Below are positions 1 through 64,000 of a stretch of 64,000 bases of DNA, piece by piece. Position numbers and translations under genes: made by a program. Every line of letters begins with the position of its first letter. The first letter of the stretch is position 1. This stretch comes from an uncultured Bradymonadales bacterium. GTDB taxonomy: Bacteria; Myxococcota_A; Bradymonadia; Bradymonadales; Bradymonadaceae. The notes below the pieces were generated by a model, which saw nothing but the letters and a program-made list of their open reading frames with translations, did not search any database and had not been told where the DNA came from. The DNA lies in the NCBI GenBank assembly GCA_964394615.1, contig CAYMYJ010000012.1, positions 68,223 through 132,222 of the forward strand, in the 5' to 3' direction.

Positions 1-354
1 GAAGACCGGAGCGGAGATTAATGTGCGATATCGTCCTTTTTTTCCGCGTGGGCCCTGGTGGGCGCTGATTCCTGCCACAAAGCGAATTCCGTCGAAATCC
101 CCTGTAACCACAGGCTCATGACTCAGGTCGCCTTGGAAATGGAGTCCCATGTCGTGGGCAAGTCTTCGCCAATGTCGAAGAGTTCTCAGAGGGTCGAATA
201 CCGCGCGGCGTAAGAGGATCAGGGCTACCATCGCCAAAATAGCGACGATAATCAGATTCTCGGGCTTTCCGTTGGACGTCAGAACAAGGTATCCTGCCAA
301 ACAAGGTACCAGGAGAATGGTTAAGAGAGCGATCCATGGTCGAAGAGCAAGCAT
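1..354 (-). CDS. Possible 5'-partial membrane protein running off the window start. It may instead be non-coding leader DNA upstream of hpf.
   Basis: Hand translation of the minus strand from ATG (complement of 352-354) is stop-free for 118 codons to position 1. It has two helix-like hydrophobic stretches (WIALLTILLVPCLAGYLVLT; LIIVAILAMVALILL). It is absent from the ORF track because no stop falls in the window. Usage of cga/aga/gga/tta codons is atypical for this genome. Confidence 0.25.
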   Translation of the reverse strand, partial: MLALRPWIALLTILLVPCLAGYLVLTSNGKPENLIIVAILAMVALILLRRAVFDPLRTLRHWRRLAHDMGLHFQGDLSHEPVVTGDFDGIRFVAGISAHQGPRGKKGRYRTLISAPVF

Positions 355-465
355 TAGCGGAATCTACGGCGAGGACACGTGATCATGCAACCATTTCTAC
401 TGGACGCGAGCAACGGCGTGAACATATTCGCCAGACCCAGTTGTCCCCGTGTAGGAGGAACGAGA

Positions 466-795
466 ATGCGCATTGAAACCGACATTGTCTTTCGTGACAT
501 GGACTCATCAGAAGCCGTGAAGGCATCCGTAGAGAAACATGTTGAAAAGATTGAGCGTCACTTCCCCGCAGTATCCAGATGTCGTGCTGTCATCGAACAG
601 TCGCATAAGAGCCAGTCTTCAGGGAATTTGTTCCATGTAGGTCTGGATATCAGCGTGCCCGGCGACACCGTCGTGGTCACAAAGGATGCAGGCAAGAAGC
701 CAGAACATGAAGACGTATACGTTGCGATTCGTGACGCGTTTGAAGCCGCGGAACGGCAGTTGAGTCGCTATACAGCAAAACGTCATCAGCACTAA
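466..795 (+). CDS. hpf: Ribosome hibernation promoting factor / RaiA (YfiA-HPF family, short form)
   Basis: Internal Met of ORF 379..795 (MRIETDIVFRDMD...), preceded by AGGAGG 7 nt upstream. Family-typical pattern: basic-acidic N-terminal region, FHVGLDISVPGDTVVV, C-terminal EAAERQLSRY. Size ~110 aa. Confidence 0.8.
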   Translation: MRIETDIVFRDMDSSEAVKASVEKHVEKIERHFPAVSRCRAVIEQSHKSQSSGNLFHVGLDISVPGDTVVVTKDAGKKPEHEDVYVAIRDAFEAAERQLSRYTAKRHQH

Positions 796-820
796 TTTCA
801 GTCTGATTTGTTATATTTGA

Positions 821-852
821 GAGGCATCCTTCGGGGTGCCTCTTCTGTTTTC
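821..852 (+). terminator. Rho-independent terminator after hpf
   Basis: Hairpin gaggcatcc-ttcg-ggggtgcctc followed by ttctgttttcgg, 26 nt after the hpf stop. Confidence 0.5.
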
Positions 853-944
853 GGCTGAGGGAAGGCACGATTGGGCGTCCCTAACACGGACAGCCTTGAA
901 TTTAATGAGTTACCAAGGCCGTTTCGCCACGTATAGTGCGCGCC

Positions 945-2546
945 ATGTTGACCTTCGAAAGCATAGGACTCCTTGTTGGCGGGATCGGGCTCTTCCTTTT
1001 GGGTATGGACCTGATGACCGATGGACTGCGCCTTGCGGCTGGCGATGCCTTGGTCAAGGGCATGAAGTCCCTGACGGGCAACCCATTTCAGGGCATCTTG
1101 TCTGGCGCGTTTGCAACGGCCATCGTTCAGAGTTCCAGCGCAACGACGCTGATGACGATTGGAATGGTCAGCGCCGGGGTTCTTTCATTTCAGCAATCGG
1201 TCGGCGTCATTTTTGGGGCCAATATCGGTACGACCATGACGTCTTGGATCGTGGCGGTCGTGGGCCTGAAATTCAAAGTCTCTGCGTTCGCGTACCCCTT
1301 TGTCGGGGTGGGCGCGATGGTTCGCACGCTCGCAAAGGGACGATGGCGCCATTTCGGTGCGGCGCTAGCTGGATTTGGACTGCTTTTTGTCGGGATCGAC
1401 CTTTTGCAGGGAGGTATGGCGGAGCTCGCCTCGGTCATCAACACCGAAGCGCTCGATCCTGAGACCTTCCTTGGTCGCCTGGGTTTGGTGGGGGCGGGCC
1501 TTCTGATGACGGTCATTATGCAGTCTTCAAGTGCTGCGATCGCCTCTACATTGGCCGCCTTGGATTCAGGGGCGATCACGGTTGGGGCCGCAGCGGCCCT
1601 TGTGATCGGGCAGAATCTGGGAACGACTGTTACGGCGGTCATCGGCTCGGTCGGCGCCAATATCCCCGCGCGACGCACGGCCATGGCGCATATCGGCTTC
1701 AATGTCGTGGCTGGCGTTGTGGCGTTTGCGATTTTCCCGTTCTTTGAAACCGCGATGACGCAGGCCTCGACGATTCCTGGGTTGGCTTCACCGGCCACGC
1801 AGATCGCGGCCTTTCATACGGCATTTAATGTTCTGGGATTGCTGATTATTCTGCCGTTTTTTGATCCGTTTTGCCGGGCCGTCGAGCGATTGATTCCTGG
1901 CAAACCTCGTCGCTACACGTCGGGGTTGGATTCCTCGTCCTTGAAAGTGCCGGCGGTCGCCATCGTTGCGGTGCACGGTTCGCTTTTCGAAATTCTCAAG
2001 GGGTCCGCGCAGATGACGCTCGCGGGAATCAAATCTGGCCCTGATGGGCAGGATTTCGGAATGCTCGAAGAGGAACTGGGCCGCGCGCGTGAATTCTTGC
2101 TCTCGATCGTCTCGGATCCCTCGCAGAAGGCGATTCATCAGCAACATATCGATACGCTCCATGCGATGGATCACATCGACCGATTGGTGAACATCATCGT
2201 CAAACCGTCGTTTTATCTGCAAGCACGAGGTTTGGACGAAAACGATCCATTCAGGGTTTCCGTGGCTGACGCTCTGCAGATTGTGATCGACACGAAAGCG
2301 CCGTCGTCCGCGGCTGTCGCCGAATTGAGGGAGCTTTCACAGGGAGCGGCGCGCCAGCGTGCTCAGATGCGAGACCATATTTTGGACTCAGCGGCACATC
2401 GCGGCACTCCAGAGCCCACAGAGCTGACCGATAGGCTGCGGTTTATCGTGCGATCCGACCGAATTCTGTACCACCTGTGGAGAGCTTCTCAGCATCTAAG
2501 TGGAACTGAGGACGTATCGTTGCACACGGCGGACGACGAGACGTAA
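945..2546 (+). CDS. Na+/Pi cotransporter family protein with C-terminal PhoU-like domain (YjbB/NptA-like)
   Basis: ORF 936..2546 starts on GTG; the first ATG is at 945. It has paired GxNIGTT(M/V)T motifs (ANIGTTMTSW; QNLGTTVTAV) and a QSSSA(T/A) signature. Multiple TM helices are followed by a soluble helical tail. Confidence 0.85.
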   Translation: MLTFESIGLLVGGIGLFLLGMDLMTDGLRLAAGDALVKGMKSLTGNPFQGILSGAFATAIVQSSSATTLMTIGMVSAGVLSFQQSVGVIFGANIGTTMTSWIVAVVGLKFKVSAFAYPFVGVGAMVRTLAKGRWRHFGAALAGFGLLFVGIDLLQGGMAELASVINTEALDPETFLGRLGLVGAGLLMTVIMQSSSAAIASTLAALDSGAITVGAAAALVIGQNLGTTVTAVIGSVGANIPARRTAMAHIGFNVVAGVVAFAIFPFFETAMTQASTIPGLASPATQIAAFHTAFNVLGLLIILPFFDPFCRAVERLIPGKPRRYTSGLDSSSLKVPAVAIVAVHGSLFEILKGSAQMTLAGIKSGPDGQDFGMLEEELGRAREFLLSIVSDPSQKAIHQQHIDTLHAMDHIDRLVNIIVKPSFYLQARGLDENDPFRVSVADALQIVIDTKAPSSAAVAELRELSQGAARQRAQMRDHILDSAAHRGTPEPTELTDRLRFIVRSDRILYHLWRASQHLSGTEDVSLHTADDET

Positions 2547-2589
2547 AGTCTTCCAGCTGAATAATTTTTTGAGTTTGGAGAAAGAAAGA

Positions 2590-3579
2590 ATGAAGCCATT
2601 AAAAACACTTGCAGGCCTCTGTCTTCTGGGAACCCTGAGCTCGCCAGCCTACGCGGCAATCGTACAGGACGAAGGCAAAACAGAGGTCTCGGTGGGGGCG
2701 CTGACGCGCTATCAGTTTGAAGTCGAAAATGCGGACGATGAAACGCGGATCGGCTCCAATCTTATGACCGGCCGTCTGCAGGTATCGGCAGTGCACCATG
2801 ATGTTGGAAACGTCGCGGTTCAATACGACGCCGTCTCCTCTACGTTTTTGGACGCGTTTGTGGATATTTCGCGAAATTCACCTGTCGGAATTCGTGTTGG
2901 ACGTTTTCGTACGCCGATCGGCGCCGAATGGCAGATCGGCCTGAAAGACCTGCCTACGTCCTCGCGGACGCTCATTGCTCAACGCGTGCTTGGTCGCGCG
3001 ACCGGCCTTGATGTGTATGCCGACTTCAAATTGGGCGAGGTCGAGTTTCGGGCGGACGTGGGACTTTATAATCCAACTCTGAGTACACGAATCGAAGATG
3101 GGCAGGTCCTTGGTCAGCGCTTAAGACTGGGATTTAAGGGCCTCTTTTTTCATGCGGCGTACGCCACGCATGTGATGGGTGACAACGACCTGTCGAATGG
3201 TGGTCGAAACCTGCCATTCGAGGACCAGGTCGACCTTGCGCTTGGCTATGAAAAAGCAGGATTTCGACTGCATGCCGAGGCTTTCATATCTTTCGATCCG
3301 ATCATTGCCGATGAGACGGTTTGGAATGTGTACGGTCTTGCTTCGTATGTCGTGGGCGATCCCAAAACCGCTGTTGCCTGGGAGCCCACCATCGCATTTG
3401 ATCACGAGTTTTCGGGGGAAGATCGCGAAGATCGAAATCGCCTTCAGCTTCTGGTTAACGTTTTGTGGTCCGAGCGGGATTTAATGACATCTCTCGGTGT
3501 TAGCAGGACATCTCAAATCGTTAACGGCGAGGACCAATCGGATCTACAGGGATTTTTCTTCGTTCAGGGTGCGATCTAA
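2590..3579 (+). CDS. Outer-membrane porin, possibly a phosphate-selective OprO/OprP-like porin given the adjacent Na/Pi transporter
   Basis: Start at MKPLKTLAGLCLLGTLSSPAYA (signal peptide with AYA-A cleavage site), with GGAGAAAG RBS upstream. Beta-strand-rich alternating pattern, ~330 aa. The porin subfamily call is inference from context. Confidence 0.55.
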   Translation: MKPLKTLAGLCLLGTLSSPAYAAIVQDEGKTEVSVGALTRYQFEVENADDETRIGSNLMTGRLQVSAVHHDVGNVAVQYDAVSSTFLDAFVDISRNSPVGIRVGRFRTPIGAEWQIGLKDLPTSSRTLIAQRVLGRATGLDVYADFKLGEVEFRADVGLYNPTLSTRIEDGQVLGQRLRLGFKGLFFHAAYATHVMGDNDLSNGGRNLPFEDQVDLALGYEKAGFRLHAEAFISFDPIIADETVWNVYGLASYVVGDPKTAVAWEPTIAFDHEFSGEDREDRNRLQLLVNVLWSERDLMTSLGVSRTSQIVNGEDQSDLQGFFFVQGAI

Positions 3580-3627
3580 GGTGTATTGCGTTGGCGTATT
3601 TATGTGTGCGCCAATGGCGTTGTTGGT

Positions 3628-4371
3628 ATGACCTTCCAACCAAAAATCACAAGGGGGAAAACCTCCGAAGGTCGGCTGCGACTGGTGGACGCGTATCTGC
3701 TTGAACGCCATCGCTCTGCGTTGGAGTCCGGTCCATTTGTGGACCTCGGTTGTGGGGTGGGTGGACTCACCACCATCGAGTCCAAATCCGCGATCGAGCA
3801 AGCAGGTTTGGTCGTGGAAATCTGGGCTGTGGATGCGGACGAGGCTCGGCTGCCAGCGGTCGACGGCATCCAGACCTCCACCGCGTTAGAAGTTGTCGAT
3901 ATCGGTGTGCTCCGCGCCATGAATGTCTTGAGGCAATATAATGTCGACGACTCGCTGGCAGCGCTCTCAGAATGGTCCACGCACTTGTCTACGCAAGGTG
4001 TTTTGGTCGAGGGAACCTCGGATAAACATGGAGAACTCGCCGCTTTCTTTTGTCTGGGGCGCAGTCCTGAGTTGGTCTTGATGACCACGTTTTCTCGAGA
4101 TTTTGGGCCATGGATATTCAGGGACTACTTGCCCCAGCTTTGGCGCAGATCTGTCAAACCTGGGACTGCACTCTTTGGTTTCTTTAGGGCGTGGGCGGCT
4201 GAATTCCAGGCAAGCTCGGAGTGTACAGATGCGCCATCCCGTTTTTTTGCGAGTCTGGATGCGCTTGGTATCGATGGGCTTAAAGCAGGCAGCATCGACG
4301 GATCCGCCTATTTGAGCCTGCCAGTGGTCTGGGATCCACAAAACCACGCGATCCCGGCGCTCGGACTTTAA
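3628..4371 (+). CDS. Hypothetical protein with SAM-methyltransferase-like motif I (VDLGCGVGG); start uncertain
   Basis: ORF 3586..4371 begins on TTG; the first ATG is at 3628. VDLGCGVGG resembles MTase motif I. There is no signal peptide. Confidence 0.4.
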   Translation: MTFQPKITRGKTSEGRLRLVDAYLLERHRSALESGPFVDLGCGVGGLTTIESKSAIEQAGLVVEIWAVDADEARLPAVDGIQTSTALEVVDIGVLRAMNVLRQYNVDDSLAALSEWSTHLSTQGVLVEGTSDKHGELAAFFCLGRSPELVLMTTFSRDFGPWIFRDYLPQLWRRSVKPGTALFGFFRAWAAEFQASSECTDAPSRFFASLDALGIDGLKAGSIDGSAYLSLPVVWDPQNHAIPALGL

Positions 4372-4697
4372 TCTGTCTTGGGTTCCGGAGTCTCGCGCGC
4401 TGAAACGACGTACTTTGTTATGAGTTCGATATCGGCTGCGCTGATCTTTGCGTACTCGGCGCCCATTTCCTGAATCGTGGCAGGCCATTCTGCGGGCGTC
4501 AGCTCAGATGGGGGCGGCAGATTATGGCATCCCGAGCACTGGTTCACAAAAATGCGTCGCCCCTCCGTGAGTTCCGCCAGTGTGGCGGTTGGCCAGCGAT
4601 TCTGGGCGATTTCGAGCTGCGCGGGCGTGGGTTCGGGCACCATTGTCGCACAGGCCGTCAACCCGATCAGCAGCATTACGATTGCCATGGATTTCAT
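4368..4697 (-). CDS. Small mono-haem c-type cytochrome lipoprotein
   Basis: Start at MKSMAIVMLLIGLTACATM (lipobox LTAC). Single CSGCH haem-binding motif, ~109 aa. Sits 2 bp downstream of the minus-strand OMP gene. Confidence 0.6.
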   Translation of the reverse strand: MKSMAIVMLLIGLTACATMVPEPTPAQLEIAQNRWPTATLAELTEGRRIFVNQCSGCHNLPPPSELTPAEWPATIQEMGAEYAKISAADIELITKYVVSARETPEPKTD

Positions 4698-4699
4698 CT

Positions 4700-5479
4700 T
4701 CAGATCTCGAATGAAAAAAGTAGTCGAGCACTGACGGCTTCGTTGTGGTCCAAATCCGTACCGGACCCCACGCCTTCCTTCGAAAGGGCAGGGAGTTGCG
4801 GAAGCACCGAAAACGCCATCCACCACCCCTTGGCTGCATAGGCTACTGTGGGGCCAATCCAAAGCGCGGAATACTCAAGATCCTCATATTCAGGCAGCGC
4901 ACTCTGGTTGCGGGCCTCGATGCCCAACGAGAAATTCCTTGAGACGAAATAAGCGGCACCCACGACAACGGAAAGCTCAAGTTCGTCTTCACCGTCCTGG
5001 CCGAGGCCCATTTTGTGTTCGCCGATGAGATTCGCCGCGAGCAGAACGTTTCCGATTCTCTTGTCGAAGAGCAATTTTGCTTCGAATTTCAGTTCGTCGG
5101 TCGCAGCTCCGACTTCGCCATAGAGGGCGAAACCAAACGCGTCGGCCACGGGGTCGCTCAGGCGCAGCTTCCATTCGTTTGCCACACCGCTGTAACGAAA
5201 CACCGACGCATTAACACCGGGTTCGGTCTCGGCCGTAATGGCTCCGAAGTTCAGGTAGAATGCGGTCTGGAGGTTCTCGGTGACGCCGACTTCGAACTCA
5301 AGCTTGTGGTCGAATCGAGCGTAGTAGTTGTCGCGGCCTAATCGCGCTGTCGTCCAAACTTCGATTTCTCGTTCATTCACGGGAAGCACGCCAGTTTGGT
5401 AGGCGTAGGTGAAGTTGCGGCCGTTGGCTGAAGCTGATGTGGCAACCAGAAGCAGCAGGGCGGTCAAAATGAGTGTCAT
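4700..5479 (-). CDS. Outer-membrane beta-barrel protein (hypothetical)
   Basis: Internal Met start at MTLILTALLLLVATSASA (signal peptide). Alternating hydrophobic beta pattern, C-terminal ...LLFSFEI, ~259 aa. Confidence 0.55.
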   Translation of the reverse strand: MTLILTALLLLVATSASANGRNFTYAYQTGVLPVNEREIEVWTTARLGRDNYYARFDHKLEFEVGVTENLQTAFYLNFGAITAETEPGVNASVFRYSGVANEWKLRLSDPVADAFGFALYGEVGAATDELKFEAKLLFDKRIGNVLLAANLIGEHKMGLGQDGEDELELSVVVGAAYFVSRNFSLGIEARNQSALPEYEDLEYSALWIGPTVAYAAKGWWMAFSVLPQLPALSKEGVGSGTDLDHNEAVSARLLFSFEI

Positions 5480-5652
5480 TTCTTTTTGTGCGAGCAAGTG
5501 GGTCCTTGTGTGATTTTGAGAATCAGTATCATTTTCATTTGGGGTGTCAAGGCGTTTTGTGACGATCTGAAAAAGCCTGAAGGTTGATTCAGCCTCCTTG
5601 GCGGGAAGTTCCGGGTGTTCTACCGTGCCTTCATTCAAAGAATGGAGGACAG

Positions 5653-6525
5653 ATGGAAGCAGGTTGGATTCAAGCAGATGACGGCTACGCGTTGAGCGTG
5701 GAACTCGGCAAAATCGTGTGTAAGAACGCGAAGGGCAACGTGCTCAAGTCCGTGCCATCCAAGCTCAAAAGCTCGGAGCCCTACGAGCAACTTCGACTCG
5801 CCCTGGAGTGGCTTTCGGAGCACGACCGACAATGCGCAGAAACGGTTGATGCCTGGATGTTGCGGTCTTTGTCCGTGCCGCGTGCCATCCTTGAAAACGT
5901 ATGGCGGGATGCCGGCTGGCGAACCCATTTGGAGCACACGATCGTCGCACCGGAAGGATCCACGGATGAATCCGAGATGGGCTTTTTTCTGGGTGTCGAT
6001 TCCGAAAAAGGCGTGGGCCTTGTGAACATCGACGGCGAGACCATCTGGCTTTCGATCGACGCGGTTCAATTGCCTCATCCTGTCTTGATTCCTGAACTCG
6101 ATGATTTCCGCGAGTTGGCGGCAGAACTCGACTTCAAGCAGGGAATCCAGCAGCTTTTTCGTGAAGTTCACGTGAAGCCGTCCGAATTCGATGAAAATGC
6201 GACCAGTATTTCGACCTTTGCCGACGGGAAATTCGACCAACTAAATTTTGCGTTGGGTCGTTGCCGAACGCTTGGGTACCCCGTGCGAGGTGGGTTTGCG
6301 TGTTGCCCAGTGTTCGAAAAAGGTGCCTACGCCGAAGCTCGGTTCTGGATTGGCTCTGAGGACCCATTTTACGAGTCCTACACAGGGGAGTTGATTTGGG
6401 TTGATACCCGCGAACGACAGATTCCGATTGCCAATGTCGGGGCTGTGGCGTTCTCAGAAGGGATGCGCATGGCGAGCGGCATCTATGCCTCGAGATCGAA
6501 AGAGGAAACGGAAGAAAAAGATTGA
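5653..6525 (+). CDS. Hypothetical 291-aa cytoplasmic protein; leader gene of the giant-paralog operon
   Basis: Internal Met of ORF 5584..6525 (MEAGWIQADDGYALSVE...) with AGGAGG-like RBS (aatGGAGGacag ATG). Its stop lies 8 nt before the ATG of the first giant gene. A degenerate copy of its promoter and first ~17 codons recurs at 16444-16530. Confidence 0.6.
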   Translation: MEAGWIQADDGYALSVELGKIVCKNAKGNVLKSVPSKLKSSEPYEQLRLALEWLSEHDRQCAETVDAWMLRSLSVPRAILENVWRDAGWRTHLEHTIVAPEGSTDESEMGFFLGVDSEKGVGLVNIDGETIWLSIDAVQLPHPVLIPELDDFRELAAELDFKQGIQQLFREVHVKPSEFDENATSISTFADGKFDQLNFALGRCRTLGYPVRGGFACCPVFEKGAYAEARFWIGSEDPFYESYTGELIWVDTRERQIPIANVGAVAFSEGMRMASGIYASRSKEETEEKD

Positions 6526-6533
6526 GGGGATTT

Positions 6534-9500
6534 ATGGACGCGACGAACGCTCAGCTTCGGGTCGGTGGTTTTGTTTTGCCCGATGTCCAGGTCTCGGCCG
6601 ACATCCCAGTGGACATTGTGGACGCGCGGGCGTTTGTTCACCCGGGTCTTCCTGGACGTGAAATCGTGCGTCTAACACCTCGCGCGCTGGCCTTGGGCGA
6701 AGACGCGGCCATGGATACTCTGGGTTTTGCGCTGCAAAACGTCTCGACGGGGATTGCGATCGCCCAACAGAAGTCACTGGGCTTTCCGAATTGGGTCTTG
6801 GTGCACGCCCCGAAGGACGCCGGGCAGGCCTTGGCAGTTGCGCGCAAGTTCCGAAAAGAATCTCGCAAGGCGTCTGCAAAACCAGGTGCCGCGAAATCAA
6901 CTTTTGATGCGCTGATTGCCGACGTTTCCGAGTCCACCCCACACTTTTTGCCCACGCTATGCGAAGAAATGGGGCGAGTGTTCATGGAGACGGGAAATAC
7001 GTCCTACGCGGCGATGTTTTTCGGGAAGGCCCGCGATTCGGAGCAAAAATACGCTCTGGAAATTGATGAAGAACGTCGTCGCGCGGTATTTTTGGAGTTC
7101 ACGCTCGCTGGCGCAGTGACAGGCAAGTCGATGACCGAATACGCCAAGGATTTGGCGCGTCGCTACGACGACTCGACGGCCTACGATTTTTGGGTCGATA
7201 TTTGTGTTCGACGCACGCTGGGTGGCAATCCGCCGACGTCGGCGATGTTTAAGGACTTGAAGCGGTTATCAAAGGCAGCGGGCTTGAAGCCAGAGGTCGG
7301 CGAGGACGCCGTGTTATCCCAAATTTGGCTTTCTCCGTCGCTAGGCCGCGCGCCGGCCTCGGTTTGGAAAGACCTGCGTGCAGCGTTTGTACGTCTCGCA
7401 AAGGTAGAAAAAGACCTGCCGACCCACCTGCTTGGGGTGTTTCCACACGCGCTTCGCTCGGAAGATGGATTTGGCGATTTCTGGTTCGACTTGCTTCAGG
7501 AATTAGGGGCGATTGGGGTGCTGGAAGGCCGAAAGAATGGCGGGATTGCGCGATGGTTTTCCGCTTATATCGCAGGCTCTAGGTCCTCATCTTGGTATGG
7601 CCGCCAACGCTTTCCCGAGGCCGGTTTTGCCCTCCTGGCTCGGATCGCCAAACCTCTAATTAGCGAACAAATGCCGGTCGTGATTGGGGGGGACGGTTGG
7701 GGCGAAGATGCTGACCTCGATTTGCTCGATTACATGCTGGAGTTGGGCATCTTGGTCGACCCGGGCAAGGCCTCGTTTGATCTTAATCAATGGATGCAGG
7801 CACCCGAGGAATCCACGGTCTATTTGCGGGATCTATCATTCGTTGCAGCGCACGCGAGCTTTGGCACGCGGCTTGATGAGGCCGTGTCTAGCGTCATCGA
7901 CGACCAAGAGTTTCACGACGCAGCCCACGGGAAAGCCGGATTGGGGCAGGCGCGCGAACGCTGGTTGATGGGGAAGCTTGCTGCCTTGCCGACCGGCTCG
8001 GTGGCGGCCTTTGGTCGTGTTGTTTCGGACCTCATCGATGCCACAAATGCCTCGACTTTTTTAGAATTTCCAGTCGTTTGGGATGCACTTCAGAACCTGG
8101 ATTTGGTTGCTCCTCTGCATGCGACTTTGAAACGCGGGTTTTTGGGGGAATTCGATTGGCCAGAGGCACGGAAAGCCGCATCAGAACTGGCGATCGGTGA
8201 GGAGGAAGATTCAGTATCGGGCGTGTTTCCAAATCTTGTTCTGTATGATCAGAAGCGCGCGATCGTCATTAATGGCCAAGAACGCGTCTTTGAACACGAT
8301 TTTAAACTGAAAAAAGGCGACGAAGTTCAGGATTTACGTTTCGTGGACGGACAGCTTTGGGTGAATCTTTACGACGACGATTACGACCGTGTTTCTTATT
8401 GGAGTGGCAATCCGAAAAAGCGCTTCGAAGGCCAATACATGTCGTACGGGACGGATTTCGCGGTGCATCGTGCCGATGGTTCGGTCGTTGAGGGCAAACG
8501 CGCGTATCGGGCCGGTGAGGAGACGATTCCTTTACTTGATAATTTCTGGAGCGACGGGGAGACGTTTTGGGCAACCAAGTCGTGGGATGATCCGAGAGTT
8601 TATGAATTTGACCCGGAGACGGGCGCAGACGGGCGAGCGTCGCTGCCCAAAGTTATCGAAGATGTTCTGGAGGATGGATGGGCACTTCAAGTTCATTCAT
8701 CGAAGGTTTATCCAGTGCCGCCGACTTCCCTCTACGGTGCCGTTGACGGCGTGTATTTTAAGGCCGTCTTTAAAAAAGATGACGAGTACCTGACCAAGAC
8801 ACCGCTGGGCCAAGCGCCGAAGTCGGTGTCGTCGTTGATTCGTATGCCAGGCGGCGAGATTGTTGAATTGGACAGTGATTTCGCAATCCTGGCCTTGGAC
8901 GGAGCGCTCCTAGATGCGTCAGAGGCGCTGCCTGGACTGCCAATGAGTTTCGAGTGTTTTCATCATTTTCAAGTCACGGATGAGCGCGCGTCGTCGATTC
9001 TGAGAAATATCGAGAATGCCGCTGTTTCTTCGTTGTTGGCGGCTGCAATTCAAGCCTCTCCAACCAAAGCGATTTTGCCCGAAAAATGGATGATGGGGGC
9101 GACCTTGCCGCTTATGGATGTCACTAAAAACATCTTCGGTGATTCGCCTCTTGAGCCTGCTCTGGTGCGTCTGGTCGAGTCCTACGTCGTTCATATTGCC
9201 TCGTTAGCTGGACATATTCGTGGCGCCGATCCGCGATTTGCCGTCAGTGCTGAGAATTCGATTCCAGACTCTGAGGTTTGGGCGAGTTTTGAGAGCGTGA
9301 CCAGTGGTGGAGATTATTGTTTCGACAATGAAACATACGACGACGAGCGGGAGCTCAGCACGGGGATCATTGCCCTGGCCGAGTTTTTTAAAAACGGAAT
9401 TAAACCAGCAATTTTTGCCAACTATTCTTGCGATTTCTCGTGGGTTTTTCGCCATCCGAAAGTACTGGCTTGGGTGGCATGTGGACCTTGGATTTCGGGG

Positions 9501-11189
9501 TCACGAGAGGCATTGCTGAAATTCATCGATGCCGTGGCAGACGCGGGGCTTTTTGAGCTTGGCGATAAGATGATGATGTTTGAGTCCTCGCAAAAGAGCT
9601 GGGTGAAACACGGAATCGCGCTCGAGACACGAGCGTTTTTTGTTGAACACGAATCGACACGTTTTTACGGAAAATGTGGCGAGTACGAAGATGAAACCTA
9701 CTCGATTTTGGCCTACAGCACGGCCAAAATGACCACGCCCGCAGGCGTTAAGGCCACAGATACGAAGACCGGCGTCTCGTGGTCGGCCGAGGCGGCCAAG
9801 AGGTTCGTCGAACTCAGCACTGAGAATGGCCCTTACGTCCCGACGCGTGAGGCCGCCGAAACGATCGCGGATTTGACCGGTCTGTCTGTGGCTGAGGCTT
9901 CGATGCTTTGGGCGATGCTGCCCAATGTGAATGAGTGGTACGGCCCTGTGATGGACACCGAGTTGCGCAAGTCGTTCAAGCTGAAGGCCGCTGAACTGAA
10001 CCTCGCCCGGGAGTCGCTGAAAGAAATCTCGGGTGAGAAGCGTTGCGCGGTGTATGCCGATGCGTTGCCGGACGATCTGGCGGAGCCTTGGGCCGCGCCG
10101 CAGGAACTTGCCAAACGGCTTGCGGCCTCATGGAACCAACATGTCGGCAAACGGCAAGCCCTTCCCGAAGACCTTTTATTGGCGCTGCAAAAAGAGATTT
10201 CGGTCGACAACGCACGGACGTCTTTGTTGAACCTCTATTCGGTGCCGGCCTTCAAGGTCGGTGGGGAAATTGTTTACGATTCGGACGATAAAAACCTGGT
10301 CTTCGAGATGGACGATGGTGTGCCTGACTCCGATTTAATCACCGAGAGCCTGCATCTTTTGCCCTATCTTTTCTACAATTTACCGGTCGGCGATCCGTCG
10401 CGGCAGAAAATTTCGGACTATTATCAGGCCCTCGCAAAGACTGTATTTGCGGCGGATTCGCTCCTGCCCACGTCTACCGACTTGGAGTGGATTGACGATA
10501 AAAAGAAATCGGCAGCGATGATGGCCAAGCTTGGTGCGAATAAGACAAAAAAGGGAGTGTCTTATTACGATGACGGATTTGTGGTTTTCCTGCTTGGCGA
10601 TTGGGGGCTTGAGGCTGCGATTCGTCCCGCTCAGCTGATTGCTGGCAAGACGAGTCCCTATGTTGTGGCCGACAATCCCGAAGCTCAAATTCTTCGGGCA
10701 TTTTCGAGTATGAAGAGCTTAGTCGATCGTCTGCAGGGGTCGCCGCTTTCTGCCGGCGAATACGAAGCAAACCCGGCGCATTCCAGTCTGGAGACGGTCG
10801 CGCAGGTCAAAAAGGAGCTCGGCGTCAGCGAAGATGCAGCGGTGGCTTTTCTGCAAACGTTGGCGATGCCCAATCCTTCCACAAAACAAATTCGACTCTG
10901 GAACGGCTGGAGTGCAGCGACCTACAAAAAGGCGTTTGCACCCTTGCTGGAGAGAGGCGTTTTAATTGAAGCAAAACGCGCCAGATCGGGCCGTTCGTTC
11001 TTTTTGGACGGTCCGTGGTTGGAGTTTCGCGCACCGCATATTCCCATGGAAGCATGGAAGGTTCCGATGATGCCGCTGCTGGCCTCGGACGAATGTCAGG
11101 TCAATTATCCTATTTCTGCACCCCACGAATTATTTGAACAGGCGTGGACGCGATGGCGTTCGGGCGACAAACCTGGATTCACGAAATGA
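6534..11189 (+). CDS. Giant paralog A (1552 aa), uncharacterised alpha-helical protein; possibly YehI/MolR-like (DUF4132) by genomic-context analogy
   Basis: ATG at 6534 with GAGGGG RBS (track ORF begins on TTG at 6522). N-terminus MDATNAQLRVGGFVLPD...DIPVDIVDARAFVHPGLPGREIVRLTP and C-terminus ...ELFEQAWTRWRSGDKPGFTK are shared with paralogs B and C. No Walker A, signal peptide or TM segment was found. Confidence 0.85.
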   Translation: MDATNAQLRVGGFVLPDVQVSADIPVDIVDARAFVHPGLPGREIVRLTPRALALGEDAAMDTLGFALQNVSTGIAIAQQKSLGFPNWVLVHAPKDAGQALAVARKFRKESRKASAKPGAAKSTFDALIADVSESTPHFLPTLCEEMGRVFMETGNTSYAAMFFGKARDSEQKYALEIDEERRRAVFLEFTLAGAVTGKSMTEYAKDLARRYDDSTAYDFWVDICVRRTLGGNPPTSAMFKDLKRLSKAAGLKPEVGEDAVLSQIWLSPSLGRAPASVWKDLRAAFVRLAKVEKDLPTHLLGVFPHALRSEDGFGDFWFDLLQELGAIGVLEGRKNGGIARWFSAYIAGSRSSSWYGRQRFPEAGFALLARIAKPLISEQMPVVIGGDGWGEDADLDLLDYMLELGILVDPGKASFDLNQWMQAPEESTVYLRDLSFVAAHASFGTRLDEAVSSVIDDQEFHDAAHGKAGLGQARERWLMGKLAALPTGSVAAFGRVVSDLIDATNASTFLEFPVVWDALQNLDLVAPLHATLKRGFLGEFDWPEARKAASELAIGEEEDSVSGVFPNLVLYDQKRAIVINGQERVFEHDFKLKKGDEVQDLRFVDGQLWVNLYDDDYDRVSYWSGNPKKRFEGQYMSYGTDFAVHRADGSVVEGKRAYRAGEETIPLLDNFWSDGETFWATKSWDDPRVYEFDPETGADGRASLPKVIEDVLEDGWALQVHSSKVYPVPPTSLYGAVDGVYFKAVFKKDDEYLTKTPLGQAPKSVSSLIRMPGGEIVELDSDFAILALDGALLDASEALPGLPMSFECFHHFQVTDERASSILRNIENAAVSSLLAAAIQASPTKAILPEKWMMGATLPLMDVTKNIFGDSPLEPALVRLVESYVVHIASLAGHIRGADPRFAVSAENSIPDSEVWASFESVTSGGDYCFDNETYDDERELSTGIIALAEFFKNGIKPAIFANYSCDFSWVFRHPKVLAWVACGPWISGSREALLKFIDAVADAGLFELGDKMMMFESSQKSWVKHGIALETRAFFVEHESTRFYGKCGEYEDETYSILAYSTAKMTTPAGVKATDTKTGVSWSAEAAKRFVELSTENGPYVPTREAAETIADLTGLSVAEASMLWAMLPNVNEWYGPVMDTELRKSFKLKAAELNLARESLKEISGEKRCAVYADALPDDLAEPWAAPQELAKRLAASWNQHVGKRQALPEDLLLALQKEISVDNARTSLLNLYSVPAFKVGGEIVYDSDDKNLVFEMDDGVPDSDLITESLHLLPYLFYNLPVGDPSRQKISDYYQALAKTVFAADSLLPTSTDLEWIDDKKKSAAMMAKLGANKTKKGVSYYDDGFVVFLLGDWGLEAAIRPAQLIAGKTSPYVVADNPEAQILRAFSSMKSLVDRLQGSPLSAGEYEANPAHSSLETVAQVKKELGVSEDAAVAFLQTLAMPNPSTKQIRLWNGWSAATYKKAFAPLLERGVLIEAKRARSGRSFFLDGPWLEFRAPHIPMEAWKVPMMPLLASDECQVNYPISAPHELFEQAWTRWRSGDKPGFTK

Positions 11190-14100
11190 GCACCAAGATG
11201 AATACCGAACAGCTTAATTCGACGCTTCGCGCGGGCGGCTATCTTCTGCCTGAGACGAAGGCGCCAACAGACGTTCCCGTCGATACCATTGATGCGCGGA
11301 TTTTCACGCATCCTGGGATTCCGGATCGAGAGATCGTTCGGTTGACCCCGTCGAATCTGGCCGTGGGTGAAGATGCTGCGATGGATATCCTTGGATTCGC
11401 CCCTGTGGCGAGTTCCGCGAAGATTGCGCTACGCATGCGTCAGGCCCTTGGATTTCCTGAGTGGGTTTTGGTCCACGACCCCAAGAATGCTGCGTCAGCC
11501 TTGGCGATTTCACGTGATCTTAAAAAAGAAGCACGTCGGGCCAAGTCTAAGCCAGGCAACGCAAAAATCGTGTTCGACGAGATGGGCAAAAATATTGCCA
11601 AAAAGACGCCTCACTTTTTGCCGCCGTTCTACGAAGAGGTCGCCCGCGCCTTCGTCGAATCCGGCAATACGACGTATGCGGCGACCTACTTTGGCAAAGC
11701 TCGGGAGGCCGAGCAGACCTACGCGCTTGACGTGGACGAGAACCGTCGTCGCGATGCGTTTGTGGAATTTGCTCTTTCGGGTGCGCTCACAAATAAGGTG
11801 ATGTCCGAGTACGCCAAGGACCTCTCGAAACGGTACGGCGCCGAAAAAGCCTACGAGTATTTCTCGGACCTTTGCATTCGTCGCACGCTTGGCGGAACCC
11901 CGCCTCATTCGCAGATGGTCACTGAGCTTCGTCGATTGGCCAAGGCTGCGGATAAAAAACAATCCGAGGAAGATGCGAATTTTATTTCGGAGATTTGGGA
12001 AGCGCCTTCGCTGACACGATCGGCCGCAAAATTTTGGGAAACCTACGCCAAGACCTTTGTCCAATTGGCTAAAAAAGAGCCCAGAATTCGCGGGCGTTTG
12101 CTGAACACCTTTCCGGTTCCCTCGGGCAAAGCGGATGATTTTAAGGCGTTTTGGGTTGGTTTCCTAAACGATACTGGTGCTGATCAAGCGTTGACCAAAC
12201 CTGAGGCCGAGGTAGATGGCGCGCTCAAACCCGAGGGTTCCGCTGCGCAATGGATCGCCAAATTCGTCGCTCATCGGATGTCGTCTGGTTATAATTATTA
12301 CCGGAAACCCACGACACCCGACGCGGGTTTTGACTTGATTCGCCGCATGGCTCCGCGCCTTAAGGCAGATGGGATTGAGTTCGAATTTTCGGGTTCGGGT
12401 TGGCAGCGGGTCGTCGACATCGATGTTCTGGATTTGCTCTTGGAACTTGGTGTTCCGGTCAAGGTGCCGGACGCGATCGACTTTAGTACATGGGCCACGC
12501 CCATGGAGGGGATGAGCGAACGCTTGCGTGACCTCAAATACCTTGGGGCTGATACCAGGTTCGATGAAATCGTCGATCGCGCAGTGGGTAGCGTTTTTGG
12601 AAATGCCGAATTCGAGGCCGCCGCGCGTGGGAAATCTGGGTTGAAACGCGCTCGCGAAAAATGGCTGGAACGCCGTGCTGATGAAATTGGACTTGGTGCG
12701 GCCCCGTCGTTCAAAGAAAACGTGACGCAATTGAGAAACGCCACATCGGCTGCGACCTTTAAGGAGTTTCCCAAAGCTTGGACAAGGCTTCAAGACCTTG
12801 AATTGGTAGCACCTTTTACCCGCACGTTGAATGGTGGGTTCTTGGACGAATACCAGTGGGTCGAAGCCAAAACTGCCTACGACGAATTGAGGGGGCCAAA
12901 ACACGACGTCGAAGTCAAAGTGGCCGGCGTGTTTCCGTATTTGATCCTGTACTCGCCAACCAAAGGCATTGTGATCGGGCCCAAGGGCCGTGTCGTCGAA
13001 CACGACTTTAAGTTGCCGAAGGGGCGGACGATCAACCAAATAGCGTACGCGGGCGGTCAGTTGCTGGTGGTGTATTACGACCAGAATTGGAGTCAAGTGG
13101 CCTATTGGAGTGGGAAGCCGAACCACACGTTCGAGGGGGGATATATCTGGTCTGGAGTCGTGAGTGTTGAGCGCGAAGACCATTCGATGGTGGCTGGCAA
13201 GGTGGCGTTTCGTGCAGGCGATGAGGTCATGCCGAAATACAACCATCTTCTAAGCGATGGTGAGTCATTCTGGAGCCGCACCGGTTACGGGGATGATTCA
13301 CGTCTCACTGAATTCGATCCAAATACGGGGAAAGACGGCCGTACTTCGTTGCCGGCATTCTTCGAGGATTCGCTGCGCCCCGATATGAAGCTCATGCAAT
13401 ACTTTTGCACTCTGTATCCGCTTCCGTCGGAACTCAAAAACTCGCCGCTTGGCACCAAGGACGGGCTTTACGGGCAAATGGTGTTTCAGTCCAACGGGGA
13501 GTTTTTGACGGTGAGTCCATTGGGAGAGCAGGCCGGTCAAGTGGAAGCGATGATTCGTTTGCCCGGAACCGATCGTGTGTTGTCGTTGTCCTCGGGTTTC
13601 CGTCTGGCGGATTCATCCACCATATTGGACGCGCGCTCGACGCTGGGTGGCCTGCCGATCGGAATTAATTTCGCGCATTTTCTGACAATATCTGACGAAG
13701 CCGGCTCTAAAAAGTTGCGTTCGCTCAAAGAGGACGCCAGTGCTGCCATTATTGCGGCCGCGATTATTTCGAGAACTCACGACGACGACGTACCCAGCGC
13801 ATTGGCCGCTAAATGGTTGGGCGAAATCGCCGCCAAGGCAGGGAAGTCATCGAAATCGTTGGCGGCTTTTGCCGCCGCAGGAAAGGGCTCGTTAGAGGGG
13901 GACAAGGCGTCGAAGTCCGCGCTTGCCGGGCTAATGGCGGCCGGCAAAGACTTCTTGTTGGGCAAAAGTAAGACTCCGCAGGCTCAGTCGTTGTTCGGGA
14001 TTATTGATGAAGTGGTCGGCTGCAACGCGGATTTGCGTGCCGCCATCGCTGTTTTAGCCAACGAATACGCCGATGCGTTGGTGGCGCTGGCACAGCATAT

Positions 14101-16081
14101 CGAAGCCTCGGATCCGGCGCGGGCTGGCGCGGTCGGAAGCGCGATCGTGGATTCTGCTCTTTGGGGAAATTTTGCGGGAATCGCATCGGGCTCCGATTAT
14201 GATTTCTACAATTACTCTTGGGGTGAACAGGCGGATCTGGCTCGGTATCTTCATCAGTTCGCTGGGTTTCTGAAATCCGGAGAAATTCCCAAGGACTTTT
14301 CCTGGACAACAACCGACATGACTCTCGTCATGAAGGCGCCCGCCAGTATTGCATGGTTGGCGGCTTCGCCCGGTCTTACAGGCGATCGCGAGGTCTTGTT
14401 GAGTTTCCTTGAGGTGCTCGCGGCTTCTGGTCTTTTGGATTTGTCTGGGAAGTTCAGGCTCTTTACGTCTCCACGCGAAGGTTGGGTTCCGCTCGGTGTT
14501 GCAAATGAAAGCAGAAAGTCATTTCTGCTGGAGCATGAGGGACACAAATTCATGGGGCGCTCAAATTATTATGGGAACGAGGAGTTTCAGGTCTTGGAGT
14601 ACGTCGAGAAAGGCGACTTCAAGGTGCCAAAGGGAGTCGTGGTCCAGACCGAATCGTCGACGCAGACCTGGTCAGGGGAGGCCGCCAAGCGCGTCGTGGA
14701 GCTTGTCAACGAACGTGGCCCTTACGAAATAAATATCGATATTATTTCTTATTTAGCCGAAAAAATCGGAATTTCTAACGCCGAGGCGGGTCTCTTGTGG
14801 GCAACGATGCCCAACATGAATTCGTACGAAAAGAACTTCTTGCCCAAAGAGATTCGCGAGGCGATGGGGGCCAAGGTGGCCGAGGCAGCCATCGCGCGGG
14901 ACGGGTTGAAGAACCTTTCGGTCTACAAGAAATTGGCCGTATATTCTTCGGGTTTCCCCGAGAACGCTGCCGATTTGTGGGACGCGCCCGAAAAAGTCGC
15001 AGATCAATTGGCGGTGGCCTGGAACACTCATTTTGGTCAGCGGGTTCAGTTGCCCGAGGCTTTGTTGGCGGAAATTAAGAAGAATCTGAATATTTGGGAT
15101 CCGCGTCCACACGTAAAAGCCATCTTGAGTCCGAAGGATTCGATCTACAGCGCGGTCCCAGACTTCGAACTTAAGGTCATCGACGGCAAGTACTTGGAAA
15201 TGATCGCCAAGGACGACACATTTAATGGCAGTGATAACGTTCGGTCATTTTTGAAGATTTCCAGGTATTTGTCGCTTAACGCGCCGGTGGGTGATGAGGT
15301 TCGAAAGAGCCTTCCAGCAGCATGGGAGGTCTGGAAGAAGACCCTTGCTCATCCAAAATTTCAGGTTTCTGGGAATTCCCCTTACGAACCGGATTACGAC
15401 AAGTTGAAAGAGACTTTGGCCAAGATCGGCACCAACAAGTCGTTGAAGGGCTTTGAATACTACCAAGACGAGGTGGTGACCCTTTCAACCTCGCGGTGGA
15501 GCCTCGACATGATGGTCAATGTGGCGCCCGTGCTCGCGGGTAAAACCAGTCCGCATTTTGCGGGCGTGAAAGAGCTACCCGAGATAAACGAGATTTTTTC
15601 GGATCGTTTTGCTGCGCTGATGAACAACATTTCTAACCCCACGGTCGGCGAAGGAAATTACGAAACCAATGCGGAGCTCTCGGTGCCGAAATTGGTGGCT
15701 GAGGTCTCAAAATCGTTGGGTGTTTCTTCGTCGGCTGCCAACGCCTTCTTGCAGATTCTGGCGCTGCCAAACCCCACGACTTCGAATGTGAAGACGTGGA
15801 ATGGATGGACTACCGGAGCGTATAAGAAGGCGCTGGCGGAGTTGGTTGACAAGGGCGTGGTTATGGAGGCTAAACGGTCGCGCGCGGGCCGTACGTTCTT
15901 CCTGGACGGCCCATGGTTGGATTTGAAGGCACCACATCTGCCCGTCGAAGGGTGGAAGAAACCATTCTATGGTGTCGAATTCAACGAATCCTTTTCGTTG
16001 GAGCTTCCGTTGGAGTCCGTTCCTGCGCTTTTTCAACGCGCCTGGGACCGCTGGAAATCGGGCGACAAACCCAAATTCTAG
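11186..16081 (+). CDS. Giant paralog B (1631 aa), divergent copy with a unique Ala/Lys/Ser-rich insert
   Basis: The ATG at 11186 overlaps the TGA of paralog A (ATGA), implying translational coupling. The N-terminal (MSTKMNTEQLNSTLRAGGYLLPE...) and C-terminal (...RAWDRWKSGDKPKF) regions are collinear with A and C. Confidence 0.85.
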   Translation: MSTKMNTEQLNSTLRAGGYLLPETKAPTDVPVDTIDARIFTHPGIPDREIVRLTPSNLAVGEDAAMDILGFAPVASSAKIALRMRQALGFPEWVLVHDPKNAASALAISRDLKKEARRAKSKPGNAKIVFDEMGKNIAKKTPHFLPPFYEEVARAFVESGNTTYAATYFGKAREAEQTYALDVDENRRRDAFVEFALSGALTNKVMSEYAKDLSKRYGAEKAYEYFSDLCIRRTLGGTPPHSQMVTELRRLAKAADKKQSEEDANFISEIWEAPSLTRSAAKFWETYAKTFVQLAKKEPRIRGRLLNTFPVPSGKADDFKAFWVGFLNDTGADQALTKPEAEVDGALKPEGSAAQWIAKFVAHRMSSGYNYYRKPTTPDAGFDLIRRMAPRLKADGIEFEFSGSGWQRVVDIDVLDLLLELGVPVKVPDAIDFSTWATPMEGMSERLRDLKYLGADTRFDEIVDRAVGSVFGNAEFEAAARGKSGLKRAREKWLERRADEIGLGAAPSFKENVTQLRNATSAATFKEFPKAWTRLQDLELVAPFTRTLNGGFLDEYQWVEAKTAYDELRGPKHDVEVKVAGVFPYLILYSPTKGIVIGPKGRVVEHDFKLPKGRTINQIAYAGGQLLVVYYDQNWSQVAYWSGKPNHTFEGGYIWSGVVSVEREDHSMVAGKVAFRAGDEVMPKYNHLLSDGESFWSRTGYGDDSRLTEFDPNTGKDGRTSLPAFFEDSLRPDMKLMQYFCTLYPLPSELKNSPLGTKDGLYGQMVFQSNGEFLTVSPLGEQAGQVEAMIRLPGTDRVLSLSSGFRLADSSTILDARSTLGGLPIGINFAHFLTISDEAGSKKLRSLKEDASAAIIAAAIISRTHDDDVPSALAAKWLGEIAAKAGKSSKSLAAFAAAGKGSLEGDKASKSALAGLMAAGKDFLLGKSKTPQAQSLFGIIDEVVGCNADLRAAIAVLANEYADALVALAQHIEASDPARAGAVGSAIVDSALWGNFAGIASGSDYDFYNYSWGEQADLARYLHQFAGFLKSGEIPKDFSWTTTDMTLVMKAPASIAWLAASPGLTGDREVLLSFLEVLAASGLLDLSGKFRLFTSPREGWVPLGVANESRKSFLLEHEGHKFMGRSNYYGNEEFQVLEYVEKGDFKVPKGVVVQTESSTQTWSGEAAKRVVELVNERGPYEINIDIISYLAEKIGISNAEAGLLWATMPNMNSYEKNFLPKEIREAMGAKVAEAAIARDGLKNLSVYKKLAVYSSGFPENAADLWDAPEKVADQLAVAWNTHFGQRVQLPEALLAEIKKNLNIWDPRPHVKAILSPKDSIYSAVPDFELKVIDGKYLEMIAKDDTFNGSDNVRSFLKISRYLSLNAPVGDEVRKSLPAAWEVWKKTLAHPKFQVSGNSPYEPDYDKLKETLAKIGTNKSLKGFEYYQDEVVTLSTSRWSLDMMVNVAPVLAGKTSPHFAGVKELPEINEIFSDRFAALMNNISNPTVGEGNYETNAELSVPKLVAEVSKSLGVSSSAANAFLQILALPNPTTSNVKTWNGWTTGAYKKALAELVDKGVVMEAKRSRAGRTFFLDGPWLDLKAPHLPVEGWKKPFYGVEFNESFSLELPLESVPALFQRAWDRWKSGDKPKF

Positions 16082-16443
16082 GCCGTGAGCCGTGAACGTT
16101 TGGTTCGCGATTGTGTGTGCCTGATAATCCATGATGGCTTGCTTTGGCGCCGGACCTCGTGCCGACTTCGACTTCCTGTTGTCTGGCGAGCTCTGACGGC
16201 ATTCGCTGGGGAGCAGCAGGGCCTAAGTCGTTAGCGAACAGGATTAATCGCTCTGGTGGGGGGCCTCTTTTTGTTCGATGAAGGGCTTGTGTTGTGTTGC
16301 GATGGCGTATGGTGAGGTGCGCCATCGGCGTTGTTGTTGGTGCTTTCGAAACGGGAATTAATTGAGGGGAAACGTCTCAGACGTGGTGTGAACAAGCCGG
16401 ATTGGCGTGTATGAGAGGTGTCTGACCTTGGCGAGAAGACTGG

Positions 16444-16530
16444 TGTGCTCTACCGTGCGTTCATTCAATGAACGGAGCGCGATTGAAGGCAGGTTGGAAC
16501 CAAGCGGATGATGGCTACGCGTTGAGCGTG
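16444..16530 (+). repeat. Degenerate duplicate of 5617-5703 (5'UTR plus first ~17 codons of the leader gene) with the ATG lost
   Basis: 5617-5703 (gtgttctaccgtgccttcattcaaagaatggaggacagATGgaagcaggttggattcaagcagatgacggctacgcgttgagcgtgg) matches 16444-16530 (gtgctctaccgtgcgttcattcaatgaacggagcgcgattgaaggcaggttggaaccaagcggatgatggctacgcgttgagcgtgg) at about 80%. The remnant reads ...EAGWNQADDGYALSVGAA... with no start codon and an early stop. Confidence 0.6.
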
Positions 16531-16595
16531 GGAGCTGCAGCTACGCATCGAGAACGAATGAAGAATTTGAAGAGAAAGACTAGGTAGGGGACTGT

Positions 16596-19500
16596 ATGGA
16601 TGCGATGAATGCTCAACTTCGGGTCGGTGGCTATGTGTTGCCGGGCGCCCAAATCTCAGAAGATATTCCGGTGGATACGTTGGACGCGCGGACCTTTTCG
16701 CATGCGGGTTTGCCATCACGTGAAGTCGTTCGGCTGACGCCAAGCACGCTTGCCCAGGGCGAAGACGCGGCCATGGAAACACTGGGCTTTTCGTTGCAAG
16801 ACGTTCAGGGCGAGTTGGCTGTTGTTCGACAGAGGTCGCTTGGTTTTCCGAGCTGGGTCTTGGTGAACATGCCGTCGGATGCTGCAGAGGCTCTTTCGGT
16901 TGCCCGGGTTTTCCGCCGCAATGCCCGTCAGGCACTGATAAAGCCTGGAGCCGCGAAGTCGGCATTCGACGCACAGATCGCCGAGGTTTCAGAGTTCAAG
17001 CCTCATTTTTTGCCCACGCTTTGTGAGGAAATGGGCAGGGTGTTTCTTGCGAGCGGCAACAGCTCGCATGCAGCCATGTTTTTTGGAAAGGCTCGAGAGG
17101 TAGAACAGAAATTCGGCTTGGATGTTGACGAAGAGCGTCGTCGCTCGGTTTTCCTAGAGTTCACGCTGGCCGGTGCCGTAAGCGCCAAAGCGATGACCGA
17201 GTATTCCAAGGATTTGGCTCATCGTCATGGCGACAAGGAAGCCTACGACTCTTGGGCAGATCTTTTAGTGCGGCGCACACTGGGTGGGAATCCGCTGACG
17301 CCTTCGATGTTTAAGGATTTGAAGCGACTCGCTAAATCGGCTGGGTTGAAGCCCAAAGACGCCGAAGACGAGGTGCTCGGAAAAATTTGGCATTCGTCTT
17401 CGTTGGTTCGTGCTGCTGCGTCGGTCTGGGTCGCGATTGGTCCTGCTTTATCGCGCCTTTCCAAGACCGAGGCAGACCTGCCAAATCACCTGCTGAACCT
17501 TTTTCCGCATGCTCTGAGATCTGAAGATTCGTTTGGCCAGTTTTGGTTCGAGTTGCTTCACGACGTTGGTGCGATTGCCAAATTGAAGACGCGAAAATCT
17601 GGCGGGATTGCAAATTGGTTTTCCACCTTTATTTCCGCGTGCAGAACCACGTCTTGGGATGACCGAAAGTGCTTCCCTGAAGCGGGTTTCCCGGTGTTGA
17701 CCGAGTGCGCTGAGATCCTTGTTGCAGACCAAGTTTCGGTCGTCATCGGTGGCGACGAGTGGTGCGACGATGCCGATCTAGACCTCCTGGATCACCTTTT
17801 GGAACTTGGGATTCCCGTGGACGCAGGCACAGCCAAGTTTGAGATGATGCACTGGATGAATGCACCTGCAGACTCGGAGGTTTATCAGCGAAGTCTCGAT
17901 TTCGTTTCGGATCACCCGATATTTGGGCCTCGCCTAGATCTAGCCGTCGGTGCCAAAATTGCTGATCAAGACTTCTTGGCAGCGGCGCAGGGCAAAGCAG
18001 GGCTCACTCGCTCACGCAAACGATGGTTGCGGCGTCGATTGGACGATCTTTCATCAGGGTCCGTCGCTGCTTTTGGTAAAGCTGTAAAAGACCTCACGGC
18101 GGCCACGGATGGGTCGACGTTTCTGGAGTTCCCAGACCTTTGGGAGAGCATTCAAAAATTGGATTTGGCGGCCCCGTTTTACGCGACATTAAAGCGCGGG
18201 TTCTTAGGAGAGTTTGACTGGCCTACTGCACGCAAGGCCGCGGAAGAGCTTGGTCTTGGTAAGGGTGTTGCCGTAGAGGTTGCCGGCGTTTTCCCCAATT
18301 CGGTTTTTTATAACGAAGAGCGGGCCTTGGTGGTCAATGGCGAATCCGTCATTCTTGACCACGCCATAGCTCTGACCGAGGACGACGAGATTCAGGGCAT
18401 GCGTTTCGTTGGTGGGCAATTGCTCATCACGTTTATGGACGACGACTACGATCGCCTTGGTTACTGGAGTGGAACCCCAGAACATAGATTCGACGCCGGT
18501 GCTTTGAATTGTAATCCAAGTTGGTCGGTGTACCGCGATGACGGTTCAGTGGTCGAAGGTGCCCGGGCGTTTCAAGTGGGTGAAGAGTCGCCTCCTTCCA
18601 TCAGCGCCTTTTGGAGCGATGGAAAGACGTTTTGGCGCCGGGCCGGCAATGACTCGACCATGTATGAGTTTGATCCGGACACGGGGGAGCTCGGCCGCGC
18701 ATCGCTGCCTAAGGCGATCGAAGACCATCTTGAAGAGGGATGGGAACTTCAAACGAAACTCTCTTGCGTTTACCCGACGCCGGATTCGTCTTTGCAGGGC
18801 ACTTACGAAGGAGTCTATTTTAAGGCGGTCTTTAAAAAGGAAGACGAGTATTTGACCAAGACCCCGCTTGGGGTTGTGTCAGGTTCGGTCCCATCGCTTT
18901 TGCCATTGCGGGGCGGTGAACTCGCCGTTCTCGCAAAGTTCTATGAGCTTCATCAGCCCGATGGAACGGTGCTCGATGCGTTGATGCCGATCCCAACGGT
19001 TTATTTGTCGCCTGCGTCGTTTGCTCACTTTTCGGTCGTGGATGAGGCCGCCTCGCTCAAGCTGCGGAAGATAGAAAAAAACCAGGCCGCCGCCGTTTTG
19101 GCCCACGCCATTCAAGCGTCTGAAAACGCGACCGTATTTCGTGAAACCTGGGCAGCAGGCGTTCCCGATGTGACGCCCCATGGTATCCAGGCGGTGATCG
19201 GTGAGTCCGAGCTCGTCCGAGGGGTCGAGCGAGTTGCGGACTCTTACCTTCAACACTTGACTCAATTTGCAACGCATATTGCCGAATCCAATCCTTCAGT
19301 GGCTGTGAGTTTCAAAGGGCCGATTTGCGACCCCAACGTTTGGGGGAATTTTGAATGTGTGACGAGTGATGGCGAATATTCTTTCGATAACGTGCTTTAC
19401 GGGGGGGCCGAACGCGATCTGAATGTGGCCATCGGATCGCTGGTTGAGTTCTTCAAGGAAGGAATTAAACCGGACGTTTCCGACGATTATTCTTTCGATT

Positions 19501-21248
19501 TTTCTTGGGCTTTTCGCTTTCCAAAAGTGTTGTCTTGGGTAGCCGTTGCACCTTGGATTTCGGACTCCAGGCAGGAACTTGTGGAGTGCATTGACGCGGT
19601 TGCAGATTCGGGGCTTTTTGAGCTCGCCGACAACATGACGATGTTCAAAACATCGCAGGCTAGTTGGGTGCAACACGGCGTTAAGCCGCGAACAGGCACG
19701 TTTTTTATCGAGTTTGAATCGACTCGTATTTATGGATATTGCGGCAGATACGAGTGCAAAGTCTATTCGATATTGGCCTACAGCACCGACAATATGACCC
19801 TGCCTGCAGGAGTGACAGCGACCGACCTGATGGAAGGCGTTCCTTGGTCATCCGGGACGGCAAAAGAATTTGTGAAACTCTTTGGGGAGCACGGCCCTGC
19901 ATTGGCGTCGCGTGAGGCTGCGCAGACGATTGCCGAGGCAACAGGTTTGTCGGTCGCTGAAGCTGCCATGGTTTGGGCGATGTTCCCAAATATTCACGCT
20001 TCGACTGGACCGATCATGGAGGCCGAACTTCGCAACGAATTCGAATTGAAGGCGGCCGAGCTCAAAGCCGCTCGGGAGTCTTTGCGTGACGTGCCTGGCG
20101 AAAAGCGATGTGCTGTACTTATGGATGCATTTCCTGAAGACGTGGAAGACTTTTGGAACGCTCCGCTTGAGGTTGCGCGCGGTCTTGCTGAGGCGTGGAA
20201 CAAACATGTCGGTAAGCGCGTCGCGATACCTGACGATGTCGCTCAGGCGATGCAAAAGGACCTGCCGCTTGATAATCCCCGAGCTGCGTTGCTCAGGTTT
20301 TATACGCCGACGTTCACAGTCGGTGGGACCGTGGCGCACGAAACTGAAGAGCGTCTCTTTTTCGAGATGAAGGATGGCGTCCCGAGCCCTGACGCGCTTG
20401 TCGAAAGCCTGCATGTTTTGCCCTATTTGTTCTACACCTTGCCGGTGGGCCATCCGACGCGTCAGAAGATTTCTAAATATTATTCAGAGCTTAAAAAAGT
20501 CATTTTTGATTCTGACTTTTTGTTGCCTACGTCCACCCAGTTTGATCACGTCGGTTATCCAAGCGCGGTGACCGCCAGATTGGGAAGGCTTGGCGCCGAC
20601 CAAACGTTCAATGGGGTTACCTATTTCGACGATGGATTTTTGGTGCTTGTGCCCGCCCAATGGGGACTCGCGGCCGCGATCCGGCCAGCTCAATTGCTGG
20701 CAGGCAAAACAAGTGAGCACATCGTTCCGAAAAACCGGGAGGCTGTCGCTCTTCAGGTTTTTGTTCAGATGGACGGCTTGGTTGAACGCGCCGAAAAATC
20801 AGCGATTCCCGACGGGGGATATGAGGCCAATCCTCTACATTCTGCCCCTGAAACCGTGGCTCAGGTGCAAAAGGAGTTGGACGTCTCTGAGGATTCAGCG
20901 ATCGCGTTTTTGCAGACTTTGGCAATGCCAAATCCGTCGACCAAACAGGTCAGGCAATGGAACGGATGGAGCGCTTCCGCCTATAAAAAGGCATTTGAGC
21001 CGTTGGTGGAAAAAGGACTGCTGATCGACGCTAAGCGGGCGAGGACAGGGCGGACCTTCTTTTTGGATGGGCCATGGCTGGAGTTCAAATCGCCCCATTT
21101 CCCGATGGAAGCCTGGAAGGAGTCGCTGATGCCTCAGATGGCCGCTGACGTATGTCAGGTGAATTATCCAGTTTCTGCACCGCACGAGCTATTTGAACAG
21201 GCGTGGACGCGATGGAGTTCGGGCGACAAACCTGGATTCACGAAATGA
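16596..21248 (+). CDS. Giant paralog C (1550 aa), closest to paralog A
   Basis: ATG at 16596. The N-terminus MDAMNAQLRVGGYVLPG... and C-terminus ...ELFEQAWTRWSSGDKPGFTK are near-identical to paralog A. A 515-bp intergenic region with promoter-like remnant precedes it. Confidence 0.85.
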   Translation: MDAMNAQLRVGGYVLPGAQISEDIPVDTLDARTFSHAGLPSREVVRLTPSTLAQGEDAAMETLGFSLQDVQGELAVVRQRSLGFPSWVLVNMPSDAAEALSVARVFRRNARQALIKPGAAKSAFDAQIAEVSEFKPHFLPTLCEEMGRVFLASGNSSHAAMFFGKAREVEQKFGLDVDEERRRSVFLEFTLAGAVSAKAMTEYSKDLAHRHGDKEAYDSWADLLVRRTLGGNPLTPSMFKDLKRLAKSAGLKPKDAEDEVLGKIWHSSSLVRAAASVWVAIGPALSRLSKTEADLPNHLLNLFPHALRSEDSFGQFWFELLHDVGAIAKLKTRKSGGIANWFSTFISACRTTSWDDRKCFPEAGFPVLTECAEILVADQVSVVIGGDEWCDDADLDLLDHLLELGIPVDAGTAKFEMMHWMNAPADSEVYQRSLDFVSDHPIFGPRLDLAVGAKIADQDFLAAAQGKAGLTRSRKRWLRRRLDDLSSGSVAAFGKAVKDLTAATDGSTFLEFPDLWESIQKLDLAAPFYATLKRGFLGEFDWPTARKAAEELGLGKGVAVEVAGVFPNSVFYNEERALVVNGESVILDHAIALTEDDEIQGMRFVGGQLLITFMDDDYDRLGYWSGTPEHRFDAGALNCNPSWSVYRDDGSVVEGARAFQVGEESPPSISAFWSDGKTFWRRAGNDSTMYEFDPDTGELGRASLPKAIEDHLEEGWELQTKLSCVYPTPDSSLQGTYEGVYFKAVFKKEDEYLTKTPLGVVSGSVPSLLPLRGGELAVLAKFYELHQPDGTVLDALMPIPTVYLSPASFAHFSVVDEAASLKLRKIEKNQAAAVLAHAIQASENATVFRETWAAGVPDVTPHGIQAVIGESELVRGVERVADSYLQHLTQFATHIAESNPSVAVSFKGPICDPNVWGNFECVTSDGEYSFDNVLYGGAERDLNVAIGSLVEFFKEGIKPDVSDDYSFDFSWAFRFPKVLSWVAVAPWISDSRQELVECIDAVADSGLFELADNMTMFKTSQASWVQHGVKPRTGTFFIEFESTRIYGYCGRYECKVYSILAYSTDNMTLPAGVTATDLMEGVPWSSGTAKEFVKLFGEHGPALASREAAQTIAEATGLSVAEAAMVWAMFPNIHASTGPIMEAELRNEFELKAAELKAARESLRDVPGEKRCAVLMDAFPEDVEDFWNAPLEVARGLAEAWNKHVGKRVAIPDDVAQAMQKDLPLDNPRAALLRFYTPTFTVGGTVAHETEERLFFEMKDGVPSPDALVESLHVLPYLFYTLPVGHPTRQKISKYYSELKKVIFDSDFLLPTSTQFDHVGYPSAVTARLGRLGADQTFNGVTYFDDGFLVLVPAQWGLAAAIRPAQLLAGKTSEHIVPKNREAVALQVFVQMDGLVERAEKSAIPDGGYEANPLHSAPETVAQVQKELDVSEDSAIAFLQTLAMPNPSTKQVRQWNGWSASAYKKAFEPLVEKGLLIDAKRARTGRTFFLDGPWLEFKSPHFPMEAWKESLMPQMAADVCQVNYPVSAPHELFEQAWTRWSSGDKPGFTK

Positions 21249-21374
21249 GTATTGCCTGCTGACTATTCCACAGCGAAAAAGCCGCCAAATAGAATTCCAA
21301 TGTCCAAAGAAACGGTTGGGTTATTTCCGTCGGCGTAGGTCCAGTCGCCGCCGTAGTTCGGCTCGGAGTAAAAA

Positions 21375-21893
21375 TTATAGGTCATCAGCAGGTTCGATTC
21401 GGCTCGCGAAGCCGTTCAGCGACCCATAGCCCCAATCAAACGCCAAGCCGGCCTGCACACCCAGATCAGTTGATTTGTAGTCATAACCGTCCGTCGTGCC
21501 AACGTATGGGAATTCCCCATAGCGCAGGCCAACTAACGGCGTGAATCCCGAATAAAACCGATTTTCATGAAGCACCAGATTATCGGTGTCGTCCCACCTG
21601 CGGCCGACTCGTGCCGTGGCTTGCCAGCCGGAACCAGACAACGAAATTAAACTAAATGCCTGCAATTCAGCCGTATAACCTTGGGCCGAGACCCATCCAA
21701 TTTCCACGCCCGCGAGCCCGAGCGCGGTTCCAATAAAGAGCATCGAGGTCGCCCGAATTTCTAAGCGATCTAGGTCACCGGGTTGGGCAGCAACGGCCGC
21801 AGAATTAGACTCCGTATTGGGGGAGTCCGAAGCGGCCCATGCGGTTGTGGTGTGCAGGAGAAACAGAATCGAGAGGAGTTTGGTGAGTTTCAT
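21375..21893 (-). CDS. Small outer-membrane beta-barrel protein; the gene appears frameshifted near its 3' end
   Basis: Signal peptide MKLTKLLSILFLLHTTTAWA. After the in-frame stop at 21375, the -1 frame continues for ~35 codons (NLLMTYNFYSEPNYGGDWTYADGNNPTVSLDIGILFGGFFAVE*) to ~21263, which resembles a terminal beta-strand region. Confidence 0.5.
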   Translation of the reverse strand: MKLTKLLSILFLLHTTTAWAASDSPNTESNSAAVAAQPGDLDRLEIRATSMLFIGTALGLAGVEIGWVSAQGYTAELQAFSLISLSGSGWQATARVGRRWDDTDNLVLHENRFYSGFTPLVGLRYGEFPYVGTTDGYDYKSTDLGVQAGLAFDWGYGSLNGFASRIEPADDL

Positions 21894-22174
21894 GGACGTC
21901 GCATCGCGGGAGGGGAGCTTTCAACACTTCGAGCTTCGCAATACGCGTGCCACTGCAAATCGACGCAAAATGGTGCACTCCTTCGTCCTGAATGGAGTGC
22001 GGCTGCTCCAACGAGTGGAGAAAGTGGACAAACGATCGGCGCTAAAGTGGAGCGTCGCGACCAATCGAGTTGTTGGAAATCAAACCTGACATAACGTTGA
22101 CACTCTGCTTCGCTAGTTTCGACTTTCAACCCAACGAGAGCGGTTCAGAGCCGCTTCTCTCAAAGGAGAAGGCA

Positions 22175-22936
22175 ATGTCTAACGGTAAATTCATTTGGTT
22201 CGATTACATGGCAAACGACACCCACAAAGCGCTCGCGTTCTACTCCGAAGCGGTCGGTTGGAAGACGCAAACGATTCAGATGGCCGACGGGCCCTACAAC
22301 ATGTTGCTGGTCAAAGAAGCGCCTTTTGGCGGCGTGGTAAATCTGCCTGAGGGGGCGTCAAAAGGCGGCGCAACGCCGTATTGGCTTGCGTATATCTCCA
22401 CCGATGATGTCGACGGTGTGGCCGTTAAGGCCGGCGAGTTGGGCGGCGCGGTGTTGAAGGCCCCGTTCAACATTTCTGGAATTGGGCGCGTGGCCATCAT
22501 CAAAGACCCACAGGGGGCGATATTTGCGGCGTTTCATCCTGAAAGAAACCAGACGCCACCAGCGGCCGACCTAGAGGGGACAATGGTTTGGAGCGAGCTC
22601 GCCACGTCCGATCCAGCCGCGGCGATATCTTTTTACCAAGCATTATTTGGTTGGGCGAAAACGGGTGAAATAGAAATGGGCGAAGCTGGCAAATACTCGA
22701 TGTTTGGAGAGGGCAAAAATTCGGTTGGTGGCATCTTTGCCAAACCCACCCAAATGCCAGTGTCGGCTTGGGTTTATTATGCCAATACCTTCGATTTGGA
22801 AGCTGCTACTGCGCGAATCAAGCAGCACGGAGGTAAAGTGTTGAACGGGCCGAACGACGTGCCAGGCGGGCGAATTTCCCAATTCACGGATCCTCAGGGC
22901 GGAGCATTTGCACTGCATCAGGCCGCTGCGAGCTAA
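22175..22936 (+). CDS. VOC (glyoxalase/bleomycin-resistance fold) family protein, two-domain
   Basis: Start MSNGKFIWFDYMANDTHKALAFYSEAVGW with AAGGAGA RBS. The GW..Q motif and following hydrophobic core repeat in the second half (FYQALFGWAKT...). Confidence 0.7.
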   Translation: MSNGKFIWFDYMANDTHKALAFYSEAVGWKTQTIQMADGPYNMLLVKEAPFGGVVNLPEGASKGGATPYWLAYISTDDVDGVAVKAGELGGAVLKAPFNISGIGRVAIIKDPQGAIFAAFHPERNQTPPAADLEGTMVWSELATSDPAAAISFYQALFGWAKTGEIEMGEAGKYSMFGEGKNSVGGIFAKPTQMPVSAWVYYANTFDLEAATARIKQHGGKVLNGPNDVPGGRISQFTDPQGGAFALHQAAAS

Positions 22937-22949
22937 GCGGTGAAAAAAC

Positions 22950-22991
22950 ATGCCGCGACTCATCACCATCGGTTTGTCGCGGCATTTTTTA
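22950..22991. terminator. Bidirectional Rho-independent terminator between the convergent VOC and hydrolase genes
   Basis: Perfect 9-bp stem ATGCCGCGA...TCGCGGCAT, with an A-run on the 5' side and a TTTTTT run on the 3' side. Confidence 0.6.
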
Positions 22992-23013
22992 CACCAGGTA
23001 CAAATCGGAAAAG

Positions 23014-23982
23014 CTATTTAGATTCGATGCGTGCCAGTGGTTCAACGCTCTTCGCTAAAGCTTCACACGCTGCGTTCCACATGTGTTCGTCTGGGTAAAA
23101 CGCGCTGTGCAGATACGCCCAAGTGAGCCTTTGAACCACCGCCAGTCGGTCGGGGTCTTCATCCGTCGTCTCGGCGGCGTCATATCCTGCGATTCCCCCT
23201 AGTCCGTGTTTGGCTCCGAACACCGTCAGCAGGCTCTTATTGCCTGGACTGAGTTTATAAGGATCGGCGTACCAATCAGCGCTTCTGGTCGTTAAATGCG
23301 CTGCTACGTCGTTTTCACCGGCCACGACAAGGGTTGGTGTCGCCATGTATGAGAAGTCGGGATTCAGGAACGAATAGTTCTTGGCGGTGAATTCGCTCAG
23401 ATCATCCCCACCTTTACCCGGGGCTGCCAAGAGAACGCCCGCCTTGAAGCGTTTATCCATCAAGTTCACATCCGTCGCGTCTTTGTCTAGCGGATCATTC
23501 AGGCGTGCCCCGAGCAACATGCCCACGGTTTGTCCCCCCATGGAGTGGCCGGCAGCGGCTATCTTCGTGCGGTCAACGCGTCCGATGAGTCCTGGGACTG
23601 ATGCCTCGATAAGTTCGAGGCGGTCGACAATGCGTGACATGTCCTCGACACGAGAGCGCCAAAGCATTTGCCCACGTAAAATCTCGGGACCGAGTCCATA
23701 AATCTTGGCATTTAGATGGGTGGGCTGAATCACCACAAAACCATGTGCAGCCCAAAAGTTGGCCAGCGGGCCGTAACCGTTGAGCGAGGGGATGTATAAG
23801 GATGGGCCGTGCCCGTGTGAGAGAATAATGATGGGTAAATTCTCTCCTGTGATCGGTGCGCTGATGCGAACCTCCAGGGCGACGACGCGGCCAGGAGACG
23901 GCACAATCACGGGAGCTACGGAGATTACCGAAGTGGCTTCGTTGACAGGTAGATGTTGCGCTTTCTGGATCAGCTTATTCAT
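23014..23982 (-). CDS. Alpha/beta hydrolase (dienelactone-hydrolase/chlorophyllase-like)
   Basis: GHSMGG nucleophile elbow (GxSxG), downstream Asp/His candidates, AAGGTGA RBS, 322 aa. Confidence 0.75.
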   Translation of the reverse strand: MNKLIQKAQHLPVNEATSVISVAPVIVPSPGRVVALEVRISAPITGENLPIIILSHGHGPSLYIPSLNGYGPLANFWAAHGFVVIQPTHLNAKIYGLGPEILRGQMLWRSRVEDMSRIVDRLELIEASVPGLIGRVDRTKIAAAGHSMGGQTVGMLLGARLNDPLDKDATDVNLMDKRFKAGVLLAAPGKGGDDLSEFTAKNYSFLNPDFSYMATPTLVVAGENDVAAHLTTRSADWYADPYKLSPGNKSLLTVFGAKHGLGGIAGYDAAETTDEDPDRLAVVQRLTWAYLHSAFYPDEHMWNAACEALAKSVEPLARIESK

Positions 23983-24159
23983 GGAATCACCTTCGAGTTC
24001 TAATTATTTCGCCGCAAGACGACCCGCAATATGTCTGAAGCGGAACAGTGTTCCGAATGTATACGGAACGTTGTTCCGTTTTGCAACGGGCAAAATGAAG
24101 TGACCCTCGCGGAATTGAGGGCAGGTTTTTGTGAAACCAAATGAAGGCGGGAGTTAGGG

Positions 24160-24735
24160 CTAGGCGCCGTAGCGCAATCCATCGACGAGCAGCGTAACCA
24201 TGCGTCGGGTGTAATCGCTTTGCTCGTCTCTCGCAGACATGCACAGATTCGCGACGGCCCTCAACAAGTCGTAGGGCTCGATGTCGGTTCGCACTTCGCC
24301 TGCTGCTGCAGCCGCGTCGAGCAATTTCTCGAGTGCGGGTAGAAGATGTTCGTCAAAATAACCGGGCAACGTACTGAAAGCGGGGTCGCCAGAATGCAAA
24401 GCCGCTGCGAGCCCGCGTTTGGTCGCGATGAAGTCGGCGTAGCGGTGCATCCAGCGGGCGAGCGCTTCGGATGGCCCATATTCAGCTGCTAGAACTTCGG
24501 CAGCATCCGCACAGGCATCCACTTGTCGACGAAAGACCGCCACGATGAGGTCGGACCGTTGTGGGAAGCGTCGATACAACGTGGCTATGCCGACACCCGC
24601 TTTTTCTGCGATTTCCCGCACAGGAGCGTCCACTCCCGATGTGGCAAAAATGGCTAGAGCTGCCTCTAGCAACGCTTCTTCGCTGCGTTGGGCATCTGCC
24701 CGAAGTGGTTTGGATTTTGCGTAGTTATTGCTCAT
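24160..24735 (-). CDS. TetR/AcrR family transcriptional regulator
   Basis: Start MSNNYAK. N-terminal HTH VREIAEKAGVGIATLYRRFPQRSDLIVAV is typical of TetR_N. 191 aa. Confidence 0.8.
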   Translation of the reverse strand: MSNNYAKSKPLRADAQRSEEALLEAALAIFATSGVDAPVREIAEKAGVGIATLYRRFPQRSDLIVAVFRRQVDACADAAEVLAAEYGPSEALARWMHRYADFIATKRGLAAALHSGDPAFSTLPGYFDEHLLPALEKLLDAAAAAGEVRTDIEPYDLLRAVANLCMSARDEQSDYTRRMVTLLVDGLRYGA

Positions 24736-24995
24736 GGTACCAATTCTGTTCCCGTCCCAAATCACGTGGAACGTTGTCTACTTTAGTCTACCTCAGTGGT
24801 TTCGGCGACGATCATCACTCGACGTACGCCGTCCGACCTGGCGACCCAGTGTTATGATCGAACTAAATCAAACCGATACCTTGAAATCACATGAGTCTAG
24901 GCGATTACCGAAACATGTTCGCAAGTTTAGATGCGGTGCGCCTGCCCAGATTCGGTTAGAGTTGCCGTCAGTAATCACCCGCAGCGACGAATCCA

Positions 24996-26222
24996 GTGGA
25001 GGCGGTTTTGAGATTCTTGGCGACGTTCTTAATCATGGTGGGATGCAACGGGGCCGACACTCGCGTGGACGAACCGGATGCCAGCGTGGACTCGGGTGGC
25101 GTGACGGATCTTTCGAATGATTCAGGCGATAGTGGGGAGGGCGACCTCGGCTTTGAGACTCGATGTGTCACTTCCACCGGTGTATTTCCTCGACGTCTTG
25201 AATTGCCAAACTCAGAACCCAACGGGGTGTTCGATCCCAGCCTCGCCTTGGATCCTGAAACGCAACGACTTTGGATGTCGTACTCAGGCGTGACCGGGCC
25301 TGCAGGGTCGGGGGCTGTGAGCACTCATTTGGCGTACAGCGATGACGGCGGTGATACTTGGTGTGACGCGGGGATGGTCAATGCATCCGAGCCCGAACCC
25401 AATCCTCCGGCTGAGTTCGCTGGTTTGGAGGCGAAGTGGAACCACGAGACATCGTCGATCGTGTACGATCTGGCTGCCGAGCCAGAGTCCCGATGGCGTT
25501 TGGTTTGGATGCAATACCTTCACGTCGTCGACGATGATCCTGCGACGGAAGACCGTCGTTTCCAGTATGGATGGATTGCCCAGCGAAGCGCGGCCACGGC
25601 AGAAGGGCTGATTGCTGCGCCCCAAACCAAGTTGTTTGGTGCGTTGGCGTATCATGTCGCTGGCGTCGAGGCTTATAACGACGCGCAAGTCGGGGGTCAG
25701 CCATTGGTTCGGTGGGACAACGATCCAGTTTTGGGTGATTGCCTGGTTTTTGCCGAGCCGGGGATGTTGGCGATCGATTCGAAGCTGTGGATGGCGGTTT
25801 ATTGCTACCGCACCGCGACAGACACCTCGATCGAGCTCGTTCAGCTCGACCATTCAGACAACACCTGGTCGGCTCGATCCACTCTTTTGACCCCGACGGA
25901 TGGGGCGCCCGTGAATGCGGCGATTCGTGGATTCAATGCACCAGACCTCTTCCTGGTGGGGGATAGCGTGCGGCTTCTGGTTTCGCCGGTTGTGGAACTC
26001 TATGCAGGATGCTTGGGGTATGGCGTCGATCGGCAGACCGGACTGGTCATCGACGCGGACGGTAACGGGGCAGACCCAATCTATGGATTGAGCGCGACAC
26101 CGGGCACGGTTCAGGCCGGCGCTTGCACCTATCACGAAGCGTCGCATCTGGGAGTCCTATACGGCGACACCATGTTTACGGGAGTTCAATTCCAGCTCTT
26201 TGCGAGCGGGACGGCGTTGTAG
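24996..26222 (+). CDS. Secreted BNR/Asp-box-containing lipoprotein (sialidase/glycosidase-like fold); start uncertain
   Basis: Asp-box YSDDGGDTW (SxDxGxTW). The N-terminus ...RFLATFLIMVGC resembles a lipoprotein signal. An alternative TTG start at 25008 with GGAGG 5 nt upstream gives MRFLATFLIMVGC. Confidence 0.55.
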   Translation: MEAVLRFLATFLIMVGCNGADTRVDEPDASVDSGGVTDLSNDSGDSGEGDLGFETRCVTSTGVFPRRLELPNSEPNGVFDPSLALDPETQRLWMSYSGVTGPAGSGAVSTHLAYSDDGGDTWCDAGMVNASEPEPNPPAEFAGLEAKWNHETSSIVYDLAAEPESRWRLVWMQYLHVVDDDPATEDRRFQYGWIAQRSAATAEGLIAAPQTKLFGALAYHVAGVEAYNDAQVGGQPLVRWDNDPVLGDCLVFAEPGMLAIDSKLWMAVYCYRTATDTSIELVQLDHSDNTWSARSTLLTPTDGAPVNAAIRGFNAPDLFLVGDSVRLLVSPVVELYAGCLGYGVDRQTGLVIDADGNGADPIYGLSATPGTVQAGACTYHEASHLGVLYGDTMFTGVQFQLFASGTAL

Positions 26223-26267
26223 AGGTGTTTTGATCTGCTGCCAGCGGCTTCAAACGACGCTTAGAGT

Positions 26268-26654
26268 TCATTTTGAACCGTAGTAGACCAGAAACGCCAA
26301 ACCGGCGACCAAGACCAGGCCCACCAAACGCATCAACCACTTCGGTTTCAGCGGATGCTCACAGACCACGCATGGCAACTCTGTGGTCCCCGCTGCTTCC
26401 CCTAGAGACATCTCACCTTTGCAACGCGGACAAATCGCATCCTGGCTTCGCTCAAACAGTTCTTCCTGCGTCTGTGCCAGGCGTCCCGCTTTCCACTCAT
26501 GACAATTGCACCAGGCCGTGAGCGAACCTTGCGCGTCGTGGTGCCAAACCATCGGTGCCTGGCAGGTTTTGCACCTGCCTACGTCGCTGTGGGTCGAACT
26601 GCAATCGGCGTAGCACTGGCAGTTTCGACACACGAAATAGGATATTTGGAGCAT
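26268..26654 (-). CDS. Cys-rich zinc-ribbon protein with C-terminal TM anchor (hypothetical)
   Basis: Several CxxC pairs (CRNCQC, CKTC, CPRC, CVVC) and a C-terminal hydrophobic helix LVGLVLVAGLAFLVYY. Confidence 0.45.
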   Translation of the reverse strand: MLQISYFVCRNCQCYADCSSTHSDVGRCKTCQAPMVWHHDAQGSLTAWCNCHEWKAGRLAQTQEELFERSQDAICPRCKGEMSLGEAAGTTELPCVVCEHPLKPKWLMRLVGLVLVAGLAFLVYYGSK

Positions 26655-26718
26655 CTAAATACCTTTTTTGACCCGTCCGATGGTTAGGGAACTTCCGACG
26701 TGCCTTTTGGAGCGCCGC

Positions 26719-28257
26719 TCACAGCTTTGACGCGGTTTTGATTGGTGGCGCGAGAAACATCGCAGGGACGATCCCAATCAAAACGATGACTGCACCCACG
26801 ACAAAAGCGTCGCCAAATGCGGATACCGATGCCGTCATGACTGCATGTTTTACGACCAAGCCTTGGCTTATCAAGGCCGCATCAGCCGGGCCATAGCCCA
26901 AGTCTCGCATATGGGCCGTTAGACGGCCAGTGGTCAGTATTATCGCGGCAGATGTTCCGTCCAGGTTTTCCCCAACGATCGCGCGCCAAAACATCGTTCG
27001 ATGGCTCAGCACAGCGGCCAGCAATGCGATGCCGACGGAGCCCGATACCTGTTGGATTAGGCTTAACATCGACGCCGCCATCCCTGCCTTGACGGTCGGA
27101 ACGGAATTCATCGCCGCGGCCGAGACAGGCGTGACCAGAAGCCCAAGTCCAAAGCCGCGGATGAACATCGGCCCGAGAATCCCCCAGGTGCTCGTGTTCG
27201 GGTCGATATCTCGGTACATGAACATGAAGAGTGCGGTCAGCAGCAGGCCGACGATCGTCAATGGACGGGGGCCAATCACATCGAGCAGGCGGCCTGCAAA
27301 CGGAGACACCAAGCCAATCACAAGCGCGCCGGGCAACATCAATGCGCCGGCGCTCACCTCGTCGAGCCCCATCTGTTGCTGCATGAACAATGGCAGAAGG
27401 AACATTCCGCCATAGAGCGCGATCGACCGCACACACGTCACAATCATCGCTGCTGTAAACGACCCGTAGCGAAATAATGAGAGATCCAGAATTCGGATCT
27501 CAGACACGCTTTCAATCAGCAAGAACGCCACGAAAGAGAATGCCGCGACGAGTTCGCAGCCCACAATATAGGGGGAAAACCATCCCTCTGAGTTTCCTTC
27601 CGAGAGCGCAAGCAGCGCCGTAATCAAAAACGCGGTGAGCAAACCGAATCCGAGAAAGTCGAATCCTTTGGTTTTAATCTCTTTGGGTTTGTCGTGATTG
27701 AGCACGCGCAGCGCAAGAAAGAGCGCGATAATTCCAATCGGCAAATTGACGTTGAAAATGGATCTCCAGCCGAGCGTTTCGGTCAGATAGCCGCCCAGGG
27801 TTGGCCCGATAGCCGGTCCTAAAATCACCCCGACCATCCAGATGCCAATCGCCTTTCCACGTTCGGATGGATCAAAGACGTCAGCAATCATTGCCATGGC
27901 TGTGGGGGTGATTGCGCCTCCGCCAAACGCCTGAATCACGCGCGCGAAGACGAGGGCTTCTAAATTCCACGCGAAACCACAAAGCACGGAACCGATGACA
28001 AAAATGGCGAGGCTGATAAGGTAGAGCCAGCGATACCCGATGCGGTCGCGCAACCAGGCGGTCAGGGGCATCAATACCGCAAAACCCAGCATATAAGACG
28101 TGATCACCCATTGCACTTCGTCGACGCTCGCCCCAAACGACGACATGATATTTGGAATGGCGATGTTGACGATGCTCGCGTCGAGGGCCGACATCACGGT
28201 CCCGATCATGACAACGCCCAGGACTCGCCATTTGTAATTATCGTCGTCGGCTTTCAT
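26719..28257 (-). CDS. MFS efflux transporter, DHA2 (EmrB/QacA) family, 14-TMS type
   Basis: Likely start MKADDDNYKWRVLGVVMIG (the upstream part of the ORF is an Arg-rich read-through of the emrA-like gene). MFS motifs GxLxDRxGxR (LRDRIGYR) are present. Its ATG overlaps the stop of the HlyD gene. Confidence 0.85.
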   Translation of the reverse strand: MKADDDNYKWRVLGVVMIGTVMSALDASIVNIAIPNIMSSFGASVDEVQWVITSYMLGFAVLMPLTAWLRDRIGYRWLYLISLAIFVIGSVLCGFAWNLEALVFARVIQAFGGGAITPTAMAMIADVFDPSERGKAIGIWMVGVILGPAIGPTLGGYLTETLGWRSIFNVNLPIGIIALFLALRVLNHDKPKEIKTKGFDFLGFGLLTAFLITALLALSEGNSEGWFSPYIVGCELVAAFSFVAFLLIESVSEIRILDLSLFRYGSFTAAMIVTCVRSIALYGGMFLLPLFMQQQMGLDEVSAGALMLPGALVIGLVSPFAGRLLDVIGPRPLTIVGLLLTALFMFMYRDIDPNTSTWGILGPMFIRGFGLGLLVTPVSAAAMNSVPTVKAGMAASMLSLIQQVSGSVGIALLAAVLSHRTMFWRAIVGENLDGTSAAIILTTGRLTAHMRDLGYGPADAALISQGLVVKHAVMTASVSAFGDAFVVGAVIVLIGIVPAMFLAPPIKTASKL

Positions 28258-29459
28258 AACACGCGGATCCGTAACACCACGGATTGTCCCACTCGGAGGT
28301 CGCGTTCGTTGGGATCTAGCGCGACGCGAATTGGAATTCGCTGCACAACCTTCGTGAAGTTGCCTGCCGCGTTGTCTGCGGGAATGAGGGCGAATTGGGA
28401 GGCCGCATGGTGAGAGACGACCGAGACTCGGCCTTCGAGTTTTCCACCCTCGTCGAGCTCGATATCGACGTGTTGGCCTTCGTGAATCTGTCCAATCGAC
28501 GTTTCTTCGATATTGGCGTTGATCCAACATTGTTTCATGTCCGTGATAACCACGGCGGCCTGACCGGTTGCGACGTAGTCTCCCGGATCAGAAATCACCT
28601 TTGAGACGACGCCGTCGAGGCTGCTTCGCAAGGTCTTCTGGTCCAGGGCAAGCTGGGCGATCTCCAAATCGGCGTGGGCTTGTTTGGCGATGGAGCGGGC
28701 TTCTTCGATCTCTTCGCGTTTCAAGGCAATGCGTTCGGCACCGGCGTCGGCCTCCATTTGGCGCGCATGGGCTTGCGAGAGCTCTCCCCGCGCCATGGCT
28801 ACCGCCTCGGTACGAGTGCCGCGCGTGAGTTCGTCGAGCGTTGATTGGGCCTGTTTGACGGCTTCCTGAGTTTGAGAATCCAATGACCGCGCGTGCTCGA
28901 CCTGTTCCATTGTGACTACGCCCTGTTTTGAAAGCGATTCAGCGCGTGCCAGGGCTGCGGTATTTTCGGCTGCGCGCGCTTGTGCTGATGAGAGCTCCGC
29001 GCGAGCACGTGCGAGCTCTTCGGGACTTGCTCCGTGCACCATCAAGTCGACATTCGCTTTGGCGCGTACGATCCCGGCCTCTGCTCCTTTTTGCCCTGAA
29101 TTCACGAGTCGTTCTTCGAGCGCAAGCGTCGCTTCTGCGGCGCGGACCCTGACATTCGCCAAATTCAGCGTGGCCTCTGCCCGCTGAACGAGCGCTTTTT
29201 CATTCTCTGAATCAAGTCGGACCAGTACCTCACCGATTTGAACATATTGGCCCTCGGAAACCAGGATTTCCTCGACACGGCCACCGGATCCATTGGGTGC
29301 GATTTGCGCAACAGAAGTGGCGATGCGGGCGTCTTCTGTCGATATATAGGGGCGGAAGTGTATCCACCAAATCACGGTAATTCCGGCGGCAACGATCGCG
29401 AGCGCCAGGAGGCCACGTTGCACACGTTTATGTCGCAGCGGCTGCGAAATTGTACTCAT
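28254..29459 (-). CDS. HlyD-family membrane fusion protein (EmrA-like)
   Basis: N-terminal TM anchor, long coiled-coil (ATLNLANVRVRAAEATLALEERL...), C-terminal beta-barrel region. Its stop overlaps the emrB-like start, and its start overlaps the marR stop. Confidence 0.85.
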   Translation of the reverse strand: MSTISQPLRHKRVQRGLLALAIVAAGITVIWWIHFRPYISTEDARIATSVAQIAPNGSGGRVEEILVSEGQYVQIGEVLVRLDSENEKALVQRAEATLNLANVRVRAAEATLALEERLVNSGQKGAEAGIVRAKANVDLMVHGASPEELARARAELSSAQARAAENTAALARAESLSKQGVVTMEQVEHARSLDSQTQEAVKQAQSTLDELTRGTRTEAVAMARGELSQAHARQMEADAGAERIALKREEIEEARSIAKQAHADLEIAQLALDQKTLRSSLDGVVSKVISDPGDYVATGQAAVVITDMKQCWINANIEETSIGQIHEGQHVDIELDEGGKLEGRVSVVSHHAASQFALIPADNAAGNFTKVVQRIPIRVALDPNERDLRVGQSVVLRIRVL

Positions 29460-29893
29460 AATGGGTCCTCATCGGTTCCAACTTCGTCGATGATTTTCTT
29501 TGAGATTTTGGTGAACATTTTTCGTTCTTCATCACTCAGCACCGCGTCGATTCGGGCGGCAAACGTGTCATAAATGGCCATCAGTTCGTCGCAGGCGATT
29601 TCGCCTTCTGGAGTCAGTTGGGCTTCTTTCTGGCGTCGGTCTGATTCGCTGACCGTGCGCTCGACCCAGCCTCGTGATTCCAAAGTTTCCAATGAACGTG
29701 CGAGGGCGGCTGGGTCCTGGGTGAGCTTACGCGCAAGCGAGGCCTGCGAGTCGTGTCCACCTTGTCGAAGCTCGCGCAAAATCACGTATTGGGCAGTGCC
29801 TACATTATGGTCGCTCAGCGCGCCGCCTATGGCGCGCACCAGCGCGAGTCGGAGTTTTCTGAAGTCGTGCATTAAAGTCATTGAGGTATCCAT
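29456..29893 (-). CDS. MarR family transcriptional regulator (EmrR-like)
   Basis: Winged-helix pattern typical of MarR (...SQASLARKLTQDPAALARSLETLESRGWVERTVSESDRRQKEAQLTPEG). First gene of the marR-emrA-emrB-like operon. Confidence 0.8.
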   Translation of the reverse strand: MDTSMTLMHDFRKLRLALVRAIGGALSDHNVGTAQYVILRELRQGGHDSQASLARKLTQDPAALARSLETLESRGWVERTVSESDRRQKEAQLTPEGEIACDELMAIYDTFAARIDAVLSDEERKMFTKISKKIIDEVGTDEDPL

Positions 29894-29960
29894 TATTGAC
29901 GTGTCAACGATTATTCATGGACTAGTCAATGAATGGATGCGGGTCAATATTCCCGAGGTC
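29894..29960. promoter_or_regulatory. Candidate MarR operator/promoter in the divergent intergenic region
   Basis: Palindrome TTGAC-GT-GTCAA sits immediately upstream of the marR ATG, followed by repeated GTCAAT half-sites (tagtcaatgaatggatgcgggtcaatatt). Confidence 0.35.
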
Positions 29961-30076
29961 ACAAATTCGGGTGCAACGCCGGTACGTGACGATTTTGCGC
30001 CCGCTAATCGTCGATTGATTCGTGTCGACTTGTCGTGGGCTATGGCCCAGTATGTTGTGATTCATTTTCCAATTGC

Positions 30077-30922
30077 ATGGTCTTCATGGGTAATTTCCTA
30101 AATATTGCGCTGACCTTTCCTCCCGTCATCTTCTCATTTTTGCTTGTCGTGGTGGTCATCTATTGGCTGTCCGTGATGGTGGGGGTGCTCGATCTCGATC
30201 TCTTCGATCTTGATTTTGATTTGGACGTCGATATGGACGTCGATTTGGACGTCGATATGGACATGGGAGGCGCAGCGGAAAGTGCGGCGGACGGTGCGGC
30301 GGAAAGTGCGGCGGAAGGTGCGGCCGAGGGTTCGGCGGAGCACGGCGATACCCCCGGGCTAAATGGCATCCTTCTAGGCATCTATTCGTGGTTGAGCCTG
30401 GGCCGAGTGCCGATAACCATCACGGTCAGTGTTTTCACATTATACGCGTGGATTATGACTTTCAGCGGGGTCTACTACCTTGGCGCAAGTCTGCCGGTTG
30501 CCATCGGTCTTTTTGTTGGGGCGACCGCGGCAAGTCTTTTCCTAACAGGACCGACTGTTCGCCCCATGCGCGGGCTTTTCCACACCCATACCAAACACGG
30601 GCAGGAGACTCTGATCGGGGCATTATGCGTGCTTACAACAGGGCGAGTGGATGAAAAGTTTGGCCAGGCTCTATTCGATGATGGGGGCGCCGGGCTTAAC
30701 TTATTGGTGCGCTGTGACTCGCCCGAAAACGGGATAAAACGCGGCGATCGCGCATTGATCATCGGTTACGATTCGGAGACTCGACTTTATTATGTCGAGC
30801 CCTACGAAAATCTGGCTGGCCAAGAAACAAAGTTCGATTTTGAAACAAGACTAGAAGACGCAGGTTCGATGTCCGACGTGACGTTGAACGGCGACGCAAA
30901 TATCGGAGAAAAGAATGAATGA
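30077..30922 (+). CDS. NfeD/YqiJ-like inner-membrane protein (DUF1449-type) with C-terminal OB-fold and unusual poly-acidic insert
   Basis: N-terminal TM helices, C-terminal NfeD-type OB segment (GALCVLTTGRVDEKFGQALFDDGGAGLNLLVRCDSPENGIKRGDRALIIGYDSETRLYYV). Located directly upstream of the flotillin gene, as in E. coli yqiJ-yqiK. Start is the first ATG of ORF 30035..30922 and may alternatively be 30086. Confidence 0.7.
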   Translation: MVFMGNFLNIALTFPPVIFSFLLVVVVIYWLSVMVGVLDLDLFDLDFDLDVDMDVDLDVDMDMGGAAESAADGAAESAAEGAAEGSAEHGDTPGLNGILLGIYSWLSLGRVPITITVSVFTLYAWIMTFSGVYYLGASLPVAIGLFVGATAASLFLTGPTVRPMRGLFHTHTKHGQETLIGALCVLTTGRVDEKFGQALFDDGGAGLNLLVRCDSPENGIKRGDRALIIGYDSETRLYYVEPYENLAGQETKFDFETRLEDAGSMSDVTLNGDANIGEKNE

Positions 30923-33086
30923 AATAACCATTATGTGGCTGGTCGTGGGCGCTGTGGGCCTCCTGATAATCCTTGGGATCCCAGTCATGTTGAGCCGCTG
31001 GTACCGCAAAGTAGATCAAGGCCAGGTGTTGATCATCAATGGTTTAAGCGACACGAAAGCGGTCTTTACGGGCGCCTTTGTGCTGCCTGTAATTCATCGC
31101 GCCGAGGTCATGGATATTTCGGTCAAAACGATCGAGATCGACCGTAACGGAAAAGAAGGGCTGATCTGTAAGGATAATATCCGTGCGGACATCAAGGTGA
31201 CCTTTTTTGTGCGAGTTAATCAGACGCAGGCCGACGTGCTCAACGTCGCGCAGGCCGTGGGCTGTGCCCGCGCTTCCGACCCGAAAACCCTTGAACAACT
31301 TTTTGGGGCTAAGTTTTCAGAAGCGCTTAAGACGGTTGGCAAGCGACTTGAATTTGAAGACCTCTACAACGAACGCGACCAGTTTCGTGACGACAGCATA
31401 AACCTCATTGGAACTCAGCTTAACGGCTATTCCATTGAGGATGCTGCGATCGACTACCTTGAGCAGACCTCGGTGGAAGCGCTCGATGACATGAATATTC
31501 TGGATGCCCAGGGTATCCGTAAAATCACCGAATTGACTGCGTCGCAGCGGGTCCGCACGAATGAGCTTTCGAACCGTGCGAAACGTGACACAGGCAAAGA
31601 TGACCTCGAAACCAGCATGGCCATGCTCGAGTACGAGCGGCAGCAGGCTGACGCGGTGGCTCGTCAACGACGAGAGATCGAGTCCACCCAGGCTCGAGAA
31701 TTCTCGACGGCGCAAGAGATTAAGTCGCAAGAGCACGCCAAAGCAGAGCTGGCACGACTTGAATCGGAACAGCAGGTTGCCGTTCGGGCGATCAATAAAC
31801 AGCGCGAAGAAGAAGTGGCCACCAAGAATCGCGAACGTGTGTTGGTGGTCGAGACAGAGACGGTCGAGAAAGAGCGCGCGCTTCAAGTCATCGCTCGCGA
31901 ACGGGAAACCGACCTTCAGCGTTATGCGAAAGATAAAGAGCTCGAGAAAGAGCGTAAGGCGATCGCCGAGATTATTCGGGACCGTATTTCGGTCGACAAA
32001 ACCGTGGCTCAAGAAGAAGAAAACATCAAAGACCTGCGCGAACTCGCCGGCGCCAACCGCGATAAACAAACCGCGATTATCGAAGCCGAAGGAAAGGCGC
32101 AGCAGTCGCTCGTCGCGTCGATCAAGGCTGCGGAAGCCAATGAGGAAGTTGCGAAATTTGCGGCTCGCGAACGTATCCTGACCGCTGACGCCGAACTTGA
32201 TGCCGCCGACCGTGTGGCCAAGGCAAAAATCCGCACCGCCGAAGGCACGCAGGCCGAACTTGCCGCCTCGGGTCTGGCGAATGTCCGTGTCAAGGAGGCC
32301 GACGCAATCGCCACCGAAAAACAAGGGTTTGTCGACGCCAAGGTGTTGAAAGAGAAGATGACGTCCGAGGCCGCGGGCCGCGAAGAGCAGGGCATGGTCG
32401 AGATTCGTCTCACACAGAATCGTGCAGAGGCCGTGGAACGTGAAGGACTCGCTGCAGCCAACGTCCTGCGAGAAAAAATGCAGGCGCAGGCAGTGGGTAA
32501 CGAAGACCAGTTGATGGTCGAAGTTCGCGTCAAAGAAGCGTCTGCTCAGGCGATCGAAAAAGAAGGAATGGCTCAGGCCAAGGTGCTTCGCGAAAAGGCG
32601 GAGGCCGAGGCTTCAGGAAACGAGAAGTTGTCGATGGCAGCTGCGTTGGGCATCCGCGAACGTCTGGTGGCCGAGGCCGATGGTTTGGCCAAGAAGGCCG
32701 AAGCGATGAAGGCGTTGGACGCCGTAAGTCGAGACCACGAAGAGTTCCGCCTTGCCCTTGAGCACGAGCGAACACTGTCTATCGAACGCTTCAAAGCACA
32801 GGTCGATGTTGCGCGCGCTCAGTCTGAAGTCATGGGCGAGGCGTTTAAGACGTCCAATATCAACATCGTGGGTGGCGACGAAGCTTTCTTCAATCGCTTC
32901 ACCAACGCGGTATCCATGGGCCAGGCCGTGGATGGGTTCCTCGCAAATAGCGACGTGGCACGTCGGGCTTTGTCCCGCGTGCTAGGCGATGATCAAGCCG
33001 CTGATGTCGCTTCGGTGATTTCCGGGCTTGCGTCTAAAGGGCCATCGAAAGATGCGTCCAACACCGAAGTCGTAGACGAAGCCTGA
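30915..33086 (+). CDS. Flotillin / SPFH (band-7) family protein, YqiK-like, with extended repetitive coiled-coil
   Basis: N-terminal TM followed by SPFH domain (QGQVLIINGL...VFTGAFVLPVIHRAEVMDISVKTIEIDRNGKEGLICKDNIRADIKVTFFVRV). Long E/A/K/R-rich coiled-coil with ~33-aa internal repeats. GGAGAAAAG RBS. Overlaps the preceding gene by 8 nt. Confidence 0.85.
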   Translation: MNEITIMWLVVGAVGLLIILGIPVMLSRWYRKVDQGQVLIINGLSDTKAVFTGAFVLPVIHRAEVMDISVKTIEIDRNGKEGLICKDNIRADIKVTFFVRVNQTQADVLNVAQAVGCARASDPKTLEQLFGAKFSEALKTVGKRLEFEDLYNERDQFRDDSINLIGTQLNGYSIEDAAIDYLEQTSVEALDDMNILDAQGIRKITELTASQRVRTNELSNRAKRDTGKDDLETSMAMLEYERQQADAVARQRREIESTQAREFSTAQEIKSQEHAKAELARLESEQQVAVRAINKQREEEVATKNRERVLVVETETVEKERALQVIARERETDLQRYAKDKELEKERKAIAEIIRDRISVDKTVAQEEENIKDLRELAGANRDKQTAIIEAEGKAQQSLVASIKAAEANEEVAKFAARERILTADAELDAADRVAKAKIRTAEGTQAELAASGLANVRVKEADAIATEKQGFVDAKVLKEKMTSEAAGREEQGMVEIRLTQNRAEAVEREGLAAANVLREKMQAQAVGNEDQLMVEVRVKEASAQAIEKEGMAQAKVLREKAEAEASGNEKLSMAAALGIRERLVAEADGLAKKAEAMKALDAVSRDHEEFRLALEHERTLSIERFKAQVDVARAQSEVMGEAFKTSNINIVGGDEAFFNRFTNAVSMGQAVDGFLANSDVARRALSRVLGDDQAADVASVISGLASKGPSKDASNTEVVDEA

Positions 33087-33101
33087 AACGAGTGAACATC
33101 G

Positions 33102-36100
33102 ATGAATGAAGACAATCCGGTCGAGAGTCCGGCAGTCCAGACGAGCAGCTATGACTTGATCAGGCGTCGCCTGCTAAGTCAGGGGGAGGTCCTGAAGGAA
33201 CGCGCTGAAACGCTTAATACGCGCCGGCAGGAGTTCTTTGGGTCAACGCAGTTGACTGCCATCGGACAGGACCGTATCCGCACCGAGAATAATTGTATTC
33301 CTGTGGATATTGTGAGTGTTGGCGGGAAATTCTTGTTTGGATACAACGTCTTCATCGGATTGCGAAAACAAACTTCGGTGGAGGATGTCTTTTCTCTTCA
33401 CAGTTTTTCGCGTGACGAAAATGAAGGGATTATTCTTGATCCTGTGCCCCAGGATGCCACGCATTTCCTGAGCGACGCGAGGTTTTTGCAGGATTTTCAG
33501 GACCTGTACACGTACTACAAGGACGCAAATCTGCTGCAGCTTCGGCGAGTGGATGGAAAGCTCCTCGCGATTTTTCAGGTCGGGTCTTCGTTGACCGATG
33601 TGCGTGTATTGCGCTGGAGCGTCTCTCCAACGGGTGAAGTCAATTACATCGATAATTCTGGGGTGCGCGACCATACTTTGGTCCCATCGCATGATTTTGT
33701 GTGGAAAATTGCCGGAAGAGAGGACCATGTGGGTGGACGCCATCCACACGTCAATATTTGCGATAAAGTCTTTGTAGAAGCGGTCGGCGGAGACCTCACG
33801 ATCAAGATCGAGGATAATACTGAGGATGGGCTTGGGATCTATCGGGAACCCGTGGATGACCCCAATCAGGCCCTCGGCGATGCCGACATCCATTACGCCG
33901 ATCTTGGGAATTTAGTTCTTATTAAAATCCGCCCCTATCGCGAGGAAAAAACGCGGTATTTTGTTTTTAATACCGTGACGCAGTCCGTCGTTCGAATTGA
34001 TGCGATTGGGCAGTCATGTATTCAATTGCCAGAAGACCACGGGATTATTTTTCCGGGCGGTTATGTGCTCGCGGACGGTGAGCATCGTGGATTTGATGCG
34101 GATATCACCGGGATGCGTTTTGCGGAGTCGATTCGCTCGCCCAACGGTGAAGACGTCCTCTTTGTGTTCTACCGGCCAAAAGACGGTCGCTATATTTTGC
34201 TCGCCTATAACCTGATTCGAAAAGAGGTCCAAAACCCCATTCATTGTCACGGATATTCTCTTTTTAGTGACGGGGCGTTGATCGTTTTTCGGGCGTCTGG
34301 GGCCGAGCCGACGCGTGTTCACCCTCTGCAAATCTGGCAGAGCCCGTTTGTCAGCGACGAGCACGCGGCGGCCCAACCAAGCGATGGCTCGTTCTTGTCT
34401 CGGGTCGGAAATGCCGATTTGGTTCGCGGCATTTCCGAAGCGTTGACCGTGGTGCGCATGGTCAACAATCAGCAACCCACGATGGGCGTTTACGAGTCGC
34501 TCATCCAGGCCGTGCAGCGGACTCGGGATGGATATTTTTGGATCGATGATCCAGAGACCGAAGGGCTAGGGGACGTCTTTAAAGACATCGCAAAAACGGC
34601 GGAACTCATTATCGATGAGTTCGTAAAAGTGACCGAACTCAAGGCGAAGGCGTCGAAGGCCCTCGTCGATGTTGAAGCGCAACAGGAGTCGATTCTTCGC
34701 GATGTGCGATTTGACGATTGGAAAGAACTGCAGCGGTTCATCGACGGTCTAGGCCAACTGCACGCGCTCAGAGGGCGCCTGATCACGATGCAAGAGGTTC
34801 GCTACATCGATGCCGCACGGCTCAGCGAACTCGAAGCAGAAGTGGTCGAGAAATTCGACCATTTAAGCAAGGCAACCGCCGGTTTTTTGCTCGCTGACGA
34901 CTCGCTTTCTCCCTACAAAAAATCGATCGAAGATCTGGTCTCTGAAGTCCAAAAGGTCAAAGACACGGTGGAGGCAAAAAACCTTCGTGCCCGATTGGAT
35001 AAAATCGGTGAGGGGCTGTCGCTTTTGACCGATGTTGTGGCGGGTTTGCAGATCGAAGACCCGACAGCACGAACTCGAATTCTGGAAGGAATTTCCGAGG
35101 TGTTAAGTCTGCAAAACCGGGCGCGCGCCTTGTTGGACGGGCGGCGAAAAAGCCTGCTCGAGGCCGAGGGGCAAGCCGAGTTTGGCATTCAATTTCAACT
35201 TTTCGGTCAGACCGTACAGAGCGCCGTCAGCGTGAGCGATTCGCCCGAAAAATGCGAAGAGATGCTCACGCGGCTGATGATTCAGATGGAGGAATTGGAG
35301 AGCCGATTCAGTGAATTTGAGCCATTTTTGGTGCAGCTCGCTGAACAGCGAGAGACCGTCTATGAGGTCTTTGAAAATCGCAAACAAAGCCTGCTTGAGG
35401 AGCGCCGCCGGCGAGCGCACAACACGGTTCAAGCGGCCGAACGCATCATGGCTGGGATTGGGCGTCGAACCGCGCGCATGCAGGATATCGATACGCTAAA
35501 TGCCTACTTTGCTGCGGATCCGATGGTCCTTAAAGTGCGCGAGTTGGTCGCCAATCTTCGTGAATTGCAGGATCCGGTTGCGGCCGACGATGTACAAACC
35601 CAATTGCGGACGGCGCGAGACGAAGCGATTCGTTCCCTGCGCGATCGGCTCGACCTTTTTGAGGGCGGCGATGACGTGATTCGACTTGGGGAGCATCGCT
35701 TCAGTGTGAACACGCATGACGTGGAACTGACGATGGTTCCGCGCGACGGCACCATGATGTTGCACGTGACGGGGACCGAGTTTTTTGAACCCGTAGAAGA
35801 CCAAGAGTTTCAGAGCACTCGAGCATTCTGGAATCAAACTCTGGTTTCCGAATCGCCCGAAATTTATCGGGCGGAATATCTGGCGGCAACGGTTCTTTTT
35901 GACGCCGAATCCGGGGCCTCCGAACTGGGCCTGCAGGGGTTGCATCAGGCGTGTTTGCAAGAGCAGGGCTTGGCTCCCGTGATTCGCAAGGCCATCGAGG
36001 CTCGCTATGACGAAGGCTACGAGCGGGGCGTGCACGACGCCGATGCGGCACTGATTCTTGAGAAAGTGCTGGGCATGTATCTGACGAGCGGATTGCTCCG

Positions 36101-38150
36101 TTTTAGTCCTCGCGCCCGTGCATTGGCCACGCTTTTTTGGTCGCTGCGAGGCAAGTCTAGTTTTCAAACGACCTGGGGCCGCCGAGCGCAGAGCTTTGGC
36201 CGGCTCAGGAAAACGCTTGAACACCACGGTCCGCTTCGCGAGCTTGGTGAGGTTTTTGCCGCTGAACTCGAGACATTTGGGTTGGAGCTCGGCCTGTTGC
36301 AAGAAGACAGCTCTCAGATTTCGCTGGAAGCCGGCCATTATCTTGCGGAAGAATTGGTGGAAGTGACGCCTCATTTTGTGTTCAGCGATGACGCATCGAC
36401 CTTGCGGGCGGCCTTCCTAGAGCATCTGAATCGCGAAAATACCCTGAATGATTTTCGCGCTGATGTAGAGAAATTAAAGGACGAGGCTTCGGCGCGTTTC
36501 GGGCTTGTGGAAAGCTGGATCGAGGGCTTTGTCGGTAAGAATCCCCAGCTCTCTGGTCTGTTGCGTAGCGCGCCAGAGGTGGTCGCGCTCGTGATCATCG
36601 AGGAGACACTTTCTGTTCAATTTAGTTCGACGCGTGTTGATGTCGTGATTCCCAATATTTTGGGTCAACATCCGAGAATACTTGAACAAAAATTATCGAT
36701 TCGACTGGATGAGTTTCTGGCGAGACTGCGGTCCTTTGTGGATGTGCAGGTACCCGCGTACCGCGAGTATCGACGCCGCATGCACGAGTTGCTGATTACG
36801 GAGCGTCGCAGACTACGCCTGGCGGAACTCAAGCCTCAGGTCCTGAGCACTTTTGTAAGAAATCGCCTCATCGATGAAGTTTATTTGCCCTTAATCGGCA
36901 ATAATCTGGCCAAACAACTTGGGGCGCTTGGTGACGGAGGGCGTTCGGACAGGAGCGGTCTGCTTCTTTTGATATCGCCTCCAGGTTACGGCAAAACGAC
37001 GCTGATGGAATACATCGCCCAACGCCTGGGGCTCGTGTTTGTCAAAGTAAATGGGCCCTCGCTGGGGCATAGCGTCACGTCGCTCGACCCGGCAGAGGCG
37101 CCCAATGCGACGGCTCGGCAAGAGGTCGAGAAGATCAATTTGGCGCTCGAGATGGGCAATAATGTTTTGCTTTATCTCGACGATATTCAGCACACAGATT
37201 CGGAACTTCTTCAGAAATTTATTTCGCTATGCGACGCAACGCGTCGGATTGAAGGCGTCTGGAAGGGGCGAACGCGTACGTATGACATGCGTGGAAAACG
37301 TTTTGCCGTGGTGATGGCGGGTAATCCATACAACGAAGCAGGACAGCGCTTTCGTATTCCTGACATGCTCGCGAACCGGGCAGATACCTATAACCTTGGC
37401 GATATTCTGAATGGCCGCGAAGACGTCTTTGCGCTCAGTTATTTGGAAAATGCCCTGACCTCAAATCCTGTGCTCGCGCCGCTTGCGACTCGCGATCGAG
37501 CAGATCTGCAGCGATTTATCCGCATGGCGCAGGGAGAGTCGATTGCCTTGACGGAGATGGACCATGACTATTCATCGGTGGAGGCGGGCGAGATTATCGC
37601 TGTTTTTCAACGGTTGTTGGTGGTTCAAAACGTTTTGTTGATGGTCAATCAGGCCTATATCGCGTCAGCTTCGCAAGACGACGACTACCGTACCGAACCG
37701 CCCTTTCAGCTCCAGGGTTCCTACCGAAATATGGCTCGTCTGGCGGAGCGCGTCGTGGCGGCAATGAACGACGAAGAGCTCCAAGCGCTCATCGATGACC
37801 ACTATGTTGGGGAATCGCAGACGCTGACGAAAGGCGCGGAACAAAACCTTCTGAAATTGGCCGAGATGCGGGGACGAATGTCCGAGGAAGCCGCGTCGCG
37901 CTGGGTGACAATGAAACGTGAGTTCATGCGCCGAAACATGATGGGTGGTGCCGAAGATCCGATTTCGCGCGTTGCCGCGCCTTTGAGTGGCTTGGTGCAG
38001 AAGCTCGACGACATGCATGAAGCGCTTAAGGGCGAGCGTCTGGCCGCCGAAGTCGGTGCGTTACGCGAGGCGTTAGTTGCGGCGCTTGCCGAGGTGTCAA
38101 AGCCGCCAGAATCGACAGTTTATATGCGCCTGCCGCTCAAGGAGGAGTAG
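33102..38150 (+). CDS. Giant (1682 aa) flotillin-associated protein with C-terminal MoxR/AAA_5-class ATPase domain
   Basis: Starts 16 nt after the flotillin stop. Walker A LLLISPPGYGKTTL, Walker B VLLYLDDIQH and sensor-1-like VVMAGNPYNE match the AAA_5 pattern. The N-terminal ~450 aa are beta-rich, the centre is a long coiled-coil, and no signal peptide is present. Confidence 0.8.
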   Translation: MNEDNPVESPAVQTSSYDLIRRRLLSQGEVLKERAETLNTRRQEFFGSTQLTAIGQDRIRTENNCIPVDIVSVGGKFLFGYNVFIGLRKQTSVEDVFSLHSFSRDENEGIILDPVPQDATHFLSDARFLQDFQDLYTYYKDANLLQLRRVDGKLLAIFQVGSSLTDVRVLRWSVSPTGEVNYIDNSGVRDHTLVPSHDFVWKIAGREDHVGGRHPHVNICDKVFVEAVGGDLTIKIEDNTEDGLGIYREPVDDPNQALGDADIHYADLGNLVLIKIRPYREEKTRYFVFNTVTQSVVRIDAIGQSCIQLPEDHGIIFPGGYVLADGEHRGFDADITGMRFAESIRSPNGEDVLFVFYRPKDGRYILLAYNLIRKEVQNPIHCHGYSLFSDGALIVFRASGAEPTRVHPLQIWQSPFVSDEHAAAQPSDGSFLSRVGNADLVRGISEALTVVRMVNNQQPTMGVYESLIQAVQRTRDGYFWIDDPETEGLGDVFKDIAKTAELIIDEFVKVTELKAKASKALVDVEAQQESILRDVRFDDWKELQRFIDGLGQLHALRGRLITMQEVRYIDAARLSELEAEVVEKFDHLSKATAGFLLADDSLSPYKKSIEDLVSEVQKVKDTVEAKNLRARLDKIGEGLSLLTDVVAGLQIEDPTARTRILEGISEVLSLQNRARALLDGRRKSLLEAEGQAEFGIQFQLFGQTVQSAVSVSDSPEKCEEMLTRLMIQMEELESRFSEFEPFLVQLAEQRETVYEVFENRKQSLLEERRRRAHNTVQAAERIMAGIGRRTARMQDIDTLNAYFAADPMVLKVRELVANLRELQDPVAADDVQTQLRTARDEAIRSLRDRLDLFEGGDDVIRLGEHRFSVNTHDVELTMVPRDGTMMLHVTGTEFFEPVEDQEFQSTRAFWNQTLVSESPEIYRAEYLAATVLFDAESGASELGLQGLHQACLQEQGLAPVIRKAIEARYDEGYERGVHDADAALILEKVLGMYLTSGLLRFSPRARALATLFWSLRGKSSFQTTWGRRAQSFGRLRKTLEHHGPLRELGEVFAAELETFGLELGLLQEDSSQISLEAGHYLAEELVEVTPHFVFSDDASTLRAAFLEHLNRENTLNDFRADVEKLKDEASARFGLVESWIEGFVGKNPQLSGLLRSAPEVVALVIIEETLSVQFSSTRVDVVIPNILGQHPRILEQKLSIRLDEFLARLRSFVDVQVPAYREYRRRMHELLITERRRLRLAELKPQVLSTFVRNRLIDEVYLPLIGNNLAKQLGALGDGGRSDRSGLLLLISPPGYGKTTLMEYIAQRLGLVFVKVNGPSLGHSVTSLDPAEAPNATARQEVEKINLALEMGNNVLLYLDDIQHTDSELLQKFISLCDATRRIEGVWKGRTRTYDMRGKRFAVVMAGNPYNEAGQRFRIPDMLANRADTYNLGDILNGREDVFALSYLENALTSNPVLAPLATRDRADLQRFIRMAQGESIALTEMDHDYSSVEAGEIIAVFQRLLVVQNVLLMVNQAYIASASQDDDYRTEPPFQLQGSYRNMARLAERVVAAMNDEELQALIDDHYVGESQTLTKGAEQNLLKLAEMRGRMSEEAASRWVTMKREFMRRNMMGGAEDPISRVAAPLSGLVQKLDDMHEALKGERLAAEVGALREALVAALAEVSKPPESTVYMRLPLKEE

Positions 38151-38309
38151 TCGGTGGCGTCGGAAGGGCTGACGTCGAATTCGTTCAGACGTTGAAATCA
38201 GTCGCAGCGATTGGCGTAGATGCCAGCGACCAAGGTATCGAGAAAAAGCCAAAAAAAAGCTCGCCGAAAAGTTCCTCGACGAGCATTTAATGAAGAATTT
38301 ACAGTCGAA

Positions 38310-39119
38310 TTAGAAGTCAGGAACACAGGCACCTGCGGTGCCAGGTCCAAGCTCAAGGTCACAGATGAAATCTTGGCCGCATTCTTCGTTCAGACGGCAT
38401 CCAAACTGGCATGATCCACCGGAGCAAATTTCGTGGGATTCGCCGACGCTGGCGTTACATTGGCTGTCGGTCTCACAGCCTGTTTCCATAGGCATATCGC
38501 TGCCCACGCATTCCGAAATCTGTGCGCAATCGCCAGCCGCTGCATTGACGCAAGTGAGCAGGAGATTCACGTCTGCTGCAGCCTCGGCCGAGCATGCAGT
38601 CTTTGCTGCAGCAGCCTGATTGGCGGGAAGCAATTCGCACGTCACACCGGCGTCGATGATCGTCTCGCAAGCAGCCGATATACCGGTAGAGGTGTTGTTT
38701 GCCGTGTTGGTTGAAGTGTTGTTTGCCGTATTATTTGCCGTGTTATTTCCCGACTGAGTTGGAGTGTAAATCACGCAGTTCAAACAGGTTCCTGGACTTC
38801 CCATGGTGAGGTCACAGAACTGATTTGAGGCGCAGTTATTATCCGAGGTACATCCAACCGAGCAAGTAAGCTCTTCTGTGTTGCAGTACTGGCCTGCTTG
38901 ACATGAGAGACCTGCCTGCAGGCATTCAGTATCGCCCACGCGTCCGTCGAGGCCGCAAGCCTCGGTGGTGCCGGGTTTTACGAGCATCTCGCCGGAGGTA
39001 TTATTGGCGGCGACGGTATTATTACTGCTGGTATTACCCGAGCTTTTGGTTGCGTCGTCACCACATGCGACAGCCAGTAAAATTCCCGAAAACAAAACCA
39101 CTAACTTTTTCATCATCAT
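38310..39119 (-). CDS. Cys-rich secreted lipoprotein with N/T-rich low-complexity repeats
   Basis: MMMKKLVVLFSGILLAVAC lipobox. About 30 Cys in CxxxC/CxC arrangements. NTANNT(S/A) repeats. Lies 228 bp downstream of the SWIM gene on the same strand. Confidence 0.6.
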   Translation of the reverse strand: MMMKKLVVLFSGILLAVACGDDATKSSGNTSSNNTVAANNTSGEMLVKPGTTEACGLDGRVGDTECLQAGLSCQAGQYCNTEELTCSVGCTSDNNCASNQFCDLTMGSPGTCLNCVIYTPTQSGNNTANNTANNTSTNTANNTSTGISAACETIIDAGVTCELLPANQAAAAKTACSAEAAADVNLLLTCVNAAAGDCAQISECVGSDMPMETGCETDSQCNASVGESHEICSGGSCQFGCRLNEECGQDFICDLELGPGTAGACVPDF

Positions 39120-39346
39120 CCTGTGTTGTGCTGGGCCAATAATTCGCCCTTCTTAGTTGTTCGCTTAAGACGAACTTCGAGTTCAATAATTCAAAACGTT
39201 TTGTTAGTGGCCGGTGGACCGCAAGTCAAGGTGACATCCCGTCAGGAATTGCTCCATAAACCTACGCCCTGCCTAGTTGAGGGAGGGTTTTGGTTGTGTT
39301 TTCAAGGGCTTTTGTTTAGCCACAAGCCTGAGGGGGAACCCAAGGC

Positions 39347-41119
39347 CTATAATGCGCCTGCGCGGGCGAGCGAGGCTTCGGCGGCTTGCAGGTAGGTGGC
39401 GGCGGCGCACCAAGCGACGGCAAAGCCGACGGGGTCGGTTCGGTCGAGTCGGCCCGAAACATCGCGTTCCGCGAATTGAGCGCGTTCTAATAACTCGCTC
39501 AAAAGGTCGGCGGCGGTGTGCATGAATTGGGCGTTCAGGCGCGAAGCATCCCGTTTCACGGCGTGGGATGCGCCTGCATGGAACACAAAACGTCCGCCTT
39601 GTACGACACTTGAGACCCGTTGGCGCAGCGCGTGAAGAGGGTCTTGGATACCTTCTCCTTGCATCTCGACGTCGACGGGGTGTTGCGAGAGCACGCCTAG
39701 ATGTTCGGGCTTCAAAGTGTCGAGGCCCAAATTCATCAATCCGCCAACATCGTCCGGGAGGTTCAGCGTGCGCTCTGCTTCTGGTGCGGCATAAATTGCC
39801 AACGCATTGAATCCATCGCGGGCGTCGTCCGAGCGGCGTGCAACAAAAAGCGCTTCGAGGCCAGCCGCGCGTCCCAATAATTTCAAGTTTGCCAGGAATT
39901 TTAATCCCGCGCTTGTGGTGGGCGGCTGCAGCCGAATCGCACGGCCCGTGGCGGATTCTTGGACAATTAAATTCTCGCCATGAACTCCCACGACCACGGC
40001 ACGGAAAAAGACCAGGTCGTCGCCTGCGCGGCGGTCAAAAAGCTGACCGGAGGTGAAGGAGCGCGCCAGTTGTTCATCAAACGGTTCCTTCCACATCGGC
40101 CAATCCGCGACGGGCGTGCCTTTGAGTGTCACCGCTTTTACGGCTTTTCCGCTGCCCAGACGGCCATCATCGCTGCCTGTGGCCCCTTGCAAAAGTAGTC
40201 CTCCGCGGCAAATGGCGCGGGGAGCCGACTTCACATCGCCGATCGAAACGCCACCATCGTAGGCGCCAAGTGCTCGCGAACCGTTGCCTGGGGCGACGTC
40301 GGAGAGGGTCCAGAAAACGCCGTCTGGGTCGGCCAGATAGGTGACGGTGCCTGCGTAGCCGGTTTTGGTGAGGATGGGGTCTACCAAAATGCCCGTGAGC
40401 TTCTTTGAGCCGACATCCCGGTACTTGCGCCGAGCCGTGCCCACAAATCCACTGGCGTCGGTTTCAGGCTGCGAAAGCGCATGAGCGACTGTGACCAATT
40501 CACGAAATTCCAGGAGCAGTCGGTCGCGGTCGAAGGCAGGTGCCCCTTCGCGGTACATCCTGATTGATTCGGCGACACGCAGTCCTGCTGCCGACATGCG
40601 GTGTAGCCCATGAATTCGTGCCGAGTGAACGGCCCTTAATAATTCGTTGGAGACCGTCAGGCTGGCATTTGCTGCTCCGCGTTCCAATAGGCGTCCGGCG
40701 GCGCGAAGTGCGACTTCGGCTGCTGCCCTGGCTGCAGGCTCAATCGTCGTGATTGGCTCCTCATCTAACTCCTCCGTAGGCGTGCTTGTTTGTGCGCCAT
40801 CGGCGTTGTTTTCCTCGGAGGTTTCTGCGGAAGCATCGCGTAATGGGAGCGCGTGAATTACAGCAAGGACATGAAGGCAGCGTGGGCTTAAAAGGCATGA
40901 GCACTGCACTAAGTCAGTTGCGCCAATGGCGCCCCCAGATGCCACGGAAAGAGTGACCTTTTCGGTGCCCGTGTCGATTTCCCATGAAGCTTCCTGTGCG
41001 ACCCAGGTCCATGCCTCGGAGAGCTTGGGGTCGGCGTCCAATTTCTTCTGGATTCGGCCAGGCGCGGCTTCAGTCAAAGTCGCCACCACCAGCGGGTCGA
41101 TGAACGGTCGTTGAGTCAT
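39347..41119 (-). CDS. SWIM zinc-finger family protein (YehQ-like)
   Basis: Canonical SWIM CxCx(n)CxH motif: CSCLLSPRCLH near residue 75. 590 aa, similar to E. coli YehQ (~610 aa). Its ATG overlaps the stop of the upstream VWA gene (ATGA). Confidence 0.7.
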   Translation of the reverse strand: MTQRPFIDPLVVATLTEAAPGRIQKKLDADPKLSEAWTWVAQEASWEIDTGTEKVTLSVASGGAIGATDLVQCSCLLSPRCLHVLAVIHALPLRDASAETSEENNADGAQTSTPTEELDEEPITTIEPAARAAAEVALRAAGRLLERGAANASLTVSNELLRAVHSARIHGLHRMSAAGLRVAESIRMYREGAPAFDRDRLLLEFRELVTVAHALSQPETDASGFVGTARRKYRDVGSKKLTGILVDPILTKTGYAGTVTYLADPDGVFWTLSDVAPGNGSRALGAYDGGVSIGDVKSAPRAICRGGLLLQGATGSDDGRLGSGKAVKAVTLKGTPVADWPMWKEPFDEQLARSFTSGQLFDRRAGDDLVFFRAVVVGVHGENLIVQESATGRAIRLQPPTTSAGLKFLANLKLLGRAAGLEALFVARRSDDARDGFNALAIYAAPEAERTLNLPDDVGGLMNLGLDTLKPEHLGVLSQHPVDVEMQGEGIQDPLHALRQRVSSVVQGGRFVFHAGASHAVKRDASRLNAQFMHTAADLLSELLERAQFAERDVSGRLDRTDPVGFAVAWCAAATYLQAAEASLARAGAL

Positions 41120-44100
41120 GCTCGCCCCTTAATCTTGTCGCCAACCCAGCGGGCCATTTCGAGCGGAGTCAGTGCGGCGACCGGCATGCCGGCAGCGACA
41201 CATAACGACGCGATGGCGTTGTTGTAACGGGGTTTTCCGGAATCATCGAGTGCTGCCAAGCCGAGTGCGTGAACGCCGGATTCGACCAACGCGCGAACCT
41301 CGTGAACCAGTCCATCGACGCCCCAGCCTTCTTCAAAGTCGGTAACCAGTGCCAAAATAGTTCGGTTTGGAACGACGATATGTTCGCGGGCATAACGAAG
41401 AGCTTTGGCGATATGCGTGCCGCCGCCGACCTCGACTTCAAGCAAGAGCGAGAGCGGATCCACTGCTTGTTCGGTCAGGTCGATGACCTGCGTGTTAAAG
41501 GCATAAAATTGAACGCTTACCGAAGGTAAGGATTGCAGAATAGCCGCCATGATTGCTGCATAAATTACCGATGCCGTCATCGACCCAGAAACGTCGACGA
41601 CAAGCACGACATGCCAATCCAGGGATCGTTTAGCGCGTGTTTTAAAATAAATTCTTTCCGGAACAACGCGACGTGTGCCGTCTTCGAGTTCTCGCAGGCG
41701 GTCCAGATTGGCACGCACGGTTCGTTTTAGATCGATAGGGCCGCCGGGTCGGCGGGTGGGGGCAGGTGTCGCAAGTCCAGTGAGAGCGGGTTGAAGTCGG
41801 ACGGCCAGTTCTTTGACTAATTGGTCTACAACTTTGCGAATGAGGGCTCTTAATTGCCCTAATTGGCCGTCGGAAAGTCCGCCTTTTAGGCTCAATAATG
41901 ATTCAAGTAACTCGACCGATGGGGCGATATTTTCGCCATCGAGTTCGAATGCAGCAGTGGGATAGCCGTGTGTAATGGCGGTTGCTAGCACTTCTTCGCG
42001 TACTTTTTCGCCAAATAGATTTTGCAGTTCGTCGGCCCATTCGCGAACGTTTGGGAAGGCTTCTTCTTTTCCGCCTCCGCCTCCCAGTCCGCCGCGCGAG
42101 CCTTCTCCTTCGCCGCCTCCATAAAGTTGTTCAAGCGCCCGAGCTGCCTGACCCGCCATTCCCGTCATTTTTTCGCGTTCTCGCCCCAGAATCAGTTGCC
42201 ATCGCTCCAAGGCGGTGATGCGCAAATCCTTAGCTTCGGTGCGCTCTTGCTGGTCCTCAAGGTCGTCGTAGGTTCGACGCGGCGGGCTGAGGAATTTTGC
42301 GGCTGCGTCGCGGCCGGCTTCGTCTGCGACTTTCCAGATCCCCAATAATTCGGGGTCTTGATTCAGCACAAACGCGCCGTGGTGACCGCGTGGATCCAGG
42401 GTTTGCGGAAAGGCATCGGACAAAGACGCCAGCAGGCGTTCTCGAGCGGCGGCTGAAAGACCATCGAATCCACCGCGAAGGGCCGGCAAGACCGCTAAAA
42501 ACTCGGTGTCGTCGATCGTTTCGATTTGTTGGGAAAGCTGGTCCAAAAGGGTCGCGTCGTTTTCCAGCAGTGATGAGGCCGCCTTTAAAAGACCGCGCAG
42601 CCGCAGCGAAAGGTCGCGCCGGGTCTCGGCATTATTGGCCGAGATAAGCCAAGACACGGTCGTTTGGCCAAAGGCTTCGGCATCGACTTTGCCCATCACG
42701 ACTTGTGCTGCCAGGCCCGCGCCCTGCATCACCGGGGAGCCTTCACGAGCGAAAAGTTCGGCAAGCCAACTCAGGCGGCCGGTTCCCAGTTCGTCGTCGG
42801 CGGGTTGCAGTTCTGCAAGCGCTACGACTTCCATGAAATCGACAACATCATTCAGGTCGTCGGAGCCGGTGAGACCTTCGCATGCGCGAATGGCAGCGGC
42901 CAAAAATGATGCGCGTGGGAGGTTTGGTAGGTCCAGATTCTGGGCATCCAGTCCCGGGAAATGCCCCTGATGCACTGCTTCCAAGAAGCGCAGTCCATCC
43001 AAAATTCGCCGCAAGTCGGCGATGGGCAGGTATTCGGTGTGCAGCAGGTGAATCGATTCTGAAGTCAGGTCGGGCAGGGCGGCGCGGGCTGCCTTTTCGG
43101 CGACGGCGAGCATGGCGCGCGCGTCCCAGGTGTCTTCCTTTGCGTCGCGGGCTTGTTGCCATTTAATCGCACCTTGGGCGGCCTGCTCAAGCGTGACGCC
43201 CCAGATGCCGGCGAGCTCGATCATGGCATCGGTCGAGACCTCCCATTTGATGTCCCAAAGGCGTGTCAGGGTTTCGGTGGCGCCAATGGCCTGTCCGGCA
43301 GCCTGGTTTCCGTACGGAATGCCGCAAACGTCCAGTCGTTCAAGCGTGACGTGGCGTCGCATGTCTTTGTCGCCTCGCAAGGGATCGAGGCGCAACGTGT
43401 CTTTGCTGGCTCCGCCGGGGCCTGGAAGACCGAGGTCGCTGAGCGTTTCGAGGACGTGCGGATAGAGCCCGCTTCGCGGTGTGTTTGGCGCCAGGCGTCC
43501 GCGTTCTCGGCCCACCATCACACGTTCAATTGATTTTGCGAGTACTCGCCCACGGCCAAGTATTTCACCTCGCGCCATGGCAGCCTGCATGGCTTCGAGA
43601 ACCTCAAGCCGTCCGGGAGCAGGAAGGCCGCGCAGACTGGCGAGGTCGAGCGCCATTTGGGTTGCGGCTGTGGCGTCGGGCACACCCGAAACATGGCCCT
43701 GGGAGCGGAGGTCACGCGACACGGCAACGATGACGTCGGCGGCCAAATCTCGCACAGCATCTGGCGTCCTAAGAGCGTGCATGACGCGCTGTTGCCACAT
43801 CGGGTCGCGGATGCCGGCTGGGTACATCGAGCGCGAATCCAGCAATTCAAACGCATACGGAATTAAGGACGTAATCATTTTAGCCGGAGCGTCCGTCGGG
43901 GCCGGCGTGTCGCGGCCAATCATCTGAGGTTGTGCCAGAAGTGCTGGTGCATGAAATGCTCCGATAATTACGGCGACTTTTTTATCGTCGTAGCCACCGG
44001 CTTCTTTGATGACGGCGCGCATGCGTGATTCACGAACGGCATCCAGGCTTGGGATGGCGTCTTGCAGGTGTCGATCGCGTCGCAACGCCCAACCCAAATA

Positions 44101-44607
44101 GAGTCCGGCACGCCGGATGGATTCTGCCGTGGCGCCCGGCGCGCGGGCTTCTACGGAGCGGTCCCAAAGGTCTTCAAAACCCGTGGACGAAAAATACTTT
44201 TCGACCGAGGTCATCGCGTTTTCTTCCACTCGGTACGATTCGCGTTCATAGTCCATGCGATGGCCCGCATGAAGGTCGCAAGAGCGCACGGGTACTTTGT
44301 TTCGCACGGCCCAACGAATCGCCGAAAGCTCCGGTGAAAAGTCGGCAAATGGGTAAAAAGAAAGCCCATCGCCTGATTCAGGAACAGCGGCAAGGGCCAC
44401 CGGTGCCGTCATTTCGGCGTGACCAAGCCATTCCATCCAGGAATCAAACTCGGCAGGCAATTCGATCAGGACTTCGTCGGGGCCAAATTGGTCCAATAGC
44501 GCATCCACCATGGCCGAAACGGCTGGCGAATGGTGTCTGACACCGATCAAATAGGGCTGAGTCGATGCCACCAGGGCCTCAAGCTCGTTTTTTAATTCGT
44601 CTTCCAT
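41116..44607 (-). CDS. Large MoxR-partner protein: N-terminal ~800-aa region (YehM/DUF5682-like by size and context) fused to a C-terminal VWA domain (YehP-like)
   Basis: C-terminal VWA with MIDAS motif VVLVVDVSGSMT plus downstream Thr/Asp. Gly/Glu-rich linker (GGGEGEGSRGGLGGGGGKEE) precedes it. Its start overlaps the MoxR stop (TGATG). The size, 1163 aa, is close to YehM+YehP (~759+378). Confidence 0.75.
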   Translation of the reverse strand: MEDELKNELEALVASTQPYLIGVRHHSPAVSAMVDALLDQFGPDEVLIELPAEFDSWMEWLGHAEMTAPVALAAVPESGDGLSFYPFADFSPELSAIRWAVRNKVPVRSCDLHAGHRMDYERESYRVEENAMTSVEKYFSSTGFEDLWDRSVEARAPGATAESIRRAGLYLGWALRRDRHLQDAIPSLDAVRESRMRAVIKEAGGYDDKKVAVIIGAFHAPALLAQPQMIGRDTPAPTDAPAKMITSLIPYAFELLDSRSMYPAGIRDPMWQQRVMHALRTPDAVRDLAADVIVAVSRDLRSQGHVSGVPDATAATQMALDLASLRGLPAPGRLEVLEAMQAAMARGEILGRGRVLAKSIERVMVGRERGRLAPNTPRSGLYPHVLETLSDLGLPGPGGASKDTLRLDPLRGDKDMRRHVTLERLDVCGIPYGNQAAGQAIGATETLTRLWDIKWEVSTDAMIELAGIWGVTLEQAAQGAIKWQQARDAKEDTWDARAMLAVAEKAARAALPDLTSESIHLLHTEYLPIADLRRILDGLRFLEAVHQGHFPGLDAQNLDLPNLPRASFLAAAIRACEGLTGSDDLNDVVDFMEVVALAELQPADDELGTGRLSWLAELFAREGSPVMQGAGLAAQVVMGKVDAEAFGQTTVSWLISANNAETRRDLSLRLRGLLKAASSLLENDATLLDQLSQQIETIDDTEFLAVLPALRGGFDGLSAAARERLLASLSDAFPQTLDPRGHHGAFVLNQDPELLGIWKVADEAGRDAAAKFLSPPRRTYDDLEDQQERTEAKDLRITALERWQLILGREREKMTGMAGQAARALEQLYGGGEGEGSRGGLGGGGGKEEAFPNVREWADELQNLFGEKVREEVLATAITHGYPTAAFELDGENIAPSVELLESLLSLKGGLSDGQLGQLRALIRKVVDQLVKELAVRLQPALTGLATPAPTRRPGGPIDLKRTVRANLDRLRELEDGTRRVVPERIYFKTRAKRSLDWHVVLVVDVSGSMTASVIYAAIMAAILQSLPSVSVQFYAFNTQVIDLTEQAVDPLSLLLEVEVGGGTHIAKALRYAREHIVVPNRTILALVTDFEEGWGVDGLVHEVRALVESGVHALGLAALDDSGKPRYNNAIASLCVAAGMPVAALTPLEMARWVGDKIKGRA

Positions 44608-45770
44608 CAGAACGACTCGGCGTGGGCCTGTTCGATGATTGGGCGCAACTCAAGAAGTCGCTTCCACATGCGGGCTCCGCCTTCGGCGCGTTTTTTAACG
44701 ACGCCATCCCAATACGAAAGCAATTTACCGCGGTCGTTCGGGTCGTCTTTCAAAACGACACCCAATAAATAGCCTGGGAAAAGCGACAAAACATCACGGT
44801 CGGACGAGAAATAGGCTTGCTGCAAACCAAGCGAGGACACGACCGAGACACACTCGGCGGTGCTCATGACCGTGCTTGGTTTTTCGACCGCCCAACCTTC
44901 GACACTGCGGCCGTTGCGCAGGTCACGAAACGCCGTAACCACGGCTTCCAGCACGGCATCGTCGACGCCGAGTTCTTGTTCCACACGTGCCAGATTAGCT
45001 TTCGCACGATTGGTAACCAGTGCTTTTTCTCGCTCAAATTCTGGGATCGGATGAACCAATTCGAAATTAAATCGGCGTTTAAGTGCTGCCGACATTTCGG
45101 AAACCCCGCGGTCACGAAGGTTGGCCGTTGAAATGACATTAAATCCGGGCTGTGAAAATTCGATTCGTGTGCCGTTTTCGTCGGCCAATTCTGGAACGGC
45201 GAGTCGACGGTCCGAAATGATCGAAATCAAGGCATCTTGGACTTCGGGCAGGCAGCGTGTGACTTCTTCGATTCGGACGATCGAACCATTACGCATGCCG
45301 GTCATCACAGGAGACGGCACAAGCGCTTCGGGTGTGGGGCCGCCCGCCATCAGCATGGCGTAATTCCAGCCGTAACGAAGTTGGTCTTCGGTCGTTCCCG
45401 CAGAACCTTGCACGGTCAACGCGCTGGAATGTGAAATAGCTGCTGCCAGAAGCTCCGAGAGCATCGACTTCGCCGTTCCAGGCTCACCCACAAGCAGAAG
45501 TCCGCGTTCGCTGGCGAGTGTCACGACACAGCGTTCAACGAGGTCACGTCCACCGACAAATTTCTCGGAGATTTCGAGCTGAGCGGGGCCATCATATTTG
45601 GCGCCTTTGGGCATCTTTAGTTTTTGCCCATTGCTGCCTGCAACAAAAGCGACGACGGCGCGTGGTGAGAGGCGCCAACCGGGCGGTTTGGGCCCGTCAT
45701 CCCAGGCAGCAAGGAAGCTCAGTTCTTCGGCGAATACGAGTTCAGCAGGTGGTGACTGTACGGGTTTCAT
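44607..45770 (-). CDS. MoxR-family AAA+ ATPase (YehL-like)
   Basis: Walker A LLVGEPGTAKS, Walker B/sensor region VRIEEVTRCLPEVQDALISII, sensor-1 NVISTAN. 387 aa. First gene of a three-gene minus-strand operon. Confidence 0.85.
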   Translation of the reverse strand: MKPVQSPPAELVFAEELSFLAAWDDGPKPPGWRLSPRAVVAFVAGSNGQKLKMPKGAKYDGPAQLEISEKFVGGRDLVERCVVTLASERGLLLVGEPGTAKSMLSELLAAAISHSSALTVQGSAGTTEDQLRYGWNYAMLMAGGPTPEALVPSPVMTGMRNGSIVRIEEVTRCLPEVQDALISIISDRRLAVPELADENGTRIEFSQPGFNVISTANLRDRGVSEMSAALKRRFNFELVHPIPEFEREKALVTNRAKANLARVEQELGVDDAVLEAVVTAFRDLRNGRSVEGWAVEKPSTVMSTAECVSVVSSLGLQQAYFSSDRDVLSLFPGYLLGVVLKDDPNDRGKLLSYWDGVVKKRAEGGARMWKRLLELRPIIEQAHAESF

Positions 45771-45990
45771 GCGGCGTCCATCCTCAAAAATGTATGGGAT
45801 TTCATACCGCGGATTTCAAAGGCGTGTCACCTGCGGCACGGATCAAATTCAGAAGAATTCAGGTGTGGTTATCCGACGTGGTCGAAAAGAAATCCGGCTT
45901 GGGCCGGGGGATGACGAAAATCTTGTTTGAAAGTATTGAAGTTTGCGGAAAACAAACGCATCATGGTCAGACCAATTGAGGAGGGTGTTT

Positions 45991-46413
45991 ATGAAGAAAA
46001 ACCTGTTCACGTTGATGATGTTCGTTCTCGCTTTGACACTGGTTGGAAGCGCAATTGCGCAATCCAAATCGGCCCAAACGATTAAGTTAAAAAAGCAGAA
46101 CGTGACTTTCAAAATATCTGGAAAAAGTATGAAGGGGGTGTTCATGGCAAGCAGTCCGATCTTCCGCAGTGGCGGTGACGCGTGCACCGAAGAGGGTAAG
46201 ACGACAACCCAGACGTTTAAGAAAGAAGGGACTTGCCGCAACGCACTTGGAGTTGATTATGCGTGCTCGTGCGACATCGTGATGGAGTTCATCTGCACGG
46301 ATGGGAAGCTAGTTCAATCGTCCGACTCCGCGACCAGTGTTTGCACGGCGACAGCCAAACTGGACACTGGTGTCGTGGCCCCGATGGAAACACAAATGCC
46401 TGACGGAAATTAG
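45991..46413 (+). CDS. Small secreted Cys-containing protein (hypothetical)
   Basis: Start MKKNLFTLMMFVLALTLVGSAIA (signal peptide) with GAGGAGG RBS. 140 aa with 6 Cys. Confidence 0.5.
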   Translation: MKKNLFTLMMFVLALTLVGSAIAQSKSAQTIKLKKQNVTFKISGKSMKGVFMASSPIFRSGGDACTEEGKTTTQTFKKEGTCRNALGVDYACSCDIVMEFICTDGKLVQSSDSATSVCTATAKLDTGVVAPMETQMPDGN

Positions 46414-46460
46414 CCACGGATCGATTTCAAACCGTGTCCCCGCCCAAGCGCCGCAGGTCC

Positions 46461-47231
46461 TCAAGCCGTTTCGGTCACCATTTCGCCAGTCGTGAGCGGA
46501 GGCATTTTTACGCCAAGATCCTCAGCGTAGCGCCCCCGCAAATCTTCAGCGACCGCTCGCGCGCCGCGTTCCATCAGGTCCGCATGCGTAATCGGTTCCA
46601 AGAAGCGGATTTTAACCGTCCCTCCCTTGCAGTAGAGCTTGTCTCTGGACCAAATCTCAGCAGCCCCGTCGATCACGACTGGAACAATATCGGCGCCGGC
46701 GACCTCGGCCATTCGAAAAGCGCCCATCTTAAATTCTGATGGCACACGGGAGCTCGTTCGGGTTCCTTCCGGCGCAATAAAAACGCTGAGGGACGAGTCA
46801 CGAATCCGCTTTCCAGCTTTCTCGAGGGACGCGGTGGCACGCTCCCGGTTGCTGCGGTCCAAGAGCACCAAACCCGCCAAATAGGCCGACCATCCGATGA
46901 ACGGGATGTAGATGATGGATTTTTTGACGACCGCAGTGCCGGCCGGAGTCATGATCGCGGTGATGATAAAGACATCGAGCGTCGAGGCGTGATTGAACGT
47001 AAAAACCCGGGGGGCTTTTTGCTCCAGGGCGCTGCAGTCGCCTTCGAATACGAGTTTAACCCCGGAAATTCTGAGCATCGTCTGACCCCAGAATCGAACC
47101 ATCGGACGGGTGATGCGTTCTGGGAATTTCCCGCCTGTCAGCAACATGACAAGGACAACCGCCACGGTAAAAACGGCGGAAAAACACCAGGCTAGGCTGT
47201 GTTGAATCGTTCCTCGAATAAGGCCTTTCAT
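46461..47231 (-). CDS. Lysophospholipid acyltransferase (PlsC/LPLAT family)
   Basis: H(x)4D acyltransferase motif FNHASTLD, FIAPEGTRTSS motif, and an N-terminal TM helix. Confidence 0.75.
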   Translation of the reverse strand: MKGLIRGTIQHSLAWCFSAVFTVAVVLVMLLTGGKFPERITRPMVRFWGQTMLRISGVKLVFEGDCSALEQKAPRVFTFNHASTLDVFIITAIMTPAGTAVVKKSIIYIPFIGWSAYLAGLVLLDRSNRERATASLEKAGKRIRDSSLSVFIAPEGTRTSSRVPSEFKMGAFRMAEVAGADIVPVVIDGAAEIWSRDKLYCKGGTVKIRFLEPITHADLMERGARAVAEDLRGRYAEDLGVKMPPLTTGEMVTETA

Positions 47232-47412
47232 GGGTGTTCACTTCGATAAGAGTGGAGAGGCCGGCAAGCGCGCAAATCACCAAGACCTTGGGCAGGACTC
47301 GGAAGCTTCGTCGCGGTGAGGAATGCGATACGCCGACGATATACCAATTCTGGGTGGAACAACGCAAGCCGCCCAATATGCAATGCGGGCAGGCTTTGCC
47401 CCCCGCGAACAC

Positions 47413-48474
47413 TCATTTTCCGCTCAAATTATCGTCGATGCACCGCACGTTGAGTTCCTGCGCAATGGTCCGTGAGATGGATTCGACCCATTCCACGTCA
47501 AAGAGCAGGTCAAGGCCGTCGTAAAACATGTTCATTCCGGCGTCTGGATTGAAGCCGCGCGCAACTTGGATGTTTCGGCCGTGTTTGATTTCCAGATCGA
47601 CGCCTAATTTCAGCCAGTCTTTTGAAAGCCATCCACGCACGGATTCGATGTCTTTTCGCGGAATTTCGCCGGCCTTTTTTGTCCACAGAACATCGCGGTT
47701 GAGTGACGCGACTAATTTGCCATTATGCCAAAGTCGAAATGGCGAAGCTTTCCAGACAAAGCGTCTGTGGGTGGTCATGGCCATCTCATCGTTGTTTGCC
47801 GGAGTCGGGCGTAGCACCTCGAGTTCCGGAATTTGGAGGGTCCGGATGTAGGCATCAAAAACCAAGACCAAAGACTCGGAATCGACATAGAGACTTACGC
47901 GTTCGGCGTCGCCTGATTTCCATCCGCGCACCATTAGAACTTCGCGGCCCAGGTGTCGGTAACGGTCGACGACCTCGATTGCTGTGCTTACGTCGACTGG
48001 GTCTTGTTTGGGGGCGGCGGTTATTGGGGAAACCATCCCAAGATGAGCGCGTGTGGTTTTAGAATCGCCGCGTACATGAGCAATGGCGGCTTGGATGGTG
48101 TGGAATAAGGGGCTGGCGTTTATCTGGTCGCCGATTTCGTGGGATCCAATCTCAACACTAGGGTCGAAGCCAAGTTCTATGTTCGCAGCGTCCGTTAGAA
48201 TCAGGTCGTGAACGAAGGTGTACCCCAGGAATGACCCATTCAAAACGATGACTGAGCGATGGATGATGAGCTTAAAACGTGAGCTAAGTCCGATCACAGT
48301 AAGGACAGCAAGCATCGGAATTGCCCACTGGAAAAACAAGAACATCCAATTGGTAATCACGGTGACCACCACACAGGAAAGAACACCGAACCAGCCCCAA
48401 TAAGCGCCAGTAATCACGACGTGGTCAGGCCTCCAGATTTTGACTCTAAATGAGCGCGGTCGATGGAATAACAT
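47413..48474 (-). CDS. Hypothetical membrane protein (2 N-terminal TM helices)
   Basis: ORF-track only: a hydrophobic N-terminus (WGWFGVLSCVVVTVITNWMFLFFQWAIPMLAVLTVIGL) is followed by a soluble domain with no recognised motif. Confidence 0.45.
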   Translation of the reverse strand: MLFHRPRSFRVKIWRPDHVVITGAYWGWFGVLSCVVVTVITNWMFLFFQWAIPMLAVLTVIGLSSRFKLIIHRSVIVLNGSFLGYTFVHDLILTDAANIELGFDPSVEIGSHEIGDQINASPLFHTIQAAIAHVRGDSKTTRAHLGMVSPITAAPKQDPVDVSTAIEVVDRYRHLGREVLMVRGWKSGDAERVSLYVDSESLVLVFDAYIRTLQIPELEVLRPTPANNDEMAMTTHRRFVWKASPFRLWHNGKLVASLNRDVLWTKKAGEIPRKDIESVRGWLSKDWLKLGVDLEIKHGRNIQVARGFNPDAGMNMFYDGLDLLFDVEWVESISRTIAQELNVRCIDDNLSGK

Positions 48475-48629
48475 GCCAGCTCCGGCTATGATGGTTGGTC
48501 AACCAACCAAGTGAAGATAACGTAGCCTTTTTTGTGGAGGTTTCAAGAGGGCCAGGGAGTTTTTTTACGCAAAAAAAACGGACTGCGGGGGAAATTGAGC
48601 AGGTATCGGGAATCGCAAATCGCAATGCC

Positions 48630-48691
48630 GAGCTGGAGCCCGGCGGGCCGAATCCCGGTCGAGCTGTAGCCCGGCGGACCGAATCCCGGCC
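48630..48691. repeat. Tandem direct repeat, 2 x 31 bp, intergenic
   Basis: gagctggagcccggcgggccgaatcccggtc / gagctgtagcccggcggaccgaatcccggcc (28 of 31 identical). Lies between the stop of the TSP3 gene and the start of the downstream minus-strand membrane-protein gene. Confidence 0.5.
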
Positions 48692-48712
48692 TTAGAGGAA
48701 TTTGACTGAAAA

Positions 48713-50185
48713 TCAGCGACGTCTGATGGCGATTAGGCCCATGCTGGCGAGCAAGAGCAGGAGCGGGGAATCTGCGCCGTGATCGGCGGTGGAACAGCCC
48801 CCATTCAGGTCGAAAGTGAGTGGGTCTTTTTCGTCGATTGGGTTTTCGGTTGGATCGGGTGTCTCGTCGATCGGCTCGTCGATGATTTCTTCATCGGGGA
48901 TATCACCATCTTCGTCGCAGGCCGGTCCGAATCCATCTCCGTCTTCGTCGATCTGGTCGGAATTGGCGATGAATGGGCAGTTATCCAATTCATCGATCAC
49001 ATTGTCGTTGTCGTCGTCGAGGTCGCAGATGTCACCAATGCCGTCTTCCTCGCTGTCGGCCTGTTCCGGGTTGGCGATGAATGGGCAATTATCGACCTCA
49101 TCAAGGATGCCGTCGTTGTCAGAATCATCGTCGCAGGCGTCACCGATTTGGTCCTCGTCGATGTCATTTTGGTCAGGGTTTGGGTTTTTGATGCAATTAT
49201 CGAGACTGTCTGGGACTCCGTCCTCGTCGACGTCGCTGCACACGTCGCCGATACCGTCTTGGTCGGAGTCTTTTTGGTCAGGGTTGGCAACGTCGGGACA
49301 ATTGTCGATCGAATCCACGATCCCGTCTTGATCCCGATCTTGGTCTTGTTCGGGCAGTTCGATGGCCAACCATGCGGTCGTAAAGGCAAGGCAATCTTGA
49401 ACCTGACCTTGCGACCACATCGCCTGAGTGGTTCCGGGCAGCATCAACGAATTCACGTCAAATTGCAGGTCGTCCCACATCGGCCCGTCGATCCCCGCGA
49501 AGGCGTTTGTGGCGATCGTGGACCCCATGAATGTCAACGGACCGTCGGGTCGGTCTTCACCATCGCCGACCATCAACCCAAACGTGCTTTTGTTGGGGAT
49601 GACAGGAACGTCTAACGATTCAAAAATTGAAGAGGTGACATCGCCCATATTGGACGCCGCTCGCGCGCCGTCGTGAACGATGATTTGGGTTGTGTGGGTG
49701 GCGGTCAAATCCTGATAGATGACCATTATCGATACGCCATTGGCGTCGCCCACGGCCGTGGCAGCACTGAGCAATTCGCTGATCTTGAAGACGCCATTCC
49801 CAGGCACCAACTGAGTCACATCTGCCCGATATGAATACGTTGCGTCTCCGCCCCAGCAAGAGGGGCCAGCTTTGCCGATTCGAGTTCCAATGACTCGCGT
49901 GCCATTCATGTTGACCGTGCTGTCTTCAAGGCCCTGAATCGACCAATACAAAAAGGCGTGAAGTACGGTTGCGTTCGTAGGCACGTCGGAAATTATAATG
50001 TCGTTGGACAGGACCGGGAGTCGCGAGCGGCCGGCAAAACCGACCCCAGCCGTGGTGATGCCGCCTCCAGGGATGATGTCGCGGAACGACTCCGCTAAGA
50101 CTTCGTCGCCATCGGCCCACGCGGTTGATGAAAACGAAATCGAGGCTAAAGCTGCAAGAATAATAATCGATTTATTTACATTCAT
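48713..50185 (-). CDS. Secreted thrombospondin-type-3 (Ca-binding) repeat protein with MYXO-CTERM-like sorting signal
   Basis: Signal peptide MNVNKSIIILAALASISFSSTAWA. At least 6 repeats of DxDxDGxxDxxDNCPxxxNPDQxD type. C-terminus GGCSTADHGADSPLLLLLASMGLIAIRRR (GC motif, hydrophobic helix, RRR). Confidence 0.7.
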   Translation of the reverse strand: MNVNKSIIILAALASISFSSTAWADGDEVLAESFRDIIPGGGITTAGVGFAGRSRLPVLSNDIIISDVPTNATVLHAFLYWSIQGLEDSTVNMNGTRVIGTRIGKAGPSCWGGDATYSYRADVTQLVPGNGVFKISELLSAATAVGDANGVSIMVIYQDLTATHTTQIIVHDGARAASNMGDVTSSIFESLDVPVIPNKSTFGLMVGDGEDRPDGPLTFMGSTIATNAFAGIDGPMWDDLQFDVNSLMLPGTTQAMWSQGQVQDCLAFTTAWLAIELPEQDQDRDQDGIVDSIDNCPDVANPDQKDSDQDGIGDVCSDVDEDGVPDSLDNCIKNPNPDQNDIDEDQIGDACDDDSDNDGILDEVDNCPFIANPEQADSEEDGIGDICDLDDDNDNVIDELDNCPFIANSDQIDEDGDGFGPACDEDGDIPDEEIIDEPIDETPDPTENPIDEKDPLTFDLNGGCSTADHGADSPLLLLLASMGLIAIRRR

Positions 50186-50368
50186 TTTTTTCTCTCTCGG
50201 TCGTTGTTGCGAAAGTCTCGCAGCGACGAAGCAAGAACCGGGTTCTTGAAGTCATGAAACCGTAGTCTACGAGAGACACGATCGTGATACGACCGCGCTT
50301 GGTGACCGTTTTGTGCAGTTTTGTAGACGATTCTTCTGGTTCGAGTTCGTTGGCGTCATGCCCAGGGG

Positions 50369-50764
50369 CTATTTGTTCCACGGCTTGAACGATTTGAGTT
50401 CGTGGGGAGCCGGGAAATGCCCGTCAAATCCAATGGCGCGGTCGTCAATAATCACAAACCAGTCGGGTTTCCCCGACGCAAATTTGATGCGCTTCAGGTA
50501 GCGCTCAGCCATGCCGTTATTGATGAACCATTGGGTCATGGCGCCGATGCCACCTGATTTTGGATCTGTGCAGCGTCTGGAATAGATATGGACTTCAAAA
50601 TGACCCGATTGAAGTAAGGTCGTGAGCCATTGCACCGCGTTTCGACCCGATTCGCTGTCGACGACAGGCCCATCGGTGATTTCGCTTGGGACGGTGTAGC
50701 GCGACTCGTATTTATGCAGAACACCGTCAAAATCCACGAAAATCTTCTTGATCGCTTCGGCCAT
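50369..50764 (-). CDS. HAD-like hydrolase (small 5'-nucleotidase-like)
   Basis: FVDFDGVL (HAD motif I DxDGxL). AGGAG RBS upstream of MAEAIKK. ~131 aa. Confidence 0.55.
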   Translation of the reverse strand: MAEAIKKIFVDFDGVLHKYESRYTVPSEITDGPVVDSESGRNAVQWLTTLLQSGHFEVHIYSRRCTDPKSGGIGAMTQWFINNGMAERYLKRIKFASGKPDWFVIIDDRAIGFDGHFPAPHELKSFKPWNK

Positions 50765-50837
50765 ATGGGCTCCTAGAAAATCCATTTGTAGCCGTCTTGG
50801 ATTCGAGTGGCGAGGCGTTTGTGGTATCAGGTTCGGG

Positions 50838-51437
50838 ATGGGCATTTTTTCAGCAAAAGTCTACGACTGGGTCATGTCAGGCACCGAAGAAGCCTGCCTC
50901 GCCGATTGGCGTGCGGAAGTGCTCGCCGGCGCCCAAGGCAAGGTGTTGGAAATCGGTGCGGGAACGGGGGCCAATATCCCCTATTATCCCGAAGGTGTTG
51001 AACTTCATCTTTTTGAGCCCGACGAAGGCATGCGGGCCCAAATGCGGGTTAAATTTCCCGAGGCGAACGCTCTTGGTGGAAGCGGCGATCATCTGCCTTT
51101 CGAGGACGCCACCTTTGACACCGTGGTGTCGACTCTGGTGCTGTGTTCAGTCCCAGAACAGGCGACTTCATTGCGTGAGATCCGGCGTGTCCTGCGGCCG
51201 GGCGGAGCGCTGCTTTTCATCGAGCACGTCGCCTCCGAGGATCCCGTTCGATTGAAATGGCAGCGCCGTTGGGACCCTTTATGGTGCCGTGCAGCGGGCG
51301 GTTGTCATACGTGTCGTGATACCGAGTCGGCCATCCTTGAGGCAGGTTTTCGAATCGAAGACATCACCCGGCAGAGCATGCGCAAAGCCGTGTCGATCGT
51401 GCGTCCAACGATTCGCGGCATTGCACGCCGTGATTGA
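50838..51437 (+). CDS. Class I SAM-dependent methyltransferase (Methyltransf_11-like)
   Basis: Motif I VLEIGAGTGAN, post-I acidic residue, and motif LRPGGALLFIEH. Confidence 0.75.
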   Translation: MGIFSAKVYDWVMSGTEEACLADWRAEVLAGAQGKVLEIGAGTGANIPYYPEGVELHLFEPDEGMRAQMRVKFPEANALGGSGDHLPFEDATFDTVVSTLVLCSVPEQATSLREIRRVLRPGGALLFIEHVASEDPVRLKWQRRWDPLWCRAAGGCHTCRDTESAILEAGFRIEDITRQSMRKAVSIVRPTIRGIARRD

Positions 51438-51487
51438 CCCGATTGTGCCCGGGTGCTTGAATGCACGGCACGGTTTGGGAGCGAAAA

Positions 51488-52465
51488 ATGAACACAAAGC
51501 AAAAACGACTCGGAGCGGCCATTGTCGCGATTTTGGCCATTATTGTGGTTGTTGTAGCCACCGATGACGGTGGATTGGTCACGCTCGGTCGTTGCGCAAT
51601 CGGTGACGGTTTGTACGTCCGTCCAAATCCCGCCATCGATTTTGTGGGTGATTTCTACGGGCTGAAATTCAAAGGCAACACCGAAAACCTCATCGACATG
51701 GAAGTCCACGGATTTGGAGGCTTCGAAAAACCGATTCTTCAACTCATGGAAGATTCGTTGGCGATCATGGCCCCAGCAGGCGAGGGCGTGGTGTTGGATG
51801 TGGGAGCCAACGTGGGACAACACTCGATGTTCATGTCTCGCACAGCCAAGGTCGTTCATTCGGTGGAGCCGTTTCCCCCGGTCTCAGCTCGCATGAACGA
51901 AATGTTGGAACTCAACAAAATCAAGAACGTGGTGCTGCATCCGGTCGGGTATTCGAATCAAAATGGTTCGCTGCCGTTCACACCCCCCGATGAGGAAAAT
52001 CACGGCATCGGGACGTTTTCTGCTGACCGTCGAGCGGGCGCCAAAAAACAGATCGAATTGCCTCTGTTAAGAGGAGACGACGATTTGGCGAACACGGGCG
52101 TGACGCATGTTGATTTGGTGAAATTGGATATCGAAGGTTACGAGAAATTCGCCCTCGAAGGTCTTGCGAAGACGATGAAAGCCAACCGACCCGCCGTGGT
52201 GATGGAGCTGAACTGCACCAACCAGGAAGGCTTTCATAACGCCGAAGATTTGAAGAATGCCTTTCCAGAGAATTACGTGTTTTATGACATCGTCCAGCGA
52301 CGCGATTATAAATGGTCGCTGGGCGGTAAAGACATCATGTGTGGCCGCTCACACGGCGAGTATTGGTTGGTGCCGTTCGATATGCGTTTCGACGAAGATT
52401 CGCGGAATATCTTGGCGATTCCAGCCGAGAAAAAGGACAAACTCTCGCTCTATCGTGACAAATGA
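51488..52465 (+). CDS. FkbM-family methyltransferase with N-terminal TM anchor
   Basis: VVLDVGANVGQHS, typical of FkbM. N-terminal hydrophobic LGAAIVAILAIIVVVVA. Confidence 0.65.
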   Translation: MNTKQKRLGAAIVAILAIIVVVVATDDGGLVTLGRCAIGDGLYVRPNPAIDFVGDFYGLKFKGNTENLIDMEVHGFGGFEKPILQLMEDSLAIMAPAGEGVVLDVGANVGQHSMFMSRTAKVVHSVEPFPPVSARMNEMLELNKIKNVVLHPVGYSNQNGSLPFTPPDEENHGIGTFSADRRAGAKKQIELPLLRGDDDLANTGVTHVDLVKLDIEGYEKFALEGLAKTMKANRPAVVMELNCTNQEGFHNAEDLKNAFPENYVFYDIVQRRDYKWSLGGKDIMCGRSHGEYWLVPFDMRFDEDSRNILAIPAEKKDKLSLYRDK

Positions 52466-53745
52466 CGACACAAGGCCACCTAGGGTTATGGTCGGGCGTG
52501 GGGCTGGTTGTGGCAAATATGGTGGGAGCCGGAGTGTTCTTATCGGGCGGCTTCATGAGCCAGTCGATGACCCCCTCCGAGATCCTCTGGTCTTGGGTTT
52601 TTGGAGCCGCAATCGCGTTGTGCGGGGCTTACGCTTACTCAGCCATTGCGACCCAAAATACTTCGTCAGGCGGCGAGTATCGTTATCTTCACGACCACCT
52701 TCATCCATTTTTGGGATACGTGTCGGGTTGGGCTTCGTTGTTGATTGGTTTTTCTGCAACAATTGCCATTGATGCTTACGCCGCTGGCGCATTTTTGCAG
52801 CGGGTTTGGGGCGGTGTAAATCCCAAGGTTATTGGGTTTTCGCTCTTGGTCGCTCTGACTGTTTTGCACGCGGTTCGGCTGAATTCGTCGAGGCTTGCTC
52901 AAAACGCACTGGTGTTGCTGAAAGTCGGTCTGGTTGGCGCGTTTGTCAGCGTTGGGCTTGTTGCTGGTTCGCATATTTGGCCGACCTGGACGCCACCTTC
53001 GGTTGCTGACGATGTGTTTTCGAATTTTGCGACCAATCAATATTGGATCGCATTTGCGTTCAGTGGATGGAATGCCAGCATCTACATTGCGCATGAGTTT
53101 AAAAAACCTGAGCGCGACGTGCCGCGAGCCATGTTGATTGGTTGCGGATTGGTCGGTTTATTATATCTGGTTATCAACTGGATTGTGGTTGCGAATCTCG
53201 ATCCTGGCACCGCCATTGGCGTAGCTGCTTACGATTCTGAAAAAGTTACATTGGCGCACCTCGTGATGCAGAAGATTCTTGGGGTGCATGCCGCGCAGGC
53301 CGTTTCTATTGCTGCGTTTGCGGTGTTCACGTCAGCCATGAGTGCCATGGTGATGCTAGGGCCACGAGTCTACGCCGCGATGGCGGATGATGGTTTTTTG
53401 CCAAAGGTCTTGAAGAGCCAGGACGGAAAGCCACCTGTGGCAGGATTGGCGCTTCAATTTGTGATTGCGGCGGGGCTTTTAATGGGCCCATCTATTTTGG
53501 AGATTGTCTCCAGTGCTTCGATCGTCTTGATGATTTCTTCGGCGTTGACCGCGTCGATTTTGGTGTTCGGTCGGATTCAATCGACCGTGATTCAACGCAT
53601 TGCCGCGGTATTGTATGTGGGCGGCTGCATTATGATTTTGACGTTCGGGATGTGGAGTCAAACCGCGTTGACGGTCTTGGCTGTGATCCTATTTGTTTCG
53701 ATGTTTGGATACTTTTCGACCGCCGCGAAACGGGCGTCGAACTAG
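52462..53745 (+). CDS. APC-superfamily amino-acid permease
   Basis: 12-TM pattern, N-terminal GVGLVVANMVGAGVF, 427 aa. Overlaps the preceding gene's stop. Confidence 0.8.
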   Translation: MTTQGHLGLWSGVGLVVANMVGAGVFLSGGFMSQSMTPSEILWSWVFGAAIALCGAYAYSAIATQNTSSGGEYRYLHDHLHPFLGYVSGWASLLIGFSATIAIDAYAAGAFLQRVWGGVNPKVIGFSLLVALTVLHAVRLNSSRLAQNALVLLKVGLVGAFVSVGLVAGSHIWPTWTPPSVADDVFSNFATNQYWIAFAFSGWNASIYIAHEFKKPERDVPRAMLIGCGLVGLLYLVINWIVVANLDPGTAIGVAAYDSEKVTLAHLVMQKILGVHAAQAVSIAAFAVFTSAMSAMVMLGPRVYAAMADDGFLPKVLKSQDGKPPVAGLALQFVIAAGLLMGPSILEIVSSASIVLMISSALTASILVFGRIQSTVIQRIAAVLYVGGCIMILTFGMWSQTALTVLAVILFVSMFGYFSTAAKRASN

Positions 53746-55682
53746 CGTCGGTCGAAGCTGGTTTCGAGCTCAAAAAGTGGGATGCGGTAATAGACGGGAC
53801 GTCCATGTGGGCAGTTGGCTTTGAAGTCGATTTCATCCATCTGAACCAGGAGCGATTCCATCTCAGTTTGGCCAAGAACGGTGGGACCGCGCACCACGGA
53901 ATGGCAGGCCATGCGCGATAAAACGGACTCCATCGCTTCGTCGACCCGAGGCGTCCGCCCGAATTGAGCCAGGTCATCGATGGCGTCGATCACCATCACG
54001 GCATGTTTGGCTTTTTGCAGCACGGCTGGCACGGCTTTAATCGCAAAGGTGTTTCCACCAAAAGGGTCGATTTCAAAACCGGCATGTTCAAAAAACTCGA
54101 GGTTTTCCGCGAGAGTTTGTGCCCGCATGGCGTCGAGTTCCAGCCGCTGCGGGAAGAGCAGGGGCTGCACTTCTTTGTGGGTCGCCTCAAAGATTTTCTT
54201 GAGGCGCTCAAAGCCGATGCGTTCATGTGCCGCGTGCTGGTCGATGATGACCATGCCCGAGGCGTCCTCACACACGATGTACATGCGTTTGAATTGCCCG
54301 ATGACTTTCAGGCTCGAAAAATAATTTGCAGCAGTGGAGCCACCGACATCGCCTAGCGCAATTCTCGGAGGCTCGGAAAGTGGCGATGCGCCACGGGCAG
54401 CAAAGCCCTGCTGCAAGTCATCCAAGCCACCTGGAGGCCGGAAAAATGGTGAAAGTAGCTCGTCCGCAGCTGTTCTCGGGGCCCCAGGTTTGAGCTGCGA
54501 TAATCGGTCATGTCGCGCATTAAGGGGCTCAAAGGTCGCCATATCCGGCGAGAGCATTTTAGGGTCGTCGGAGTGGTCGGTCGACGACGACTTCATCACG
54601 TACGTTTTGGGGCTCTTTTCAAGCCACGGGGCGATCGCGAGCTGGTCAGCGATCGCGTGATATACCGCGCGAAAGATCGAGTTTGTGTCGTGAAAACGCA
54701 CTTCCGTTTTTGCGGGATGGACGTTCACATCGACCAACGAAAAGGGCACGTCTAGATAAAGAACCACGGAAGGATGTCGTCCTCGCTCCATCATCGTGCC
54801 GTAGGCCCCGCGAATGGCGGCGCGAACGGTGGAATCGCTAACGTAGCGGCCGTTCACAAACGTGTAGATATTGCCCGGCGAGCGTTGGGTGTGGCCGGGT
54901 TTCGAAAAATACCCGCGCGCCACCACGCCGTTGACTTCGGGGAACTCAAAGGTTGGGTAGAGGTCGTCGTACACATCTCGGCCCAGCACAGTCAGTATGC
55001 GGTCTTTGACGTCGTTGACCTCGGGCATGTCGAGGACGACCTTGCCGTCTTTTTTGAGTCGGATTCGAACGTCAGGGCGCGAGAGGCCGACGCGAATCAG
55101 GGCCTCCATCGTGTGACGTGCTTCGGTGCCTGGAGTTTTCATGAACTTCAGGCGAGCCGGTGTATTAAAAAAGAGGTCCTCGACCTTGATGATGGTTCCT
55201 GCGGCCATGCCTGCAGACTCGATCGAGTCCAAGTGGCCACCCTCAATCACGATTCTGGTGCCTTCGAGTTGGCCATGAAGTTTGGTGCGGATTTCCATGC
55301 GCGACACCGAGCCAATCGAGGGCACGGCTTCTCCGCGAAAGCCAAGCGTTCCGATCCGAAACAAATCGTCGACGTTTTTGATTTTACTGGTCGCGTGGCG
55401 TTCCAGCGCGCGCAGCGCGTCTTCGCGGGTCATGCCGCTGCCGTCGTCTTCGACCCGAATCAGCTGACGGCCACCGTCCTCGATCGAGACGTCTAATCGT
55501 GACGCACCGGCGTCCAGCGAGTTCTCGACGAGCTCTTTGACGACTGATGACGGACGTTCGACGACCTCACCCGCGGCGATTTGGTTGGCGAGCTCAGCGG
55601 GTAAAACAAGGACCCGCTGAGGCTCGCGCTGGAGATGCCTCATCGCAACATTTCGATAGGTTTCGGCCATGGTCTCGAACAC
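53742..55682 (-). CDS. mutL: DNA mismatch repair protein MutL
   Basis: N-terminal GHKL ATPase signature LANQIAAGEVVERPSSVVKELVENSLDAGA; C-terminal dimerisation domain. The true start may be a few codons internal to the ORF-track start. Confidence 0.85.
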   Translation of the reverse strand: MFETMAETYRNVAMRHLQREPQRVLVLPAELANQIAAGEVVERPSSVVKELVENSLDAGASRLDVSIEDGGRQLIRVEDDGSGMTREDALRALERHATSKIKNVDDLFRIGTLGFRGEAVPSIGSVSRMEIRTKLHGQLEGTRIVIEGGHLDSIESAGMAAGTIIKVEDLFFNTPARLKFMKTPGTEARHTMEALIRVGLSRPDVRIRLKKDGKVVLDMPEVNDVKDRILTVLGRDVYDDLYPTFEFPEVNGVVARGYFSKPGHTQRSPGNIYTFVNGRYVSDSTVRAAIRGAYGTMMERGRHPSVVLYLDVPFSLVDVNVHPAKTEVRFHDTNSIFRAVYHAIADQLAIAPWLEKSPKTYVMKSSSTDHSDDPKMLSPDMATFEPLNARHDRLSQLKPGAPRTAADELLSPFFRPPGGLDDLQQGFAARGASPLSEPPRIALGDVGGSTAANYFSSLKVIGQFKRMYIVCEDASGMVIIDQHAAHERIGFERLKKIFEATHKEVQPLLFPQRLELDAMRAQTLAENLEFFEHAGFEIDPFGGNTFAIKAVPAVLQKAKHAVMVIDAIDDLAQFGRTPRVDEAMESVLSRMACHSVVRGPTVLGQTEMESLLVQMDEIDFKANCPHGRPVYYRIPLFELETSFDRR

Positions 55683-55734
55683 AGAAGTTGCCTTTGTTTG
55701 TGCCCTGACTCGCGCCGACTGACAAGCATGGTCT

Positions 55735-56301
55735 CTAGTTCATCACCACGCGTTCACCCTTGAGTGCTCCAGAAATCACCTGTGCGTGGTCGGGATAATA
55801 TTCGCCCTGAAACTGGCAAACGAATTCAGGCGAAAGTCGTGCGGTATTGTGGCCGCGTCTGTAGGTGTGCCGCGCGGTGAGTTCTCCGGCCACATCGATA
55901 TCGTGATGCAGCTCGATCAGCGTGTCGACACGAAGGTCTTGTTCGACCATCAGTCCCCATTCACCGTGGGATTCCAGAACCATATTTCCGGAAACACAAA
56001 AGGTGCCGGTGACGAGTGCTGGCCCACTCAAAAAGACATGCTGGGCAATCACGTCATCCAACGCGATCAACATCCCCGGGCTCTCGGTTCGTTCGCACTG
56101 AAAGAGCCGTTTGGCGACGAGCCGATGCGGCATGATATGGATGCCCTGAACGTCAAAATCCCGTTCAAAGATGGGCGTTTCATGCAGAGTAATGGGATGA
56201 AACTGCGCCATGTACTCAAGCATGTTTACGGTCGTGTTTGAAAAAATGGTCGCATTACCTCTGACCAAACGAATCGCTTCGTCCAATTGGATCTGGTGCA
56301 T
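55735..56301 (-). CDS. Hypothetical protein (188 aa), function not recognised
   Basis: ORF-track only: no signal peptide and no recognised motifs; the segment HHDIDVAGE is His-rich. Appears as a coherent single ORF flanked by annotated genes. Confidence 0.4.
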   Translation of the reverse strand: MHQIQLDEAIRLVRGNATIFSNTTVNMLEYMAQFHPITLHETPIFERDFDVQGIHIMPHRLVAKRLFQCERTESPGMLIALDDVIAQHVFLSGPALVTGTFCVSGNMVLESHGEWGLMVEQDLRVDTLIELHHDIDVAGELTARHTYRRGHNTARLSPEFVCQFQGEYYPDHAQVISGALKGERVVMN

Positions 56302-56619
56302 GGGGTCCTCCTCGTTGCGTTATGTAAGTTTGAAACACACCTACATCGTCCGCACATTCCCGACATATTTCTGTTTTTTCAGTCAGCCTTATTCCATGCG
56401 GAAATAAACTTTTCGTTTTTGGGAATGCGACGTGAGAGGTCCATAATCCTTACAGTCTTGGTGTATTTTTCCACGCTTTTATAGGGGTTTAGGTCGAGCG
56501 TGTCGCCCGGGATGTTTTTGGCATTTTGAGGAGATTGGACTCGTCAATTTCCCTTGGAAACTCGTATCCTTTTGCATCGAGAAAACCACACTTCTTTTGT
56601 CGTGAAGAATAACGCGACG

Positions 56620-57387
56620 ATGCTTTCAGGCCTTAAAATGCACCGACTCTTGTTAATCTTGGCACTCCTGACCTTCGGGTGCGAAAAAGCGACTCCGCCA
56701 ACTTCGGTTGAGTCGCCCGTCGTCACAGATGAACTTGTTAAACCTGTTGAACCATTTGAACCTGTTGCAAACCCTGAGCCTGTGGCGCCACTCGCGATAC
56801 CCACGACCGCCGAGACAGCCTCTGGTCCGTGGGATAGTTCGGCCAGCCTGACGGCTTGGAAAGCCGAACTTCAAAGCGCGTTGGATAAGGGCGAATGGGA
56901 TGCCGCAACTGCCCTGCTCAAGAAAATGGACCCCGATGTTGGTGCCAAATTCCTAGAGAATCCCGAGTCGCAAAAAGTGGAGTCATTCGAGGGGCAACTT
57001 GATGCCGAAGAGCCCAAAGAAGTGGTGATTCAGGTGCGGCAACACGGCGAAATGGAAGGGACTGGCGAGCACGAAGACTTCTATTGGATTGGCGTGATTG
57101 GCGAGGTTGCGGGTAAGCGAAAACTGCTGGGTACGCATGTGCGGCCATTGCTTAACGTTTGCGAGTTTGCCGATCGGCCGGCGTTAACGCTTGGCTTCTC
57201 AAGCAAGACGCCCGGCCCTAAAGCTGCGCTCTGGGTGGTTGAACAGGACGTTCAATCGTGCGGAATGCTTGTCGAGGTGAACTACAAGAAGGTCGAATAC
57301 CGCGTCGAGGCTGGCAAGCTGGTGTCAAAGACACTTAGCGGACCGGCGTCGGTGGAGTTCGATCGCTCAGCAGGAGAAGAAGAGTAG
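56620..57387 (+). CDS. Putative lipoprotein (hypothetical)
   Basis: Internal start MLSGLKMHRLLLILALLTFGCEK (lipobox-like LTFGC); alternative start at 56638. Pro/Glu-rich linker followed by a globular domain. Confidence 0.5.
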   Translation: MLSGLKMHRLLLILALLTFGCEKATPPTSVESPVVTDELVKPVEPFEPVANPEPVAPLAIPTTAETASGPWDSSASLTAWKAELQSALDKGEWDAATALLKKMDPDVGAKFLENPESQKVESFEGQLDAEEPKEVVIQVRQHGEMEGTGEHEDFYWIGVIGEVAGKRKLLGTHVRPLLNVCEFADRPALTLGFSSKTPGPKAALWVVEQDVQSCGMLVEVNYKKVEYRVEAGKLVSKTLSGPASVEFDRSAGEEE

Positions 57388-57497
57388 TTCGTTCAGGTGG
57401 AGCCTGCATAACCTTCTGTTCGTATTCGCGTTTCAGCGTTTGTTGTTCTGGCTTCCTCGTCCGATTAGTCTCATCGAACTCGTCAAGCGGGGGTGCG

Positions 57498-58403
57498 ATG
57501 TTCAGATATTTTGGGGCGCTTATCTTCATGGCTTTGATGCTGCTGCCGACGTCGATTTGGGCGTTTTGCGGATACGCGTCGAACTCTATTTTTCTTCTCA
57601 GTCCTTCGCGAGAGATTGCCTTTAACGTTGGCGGTGTTCCGTTGCTGGAACCGGCGACCGAGTTCTTGGTGGAGCGCATTGCTGACGGTCATCAAACGTC
57701 CGTCGACTATGACGTTGTCGAATCCAATGTTGCGGGAATTTGGCTCATCCGTCCGATCGATTGGGAAGTCGGAAACTTCTACCGTGTCGAGCTTATCAAT
57801 CCAGGCAGGCACGCGGTCACGACGGTTCAAGTCGAAGAAGCATGGCCGTTCAACGAAGTCTCGATGGACATCGGCAATTTTCGAAACGGATACATGCAGG
57901 ATCCGAATCCGTACCAGGCTTATGACTTCTATTTTGGGGTAGACAGACCAGAGGGCAGTGACGGGTGGTTGTACTTGGTCGCGCAGGCCGTTGTAGACGG
58001 CGAGCCATTTGGTCCACAATGTTATGTGCTTGGCCTTTCTGAGTTTATCAAAGCATCGTGCGGTGGCGAATTACTCCCAGAGTATCTCCCAGGCGGTATC
58101 ACCTACGATGTATCGCTTAAAGTGACGATGATACGCGGTGAGACGAGGTTGGCGACAAATTCGGTTCCAGCCAATTTTGACTGTCTACTTCTCGACTTCA
58201 ACAACAACGCGATTTTTTATGAGACCAACAACGCACAGACCCATAATACGGAAACGAATAATGCCGGAACGAACCACACGCGAGCGACGGACTCTGGCAA
58301 TTCGAGTGCGGCGGCGGATGACGGTTGCTCGTCGGTGACGGGTCATGTCGAGGCGTTAGGGTTTTTGATTTTACTTGGGTTTCTGCGGCGATTCACATGC
58401 TAG
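57498..58403 (+). CDS. Secreted protein with MYXO-CTERM-like C-terminal sorting tag
   Basis: Signal peptide MFRYFGALIFMALMLLPTSIWA. C-terminus DDGCSSVTGHVEALGFLILLGFLRRFTC (GC motif, hydrophobic helix, RR). Confidence 0.55.
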   Translation: MFRYFGALIFMALMLLPTSIWAFCGYASNSIFLLSPSREIAFNVGGVPLLEPATEFLVERIADGHQTSVDYDVVESNVAGIWLIRPIDWEVGNFYRVELINPGRHAVTTVQVEEAWPFNEVSMDIGNFRNGYMQDPNPYQAYDFYFGVDRPEGSDGWLYLVAQAVVDGEPFGPQCYVLGLSEFIKASCGGELLPEYLPGGITYDVSLKVTMIRGETRLATNSVPANFDCLLLDFNNNAIFYETNNAQTHNTETNNAGTNHTRATDSGNSSAAADDGCSSVTGHVEALGFLILLGFLRRFTC

Positions 58404-58462
58404 ATACCGAGTGGCAAAAAACTCAGCCATGCGATTCGAAAAAGCGGCATTCATGCGGCGGA

Positions 58463-58957
58463 ATGCATGAAGCTGAGTTGACCTACACTAAGGGCCTCGT
58501 GCAGCGAGGTGTTCGTTGCTACTGCATGCGAAGCTTTGACGTCAGGTATTGGGGCTTGCTTCTGCTGGTGGTCGCGGCGAGCGCGGCTTATTTTTTCTTG
58601 GCGCTTCACGTCGAGGCTTGGATACTCACCATCATGGGGGTTTCGGTGGCGCTCGGGCTGGTTTTTCCCATACTGGTTTACGCAGTGCACTACCGAACAT
58701 CGATCAGGCGTTTCCGCCAGATGAGCGAACCCACCGTGCATTTCATTGCCGAGGCGGACACGTTCACGTTCTCGTCGTCGAGCTTCACTGCGGAACTCAG
58801 TGTGGGTGTCGTGACAGCGATTTGGAAGTGCAGCTCGGACCTTTGGGTTATCGCGTCCGAGCGCGGCTTCAATGTGTTGCCGATCGAGAGTGTGTCCCAA
58901 ACGATGCGCGCCTTCATCGAGGAATGCGTGCGGAATGCGGGGGGCCAGGTTCAATAA
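58463..58957 (+). CDS. Small membrane protein (YcxB-like topology); start uncertain
   Basis: Two adjacent TM helices (WGLLLLVVAASAAYFFLALHVEAWILTIMGVSVALGLVFPILVYAV) followed by a ~90-aa soluble tail. The ORF-track start overlaps the previous gene; start taken at an internal Met. Confidence 0.4.
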   Translation: MHEAELTYTKGLVQRGVRCYCMRSFDVRYWGLLLLVVAASAAYFFLALHVEAWILTIMGVSVALGLVFPILVYAVHYRTSIRRFRQMSEPTVHFIAEADTFTFSSSSFTAELSVGVVTAIWKCSSDLWVIASERGFNVLPIESVSQTMRAFIEECVRNAGGQVQ

Positions 58958-59012
58958 ACGCCGGACCAAACACGTGGCAAAATCTGCAGGCACCGTGTAG
59001 TGTCCTGCGCCG

Positions 59013-59999
59013 ATGAGCGATGCAAAAACAACATCTGTACTTGTGGTCTGTGGCCCAACGGGCGTCGGGAAATCCGCGTTTGCCTTGGCGGCGGCTGAGG
59101 CGTTGAACGCTGAAATCTTGAGCATCGACAGCCTGCAAGTTTATCGGGGGTTGGATATCGGCACGGCCAAGGCCTCTGCGGCTGATCGCGCTCGTGTGCC
59201 CCACCATATGATCGACATTCTGGAGCCCGACGCCGAATTTAATGTCGCCGACTTCATGGCCGCTGCCGATGCGGCGATTGCAGATATTCATGCCCGCGGC
59301 AAACGCGTGGTAGCGGTTGGCGGAACAAATCTGTACGTGCGGGTTTTTGTGCACGGCATCTTTGACGCGCCCGCGCCCGATTGGGATATTCGCGAGCGAC
59401 ATAAACGTGAGGCGGCCGAACACGGGATCGAATCGTTGCATAACGCCCTCGGGCAGATTGACCCGGACTTGGCGGCGCGTTTAGGCGTGAACGACCTGAT
59501 TCGGATTTCAAGAGGGCTCGAGGTTTTTGAACAAACCGGTCGGCGCCTCAGTGAATTACAGGCTGAACACCAGTTTGCGTCACCCCGATATCGCGCGTTA
59601 AAGATGGGCCTAAATCGTCCGCGAAAAGAACTGTATTCAAGGATCGACGACCGCGTCGACGCGATGTTTAAAGAGGGTTTTCAGGGGGAGTATCAGGCGT
59701 TGGTGGAACGTTTTGATCCCGGCTTGAAGCCCTTGTTATCTCTTGGATATCGTCATATGGGGCTGCATCAATTTCAGGGGATGGCCTTTGATGAGATGGT
59801 CACGCTCTTTAAGCGCGACACAAGACGGTTTGCAAAACAGCAGGTGTCTTGGTTGCGTTCTGAAAAAGGAATTCGCTGGGCCCTTGCCCCGCTGACGCAG
59901 AAAGATAGAATCCCCGCCGCAGTTCTCGAAGACCTTCATCGGTTTTTTGATGGCGGCGAACCACTCTTGGAGTGGACTCAGGCAGAATCAGAGTTTTAG
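59013..59999 (+). CDS. miaA: tRNA dimethylallyltransferase
   Basis: P-loop VVCGPTGVGKSAFAL, DSLQVYRGLDIGTAK, and overall MiaA collinearity. Confidence 0.9.
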   Translation: MSDAKTTSVLVVCGPTGVGKSAFALAAAEALNAEILSIDSLQVYRGLDIGTAKASAADRARVPHHMIDILEPDAEFNVADFMAAADAAIADIHARGKRVVAVGGTNLYVRVFVHGIFDAPAPDWDIRERHKREAAEHGIESLHNALGQIDPDLAARLGVNDLIRISRGLEVFEQTGRRLSELQAEHQFASPRYRALKMGLNRPRKELYSRIDDRVDAMFKEGFQGEYQALVERFDPGLKPLLSLGYRHMGLHQFQGMAFDEMVTLFKRDTRRFAKQQVSWLRSEKGIRWALAPLTQKDRIPAAVLEDLHRFFDGGEPLLEWTQAESEF

Positions 60000-60013
60000 T
60001 TTCAGGAAGTATC

Positions 60014-61126
60014 ATGACGGATCTCGTCGCCAAGCATATTCAGACCCTTAAGCCCTACCAGCCAGGCAAACCCATCGATGAACTTGAGCGCGAGCTCGGC
60101 ATCACGGGTTCGATCAAGCTTGCGAGCAACGAAAATCCGCTAGGGGCCAGTCCCAAAGCGGTCGAGGCGATGTCTGCGTTGGTTGCTGAAAGCAATATTT
60201 ACCCAGACGGCGCCGCTTATCGATTGCGTGAGCGAATTGCTCAGAAATTTGGCGCTAATATGCCCGAAGTCGTGATTGGCAACGGTTCAAACGAATTGCT
60301 GACTCTTCTGGTCCGTGCGTTTTGTCTGCCGGAACATAATGCCGTCGTTTCCGAGTTCGCATTTGTTGCGTATCGAGTCGTTTTGACGGCGGCCGGGATT
60401 CCGTTCAAGAGCGTGCCGGTGAAAGAGGGCTTCCATCAAGATTTGCAGGGCATGGTTGAGGCGTGTGACGAAAATACGCGCATCGTCTTTTTGGCGAATC
60501 CCAATAATCCGACCGGTACCTACGCGAATTACGACGAGCTGAAAGCGTTCATTAAAGCCGTGCCACCGCACGTGATTGTGGTGTTGGATGAAGCCTACAT
60601 CGAATACGCGCAGGCGCATGATTACGCGACTGCTCTTGAGTTTAGAGCGCTTCGCGATCGGTTGGTCGTGTGCCGCACTTTCTCGAAATGTTACGGCCTT
60701 GCCGGTGTTCGAGTCGGCTACGCCATTGGGCCAGCTGAGATGATGGATTACGTGAATCGAATCCGTGAGCCCTTCAATTGCAATTTGCTCGGTCAGGCCG
60801 GCGCTTTGGCGGCTCTGGATGACCTGGAATTTGTGCATGCCTCAGTCGAATGCAACGAGACCGGTCGAAAGGCGCTTGAAAAGGGCCTCGTCGACATGAG
60901 CAATTTGGGTGTCAAGTGGGTGCCTTCGCAGACTAACTTCTTGTTGGTTGAATTGCCCTGTGACGCGGACCCTGTCTACGAAGCGATGCTTCGACAAGGC
61001 GTGATTGTTCGGCCAATGGCCCCCTATGGATTGCCCAAACATCTGCGTATTACAATCGGTGCGCCCACAGAGGTTGAGCGTTGCATTGGTGCGCTGCGTG
61101 CGGCAATTTTCGAGGTGAATTCATGA
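60014..61126 (+). CDS. hisC: Histidinol-phosphate aminotransferase
   Basis: Start MTDLVAKHIQTLKPYQPGK...IKLASNENPLG; PLP-lysine region FSKCYGLAGVRVGY; 370 aa. Confidence 0.85.
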   Translation: MTDLVAKHIQTLKPYQPGKPIDELERELGITGSIKLASNENPLGASPKAVEAMSALVAESNIYPDGAAYRLRERIAQKFGANMPEVVIGNGSNELLTLLVRAFCLPEHNAVVSEFAFVAYRVVLTAAGIPFKSVPVKEGFHQDLQGMVEACDENTRIVFLANPNNPTGTYANYDELKAFIKAVPPHVIVVLDEAYIEYAQAHDYATALEFRALRDRLVVCRTFSKCYGLAGVRVGYAIGPAEMMDYVNRIREPFNCNLLGQAGALAALDDLEFVHASVECNETGRKALEKGLVDMSNLGVKWVPSQTNFLLVELPCDADPVYEAMLRQGVIVRPMAPYGLPKHLRITIGAPTEVERCIGALRAAIFEVNS

Positions 61127-61776
61127 TAGTTGCCATTGATGGACCAGCGGGAGCGGGCAAATCAACGATCGCCACCCAGGTGGCAAAACGGCTTGGATTG
61201 CAGCTGATCGACACCGGCGCGATGTATCGAGTGGTCGCCTATCTGGCCACGGCCGCCGGCATTCCGTTGGAAGACGAAAATCGTCTTGCTGAATTGGCGT
61301 CGGACCTGGATTTTTCGTTTGAATTTGTCGGCGACGAGAATCGAGCGTTTTGTAACGGAAAGCCGCTTGGAACCGAAATCCGTAGCGAGGAAGTCGGCAA
61401 AGCCGCGAGCATGGTTTCTCAGCATCCGGCGGTACGCGCCACGTTGGTGGCACTTCAACGCAAGATGGGACAGGCCCACGGAAGCGTGTTGGAAGGCCGC
61501 GATATCGGCACCGTGGTTTTCCCGGATGCAGATGTTAAAGTGTTTTTGACGGCTTCGTCCGACGAGCGTGCTCGTCGTCGAGTTGAACAATTGCGTGAGC
61601 GCGGTGAGCAGGCCGACCCTGAGCAGATTTTGGCGGATATTCGCGAGCGTGATGAACGTGACACGACCCGTGCTACGGCCCCGCTGATCGCTGCAGATGA
61701 TGCGGTCAAAATCGACTCGACCACCAATTCTATCGACGATGTTGTGGCTTCGATCGTGGCGCTCGCCGCGCATTGA
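61123..61776 (+). CDS. cmk: Cytidylate kinase
   Basis: MIVAIDGPAGAGKSTIA P-loop, LIDTGAMYR, 217 aa. Its start overlaps the hisC stop. Confidence 0.9.
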   Translation: MIVAIDGPAGAGKSTIATQVAKRLGLQLIDTGAMYRVVAYLATAAGIPLEDENRLAELASDLDFSFEFVGDENRAFCNGKPLGTEIRSEEVGKAASMVSQHPAVRATLVALQRKMGQAHGSVLEGRDIGTVVFPDADVKVFLTASSDERARRRVEQLRERGEQADPEQILADIRERDERDTTRATAPLIAADDAVKIDSTTNSIDDVVASIVALAAH

Positions 61777-61855
61777 GCGGTTCTTAGTTGTGATGGGCGG
61801 ACGTCTTTCTCCGGCATGGCCTCGTCATGCATCGCCCATGTCAGTAGAATTCAAT

Positions 61856-61877
61856 AGTGTCGAATGGACTCGACACT
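61856..61877. promoter_or_regulatory. Perfect 8-bp inverted repeat (AGTGTCGA-n6-TCGACACT) upstream of the AAA+ gene; a GTGTCGAAT half-site recurs 7 nt downstream
   Basis: Seen directly in the sequence. Position ~30-50 nt upstream of the 61906 start suggests an operator, or alternatively a cmk terminator. Confidence 0.3.
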
Positions 61878-61905
61878 ATTTGTGGTGTCGAATAGGCTCT
61901 GCACC

Positions 61906-63078
61906 ATGTCTAACTTATTAGAAATAGCGGCTAATTGGAGCTACTGGGACCGTGAGGTTCCTCCCTCAACGCCTCGAACGGTCGACTTGCCGAAGGAACT
62001 CAGTGCGAGGTATGCGCTGGTAATTCAGGGTGTGAGGCGTTGTGGCAAATCCACACTAATGAGCCAATTGATGGCGCGTTACGGTCTGCCCAAAGAGCAC
62101 AGTCTCTTCTTGAATTTGGAAGATCCACGCCTCGCTAACCTATTGCATTGGGAGACGCTCGACCAAATCGTGGAGGCGTTTGACGCCCAAATAGGCAGGC
62201 CAGGCGTCTATTTCTTTGATGAAATTCAAATTGTTGATGGGTGGGAAAAATGGCTGCGCACTCAACTGGACAACCCAAGAGGCAGGCGATTTGTAATTTC
62301 TGGATCTAACGCCCAAATGCTGTCGGGCGAACTGGGAACGACGCTAACCGGCAGGTATATTGCGGCCGAACTCTTTCCATTTGATTTCGACGAATTCGTT
62401 CGTGCACGGCCAGAAGCAACGCTTTTTGAATACCTTAAGGCTGGTGGGTTTCCCGAGCCTATGAAGACACCGGACGGTGATCTTCTGCTTCGACAGTACT
62501 TCTTGGATATCATCGAGCGTGATGTTCGCGAACGGGTTGGTGCAAGATCCAGTCTTCCGCTGCGCCAGCTCGTTCAAATGGTTTATGAATCTGCGGGTTC
62601 TGAGTTGAGTCATCGTCGTTTGGCGGGCGCCCTTGGGGTATCTGCAGATACGGTCGCTACCTATTTGGAGGCCACGGAGGCAGCCTATTTGGTCTTTTCG
62701 TGTCCATATTTCGATTGGTCGGCGCGCAAGCGCTTGGTTCGAAACACCAAGTTCTATCCAATCGACACAGGGTTACGGCGCGTCAGTGTGACAAAGACCG
62801 GTGCGGACAAAGGCAAGATGTTGGAGTGCGCGACATTCCTCCGACTTCGGCGTGAACATAAGAATGTTTTCTATTGGAGGGGCAAAGGCGAAGTTGATTT
62901 TGTTGTCGAGGAGAACAGGACACTGACGCCGATTCAGGTGACATGGGACGAGCCGTCCGAACGGCATATGCGCGCGCTTGACGATTTCTATTCGACATTT
63001 CAAAACACGAACGAAGCGGTCTTTGTTACGAAAGACAACTTCGCGTCATTGGGGTTAACCTCCAATGATGGACGATGA
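61906..63078 (+). CDS. AAA+ ATP-binding protein (AAA_14 / DUF4143 family)
   Basis: Walker A VIQGVRRCGKSTLM, Walker B VYFFDEIQ, and the family-typical C-terminal region. Confidence 0.75.
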   Translation: MSNLLEIAANWSYWDREVPPSTPRTVDLPKELSARYALVIQGVRRCGKSTLMSQLMARYGLPKEHSLFLNLEDPRLANLLHWETLDQIVEAFDAQIGRPGVYFFDEIQIVDGWEKWLRTQLDNPRGRRFVISGSNAQMLSGELGTTLTGRYIAAELFPFDFDEFVRARPEATLFEYLKAGGFPEPMKTPDGDLLLRQYFLDIIERDVRERVGARSSLPLRQLVQMVYESAGSELSHRRLAGALGVSADTVATYLEATEAAYLVFSCPYFDWSARKRLVRNTKFYPIDTGLRRVSVTKTGADKGKMLECATFLRLRREHKNVFYWRGKGEVDFVVEENRTLTPIQVTWDEPSERHMRALDDFYSTFQNTNEAVFVTKDNFASLGLTSNDGR

Positions 63079-64000
63079 ATTCGAAATGCCAAAACGGTCA
63101 CGCTCGCCTGTTTACATCGGTGGCGCGCTCGTTTTGCTGGTATTTTCAGCGGGTGTTGCCTGGTCCATGATGGGCGGTTCGAACCCAGCACAAGCGTTGT
63201 TTGGGCCGAAAACCTGGGTCGCTTCGCACGACTCTGCGCTAGCGAAGGTCGACCTTGTGAAGGTCCATGAGGACCTGATTCCCAGTTGGGGGATCGCCTC
63301 TGCAAACCGTGAATTCGAAGGTGCTGAAGAGGCAGAAAAAGCCGGATATGCGGCTATAAGTGCTGCGATTGAACCCGACCAAAACCTATCCGAAATTTTC
63401 GAGCAGATCCGGGAACTAACTACAGCTCCAGTTGAGAACGCCGACGAACTACTATCGTTGGTGGACGCTTGGTCGGCGTATCTGGATAAGCAAGGCGCGC
63501 CTTACCTTCTTCAGGGCAATGTAGCGACGACTTCGGCAGGATCGTTTCTGTATCTGAAATCCTACGAAGTGCAGCGCGATGTGTGGCTCAAGGTTGGGGT
63601 TGAACGGATTCGGGCGCGCGAAGTCAGTCGCATGGATCGTACCAATATAATGGAACAATATTTGGGGGCGACAGCCCCCGGACAGGCCGATGCTACCGTG
63701 GTTTTGGACCGTTTGAGTGAATTCGCGATCTCGACGGTTTGGCCCTTATTGGCGACCGAGGAATTGACGCCCTTGGGCCTGAAAGTCGTCGAAGAAATGC
63801 GTGCTAATCTTCCTGCGGAGCACCTCGCCATACTGACGGAATACGCACCTGAACGAGTGCAGATGCAACAGGCATTAGATTCGCTCGCCTCGCGGCGCGA
63901 ATGCGGTTCGACGTTCATGATTCGGTCCATTCCTTATTCGGGCCTCGAAGAACGAGACATCGAGGGCATCACGCGACTTGCGCGACAGGTCAGGAATCAT
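63065..64000 (+). CDS. 3'-partial hypothetical membrane-anchored protein running off the window end
   Basis: Hand translation from ATGATG at 63065 is stop-free for 312 codons to the window end (MMDDEFEMPKRSRSPVYIGGALVLLVFSAGVAWSMMG... with one TM helix). It overlaps the stop of the preceding gene by 14 nt. Absent from the ORF track because no stop falls in the window. Confidence 0.45.
   Translation, partial: MMDDEFEMPKRSRSPVYIGGALVLLVFSAGVAWSMMGGSNPAQALFGPKTWVASHDSALAKVDLVKVHEDLIPSWGIASANREFEGAEEAEKAGYAAISAAIEPDQNLSEIFEQIRELTTAPVENADELLSLVDAWSAYLDKQGAPYLLQGNVATTSAGSFLYLKSYEVQRDVWLKVGVERIRAREVSRMDRTNIMEQYLGATAPGQADATVVLDRLSEFAISTVWPLLATEELTPLGLKVVEEMRANLPAEHLAILTEYAPERVQMQQALDSLASRRECGSTFMIRSIPYSGLEERDIEGITRLARQVRNH

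Follow-up and report, generated by a model that had tools for sequence, protein, structure and literature searches.

Tandem giant proteins in a Bradymonadales genome as candidate subunits of a YehL-type MoxR–VWA cassette

Three giant proteins encoded in tandem in a 64,000-nucleotide stretch of Bradymonadales DNA (hereafter the window) are, in the reading that we favor with moderate confidence, rapidly evolving subunits that lend a scaffold or specificity to a YehL-type MoxR–VWA remodelling machine, and the fifth core component of its gene cassette. As judged from gene order, this five-gene cassette is nearly invariant and comprises a DUF4132 protein, a giant, a YehL-type MoxR, a DUF5682–VWA protein and a SWIM protein. 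Within the E. coli y-ome the yehI/yehLMPQ genes have long been a gap, and the YehL subfamily is among seven of MoxR without known function; a literature search returned no paper on the cassette and no experimental data on its components, those of E. coli included.

An initial annotation had described a leader gene followed by three collinear, co-directional giant paralogs at 5653–21248, and this array was confirmed. Its genes and the sequences between them are as follows.

5596–5652, plus strand: upstream region of the leader (putative promoter or 5′ UTR), which recurs before giant C
5653–6525, plus strand: leader gene, 290 aa, its ATG preceded by GGAGGA
6534–11189, plus strand: giant A, 1551 aa
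11186–16081, plus strand: giant B, 1631 aa with the ATG as start, 1645 aa if a GTG further upstream is used
16084–16109 and 16300–16327, plus strand: terminator-like hairpins 3′ of giant B, pattern matches only
16426–16587, plus strand: decayed second leader, consisting of the upstream-region copy, the first ~16 codons and remnants of the C-terminus
16596–21248, plus strand: giant C, 1550 aa, closest paralog of A

Two junctions were found as first described, with 8 nt between the leader stop and the giant A start, and an overlap of the A stop and B start in ATGA at 11186–11189. The proposal of a single 15.6-kb operon is doubtful. From its sequence the whole array is probably not one operon, because the 514-bp gap between giants B and C holds the terminator-like hairpins and the copied leader-upstream region, and with the decayed second leader and this copy ahead of C, the array is unlikely to be read as one transcript. 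The two copies (5596–5701 and 16426–16531) share 82% identity (blastn, E = 4e-25). The segment 5596–5652 may act as a promoter or 5′ UTR; a sigma-70 scan of it detected no site, and the hairpin count downstream of B does not exceed shuffle expectation. Relative to the intact leader, the decayed copy has lost ~260 internal codons; its frame translations AGWNQADDGYALSV and SYASRTNEEFEEKD (the latter running to a stop) match AGWIQADDGYALSV and the stop-terminated YASRSKEETEEKD of the intact leader. Inside the remnant lies a 39-codon mini-ORF (16468–16587), which stops 8 nt 5′ of the ATG of C.

The giants had been suggested, by analogy with the E. coli molR–yehI–yehK–yehLMPQ locus, to be DUF4132/YehI-like proteins. 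This was not borne out; the PF13569 domain sits in the leader instead, which is a stand-alone DUF4132 protein (Pfam, E = 4.8e-22, domain positions 1–179 of 179 at aa 28–209). None of the three giants matched PF13569 at E ≤ 0.01, nor did 43 relatives of either half at E ≤ 0.05. Giant profiles (A1, A2 and A3) aligned by hhalign with YehI or with a 13-sequence YehI-family profile at a probability of 0.1–0.2%, and this profile comparison detected no homology of either half of the giant to YehI outside its DUF4132 domain (the first ~950 aa). The leader has 580 relatives (285–440 aa in length among the 120 listed) and is without the WGR extension present in some of them; WGR occurs on leaders at several Myxococcota loci, with 45% identity to E. 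coli YehF.

A full-length alignment of giants A and C needs only 5 gaps and gives 59% identity; A and B are 39% identical, far beyond chance. Homology of the A and C termini was evident, but the description "almost verbatim" was overstated, as 72% of the first 50 residues and 80% of the last 50 are identical. In giant B, ~50 aa of low-complexity sequence are inserted behind the position matching A residue 853. Giant A has 97 homologs sized 1500–1900 aa, and the giants belong to an unnamed family of ~1550–1700 aa without a Pfam model; Pfam, NCBIfam, PADLOC and PDB sequence searches of the giants returned no match. Public database entries for giant-family sequences already exist, named "hypothetical" or "DNA-binding" proteins. 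Because the maximum 19-residue hydropathy is 1.3–1.6, the giants are predicted to have no transmembrane segment. The reported absence of a P-loop was upheld at the level of the family, as the AGKT found at residue 1366 of A, 1447 of B and 1365 of C is absent from the family consensus. Two candidate identities were rejected: a STAND or NLR-like NTPase sensor, as the P-loop NTPase domain is absent, and a secreted polymorphic toxin or surface giant, given the lack of a transmembrane segment and of toxin or repeat families, and a conserved C-terminus, which is the best-conserved part of the giants and not a variable one.

AlphaFold (AF2) models of the giants (pLDDT 91.3 and 88.2) predict five parts, in this order: small α/β domain, α-solenoid, β-propeller-like domain, helical region and C-terminal winged helix. 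In giant A these domains are placed as follows.

aa 26–78: small α/β domain, preceding the solenoid
aa 86–555 (6789–8198, plus strand): α-solenoid, all-helical, TPR/Get4/VPS35-like
aa 568–795 (8235–8918, plus strand): β-rich, β-propeller-like domain, from DSSP of the model
aa 1419–1491 (10788–11006, plus strand): winged helix with the basic wing motif EAKRARxGRxxFL

The initial description of the proteins as rich in α-helix is right for most of their length, but DSSP also assigned a β-rich domain of ~230 aa. Foldseek matched this domain weakly (E = 2e-3 to 5e-2) to acylaminoacyl peptidase, WDR5, PLL lectin, LDLR and Vps18 propellers, the placement of these matches along the query being our own, as the tool gives no positions. 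Structural matches of the models were limited to α-solenoid, β-propeller and winged-helix folds; no enzyme fold was found in them. The winged helix lies within one of the best-conserved stretches of the family and the Arg residues of its wing are invariant, and divergence among A, B and C is greatest in the propeller and the linker.

The window also carries a MoxR/DUF5682–VWA/SWIM operon at 45770–39347, which proved to be real, as annotated. It lies 18 kb from the giants on the opposite strand, and its genes are intact.

44607–45770, minus strand: YehL-subfamily MoxR AAA+ ATPase, 387 aa (Pfam AAA_5, E = 1e-36)
41116–44607, minus strand: fusion of DUF5682 and a CoxE-type VWA domain, 1163 aa (Pfam, DUF5682 E = 4e-157, VWA_CoxE E = 6e-54)
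39347–41119, minus strand: SWIM-motif protein in the YehQ position, 590 aa, with CSCLLSPRCLH aligning with the SWIM segment of YehQ

The MoxR protein, presumed to be the engine of the system, aligns with E. coli YehL at 45% identity over 379 aa (BLASTP, E = 2e-100), and both have the unusual Walker A sequence GEPGTAKS. Its score against the bpMoxR model, 22.3 bits, falls short of the cutoff, which is 27. The fusion protein is equivalent to YehM plus YehP (BLASTP, 25 and 37% identity, respectively) and has an intact MIDAS motif, DVSGS, at aa 1005. An invariant G-x-R-H-H…E motif in DUF5682 hints at a catalytic site, which would fall outside what a scaffold model accounts for. In the 590-aa protein the SWIM motif (CxCx5CxH) occupies the same position as in YehQ, and the Pfam SWIM model itself gave no match; 53/53 fifth-gene proteins carried the motif, and an hhalign comparison with YehQ gave E = 0.015.

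A sample of 79 giant loci from other genomes ties the giants to this operon. In 75 of 77 testable loci the gene immediately before the giant encoded a DUF4132 protein, and MoxR, then DUF5682–VWA, then the SWIM protein followed directly downstream in 64 of 71, so that the near-universal association bears out the link first drawn from the window. Giants spread widely without MoxR/VWA/SWIM genes would have spoken for the contrary; the conserved synteny upheld the association. No sixth conserved neighbour was found among 742 flanking ORFs, and the cassette therefore appears self-contained, its five genes giving the full parts list of the system, in which the engine is fixed to a short DUF4132 adaptor and a ~1600-aa giant. 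Leader and giant are coupled, the two genes being 8 nt apart or overlapping, and in one metagenomic case (below) fused. This combination was found in at least 593 species genomes and, at 50% identity, in 933 clusters. Hosts of the nearly invariant cassette are Actinomycetes, Myxococcota, Bradymonadales and some further lineages, many of them multicellular or predatory bacteria.

In the window the cassette is split, with the DUF4132–giant half amplified to three giants and the one engine operon at a distance. It is very improbable that the giants here are independent of that operon, for example as DNA-binding structural proteins whose link to it is only historical. The distance and opposite strands fit such independence, as do four DUF4132–giant loci with no engine in the downstream sequence available, which is ~10 kb for two of them (L055 and L077) and only ~0.1–0.2 kb, up to contig edges, for the others (L022 and L049). 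The near-universal association in other genomes and the intact engine genes speak against it, as does a relative (L009) in which the engine is retained only 1.9 kb from the giants. At least one genome with an orphan DUF4132–giant pair, Catellatospora sp. NPDC049609 (L043), also has a full cassette (L080). A second DUF4132–giant pair sits beside the full cassette at two loci (L031 and L046), an Actinocorallia locus (L021) has the arrangement DUF4132–G–DUF4132–G–G–G, and one metagenomic fusion of DUF4132 and giant (2031 aa, followed by MoxR) could be a frameshift artefact. From the split cassettes, orphan adaptor–giant pairs, tandem arrays and this one fusion we argue that one engine serves several clients.

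On sequence evidence the three-giant array arose by duplications specific to Bradymonadales. The neighbor-joining tree has the form ((A,C),(B,L008-B)),L009, where L008 is a Bradymonadaceae MAG whose giant B ortholog is 80% identical with a dN/dS of 0.07, and the giant tree mostly follows taxonomy. Comparison of giant orthologs gave dN/dS values of 0.07–0.10, from which all three paralogs are judged to be functional and under purifying selection. A scan for hypervariable segments found no 150-codon window above 0.14, so the initial characterization of the paralogs as diversifying did not stand in the sense of positive selection. Over more than 70 loci, conservation fell from MoxR (66%) through DUF4132 (44–51%), DUF5682–VWA (45–47%) and SWIM (33–35%) to the giants (29–32%). 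Such a gradient, with MoxR as the invariant part and giant and SWIM protein as the variable ones, looks like the pattern expected for a conserved engine with variable recognition subunits.

The same data were weighed for an immune or threat-sensing conflict system, which we regard as possible but rather doubtful. The giants would then be interchangeable sensors, with solenoid and propeller as ligand-binding surfaces and the winged helix as DNA reader, the MoxR–VWA pair an ATP-dependent switch, and the threefold array an enlarged sensor repertoire in a predatory bacterium. Consistent with this are a self-contained cassette in non-conserved genomic contexts, tandem amplification that arose repeatedly and independently, the fastest evolution in giants and SWIM proteins, the concentration of paralog differences in propeller and linker, hosts rich in multicellular and predatory bacteria, and the sub-threshold bpMoxR match; MoxR–vWA pairs with β-propeller sensors have been proposed, and once shown, to act in threat sensing (PMC7159879; bioRxiv 10.64898/2026.09.08.750141). 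However, Pfam and PADLOC identified no effector domain in the cassette proteins, with no nuclease, protease, TIR or other such domain in their ~4000 aa, and PADLOC gave no significant match for any component (best E 0.006–0.04). No defence genes or mobile elements were found near the array within the window, no phage-borne copies of the cassette were found, the giant tree is largely taxonomic, and the paper on ternary MoxR–vWA systems makes no mention of SWIM, WGR, DUF4132 or YehL (PMC7159879). Since it is without effector domain, nearby defence genes or phage copies, and under purifying selection without hypervariable segments, the cassette is unlike typical arms-race defence. More speculatively, and with low confidence, it might be a surveillance system of a new class, ATP-driven and nucleic-acid-directed, with exchangeable giant sensors, DUF5682 as a cryptic effector enzyme, the array as repertoire expansion and the E. 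coli yeh locus as a compact version.

Strong purifying selection and the chromosomal, housekeeping surroundings in the window (MutL, transporters) would suit an assembly or maturation chaperone like CoxD/CoxE, NorQ/NorD, CbbQ/CbbO or RavA/ViaA, with the giant as platform or client in the maturation of metal cofactors or complexes. The VWA domain is of CoxE type, MoxR proteins characterized to date act as maturation chaperones (PMC3893208), and "Molybdate metabolism regulator", which is one database name and the meaning of MolR, the old name of the E. coli DUF4132 protein, would fit this reading. We nevertheless consider this unlikely, as no metalloenzyme or cofactor-biosynthesis gene is a conserved neighbour, winged helix, SWIM and WGR have no obvious part in cofactor insertion, and patchy distribution and paralog amplification are unusual for a dedicated maturation factor.

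In the favored scaffold reading, the giant would be a non-catalytic scaffold or recognition subunit and the DUF4132 protein its dedicated adaptor. By analogy with other MoxR–VWA pairs working on client complexes, the MoxR hexamer and the MIDAS-bearing VWA protein would drive ATP-dependent loading, unloading or conformational switching of the giant–DUF4132 complex, which winged helix, SWIM and, in relatives, WGR may bring to nucleic acid. The three paralogs would be alternative, subfunctionalized clients of one shared engine, and the output could lie in defence or threat sensing, or in some function tied to the chromosome or to stress. For the whole YehL subfamily this yields testable ideas: that the adaptor binds the giant, that docking involves the MIDAS, and that the winged helix binds DNA.

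The only solved-structure match of the window MoxR by sequence is Midasin. In eukaryotic pre-60S remodelling Midasin/Rea1 acts on the β-propeller proteins Rsa4 and Ytm1, its dynein-type AAA_5 and MIDAS/VWA pulling a client that consists of a small N-terminal domain and a β-propeller. The likeness to the cassette would be one of mechanism only, the clients being without homology.

As in the cassette, the ternary MoxR–vWA conflict systems (Kaur, Burroughs, Iyer & Aravind 2020, PMC7159879) and the Esr pathway (bioRxiv 10.64898/2026.09.08.750141) combine a MoxR and vWA pair with a large divergent protein of β-propeller type, the propeller here being a weak Foldseek match, and they share its preference for Actinomycetes, Myxococcota and other complex bacteria. 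They use another MoxR subfamily, as the bpMoxR score of the window protein indicates; their effector, kinase/FHA and VMAP components are absent from the window cassette, DUF4132, DUF5682 and SWIM fall outside them, and the cassette proteins, unlike theirs, are predicted to be cytoplasmic without signal peptide. Membership in the ternary class of Kaur et al. was rejected on the sub-cutoff bpMoxR score and the lack of effectors in the five proteins.

The uncharacterized E. coli K-12 locus molR(yehF/yehH)–yehI–yehK–yehLMPQ differs in having no giant, and the analogy drawn initially stands for the engine (MoxR, DUF5682, VWA and a SWIM-motif protein) and fails for the giants. DUF4132 is there the C-terminal domain of 1200-aa proteins, whereas the window has a 290-aa stand-alone protein and a separate ~1550-aa one; YehM and YehP are separate whereas their window counterparts are fused, and yehK is absent from the window cassette. 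Both loci have the same engine in the same gene order, the E. coli locus likewise has a DUF4132 protein gene immediately upstream of it, and its combination of WGR and DUF4132 is also found on the leaders of Myxococcota relatives.

The genes of the array were located by ORF mapping as follows.

5653-6525, + strand: leader, 290 aa
6534-11189, + strand: giant A, 1551 aa
11186-16081, + strand: giant B, 1631 aa counted from the ATG
16596-21248, + strand: giant C, 1550 aa

Both the ORF map and the sequence confirmed the co-directional order of the four genes and the junctions described in the initial annotation: GGAGGA precedes the leader ATG, 8 nt separate the leader TGA from the start of giant A, and the giant B ATG shares ATGA with the giant A TGA. 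Giants A and C align end to end with 59% identity and five gaps; for A and B, identity is 39%. The giants are devoid of transmembrane segments and a P-loop is not conserved in the family. An AGKT P-loop pattern (A 1366, B 1447, C 1365) was dismissed as a lineage-specific coincidence, being outside the family consensus and giving no convincing NTPase fold match; the pattern at A 1366 is confined to these Bradymonadales copies. An Rfam scan of the entire window returned nothing.

The giants had been proposed to be DUF4132/YehI-like, which assigned the domain to the wrong protein. In Pfam searches the leader matched DUF4132 over the full domain (E 4.8e-22) and A, B and C gave no match; 43 relatives of each giant half, searched one by one, had no match in common. 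Profile–profile comparison with YehI gave a probability of 0.1%, and homology of the giants to DUF4132/YehI proteins was rejected. NCBIfam and PADLOC returned nothing for the giants, and PDB sequences gave no match to the giant profiles (full, N-part and C-part) or in searches with the leader, the SWIM protein, the DUF5682-VWA protein and the YehI profile. Despite this, the giants form a well defined family. A word-indexed search gave 97 homologs, nearly all of 1520-1890 aa, from Myxococcota, Bradymonadaceae, Riflebacteria and many Actinomycetes. Among 1.84 billion representatives, 933 clusters at 50% identity were recovered (597 with E<=1e-30), and GTDB contigs at one genome per species contributed at least 593 matches. 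The nearest matches (83-88% identity) were from Microvenator and Bradymonadaceae MAGs, which assigns the window to a Bradymonadales genome.

For analysis of synteny, tblastn of five window proteins (the leader, a giant and the MoxR, DUF5682-VWA and SWIM proteins, the last three referred to here as the engine) was carried out against 79 loci with 10-kb flanks. Among 77 testable loci, 75 had DUF4132 immediately 5' of the giant; in the other two, as in the window, a B-type giant is preceded by another giant. Immediately 3' of the giant, MoxR was present in 64/71 loci, followed by DUF5682-VWA and then the fifth gene. In Yinghuangia and one Myxococcota MAG, the order is DUF4132 (283 aa, or 394 aa as WGR+DUF4132), giant, MoxR AAA_5, DUF5682+VWA_CoxE and a 570-660-aa protein, abutting throughout, and one locus encodes a 2031-aa DUF4132+giant fusion with MoxR next. 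Clustering of 742 flanking ORFs produced no sixth conserved neighbour or effector. These five genes are one conserved genetic unit, a self-contained cassette in variable surroundings, and the initial annotation was right to connect the giants with the MoxR/VWA/SWIM operon. The window genes very probably belong to this system.

Several adaptor–giant units (the adaptor being the DUF4132 protein) can coexist with one engine. The engine is convergent and 1.9 kb away in a Bradymonadales relative (L009), two loci (L031 and L046) contain a second DUF4132–giant pair divergent from a complete cassette, and in Catellatospora sp. NPDC049609 a complete cassette (L080) is accompanied by an orphan pair (L043). 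Amplification in tandem has arisen independently in an actinomycete:

NZ_JBDPLZ010000016, 3196-24818, Actinocorallia sp. B10E7 (L021): tandem amplification, DUF4132-giant-DUF4132-giant-giant-giant

This array has at least four giants and continues past the end of the retrieved sequence, which contains no engine genes.

Some loci showed further features. In L051, from the Alphaproteobacteria-labelled MAG HK-STAS-MYXO-39, three tandem WGR repeats appear to precede the leader DUF4132 (8260-9051). Both this locus and L048 have MoxR downstream, but no tblastn match for DUF5682-VWA or SWIM, with ~9 kb of flank left. Three Myxococcota/Kofleriaceae MAG loci (L025, L027 and L033) have in common an opposite-strand ORF of >2700 aa, truncated where the locus ends, in the upstream flank (1-8331).

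The history of the window array was then reconstructed. A neighbour-joining tree gave the topology ((A,C),(B, L008 B-like)), where L008 is a Bradymonadales relative, and the lone giant of L009 formed the outgroup. This makes the duplications Bradymonadales-specific and the A/B split older than the divergence from the L008 organism. The 514-bp B–C gap includes a stretch, 16426-16531, with 82% identity (E 4e-25) to 5596-5701, which covers the 16 initial codons of the leader and the 57 nt before them. A different frame in the gap ends '..SYASRTNEEFEEKD*' and matches the leader C terminus. The duplicated unit was therefore leader plus giant, and the second leader lost ~260 codons afterwards, leaving the following remnant.

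16468-16587: 39-codon mini-ORF, remnant of the decayed second DUF4132 leader, keeping the leader N-terminal 'AGWNQADDGYALSV'

Its stop lies 8 nt before the giant C ATG, a spacing identical to that between leader and A, and the mini-ORF might be retained as an upstream ORF that couples translation. Terminator-like hairpins, as pattern matches only, occur after B in the gap. Together with the copied upstream region, these suggest that giant C may be preceded by a separate copy of the control region that lies upstream of the cassette, and the single operon initially proposed for the four genes is probably not correct.

AlphaFold2 models were built from 60-row alignments of window fragments to full-length database proteins. 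Giant A aa 1-835 was modelled with pLDDT 91.3 and pTM 0.77, and aa 836-1551 with pLDDT 88.2 and pTM 0.85. The N-part is predicted to comprise:

giant A aa 26-78: small α/β unit
giant A aa 86-555: helical solenoid
giant A aa 568-795: β-rich domain

A Foldseek search of the N-part against the PDB gave weak β-propeller matches (E 2e-3 to 5e-2) to acylaminoacyl peptidase, WDR5, PLL lectin, LDLR and Vps18. The C-part model begins with a disordered linker, the site of B's low-complexity insertion, followed by mixed helical and small-sheet modules, and ends in a winged helix-turn-helix, the wing being a β-hairpin. The motif EAKRARxGR in this wing is invariant in the family, some members of which are labelled 'DNA-binding protein' in RefSeq. 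An internal HTH repeat in the C-part was not significant (score 25 versus a shuffle mean of 23 ± 4). The giants, described earlier as helix-rich, are mostly helical but, with the β-rich domain, not purely so. No enzyme fold was detected in the models, and the predicted architecture is of scaffold type.

Comparison with L008 orthologs gave dN/dS of 0.10 for giant A (C-terminal 851 codons) and 0.07 for giant B (1621 codons), with no 150-codon window above 0.14. Thus, the paralogs are old, functional and constrained. Neither positive or diversifying selection nor a hypervariable segment was seen in A or B against these orthologs, contrary to their earlier portrayal as diversifying paralogs. A and C diverge most at aa 551-650 and 751-950 (β domain and linker) and are most conserved at their termini. 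Across >70 loci, identity to the window proteins fell from MoxR (66%) through DUF4132 (44-51%) and DUF5682-VWA (45-47%) to SWIM (33-35%) and the giants (29-32%). The MoxR value is nearly equal for Actinomycetes and Myxococcota (~66%, range 62-73%, L004-L085 loci); such uniformity across distant phyla is unusual and implies that constraint is extreme or that the cassette has moved between phyla.

A mechanism was drawn up from domain content and from established MoxR–VWA pairs, which are maturation and remodelling chaperones (PMC3893208). The DUF4132 protein would bind the giant, as suggested by their tight coupling, the 2031-aa fusion before MoxR and the better conservation of the adaptor. The VWA MIDAS would dock onto this pair, which MoxR would remodel or release with ATP, and nucleic acid would be the target of the winged helix, SWIM and WGR. 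In this scheme, the one engine (45.8-39.3 kb) would act on all three paralogs as clients that have become subfunctionalised. We regard this scaffold/adaptor/engine model, taken whole, as reasonably probable. A role as a maturation chaperone would be in keeping with the CoxE-type VWA domain and the earlier name MolR, but the 742 flanking ORFs included no conserved client enzyme. Several features are suggestive of a role in defence or threat sensing: the cassette is modular and its contexts vary, it has been amplified repeatedly, its large subunits evolve fast, and MoxR–vWA sensor systems provide a precedent (PMC7159879; bioRxiv 10.64898/2026.09.08.750141). However, the cassette has no effector domain and no significant PADLOC match (best E 0.006-0.04), selection is purifying, and the phylogeny broadly tracks taxonomy. 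Moreover, no defence or mobile genes neighbour it within the window, a search for phage copies found none, and plasmid-record copies are limited to Streptomyces and Embleya megareplicons.

Other window genes included a second large gene pair (30035-38150, +), preceded by a 295-aa ORF with no Pfam match.

30915-33086, + strand: SPFH/Band-7 protein, 723 aa
33102-38150, + strand: DUF3686 protein, 1682 aa ('ATPase involved in DNA repair', E 9e-203; DUF7902; C-terminal AAA)
48713-50185, - strand: 490-aa protein with four thrombospondin type-3 repeats (E 8e-39) and DUF3344

PADLOC on the window neighbours gave only three marginal matches (E 4e-4 to 1e-3; LmuB, IetA), all on the 1682-aa protein. The 490-aa protein is unrelated to the giants or cassette and is probably secreted and calcium-binding.

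No study of function emerged from literature searches on DUF4132, DUF5682, the yeh genes and MoxR+SWIM+WGR, and the literature searched held no description of the cassette or giant family; the sequences were already public under generic labels only. The cassette is relevant to comparative genomics of MoxR systems and to the y-ome. In E. coli K-12, the gene order is yehF (WGR fragment of molR), yehH (pseudogene), yehI, yehK, yehL, yehM, yehP, yehQ. The window MoxR (44607..45770) is 45% identical to YehL, with the unusual Walker A GEPGTAKS in both, and the 1163-aa DUF5682-VWA protein, whose MIDAS motif DVSGS is intact, corresponds to YehM (25%) plus YehP (37%). The engine is YehL-type, with Walker A and MIDAS intact. 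A further signature marks the DUF5682 N terminus:

44607-41116, - strand, aa 22-51 of the DUF5682-VWA protein: G-x-R-H-H ... E-x-P, 'LIGVRHHSP ... VELPAE'

It is invariant in YehM and all 23 relatives aligned, resembles a site for metal binding or catalysis and could be where an enzymatic activity of the cassette is hidden. CSCLLSPRCLH of the 590-aa window protein (39347..41119) aligns with the YehQ SWIM segment, CxCxnCxH being kept in 53/53 fifth-gene proteins, and YehF shares 45% identity with the WGR extension of leaders from Myxococcota. In contrast, the giants show no homology to YehI by profile–profile comparison; E. coli has no giant, and its DUF4132 (YehI aa 954-1138) is joined to a different ~950-aa region. 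The engine and DUF4132 module are thus common to the window and E. coli, and the cassette is a variant of the yehLMPQ/DUF4132 system.

Follow-up and report, generated by a model that had tools for sequence, protein, structure and literature searches.

What would a giant ATPase be doing in an operon with a flotillin? Flotillins are usually regarded as passive, ATP-independent membrane organisers. The question arises from a 64,000-nucleotide stretch of DNA from an uncultured Bradymonadales bacterium (hereafter, the window), in which positions 30077–38150 hold three co-directional genes that code for a YqiJ-like protein with three transmembrane (TM) segments (g1), a 723-residue YqiK-like flotillin (g2) and a soluble ATPase of 1682 residues (g3). 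The features assigned to this unit are:

30077–30922, plus strand: g1, YqiJ/YuaF-like (BacC-like) inner-membrane protein with about three TM segments, an acidic loop and a beta-rich domain at the C-terminus; start candidates GTG 30035, ATG 30077 and ATG 30086 (ORF list)
30188–30265, plus strand: acidic D-x-D repeat DLDLFDLDFDLDVDMDVDLDVDMDM in the loop following TM1 of g1 (translation)
30915–33086, plus strand: g2, SPFH2/YqiK-like flotillin (ORF) with an N-terminal TM anchor, Band_7, an A/E/K-rich coiled coil of about 400 residues and a C-terminal tail
31008–31439, plus strand: Band_7 of g2, residues 32–175 (Pfam E 1e-12; 48.8 bits against a cut-off of 23.6)
33102–38150, plus strand: g3, soluble giant ATPase of the DUF3686 family, BacE/PA3728 orthologue (ORF; Pfam DUF3686, DUF7902 and AAA_5)
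33192–34538, plus strand: DUF3686 of g3, an N-terminal helix and then a beta-propeller, residues 31–479 (Pfam E 9e-203)
34359–35642, plus strand: helical hairpin or coiled-coil region of g3, residues 420–847 (AF2 helices at 437–847)
34899–35153, plus strand: DUF7902 of g3, residues 600–684 (Pfam E 4e-27)
35724–36941, plus strand: middle domain of g3, residues 875–1280 (AF2 models; invariant columns)
36942–37421, plus strand: MoxR-class AAA+ core of g3, residues 1281–1440 (Walker A, Walker B, sensor 1 and putative Arg finger)
37422–38021, plus strand: AAA+ lid and conserved C-terminal helical domain of g3, residues 1441–1640 (AF2 model)
38259–38284, minus strand: G+C-rich hairpin with a T-run, predicted terminator of the minus-strand gene (sequence scan)

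From the ORFs the preliminary description had read a tightly packed unit, in which a NfeD/YqiJ-like gene and a flotillin gene precede a giant ATPase. This operon of three genes is real and recurs in many bacterial phyla. More than 6,400 homologue clusters exist in the database and full-length identity across phyla is 45–59%, indicating that these are genuine genes and not chance ORFs. Translation of g1 from ATG 30077 yields 281 residues; the mechanical ORF begins at GTG 30035, and the likely true start, judging from the homologue alignment, is the Met at 30086. The g1 and g2 reading frames overlap by 8 nt, and the g2 stop and g3 start are separated by 15 nt, rather than the 16 nt first reported. 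Scanning this gap revealed no plus-strand sigma-70-like site and no terminator-like hairpin, and thus no promoter-like site from which the ATPase could be transcribed separately. The unit ends at the hairpin at 38259–38284, which sits between g3 and a convergent gene (38310–39119) that has no Pfam match.

Hydropathy analysis placed the hydrophobic segments of g1 at residues 6–45, 111–129 and 134–159. The protein is collinear with E. coli YqiJ (24% identity over 179 residues; E 2e-4) and has 32% identity with P. aeruginosa BacC/PA3730 (E 7e-35). Since g1 falls below every Pfam threshold (best, YqiJ_N: E 0.025; 15 bits against a cut-off of 23), sequence support for g1 as a YqiJ partner is weak, and the likeness is drawn from the pairwise match to YqiJ together with architecture and position. 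Pfam NfeD had no match at E ≤ 1 in any of 16 g1-family members, and the family profile matched no solved NfeD, YuaF or YbbJ structure. By inspection of the alignment, the last 80 residues are conserved and rich in beta structure. The D-x-D repeat of g1 is much longer than in the other 15 aligned homologues, which carry a short D-x-D motif.

The g2 protein combines an anchor and Band_7 with a coiled coil and homology to E. coli YqiK (27% identity over 422 residues; BLASTP E 1e-32), which identifies it as a flotillin. Its single hydrophobic segment (residues 1–30; hydropathy) directly precedes Band_7 and is followed by basic SRWYRK, suggesting by the positive-inside rule that the bulk of the flotillin is cytoplasmic. 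A, E, K, R, Q and L make up a fraction of 0.6–0.73 of residues 241–600. P. aeruginosa BacD/PaFlo3 (PA3729) is 48% identical to g2 over 673 residues, and in the 80 related loci that gave a match the flotillin is 42–58% identical to it.

In g3, hydropathy gave no convincing TM segment. The AAA domain had been described as the only recognisable module; this has to be revised, since DUF3686 (31–479) and DUF7902 (600–684) match as well. The notion that the first ~1250 residues are beta-rich and then form a long coiled coil agrees with an AF2 model of residues 1–1200 (mean pLDDT 86.5), in which strands span residues 52–413 with pLDDT mostly above 90. Foldseek matches of the N-terminal part were beta-propellers and propeller-plus-helical proteins (e.g., Ski8, CyRPA, the propeller of a trilobed protease, clathrin heavy chain and a nuclear-pore chain). 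DUF3686 is always N-terminal in full-length family members, which are proteins of ~1600–2000 residues. The coiled coil is invariant in length (gap fraction zero in 12 diverse members). Beyond it, AF2 resolves the middle domain into a small beta element (876–897), a helical domain (923–1166) and a pre-AAA linker; residues 875–1280 have no Pfam match at E ≤ 1, and the family alignment shows E971, G972, Y973, R975, H978, D979 and D981 to be invariant within the stretch R968–D981.

The AAA_5-type core of g3 has MoxR proteins as its closest structural relatives. Walker A (GYGKT; K1298), Walker B (LYLDD; D1360/D1361), sensor 1 (N1408) and the putative Arg finger (R1426) all occupy invariant positions in the family alignment; a beta-hairpin (residues ~1382–1395) lies ahead of sensor 1. 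A hexameric ring and ATP hydrolysis belong to the MoxR class, and g3 may share them. The motifs quoted at the outset (LLLISPPGYGKTT, LLYLDDIQH and VVMAGNPYNE) are likewise present, in invariant columns. Distant members are 83% identical in the AAA core, which, along with the invariant coiled-coil length, fits a part in a large assembly of fixed geometry. For the lid and C-terminal helical domain the conservation profile runs at 60% identity without gaps up to residue 1640 and then gives way to a variable tail, in which homologues carry large insertions. Inspection of the sequence after 'NGPSLGH' showed no evident aromatic pore-loop-1 motif, making a classical threading unfoldase doubtful, and Pfam detected no peptidase domain in g3.

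MoxR AAA+ ATPases such as CbbQ, NorQ and RavA are proteins of ~250–500 residues that act with a VWA-domain partner. In contrast, the module in g3 stands behind ~1280 residues of propeller, coiled coil and unassigned domain, its Walker B reads DD and not DE, and Pfam found no VWA domain in g1–g3. SPFH cages are known to pair with AAA+ machines, as in HflK/C-FtsH and prohibitin-m-AAA, and by gene linkage the window similarly brings together an SPFH scaffold and an AAA+ machine at one membrane, an analogy on which the mechanism proposed below draws. Unlike FtsH, g3 has neither a TM segment nor a protease domain and is MoxR-class rather than of the classical FtsH clade; the bulk of g2 is predicted to be cytoplasmic, whereas HflK/C is periplasmic. 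Regulation of FtsH is mentioned in PMC13086221. S. aureus FloA-NfeD is reported to stabilise unfolded membrane proteins without ATP (PMC11222466; PMC13086221).

Conservation of the arrangement across phyla had been named as its test, and the outcome was strongly positive. We examined the best 80 of at least 568 hits (some counts were made on 82 related loci) and restricted the linkage count to the 77 whose upstream DNA extended for at least 2.6 kb. A same-strand flotillin of the same subfamily lay upstream of the ATPase in 77/77, so that no ATPase independent of flotillin occurred among these loci. The two were within 700 nt of each other in 72 of the 77 and 731–750 nt apart (alignment ends) in two; in the other three (L071, L080 and L034), 2.1–6.5 kb of DNA intervened, with toxin-antitoxin-type or transposase genes by Pfam in L071 and L080. 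Of 72 related loci, 68 had a YqiJ-like gene ahead of the flotillin. At least six phyla or classes are represented among the linked loci (Myxococcota, Actinomycetota, Gamma-, Beta- and Zeta-proteobacteria, Planctomycetota and Acidobacteriota). Genes for DUF2170 (CesT-like) and PspA_IM30 directly preceded the triad in 15–16 of 82 loci, all of them from Gamma- or Beta-proteobacteria, and in some Gammaproteobacteria a PLD-family gene (9 loci) or a rhomboid gene (7 loci) followed the ATPase. In the window, tblastn revealed a homologue of neither PspA nor DUF2170 (best E 0.14 and 0.71, respectively), indicating that its operon is an 'abbreviated' form; there is also no PLD homologue after g3 and no rhomboid in the window. 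The overall distribution of the module is patchy in a way that resembles lateral transfer, and some loci carry inserted mobile genes.

The ATPase had initially been regarded as an unusual third partner of flotillin. In the sense of an unreported one it is not, and the window brings no new kind of system: operons of a flotillin, a YqiJ/YuaF protein and a beta-propeller-coiled-coil-AAA+ protein, with and without PspA, have been described and proposed to act in sub-membrane dynamics (Ravi et al., 2024; PMC11237479). The component list is the same as in the window, and the main text of that report is without structure, AAA+ clade or linkage statistics. What we add is the MoxR-class assignment, the propeller model with its fixed-length coiled coil, the 77/77 linkage count and the orthology to BacE. 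The same arrangement exists as bacCDE within P. aeruginosa bacABCDEF (PA3732–PA3727; PA14_16140–16200; 'biofilm-associated cluster' or Psp-like), in which order and orientation are as in g1–g3. With identities of 32, 48 and 50%, g1, g2 and g3 are the orthologues of BacC, BacD and BacE; g3 aligns with BacE/PA3728 (P0145) over 1641 residues with 15 gap columns only. The window differs in lacking bacA (DUF2170/CesT-like), bacB (PspA/IM30) and bacF (PLD); a scan found no sigma-54-like site upstream of g1, where a divergent MarR-HlyD-MFS operon lies instead. The six P. aeruginosa genes form one transcript, with RT-PCR products across every junction, including the one orthologous to g2–g3, and in a bacA mutant BacB–BacF rise together by 6–13.5-fold (Wallart et al., 2024; PMC10948618). 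Phage infection co-induces PA3728–PA3732 (PMC12041424), and osmotic shock induces PA3731 (PMC2587700). The order of g1 and g2, 3-TM protein and then flotillin, is also that of E. coli yqiJ-yqiK (NfeD2-SPFH2) and B. subtilis yuaF-floT. The E. coli K-12 unit stops at yqiK and is followed by sib/ibs loci, whereas the window continues into g3, and g2 is 170 residues longer than YqiK, belonging to a distinct subfamily that is 42–58% conserved across phyla.

On balance, we lean towards reading the window as a PspA-less copy of a widespread, laterally spread module orthologous to bacC-bacD-bacE, whose most likely function would be the ATP-driven remodelling of a flotillin scaffold, or of its clients, during membrane stress. 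At the inner membrane, on its cytoplasmic side, the YqiJ-like protein and flotillin would form an SPFH scaffold or cage, and the ATPase, its AAA+ modules probably arranged in a ring, may dock on it through the propeller and coiled coil. ATP hydrolysis could then drive the assembly, opening or disassembly of the scaffold, or the processing of membrane-protein clients that it holds, the whole module serving in an envelope or membrane-stress response that in Gammaproteobacteria may be wired to a PspA/IM30 (ESCRT-III-type) protein and a CesT-like partner. Several observations sit uneasily with remodelling by this module: it has no VWA partner, with which canonical MoxR ATPases work; deletion of paFlo3 (bacD) in PA14 lowered biofilm by ~20% and otherwise gave no phenotype (PMC13086221); and the same-subfamily flotillin of Beggiatoa leptomitoformis (53% identical) is solitary, with no g1 or g3 within 8 kb. 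The searchable literature yielded no structure, no ATPase assay and no bacE mutant phenotype.

A bolder version, which we put forward tentatively, makes the DUF3686 ATPase a dedicated, ATP-driven assembly/disassembly motor for flotillin cages; its propeller and rigid coiled-coil arm would match the coiled-coil wall of the flotillin and serve as a ruler or clamp of fixed length. No energy-consuming remodeller of an SPFH scaffold would have been known before it, and flotillin 'microdomains' in lineages that possess it would be actively cycled machines instead of passive scaffolds. In hundreds of species (P. aeruginosa, Myxococcus, Streptomyces relatives and Xenorhabdus among them) flotillin has a near-obligate genetic partner in this highly conserved AAA+ protein of 1,700 residues, which implies an energy-dependent step in at least the g2-type flotillin subfamily. 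Published accounts of the association are limited to a comparative-genomics note and an RT-PCR result, and BacE offers a tractable model for the remodelling hypothesis.

Could the true substrate of the ATPase be a PspA/IM30 polymer, with the AAA+ protein as a motor that, like Vps4, disassembles or recycles it, and the flotillin/YqiJ pair as a mere recruitment platform at the membrane? The DUF2170-PspA_IM30 dyad upstream of some triads favours this, as does the ESCRT/Vps4 analogy that PMC11237479 draws for PspA-AAA+ associations generally. For the window it calls for a PspA encoded elsewhere in the genome, as the same report suggests for abbreviated operons, and we consider it unlikely. Less probable still is a membrane-associated immunity or abortive-infection module against phage or interbacterial toxins, with the ATPase as sensor or motor and PLD or rhomboid effectors in some lineages. 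The rise of PA3728–PA3732 in all phage-infected samples, the PLD and rhomboid genes beside some gammaproteobacterial ATPases and the patchy, lateral-looking distribution with mobile genes inserted at some loci would suit such a role; however, phage induction is equally expected from a Psp-type envelope-stress response, the window and most loci have neither PLD nor rhomboid, and the conservation of g3 (45–59% over 1650 residues, and higher in the AAA core) is unlike that of fast-evolving defence genes. PADLOC also gave no meaningful match (none for g1 or g2; for g3, only E ≥ 4e-4 on coiled-coil or P-loop/Walker A segments). That g3 is a DNA repair ATPase to which the flotillin is irrelevant is very improbable, as only inherited names ('DNA repair ATPase', 'ATPase involved in DNA repair'; NCBI, Pfam), an appearance of RuvB among the Foldseek matches and weak matches to RuvB_N and RuvB that do not extend beyond the P-loop speak for it, whereas RuvB scores far below its cut-off (18 bits against 282) and no other repair domain was found in g3. 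The NCBI name is thus unsupported, and in public databases it is misleading.

The three-gene module has no tie to the MoxR operon at 39–46 kb, which had been taken with g3 as a recurring theme of the region. That operon is convergent, separate and unrelated to the flotillin-ATPase unit, and the theme is a coincidence: the operon, to which the VWA protein at 41116–44607 belongs, has no counterpart in any of the 82 related loci, and its MoxR protein and g3 have only the Walker A motif in common (E 0.03).

The triad of g1, g2 and g3 is a new orthologous member of an operon class that has been described before and whose mechanism is uncharacterised. ORF calling in the window revealed three co-directional genes on the + strand, confirming by their orientation and tight packing the three-gene unit that the preliminary description had placed at 30077-38150. 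The triad and the features 3' of it are as follows (window positions):

30035, 30077 or 30086 (start) to 30922, + strand: g1, YqiJ-like protein
30915-33086, + strand: g2, flotillin, 723 aa, overlapping g1 by 8 nt
33102-38150, + strand: g3, giant ATPase, 1682 aa, beginning 15 nt past the g2 stop
38259-38284: hairpin 3' of g3, adjoining the convergent gene; the sole strong hairpin in the scan
38310-39119: ORF of 269 aa, no Pfam family
39347-45770, - strand: MoxR operon, convergent with and separate from the triad, encoding a MoxR protein (387 aa, AAA_5, weak bpMoxR match), a DUF5682 and VWA_CoxE protein (1163 aa) and a third protein (590 aa, no Pfam family)

Alignment with homologues makes 30086 the probable true start of g1, rather than the 30077 given previously, and the short gap before g3 is real but measures 15 nt, not 16. 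We looked for a separate g3 promoter, and a consensus scan of the g2-g3 gap found neither a + strand sigma-70-like site nor a terminator-like hairpin; across 29400-38900 as a whole the sigma-70 scan was negative on the + strand, and a scan upstream of g1 found no sigma-54 site, the promoter type proposed for bacA. Directly upstream of g1, and divergent from it, lies an operon for MarR, an HlyD-type membrane-fusion protein and an MFS transporter (26719-29893, - strand), which shares with g1 an intergenic region of ~180 nt where no g1 promoter consensus was found.

Judged by its sequence, g2 is a flotillin: it matched Band_7 (Pfam, E 1e-12) and E. coli YqiK (27% identity over 422 residues, E 1e-32), and it carries a single N-terminal hydrophobic anchor and ~400 A/E/K-rich residues; a sequence search found no homologue with a solved structure. 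By the positive-inside rule the bulk of the flotillin would be cytoplasmic, which would place it in the same compartment as the soluble ATPase g3. For g1, the preliminary name NfeD/YqiJ-like held in its second half, as ~3 TM segments and a collinear alignment with E. coli YqiJ (24% identity over 179 aa, E 2e-4) make 'YqiJ-like' an acceptable label, but membership of NfeD was not demonstrated by sequence. No Pfam family scored above threshold for g1 (YqiJ_N, E 0.025), and in a sequence search of structures its family profile matched no solved NfeD structure, nor any other solved homologue. The C-terminal beta-rich part of g1 is conserved among homologues. We also observed, at residues 38-63 (30188-30265), an expanded acidic repeat DLDLFDLDFDLDVDMDVDLDVDMDM and then an A/E/G-rich low-complexity stretch. 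The repeat may form a loop that binds cations or senses charge, and where it lies the 15 homologues in the alignment show no more than a short D-x-D motif.

The AAA domain had been taken for the sole recognisable module of g3. Pfam recognised three, and AlphaFold2 models of residues 1-1200 (model 1, pLDDT 86.5) and 841-1682 (model 2, pLDDT 81.6, built from a 41-sequence alignment) predict the following architecture (g3 residues):

31-479: DUF3686 (Pfam, E 9e-203)
52-413 (strands): N-terminal helix, then beta-propeller (AlphaFold2)
420-847: long helical hairpins, ~430 residues, then disordered linker (AlphaFold2)
600-684: DUF7902 (Pfam, E 4e-27)
875-1166: small beta element and helical middle domain, without Pfam family (AlphaFold2)
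~1281-1440: AAA+ core with beta-hairpin before sensor 1 (AlphaFold2)
up to ~1640: lid and C-terminal helical domain, variable tail after (AlphaFold2)
isolated C-terminus: AAA_5 (Pfam, 33.9 bits vs cut-off 22)

No convincing TM segment was found in g3, and the motifs quoted for it previously were all present, in invariant columns of the alignment. Identity along the ATPase family averages 83% in the AAA core, the whole coiled-coil region shows zero gaps among 12 distant members, and g3 aligns to its P. aeruginosa orthologue with 15 gap columns in 1641. In the middle domain the motif RYDEGYERGVHDAD (residues 968-981; 36003-36044) is mostly invariant across phyla, with E971, G972, Y973, R975, H978, D979 and D981 invariant in 100 sequences, and might serve in catalysis, metal binding or partner binding. 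Against the PDB, sequence comparison of g3 gave Walker A-level matches only. For the N-terminal part, Foldseek matches to clathrin, nucleoporin and Elongator chains had very low TM-scores of 0.07-0.12; they are read as 'propeller followed by helices' and do not support a coat protein. The database name 'DNA repair ATPase' had no detectable basis; RuvB matches in g3 covered ~40 residues at 18 bits, vs a cut-off of 282.

The ATPase family is large and unusually conserved, with >6,400 clusters at 90% identity and 756 clusters of the N-terminal domain at 50% identity; in full-length members, proteins of ~1600-2000 aa, this domain is invariably N-terminal. A one-genome-per-species scan gave at least 568 loci, of which we examined the best 80 (Myxococcota, Actinomycetota, Gamma-, Beta- and Zeta-proteobacteria, Planctomycetota and Acidobacteriota) together with 2 further loci, 82 in total. 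Because antisense ORFs distorted ORF-based neighbour clustering in high-GC loci (family 3), linkage was counted by tblastn with the window g1 and g2 as queries. Among the best 80 of the at least 568 loci, in each of the 77 with >=2.6 kb upstream the ATPase gene is preceded on the same strand by a flotillin gene (42-58% identity), so that the ATPase independent of flotillin, which we also looked for, did not occur there. The two genes lie within 700 nt in 72 of the 77 loci, 731-750 nt apart in two, and are separated by 2.1-6.5 kb of intervening DNA in three (6.5 kb in locus L034); in 68 of 72 loci a g1 homologue lies 5' of the flotillin gene. The three-gene arrangement is conserved across phyla, and the linkage of the ATPase to this dedicated flotillin subfamily is near-invariant. 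Pfam annotated the intervening genes in the Lampropedia and Zetaproteobacteria loci (L071:6500-9941 and L080:8003-9903), one insertion comprising NYN, nucleotidyltransferase and alpha/beta hydrolase genes and the other two PD-(D/E)XK transposase-family genes; these are mobile or toxin-antitoxin-type genes, and the flotillin-ATPase junction therefore tolerates insertions. In the reverse direction we took two flotillins picked without regard to g3. One (L086) has the full triad; the other, in Beggiatoa leptomitoformis (L085:8001-10265), is 53% identical to g2 and solitary beside transposase-like genes, with no YqiJ-like or DUF3686 gene within 8 kb, and represents either a decayed locus or a flotillin able to work without the ATPase.

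DUF2170 and PspA_IM30 genes precede the triad in 15-16 Gamma- and Beta-proteobacterial loci, and some loci of these classes carry a rhomboid gene (7 loci) or a PLD-family gene (9 loci) 3' of it. In several Gammaproteobacteria we noted rhomboid-family and PLD (HKD) genes 3' of the ATPase gene (L026:15214-16470; L084:13260-13952), and a ~79-aa ORF with a sub-threshold TerB/EF-hand-like match (L026:9604-9843, L051, L036, L057), situated between the flotillin and ATPase genes or just 3' of the latter (L036, L057).

The P. aeruginosa homologue of g3, P0145 (1746 aa; 3,222 member sequences), lies in the order DUF2170, PspA, 213 aa, 688 aa, DUF3686 ATPase, PLD, YaeQ, RecJ, M4 peptidase. With recJ as PA3725 and lasB as PA3724, the genes of this locus are PA3732 to PA3727, that is, the 'biofilm-associated cluster'. 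Identity to BacC, BacD and BacE is 32%, 48% and 50% for g1, g2 and g3, respectively. In this one species the genes are co-transcribed and co-regulated, and membrane-related stresses induce them: RT-PCR by Wallart et al. placed bacA-bacF (PA14_16140-16200) in one operon, the bacD-bacE junction included, and mutation of bacA raised BacB-F protein levels jointly, by 6-13.5-fold (PMC10948618); osmotic shock induces the PspA-like PA3731, which is required for biofilm and virulence (PMC2587700), and phage infection co-induces PA3728-PA3732 (PMC12041424). Deletion of the flotillin PaFlo3 (PA14_16180, PA3729) costs just ~20% of biofilm (PMC13086221), PA3728 ('ATPase') has been listed as a recurrent target of mutation in isolates from cystic fibrosis (PMC8190622), and PA3729 appears only as a pull-down background protein in the eLife Arc paper. 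BacF, the PLD encoded 3' of the ATPase gene, is co-transcribed with the P. aeruginosa operon, whereas the window has no PLD.

The preliminary description had presented the giant ATPase as an unusual third flotillin partner. Ravi et al. (mSystems 2024; preprint 2020) had already described an operon with CesT/Tir-PspA, a flotillin, a beta-propeller, coiled-coil and AAA+ protein and a 3-TM YqiJ/YuaF protein, to which PLD is added in some Proteobacteria (PMC11237479). The window operon is an abbreviated form of it, with no PspA, DUF2170, PLD or rhomboid found anywhere in the 64 kb, and adds no new kind of system; it probably comes from a Bradymonadales-type organism, the closest relatives with names being Bradymonadaceae and Persicimonas. 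A 2009 SPFH survey recorded giant SPFH2 flotillins and omitted the extra operon genes, and the literature searched contained no mention of DUF3686 or PF12458 and no biochemical or structural study of a g3-type ATPase. The initial observation is confirmed and its interpretation partly supported, in that the flotillin-ATPase gene linkage stands and the novelty does not. The class keeps its interest as a near-obligate flotillin-AAA+ partnership whose ATPase is mis-named.

With gene order, orthology and folds established, we propose that the YqiJ-like protein and the flotillin would build an SPFH scaffold, and that the ATPase would oligomerise via its MoxR-type AAA+ module, dock via its propeller and coiled-coil arm, and spend ATP on remodelling the scaffold or clients bound to it. 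SPFH cages enclose AAA+ proteases, and HflK/C-FtsH is a model for coupling a scaffold to an AAA+ protein, although g3 has no protease domain. That difference also argues against a classical threading unfoldase, as do the lack of an obvious aromatic pore loop and the MoxR-class fold of g3; MoxR proteins normally act with VWA partners, and the triad has none. A Vps4-like role on PspA polymers is unlikely, as PspA is linked in proteobacteria only and flotillin is the invariant partner. That the triad is a defence system is more doubtful still, with no meaningful PADLOC match and too high a conservation, and a role in DNA repair is unsupported. Remodelling of a flotillin scaffold would add an energy-dependent step missing from S. 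aureus FloA-NfeD, which is reported to hold unfolded membrane proteins independently of ATP (PMC11222466; PMC13086221).

A link of the triad to the MoxR-DUF5682/VWA operon at 39-46 kb, previously seen as a recurring MoxR theme, was rejected as coincidental: neither the genes of that operon nor the ORF at 38310-39119 had a counterpart next to the triad in the 82 related loci (0/82), and g3 shares the Walker A motif alone with the 387-aa MoxR (E 0.03), which is not paralogy. Elsewhere in the window, two adjacent giant + strand ORFs (6522-11189, 1555 aa; 11144-16081, 1645 aa) had no Pfam match at E<=0.001; the weak PspA-like match inside the 1645-aa ORF (11564-11926, E 0.14) probably reflects a coiled-coil.

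Follow-up and report, generated by a model that had tools for sequence, protein, structure and literature searches.

The window analysed here is a 64,000-nucleotide stretch of DNA from an uncultured Bradymonadales bacterium. Between positions 39347 and 45770 it carries three translationally coupled genes on the minus strand, which encode a MoxR-class AAA+ ATPase (45770..44607, 387 aa), a protein combining DUF5682 with a VWA domain (44607..41116, 1163 aa) and a SWIM-finger protein (41119..39347, 590 aa). The junction between the first two genes reads tTGATGg and corresponds to a 1-nt overlap, the junction between the second and the third reads cATGAc, a 4-nt overlap. The ORF calls and the junction sequences agreed exactly with the ORFs, the strand and the TGATG and ATGA overlaps given in an earlier sequence-only reading of this DNA. 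A scan for promoters and terminators returned background levels with one exception, a strong hairpin following a non-conserved 269-aa ORF. This ORF and a 353-aa ORF, both flanking the trio, were rejected as members of the system, because their conservation is confined to close relatives.

Proteins encoded by the trio

The ATPase matches the Pfam model AAA_5 with an E-value of 1.2e-36 over the full length of the model. Its Walker A motif, GEPGTAKS, which had already been recognized in the sequence-only reading, comprises residues 95-102 (45465-45488), and a Walker-B-like segment, IVRIEE, lies at residues 164-169. In BLASTP the protein aligns full length with E. coli YehL (45% identity and 63% positives over 379 aa, E 2e-101), and by this similarity it belongs to the YehL subfamily, one of the seven recognised subfamilies of MoxR AAA+ ATPases (PMC3893208). 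Its scores with other MoxR-type models (GvpN, MadB) were far under the respective cut-offs. The bpMoxR model (PF20030) gave 22.3 bits against a cut-off of 27 bits, with the alignment restricted to positions 9-56 of the 205 profile positions.

The second protein is a fusion of the counterparts of YehM and YehP, as had been suspected. Pfam assigned residues 34-905 to DUF5682 (PF18934, 4.3e-157) and residues 934-1155 to VWA_CoxE (5.9e-54). In BLASTP residues 16-518 were 25% identical to E. coli YehM (E 2e-26), whereas residues 790-1161 matched the whole of YehP with 37% identity (9e-64). Thus the N-terminal 800 aa, far from lacking likeness to DUF5682 or YehM, are covered by a full-length DUF5682 match. 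The C-terminal VWA domain (41143..41808, minus strand) has a complete MIDAS formed by D1005, S1007, S1009, T1064 and D1090: the DVSGS motif reported in the sequence-only reading is found at residues 1005-1009 (41581-41595), and the threonine is that of a GGGT segment at 1061-1064. The motifs of the ATPase and the MIDAS are intact and invariant, as judged from motif location and, for the fused protein, from a 51-sequence alignment. In the AlphaFold2 model of the fused protein (pLDDT 82) the predicted structure of the VWA domain resembles the MIDAS domains of NorD and midasin.

The N-terminal part of DUF5682 is predicted to form an alpha/beta domain (residues 1-275, 43783..44607, minus strand), for which no relative was found by sequence in Pfam or the PDB. 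Arg24, His25, His26, Ser27, Glu49, Glu93, Asp111 and His219 of this domain are invariant, and remain so when E. coli YehM is added to the alignment. The model places these residues where strands end, within a part predicted with pLDDT above 90, and we regard the cluster as a putative site of metal binding or catalysis. No mention of DUF5682 turned up in our literature search.

Fusion of the two parts is the prevailing architecture and no peculiarity of this genome. A search for homologs of the fused protein returned 2967 matches, the top 120 of which were all approximately 1150-1250 aa long and contained both domains, and at least 570 matches were found in contigs representing one genome per species. 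The fused form occurs in hundreds of species of Actinomycetota, Myxococcota and Planctomycetota.

In the third protein the string CSCLLSPRCLH, identified as a SWIM motif in the sequence-only reading, occupies residues 73-83 (40871-40903) and fits the pattern CxCx5CxH as C73-x-C75-x5-C81-x-H83. The Pfam SWIM model gave 15.7 bits (E 0.011), which is below its cut-off of 19.6 bits; the four ligands (C73, C75, C81 and H83) do not vary across 42 homologs. The segment following the finger is predicted to consist of helical bundles and a central beta-barrel region (AlphaFold2 pLDDT 89, pTM 0.83). The central region produced weak HIN-200/OB-like matches in Foldseek (E 2e-3). The family comprises 1040 representatives at 50% clustering, and some members contain a duplicated SWIM module, as does YehQ. 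Alignment with YehQ profiles was limited to the finger and the adjacent helices (E 0.096; 0.5 bits). With its finger motif, its last position in the operon and its similar length, the protein is a candidate equivalent of YehQ; in these comparisons no homology to YehQ emerged past the finger and its adjacent helices.

The DUF4132 gene and the giant paralogs

A second locus lies on the plus strand at 5653-21248. It starts with a gene encoding a small stand-alone DUF4132 protein (5653..6525, 290 aa in the public gene call; DUF4132 match 6.3e-22), whose stop precedes the start of the next gene by 8 nt in the junction sequence. DUF4132 is thus a separate protein of about 290 aa here, encoded upstream of giant 1. 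The three following ORFs are the giant tandem paralogs that had been noticed about 18 kb from the trio. Giant 1 (6534..11189, 1551 aa) is 30% identical over its full length to the giant of a Streptomyces locus (L003; E 1e-81). Giant 2 (11153..16081, 1642 aa) is the most divergent of the three, with 40% and 36% identity to giants 1 and 3, respectively, whereas giant 3 (16596..21248, 1550 aa) shares 59% identity with giant 1. The middle region of the three proteins is variable. Giants are duplicated in other contigs, too.

No Pfam domain was present in any of the 539 homologs of the giant family (approximately 1,600 aa), and comparison with PDB sequences yielded no match. When segments of the giants were compared with Pfam at E-values up to 10, just sub-threshold winged-helix hints appeared at the C-termini, such as the weak matches of the C-terminus of giant 2 (TrmB, 0.053). 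The giants had been likened to the giant DUF4132 genes molR and yehI of E. coli. This comparison was not borne out: DUF4132/YehI homology of the giants was rejected on the basis of the lack of a Pfam match, the lack of BLAST similarity and an hhalign probability of 0.1%. No paper on this protein family was found in the literature.

Linkage of the five families and comparison with E. coli

The sequence-only reading had left room for the trio and the giants being unlinked in other genomes; in the loci that we sampled the linkage is strong. In the canonical order a small DUF4132 gene is followed by the gene of a giant of about 1,600 aa, then by the genes for the MoxR ATPase, the DUF5682-VWA protein and the SWIM protein. 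We sampled 80 genomic loci, mostly from actinomycetes. In 72/73 loci the DUF4132 and giant genes stood immediately ahead of the MoxR and fused genes, in this order and co-directional with them, a ratio that overstates the number of independent observations because actinomycetes dominate the sample. The fused gene was immediately followed by the SWIM gene in all 78 loci scored. In the Streptomyces locus L003, 4-nt overlaps were found at three of the four junctions (DUF4132/giant, MoxR/fused and fused/SWIM). The reciprocal test, anchored on giants in metagenome loci, revealed a DUF4132 homolog ahead of the giant in 62/62, the MoxR gene in 38/41 and the fused gene in 28/29 cases; three metagenome giants had no adjoining trio. 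Among about 160 loci the only conserved neighbours of the array were the DUF4132, giant and SWIM proteins.

All five protein families are encoded in the window. The contiguous, co-directional arrangement of the array is not present: the two loci are on opposite strands, 18 kb apart, with unrelated genes between them. A Bradymonadales-like locus (L088) is also rearranged and keeps the linkage; there the trio is followed by ECF sigma genes and then by the DUF4132 gene and the giant, the two modules lying within 3 kb. The linkage elsewhere, together with the presence of both modules here, identifies the two loci as a split version of the conserved five-gene system with the giant triplicated. This Microvenator-like (Bradymonadales) genome thus carries a five-component system split in two, with three diverged giants.

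The cluster resembles the E. coli yehL-yehM-yehP-yehQ operon in the order ATPase, DUF5682, VWA_CoxE and SWIM, in its association with a DUF4132 protein and in the conservation of the putative active-site residues of DUF5682 in YehM. The two systems differ in several respects. YehM and YehP are encoded by separate genes in E. coli, whereas they form a single chain here. DUF4132 is the C-terminal domain (residues 954-1138) of the 1210-aa YehI in E. coli, and a 290-aa stand-alone protein in the window, where the giant that follows it (approximately 1,550-1,650 aa) has no detectable similarity to YehI. In contrast to the DUF4132-giant arrangement of the window, in E. coli the genes upstream of yehL-yehM-yehP-yehQ are yehF, yehH (molR) and yehI, and the yeh block includes WGR-domain proteins (a WGR domain is found in YehF). 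Two SWIM fingers are present in YehQ, and its match to the SWIM protein is confined to the finger and its vicinity. Unlike the E. coli cluster, the system described here occupies two loci and has three giants. Our literature search found nothing functional on yehLMPQ.

Possible roles of the system

We slightly favour, over all other readings together, the view that the trio is the motor/adaptor module of a conserved five-component YehL-type system, with the DUF4132 protein and the giants as the likeliest clients or scaffold. If NorQ/NorD, CbbQ/CbbO and RavA/ViaA are taken as models, the ATPase would form a hexamer engaging the VWA domain of the fused protein, ATP hydrolysis would pull or twist the fused protein, and the intact MIDAS would bind an acidic residue of a client protein. 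In the cryo-EM work on NorQ-NorD a finger of the VWA domain enters the MoxR pore, and the ATPase twists the linker of NorD (PMC13036017). The role of the co-inherited DUF4132 and giant proteins as the most probable clients or scaffold is suggested by gene linkage alone. The SWIM protein is likely to be a targeting subunit. Our best inference, drawn from this analogy, is a NorQ/NorD-like remodelling machine that would act on or with the DUF4132 and giant proteins.

The analogy has limits. In contrast to the ATPases of NorQ/NorD, CbbQ/CbbO and RavA/ViaA, the ATPase in the window is of the YehL, not of the CGN or RavA subfamily (PMC3893208), and the N-terminal part of its VWA partner, DUF5682, has no sequence relationship to theirs. 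Three conserved partners, DUF4132, the giant and the SWIM protein, are without counterpart in those systems, and no client genes for nitric-oxide reductase, Rubisco or respiratory complexes are nearby. Midasin/Rea1, a eukaryotic AAA_5 motor with a MIDAS domain acting in ribosome biogenesis, is a single chain of 5,000 aa with six AAA modules, whereas here the ATPase is a separate protein of 387 aa and no client with a UBL domain is evident.

Two further elements of the proposed mechanism are more speculative. The His/His/Glu/Glu/Asp/His cluster of DUF5682 may be a metal or catalytic site whose state is set by the motor. The complex may also act on or near DNA, as suggested by the SWIM finger, the OB-like barrels, the weak winged-helix signals and the DUF4132/WGR relatives reported to be induced by DNA damage. 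DRA0166 (DUF4132) and DR2173 (WGR) of D. radiodurans are induced on DdrO depletion, and MolR was reported to be in the LexA regulon (bioRxiv 10.1101/2021.07.07.451423). The WGR domain of E. coli YehF is a further hint in this direction. The structural hints of nucleic acid binding (Foldseek OB-like, winged-helix) are all weak or below threshold. The window contains 12 sites resembling the E. coli-type LexA box, against 14.6 expected by chance, and none is upstream of either locus.

A role in NTP-dependent conflict or anti-phage defence, as proposed in the sequence-only reading, gained no support and appears unlikely. The giants would then sense the invader, the MoxR-VWA pair would transduce the signal and the DUF5682 N-terminus, e.g. 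as a hydrolase, would be the effector. Such a role would be in line with the conserved putative catalytic cluster, with the tandem duplication and divergence of the giants, with the location of the Streptomyces array near chromosome ends and on linear megaplasmids, and with a HigB/HTH toxin-antitoxin pair adjoining the trio in Allomicrovenator marinus. E. coli yeh genes are reported to be among the H-NS/Hha-silenced genes (PMC3686432). The three-gene core also resembles that of the MoxR-vWA-beta-propeller ternary conflict systems in combining a MoxR ATPase and a vWA protein with a variable third partner. However, a SWIM protein here takes the place of the beta-propeller, the bpMoxR score is below the cut-off, and we recognised neither effector domains nor any nuclease, protease, TIR or other toxin domain. 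None of the five components matched a defence model of PADLOC-DB v2 or NCBIfam, apart from P-loop matches at chance level (IetA, 0.006). Defence islands are typically patchy in their distribution; the E. coli cluster, by contrast, belongs to the core genome and occurs as one chromosomal copy in 5353 of 5426 genomes. The genes flanking the trio in the window have housekeeping functions and show synteny with A. marinus. Phages lack the system, and carriage by phages or plasmids was dismissed: megaplasmids, and host flanking DNA within a prophage record, were all that was found.

Somewhat less probable still is a hitherto undescribed, ATP-driven surveillance machine shared from E. coli to actinomycetes and myxobacteria. 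Its sensors of damaged or foreign nucleic acid would be DUF4132 and the diversifying giants, with winged-helix C-termini; targeting would fall to the SWIM/OB-like protein, and the motor would switch on a new metal-dependent hydrolase domain, the N-terminus of DUF5682.

We regard it as improbable that the trio is a dedicated CoxD/CoxE- or NorQ/NorD-like chaperone that inserts a metal cofactor into, or matures, an enzyme whose gene lies elsewhere, with the giants and DUF4132 being functionally unrelated or mere scaffolds. A VWA_CoxE domain is present, but the cox structural and maturation genes that accompany CoxD/CoxE are absent from the window ORFs scanned and from the conserved neighbourhoods, no nor or cbb genes were found among these ORFs, and no candidate metalloenzyme is conserved beside the array among about 160 loci.

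Functional independence of the two loci, as remnants of an ancestral array that decayed in Bradymonadales, is very unlikely: the separation of the modules, the metagenome giants devoid of a trio and the A. marinus trio, which has no giant within 10 kb and may be able to work without one, would fit it, whereas none of the seven ORFs is truncated or interrupted and their motifs are conserved, the related L088 genome keeps both modules close together, and near-identical copies of both loci recur in several metagenome assemblies.

For the preferred motor/adaptor reading, concrete candidates for the clients and partners of the motor follow from the strict gene linkage. Of the seven MoxR subfamilies, only YehL had no proposed client or function in the literature that we found, and yehLMPQ of E. 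coli belongs to the core but unexplained genes of the "y-ome". In its common form the system consists of five components, which together amount to more than 4,000 residues of conserved and uncharacterised protein across hundreds of species. Should the components indeed form a nucleic acid surveillance machine, they would constitute a new class of DNA-damage or anti-invader system, and a function would finally be assigned to the E. coli yehF-yehQ gene block. With its triplicated, diverged giants, this genome provides a natural starting point for the study of specificity.

The motor trio and its E. coli counterparts

Three open reading frames on the minus strand encode a MoxR ATPase (45770..44607, 387 aa), a fused DUF5682-VWA protein (44607..41116, 1163 aa) and a SWIM protein (41119..39347, 590 aa), exactly where the sequence-only reading had placed them. 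Both overlapping stop/start junctions (TGATG and ATGA) were read in the sequence, and the motifs named in that reading were all seen: Walker A GEPGTAKS, accompanied in the ATPase by a Walker-B-like IVRIEE, MIDAS DVSGS, accompanied by GGGT, and the SWIM string CSCLLSPRCLH. A cysteine-rich 269-aa ORF (38259-39119, minus strand), which may be co-transcribed with the trio, has the SWIM gene on one side and, on the other, a strong terminator-like hairpin (38284-38259) with an 11-bp stem and a T8 run behind it; this ORF showed no conservation at other loci.

Pfam assigned the ATPase to AAA_5 (1.2e-36), residues 34-905 of the fused protein to DUF5682 (4.3e-157) and residues 934-1155 to VWA_CoxE (5.9e-54). 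The trio was compared directly with the E. coli K-12 yeh locus. The full-length ATPase is 45% identical to YehL. The recognised MoxR subfamilies number seven, YehL among them (PMC3893208). The N-terminus of the fused protein aligns to YehM (25% identity, E 2e-26), and the segment from residue 790 on covers all of YehP (37% identity, E 9e-64). The protein is thus plainly YehM and YehP fused, and the proposal that both parts reside in one chain is backed by domains and alignments alike. The third protein aligns with YehQ over the finger and the helices next to it, and similarity was seen no further. The protein scored 15.7 bits against Pfam SWIM, under the 19.6-bit cut-off; all four zinc ligands are invariant across 42 homologs. 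YehQ carries a duplicated SWIM module, as do some members of this family (~1040 representatives at 50% clustering), for example P0294 and P0153, in which the N-terminal module is duplicated. Another member, P0302 (1399 aa), has an 800-aa N-terminal extension preceding the SWIM-family part.

In the model of the fused protein (pLDDT 82), an alpha/beta domain at the N-terminus is followed by a long helical stretch, a helical segment resembling YehP and the VWA domain, four parts in all. Residues R24, H25, H26, S27, E49, E93, D111 and H219 of the N-terminal domain are invariant, also in E. coli YehM, and their cluster looks like a putative metal-binding or catalytic site; a fold search with this domain gave no assignable match. 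The SWIM protein model was confident (pLDDT 89, pTM 0.83). Comparison with solved structures revealed no informative analog, only weak HIN-200/OB-like matches and generic helical bundles.

Among 5.8 billion proteins searched, 2967 matched the fused protein. The best 120 of these were all 1130-1420 aa long, contained both domains, and came from Bradymonadales, Myxococcota, Streptomyces and other actinomycetes, Acidobacteriota and Planctomycetota. Scanning a single genome for each species gave at least 570 relatives. The closest ones with a name belong to Microvenator (Allomicrovenator) species, at 95% identity in a Microvenator sp. MAG and 54% in A. marinus. The YehM-YehP fusion is ordinary, and is not the interesting part.

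A conserved five-component gene order

In Streptomyces sp. 3213 the genes directly upstream of the trio encode a DUF4132 protein of 288 aa and a protein of 1630 aa, with 4-nt overlaps at three of the four gene junctions. The 1630-aa protein had no Pfam match, and is a full-length homolog of the window giants (30% identity, E 1e-81), which themselves matched nothing in Pfam, NCBIfam or PADLOC. In the window the ORF directly upstream of giant 1 (5653-6525 in the public gene call) also encodes a DUF4132 protein (6.3e-22), and its stop codon lies 8 nt ahead of the giant 1 ATG.

Gene order was scored by tblastn on 80 genomic loci, 73 of which had at least 8 kb of upstream sequence. At 72 of the 73, the genes for DUF4132, giant, MoxR and fused protein followed one another in the same direction, and the SWIM gene came next at all loci with enough downstream sequence (78/78). 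The sole exception was a planctomycete, where tandem giants put DUF4132 outside the flank. These locus counts are not independent events because the sample is dominated by actinomycetes; the order recurs across several phyla. Reciprocally, metagenome contigs anchored on the giant had DUF4132 in 62/62, MoxR in 38/41 and the fused gene in 28/29 cases, and six contigs carried two tandem giants. A Bradymonadales-like genome (L088) has both modules linked in reversed order, with two ECF sigma factors and a zf-HC2 anti-sigma factor, possibly dedicated regulators, between the trio and the DUF4132-giant pair (7394-8869). The suggested link between trio and giant paralogs is real on the locus and reciprocal counts, and the earlier interpretation as a whole was essentially correct and the feature real. 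The interesting part is the conserved five-component system, with a giant family that has no Pfam model.

The split system and its surroundings

The window carries a split version of this system: DUF4132 with three diverged giants (5653-21248, plus strand) and the motor trio (39347-45770, minus strand). Pairwise identities between the giants are 59%, 40% and 36%; blocks at both termini are conserved, whereas the middle varies. Tandem giants also occur in unrelated metagenome contigs (L093, L131, L132, L134, L138, L151; order DUF4132, giant, giant, MoxR, fused, SWIM; giant span ~10 kb) and in a planctomycete (L022, 626-7206), so the triplication fits a trend seen more widely.

The genes that separate and flank the two loci have no relation to the system. 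On the trio's flanks, genes for MutL and an amino-acid permease keep synteny with Allomicrovenator marinus (window 52462-55682, A. marinus locus L002 56-7013), which points to a stable place on the chromosome and not to a mobile island.

Convergent with the trio is a second uncharacterised giant-ATPase cluster (29574-38150, plus strand). It encodes a 723-aa SPFH/Band-7 protein (30915-33086), a 1682-aa DUF3686 (8.7e-203), DUF7902 and AAA protein (33102-38150), and two further ORFs with no Pfam match; PADLOC gave only a weak LmuB-like match (4e-4). A 490-aa protein (48713-50185, minus strand) combines thrombospondin type-3 repeats with a MYXO-CTERM sorting signal (MtsC-like), consistent with Myxococcota/Bradymonadales origin.

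Possible defence role and proposed mechanism

A defence or conflict role, as proposed earlier, is a possible but unsupported reading. The giants are duplicated and diverging, Streptomyces arrays lie on chromosome arms and megaplasmids, and a toxin-antitoxin pair neighbours the trio in A. marinus, all of which would suit defence; however, the system's proteins matched no PADLOC or NCBIfam defence model, housekeeping genes lie on the flanks, no phage carriage was found, and in E. coli the cluster belongs to the core genome, occurring in 5353 of 5426 complete genomes. yehLMPQ is near-universal in E. coli, and 934 genomes match the query (E. coli locus L001, 14597-20945) at only 90-95% identity, a divergence that seems high for a core region. 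In an ST131 sublineage a resistance transposon is inserted in the DUF4132 region adjoining yehLMPQ (PMC9334617).

In NorQ/NorD the MoxR pore receives a VWA finger, and twisting and stretching of the partner's linker by the ATPase remodels a client (PMC13036017). We infer that this pair is the best template for the mechanism. By analogy, a YehL-like hexamer would act via the VWA domain and linker of the fused protein, whose intact MIDAS would grip an acidic residue of the client. Because they are strictly co-inherited, the DUF4132, giant and SWIM proteins would be the obvious candidate clients or partners. A link of the system to DNA is weakly hinted at by the SWIM finger of the third protein, the OB-like structural matches in its central region, weak winged-helix signals at the giant C-termini, all sub-threshold, the WGR domain of E. 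coli YehF, and the reported induction of DUF4132/WGR relatives by DNA damage (bioRxiv 10.1101/2021.07.07.451423).
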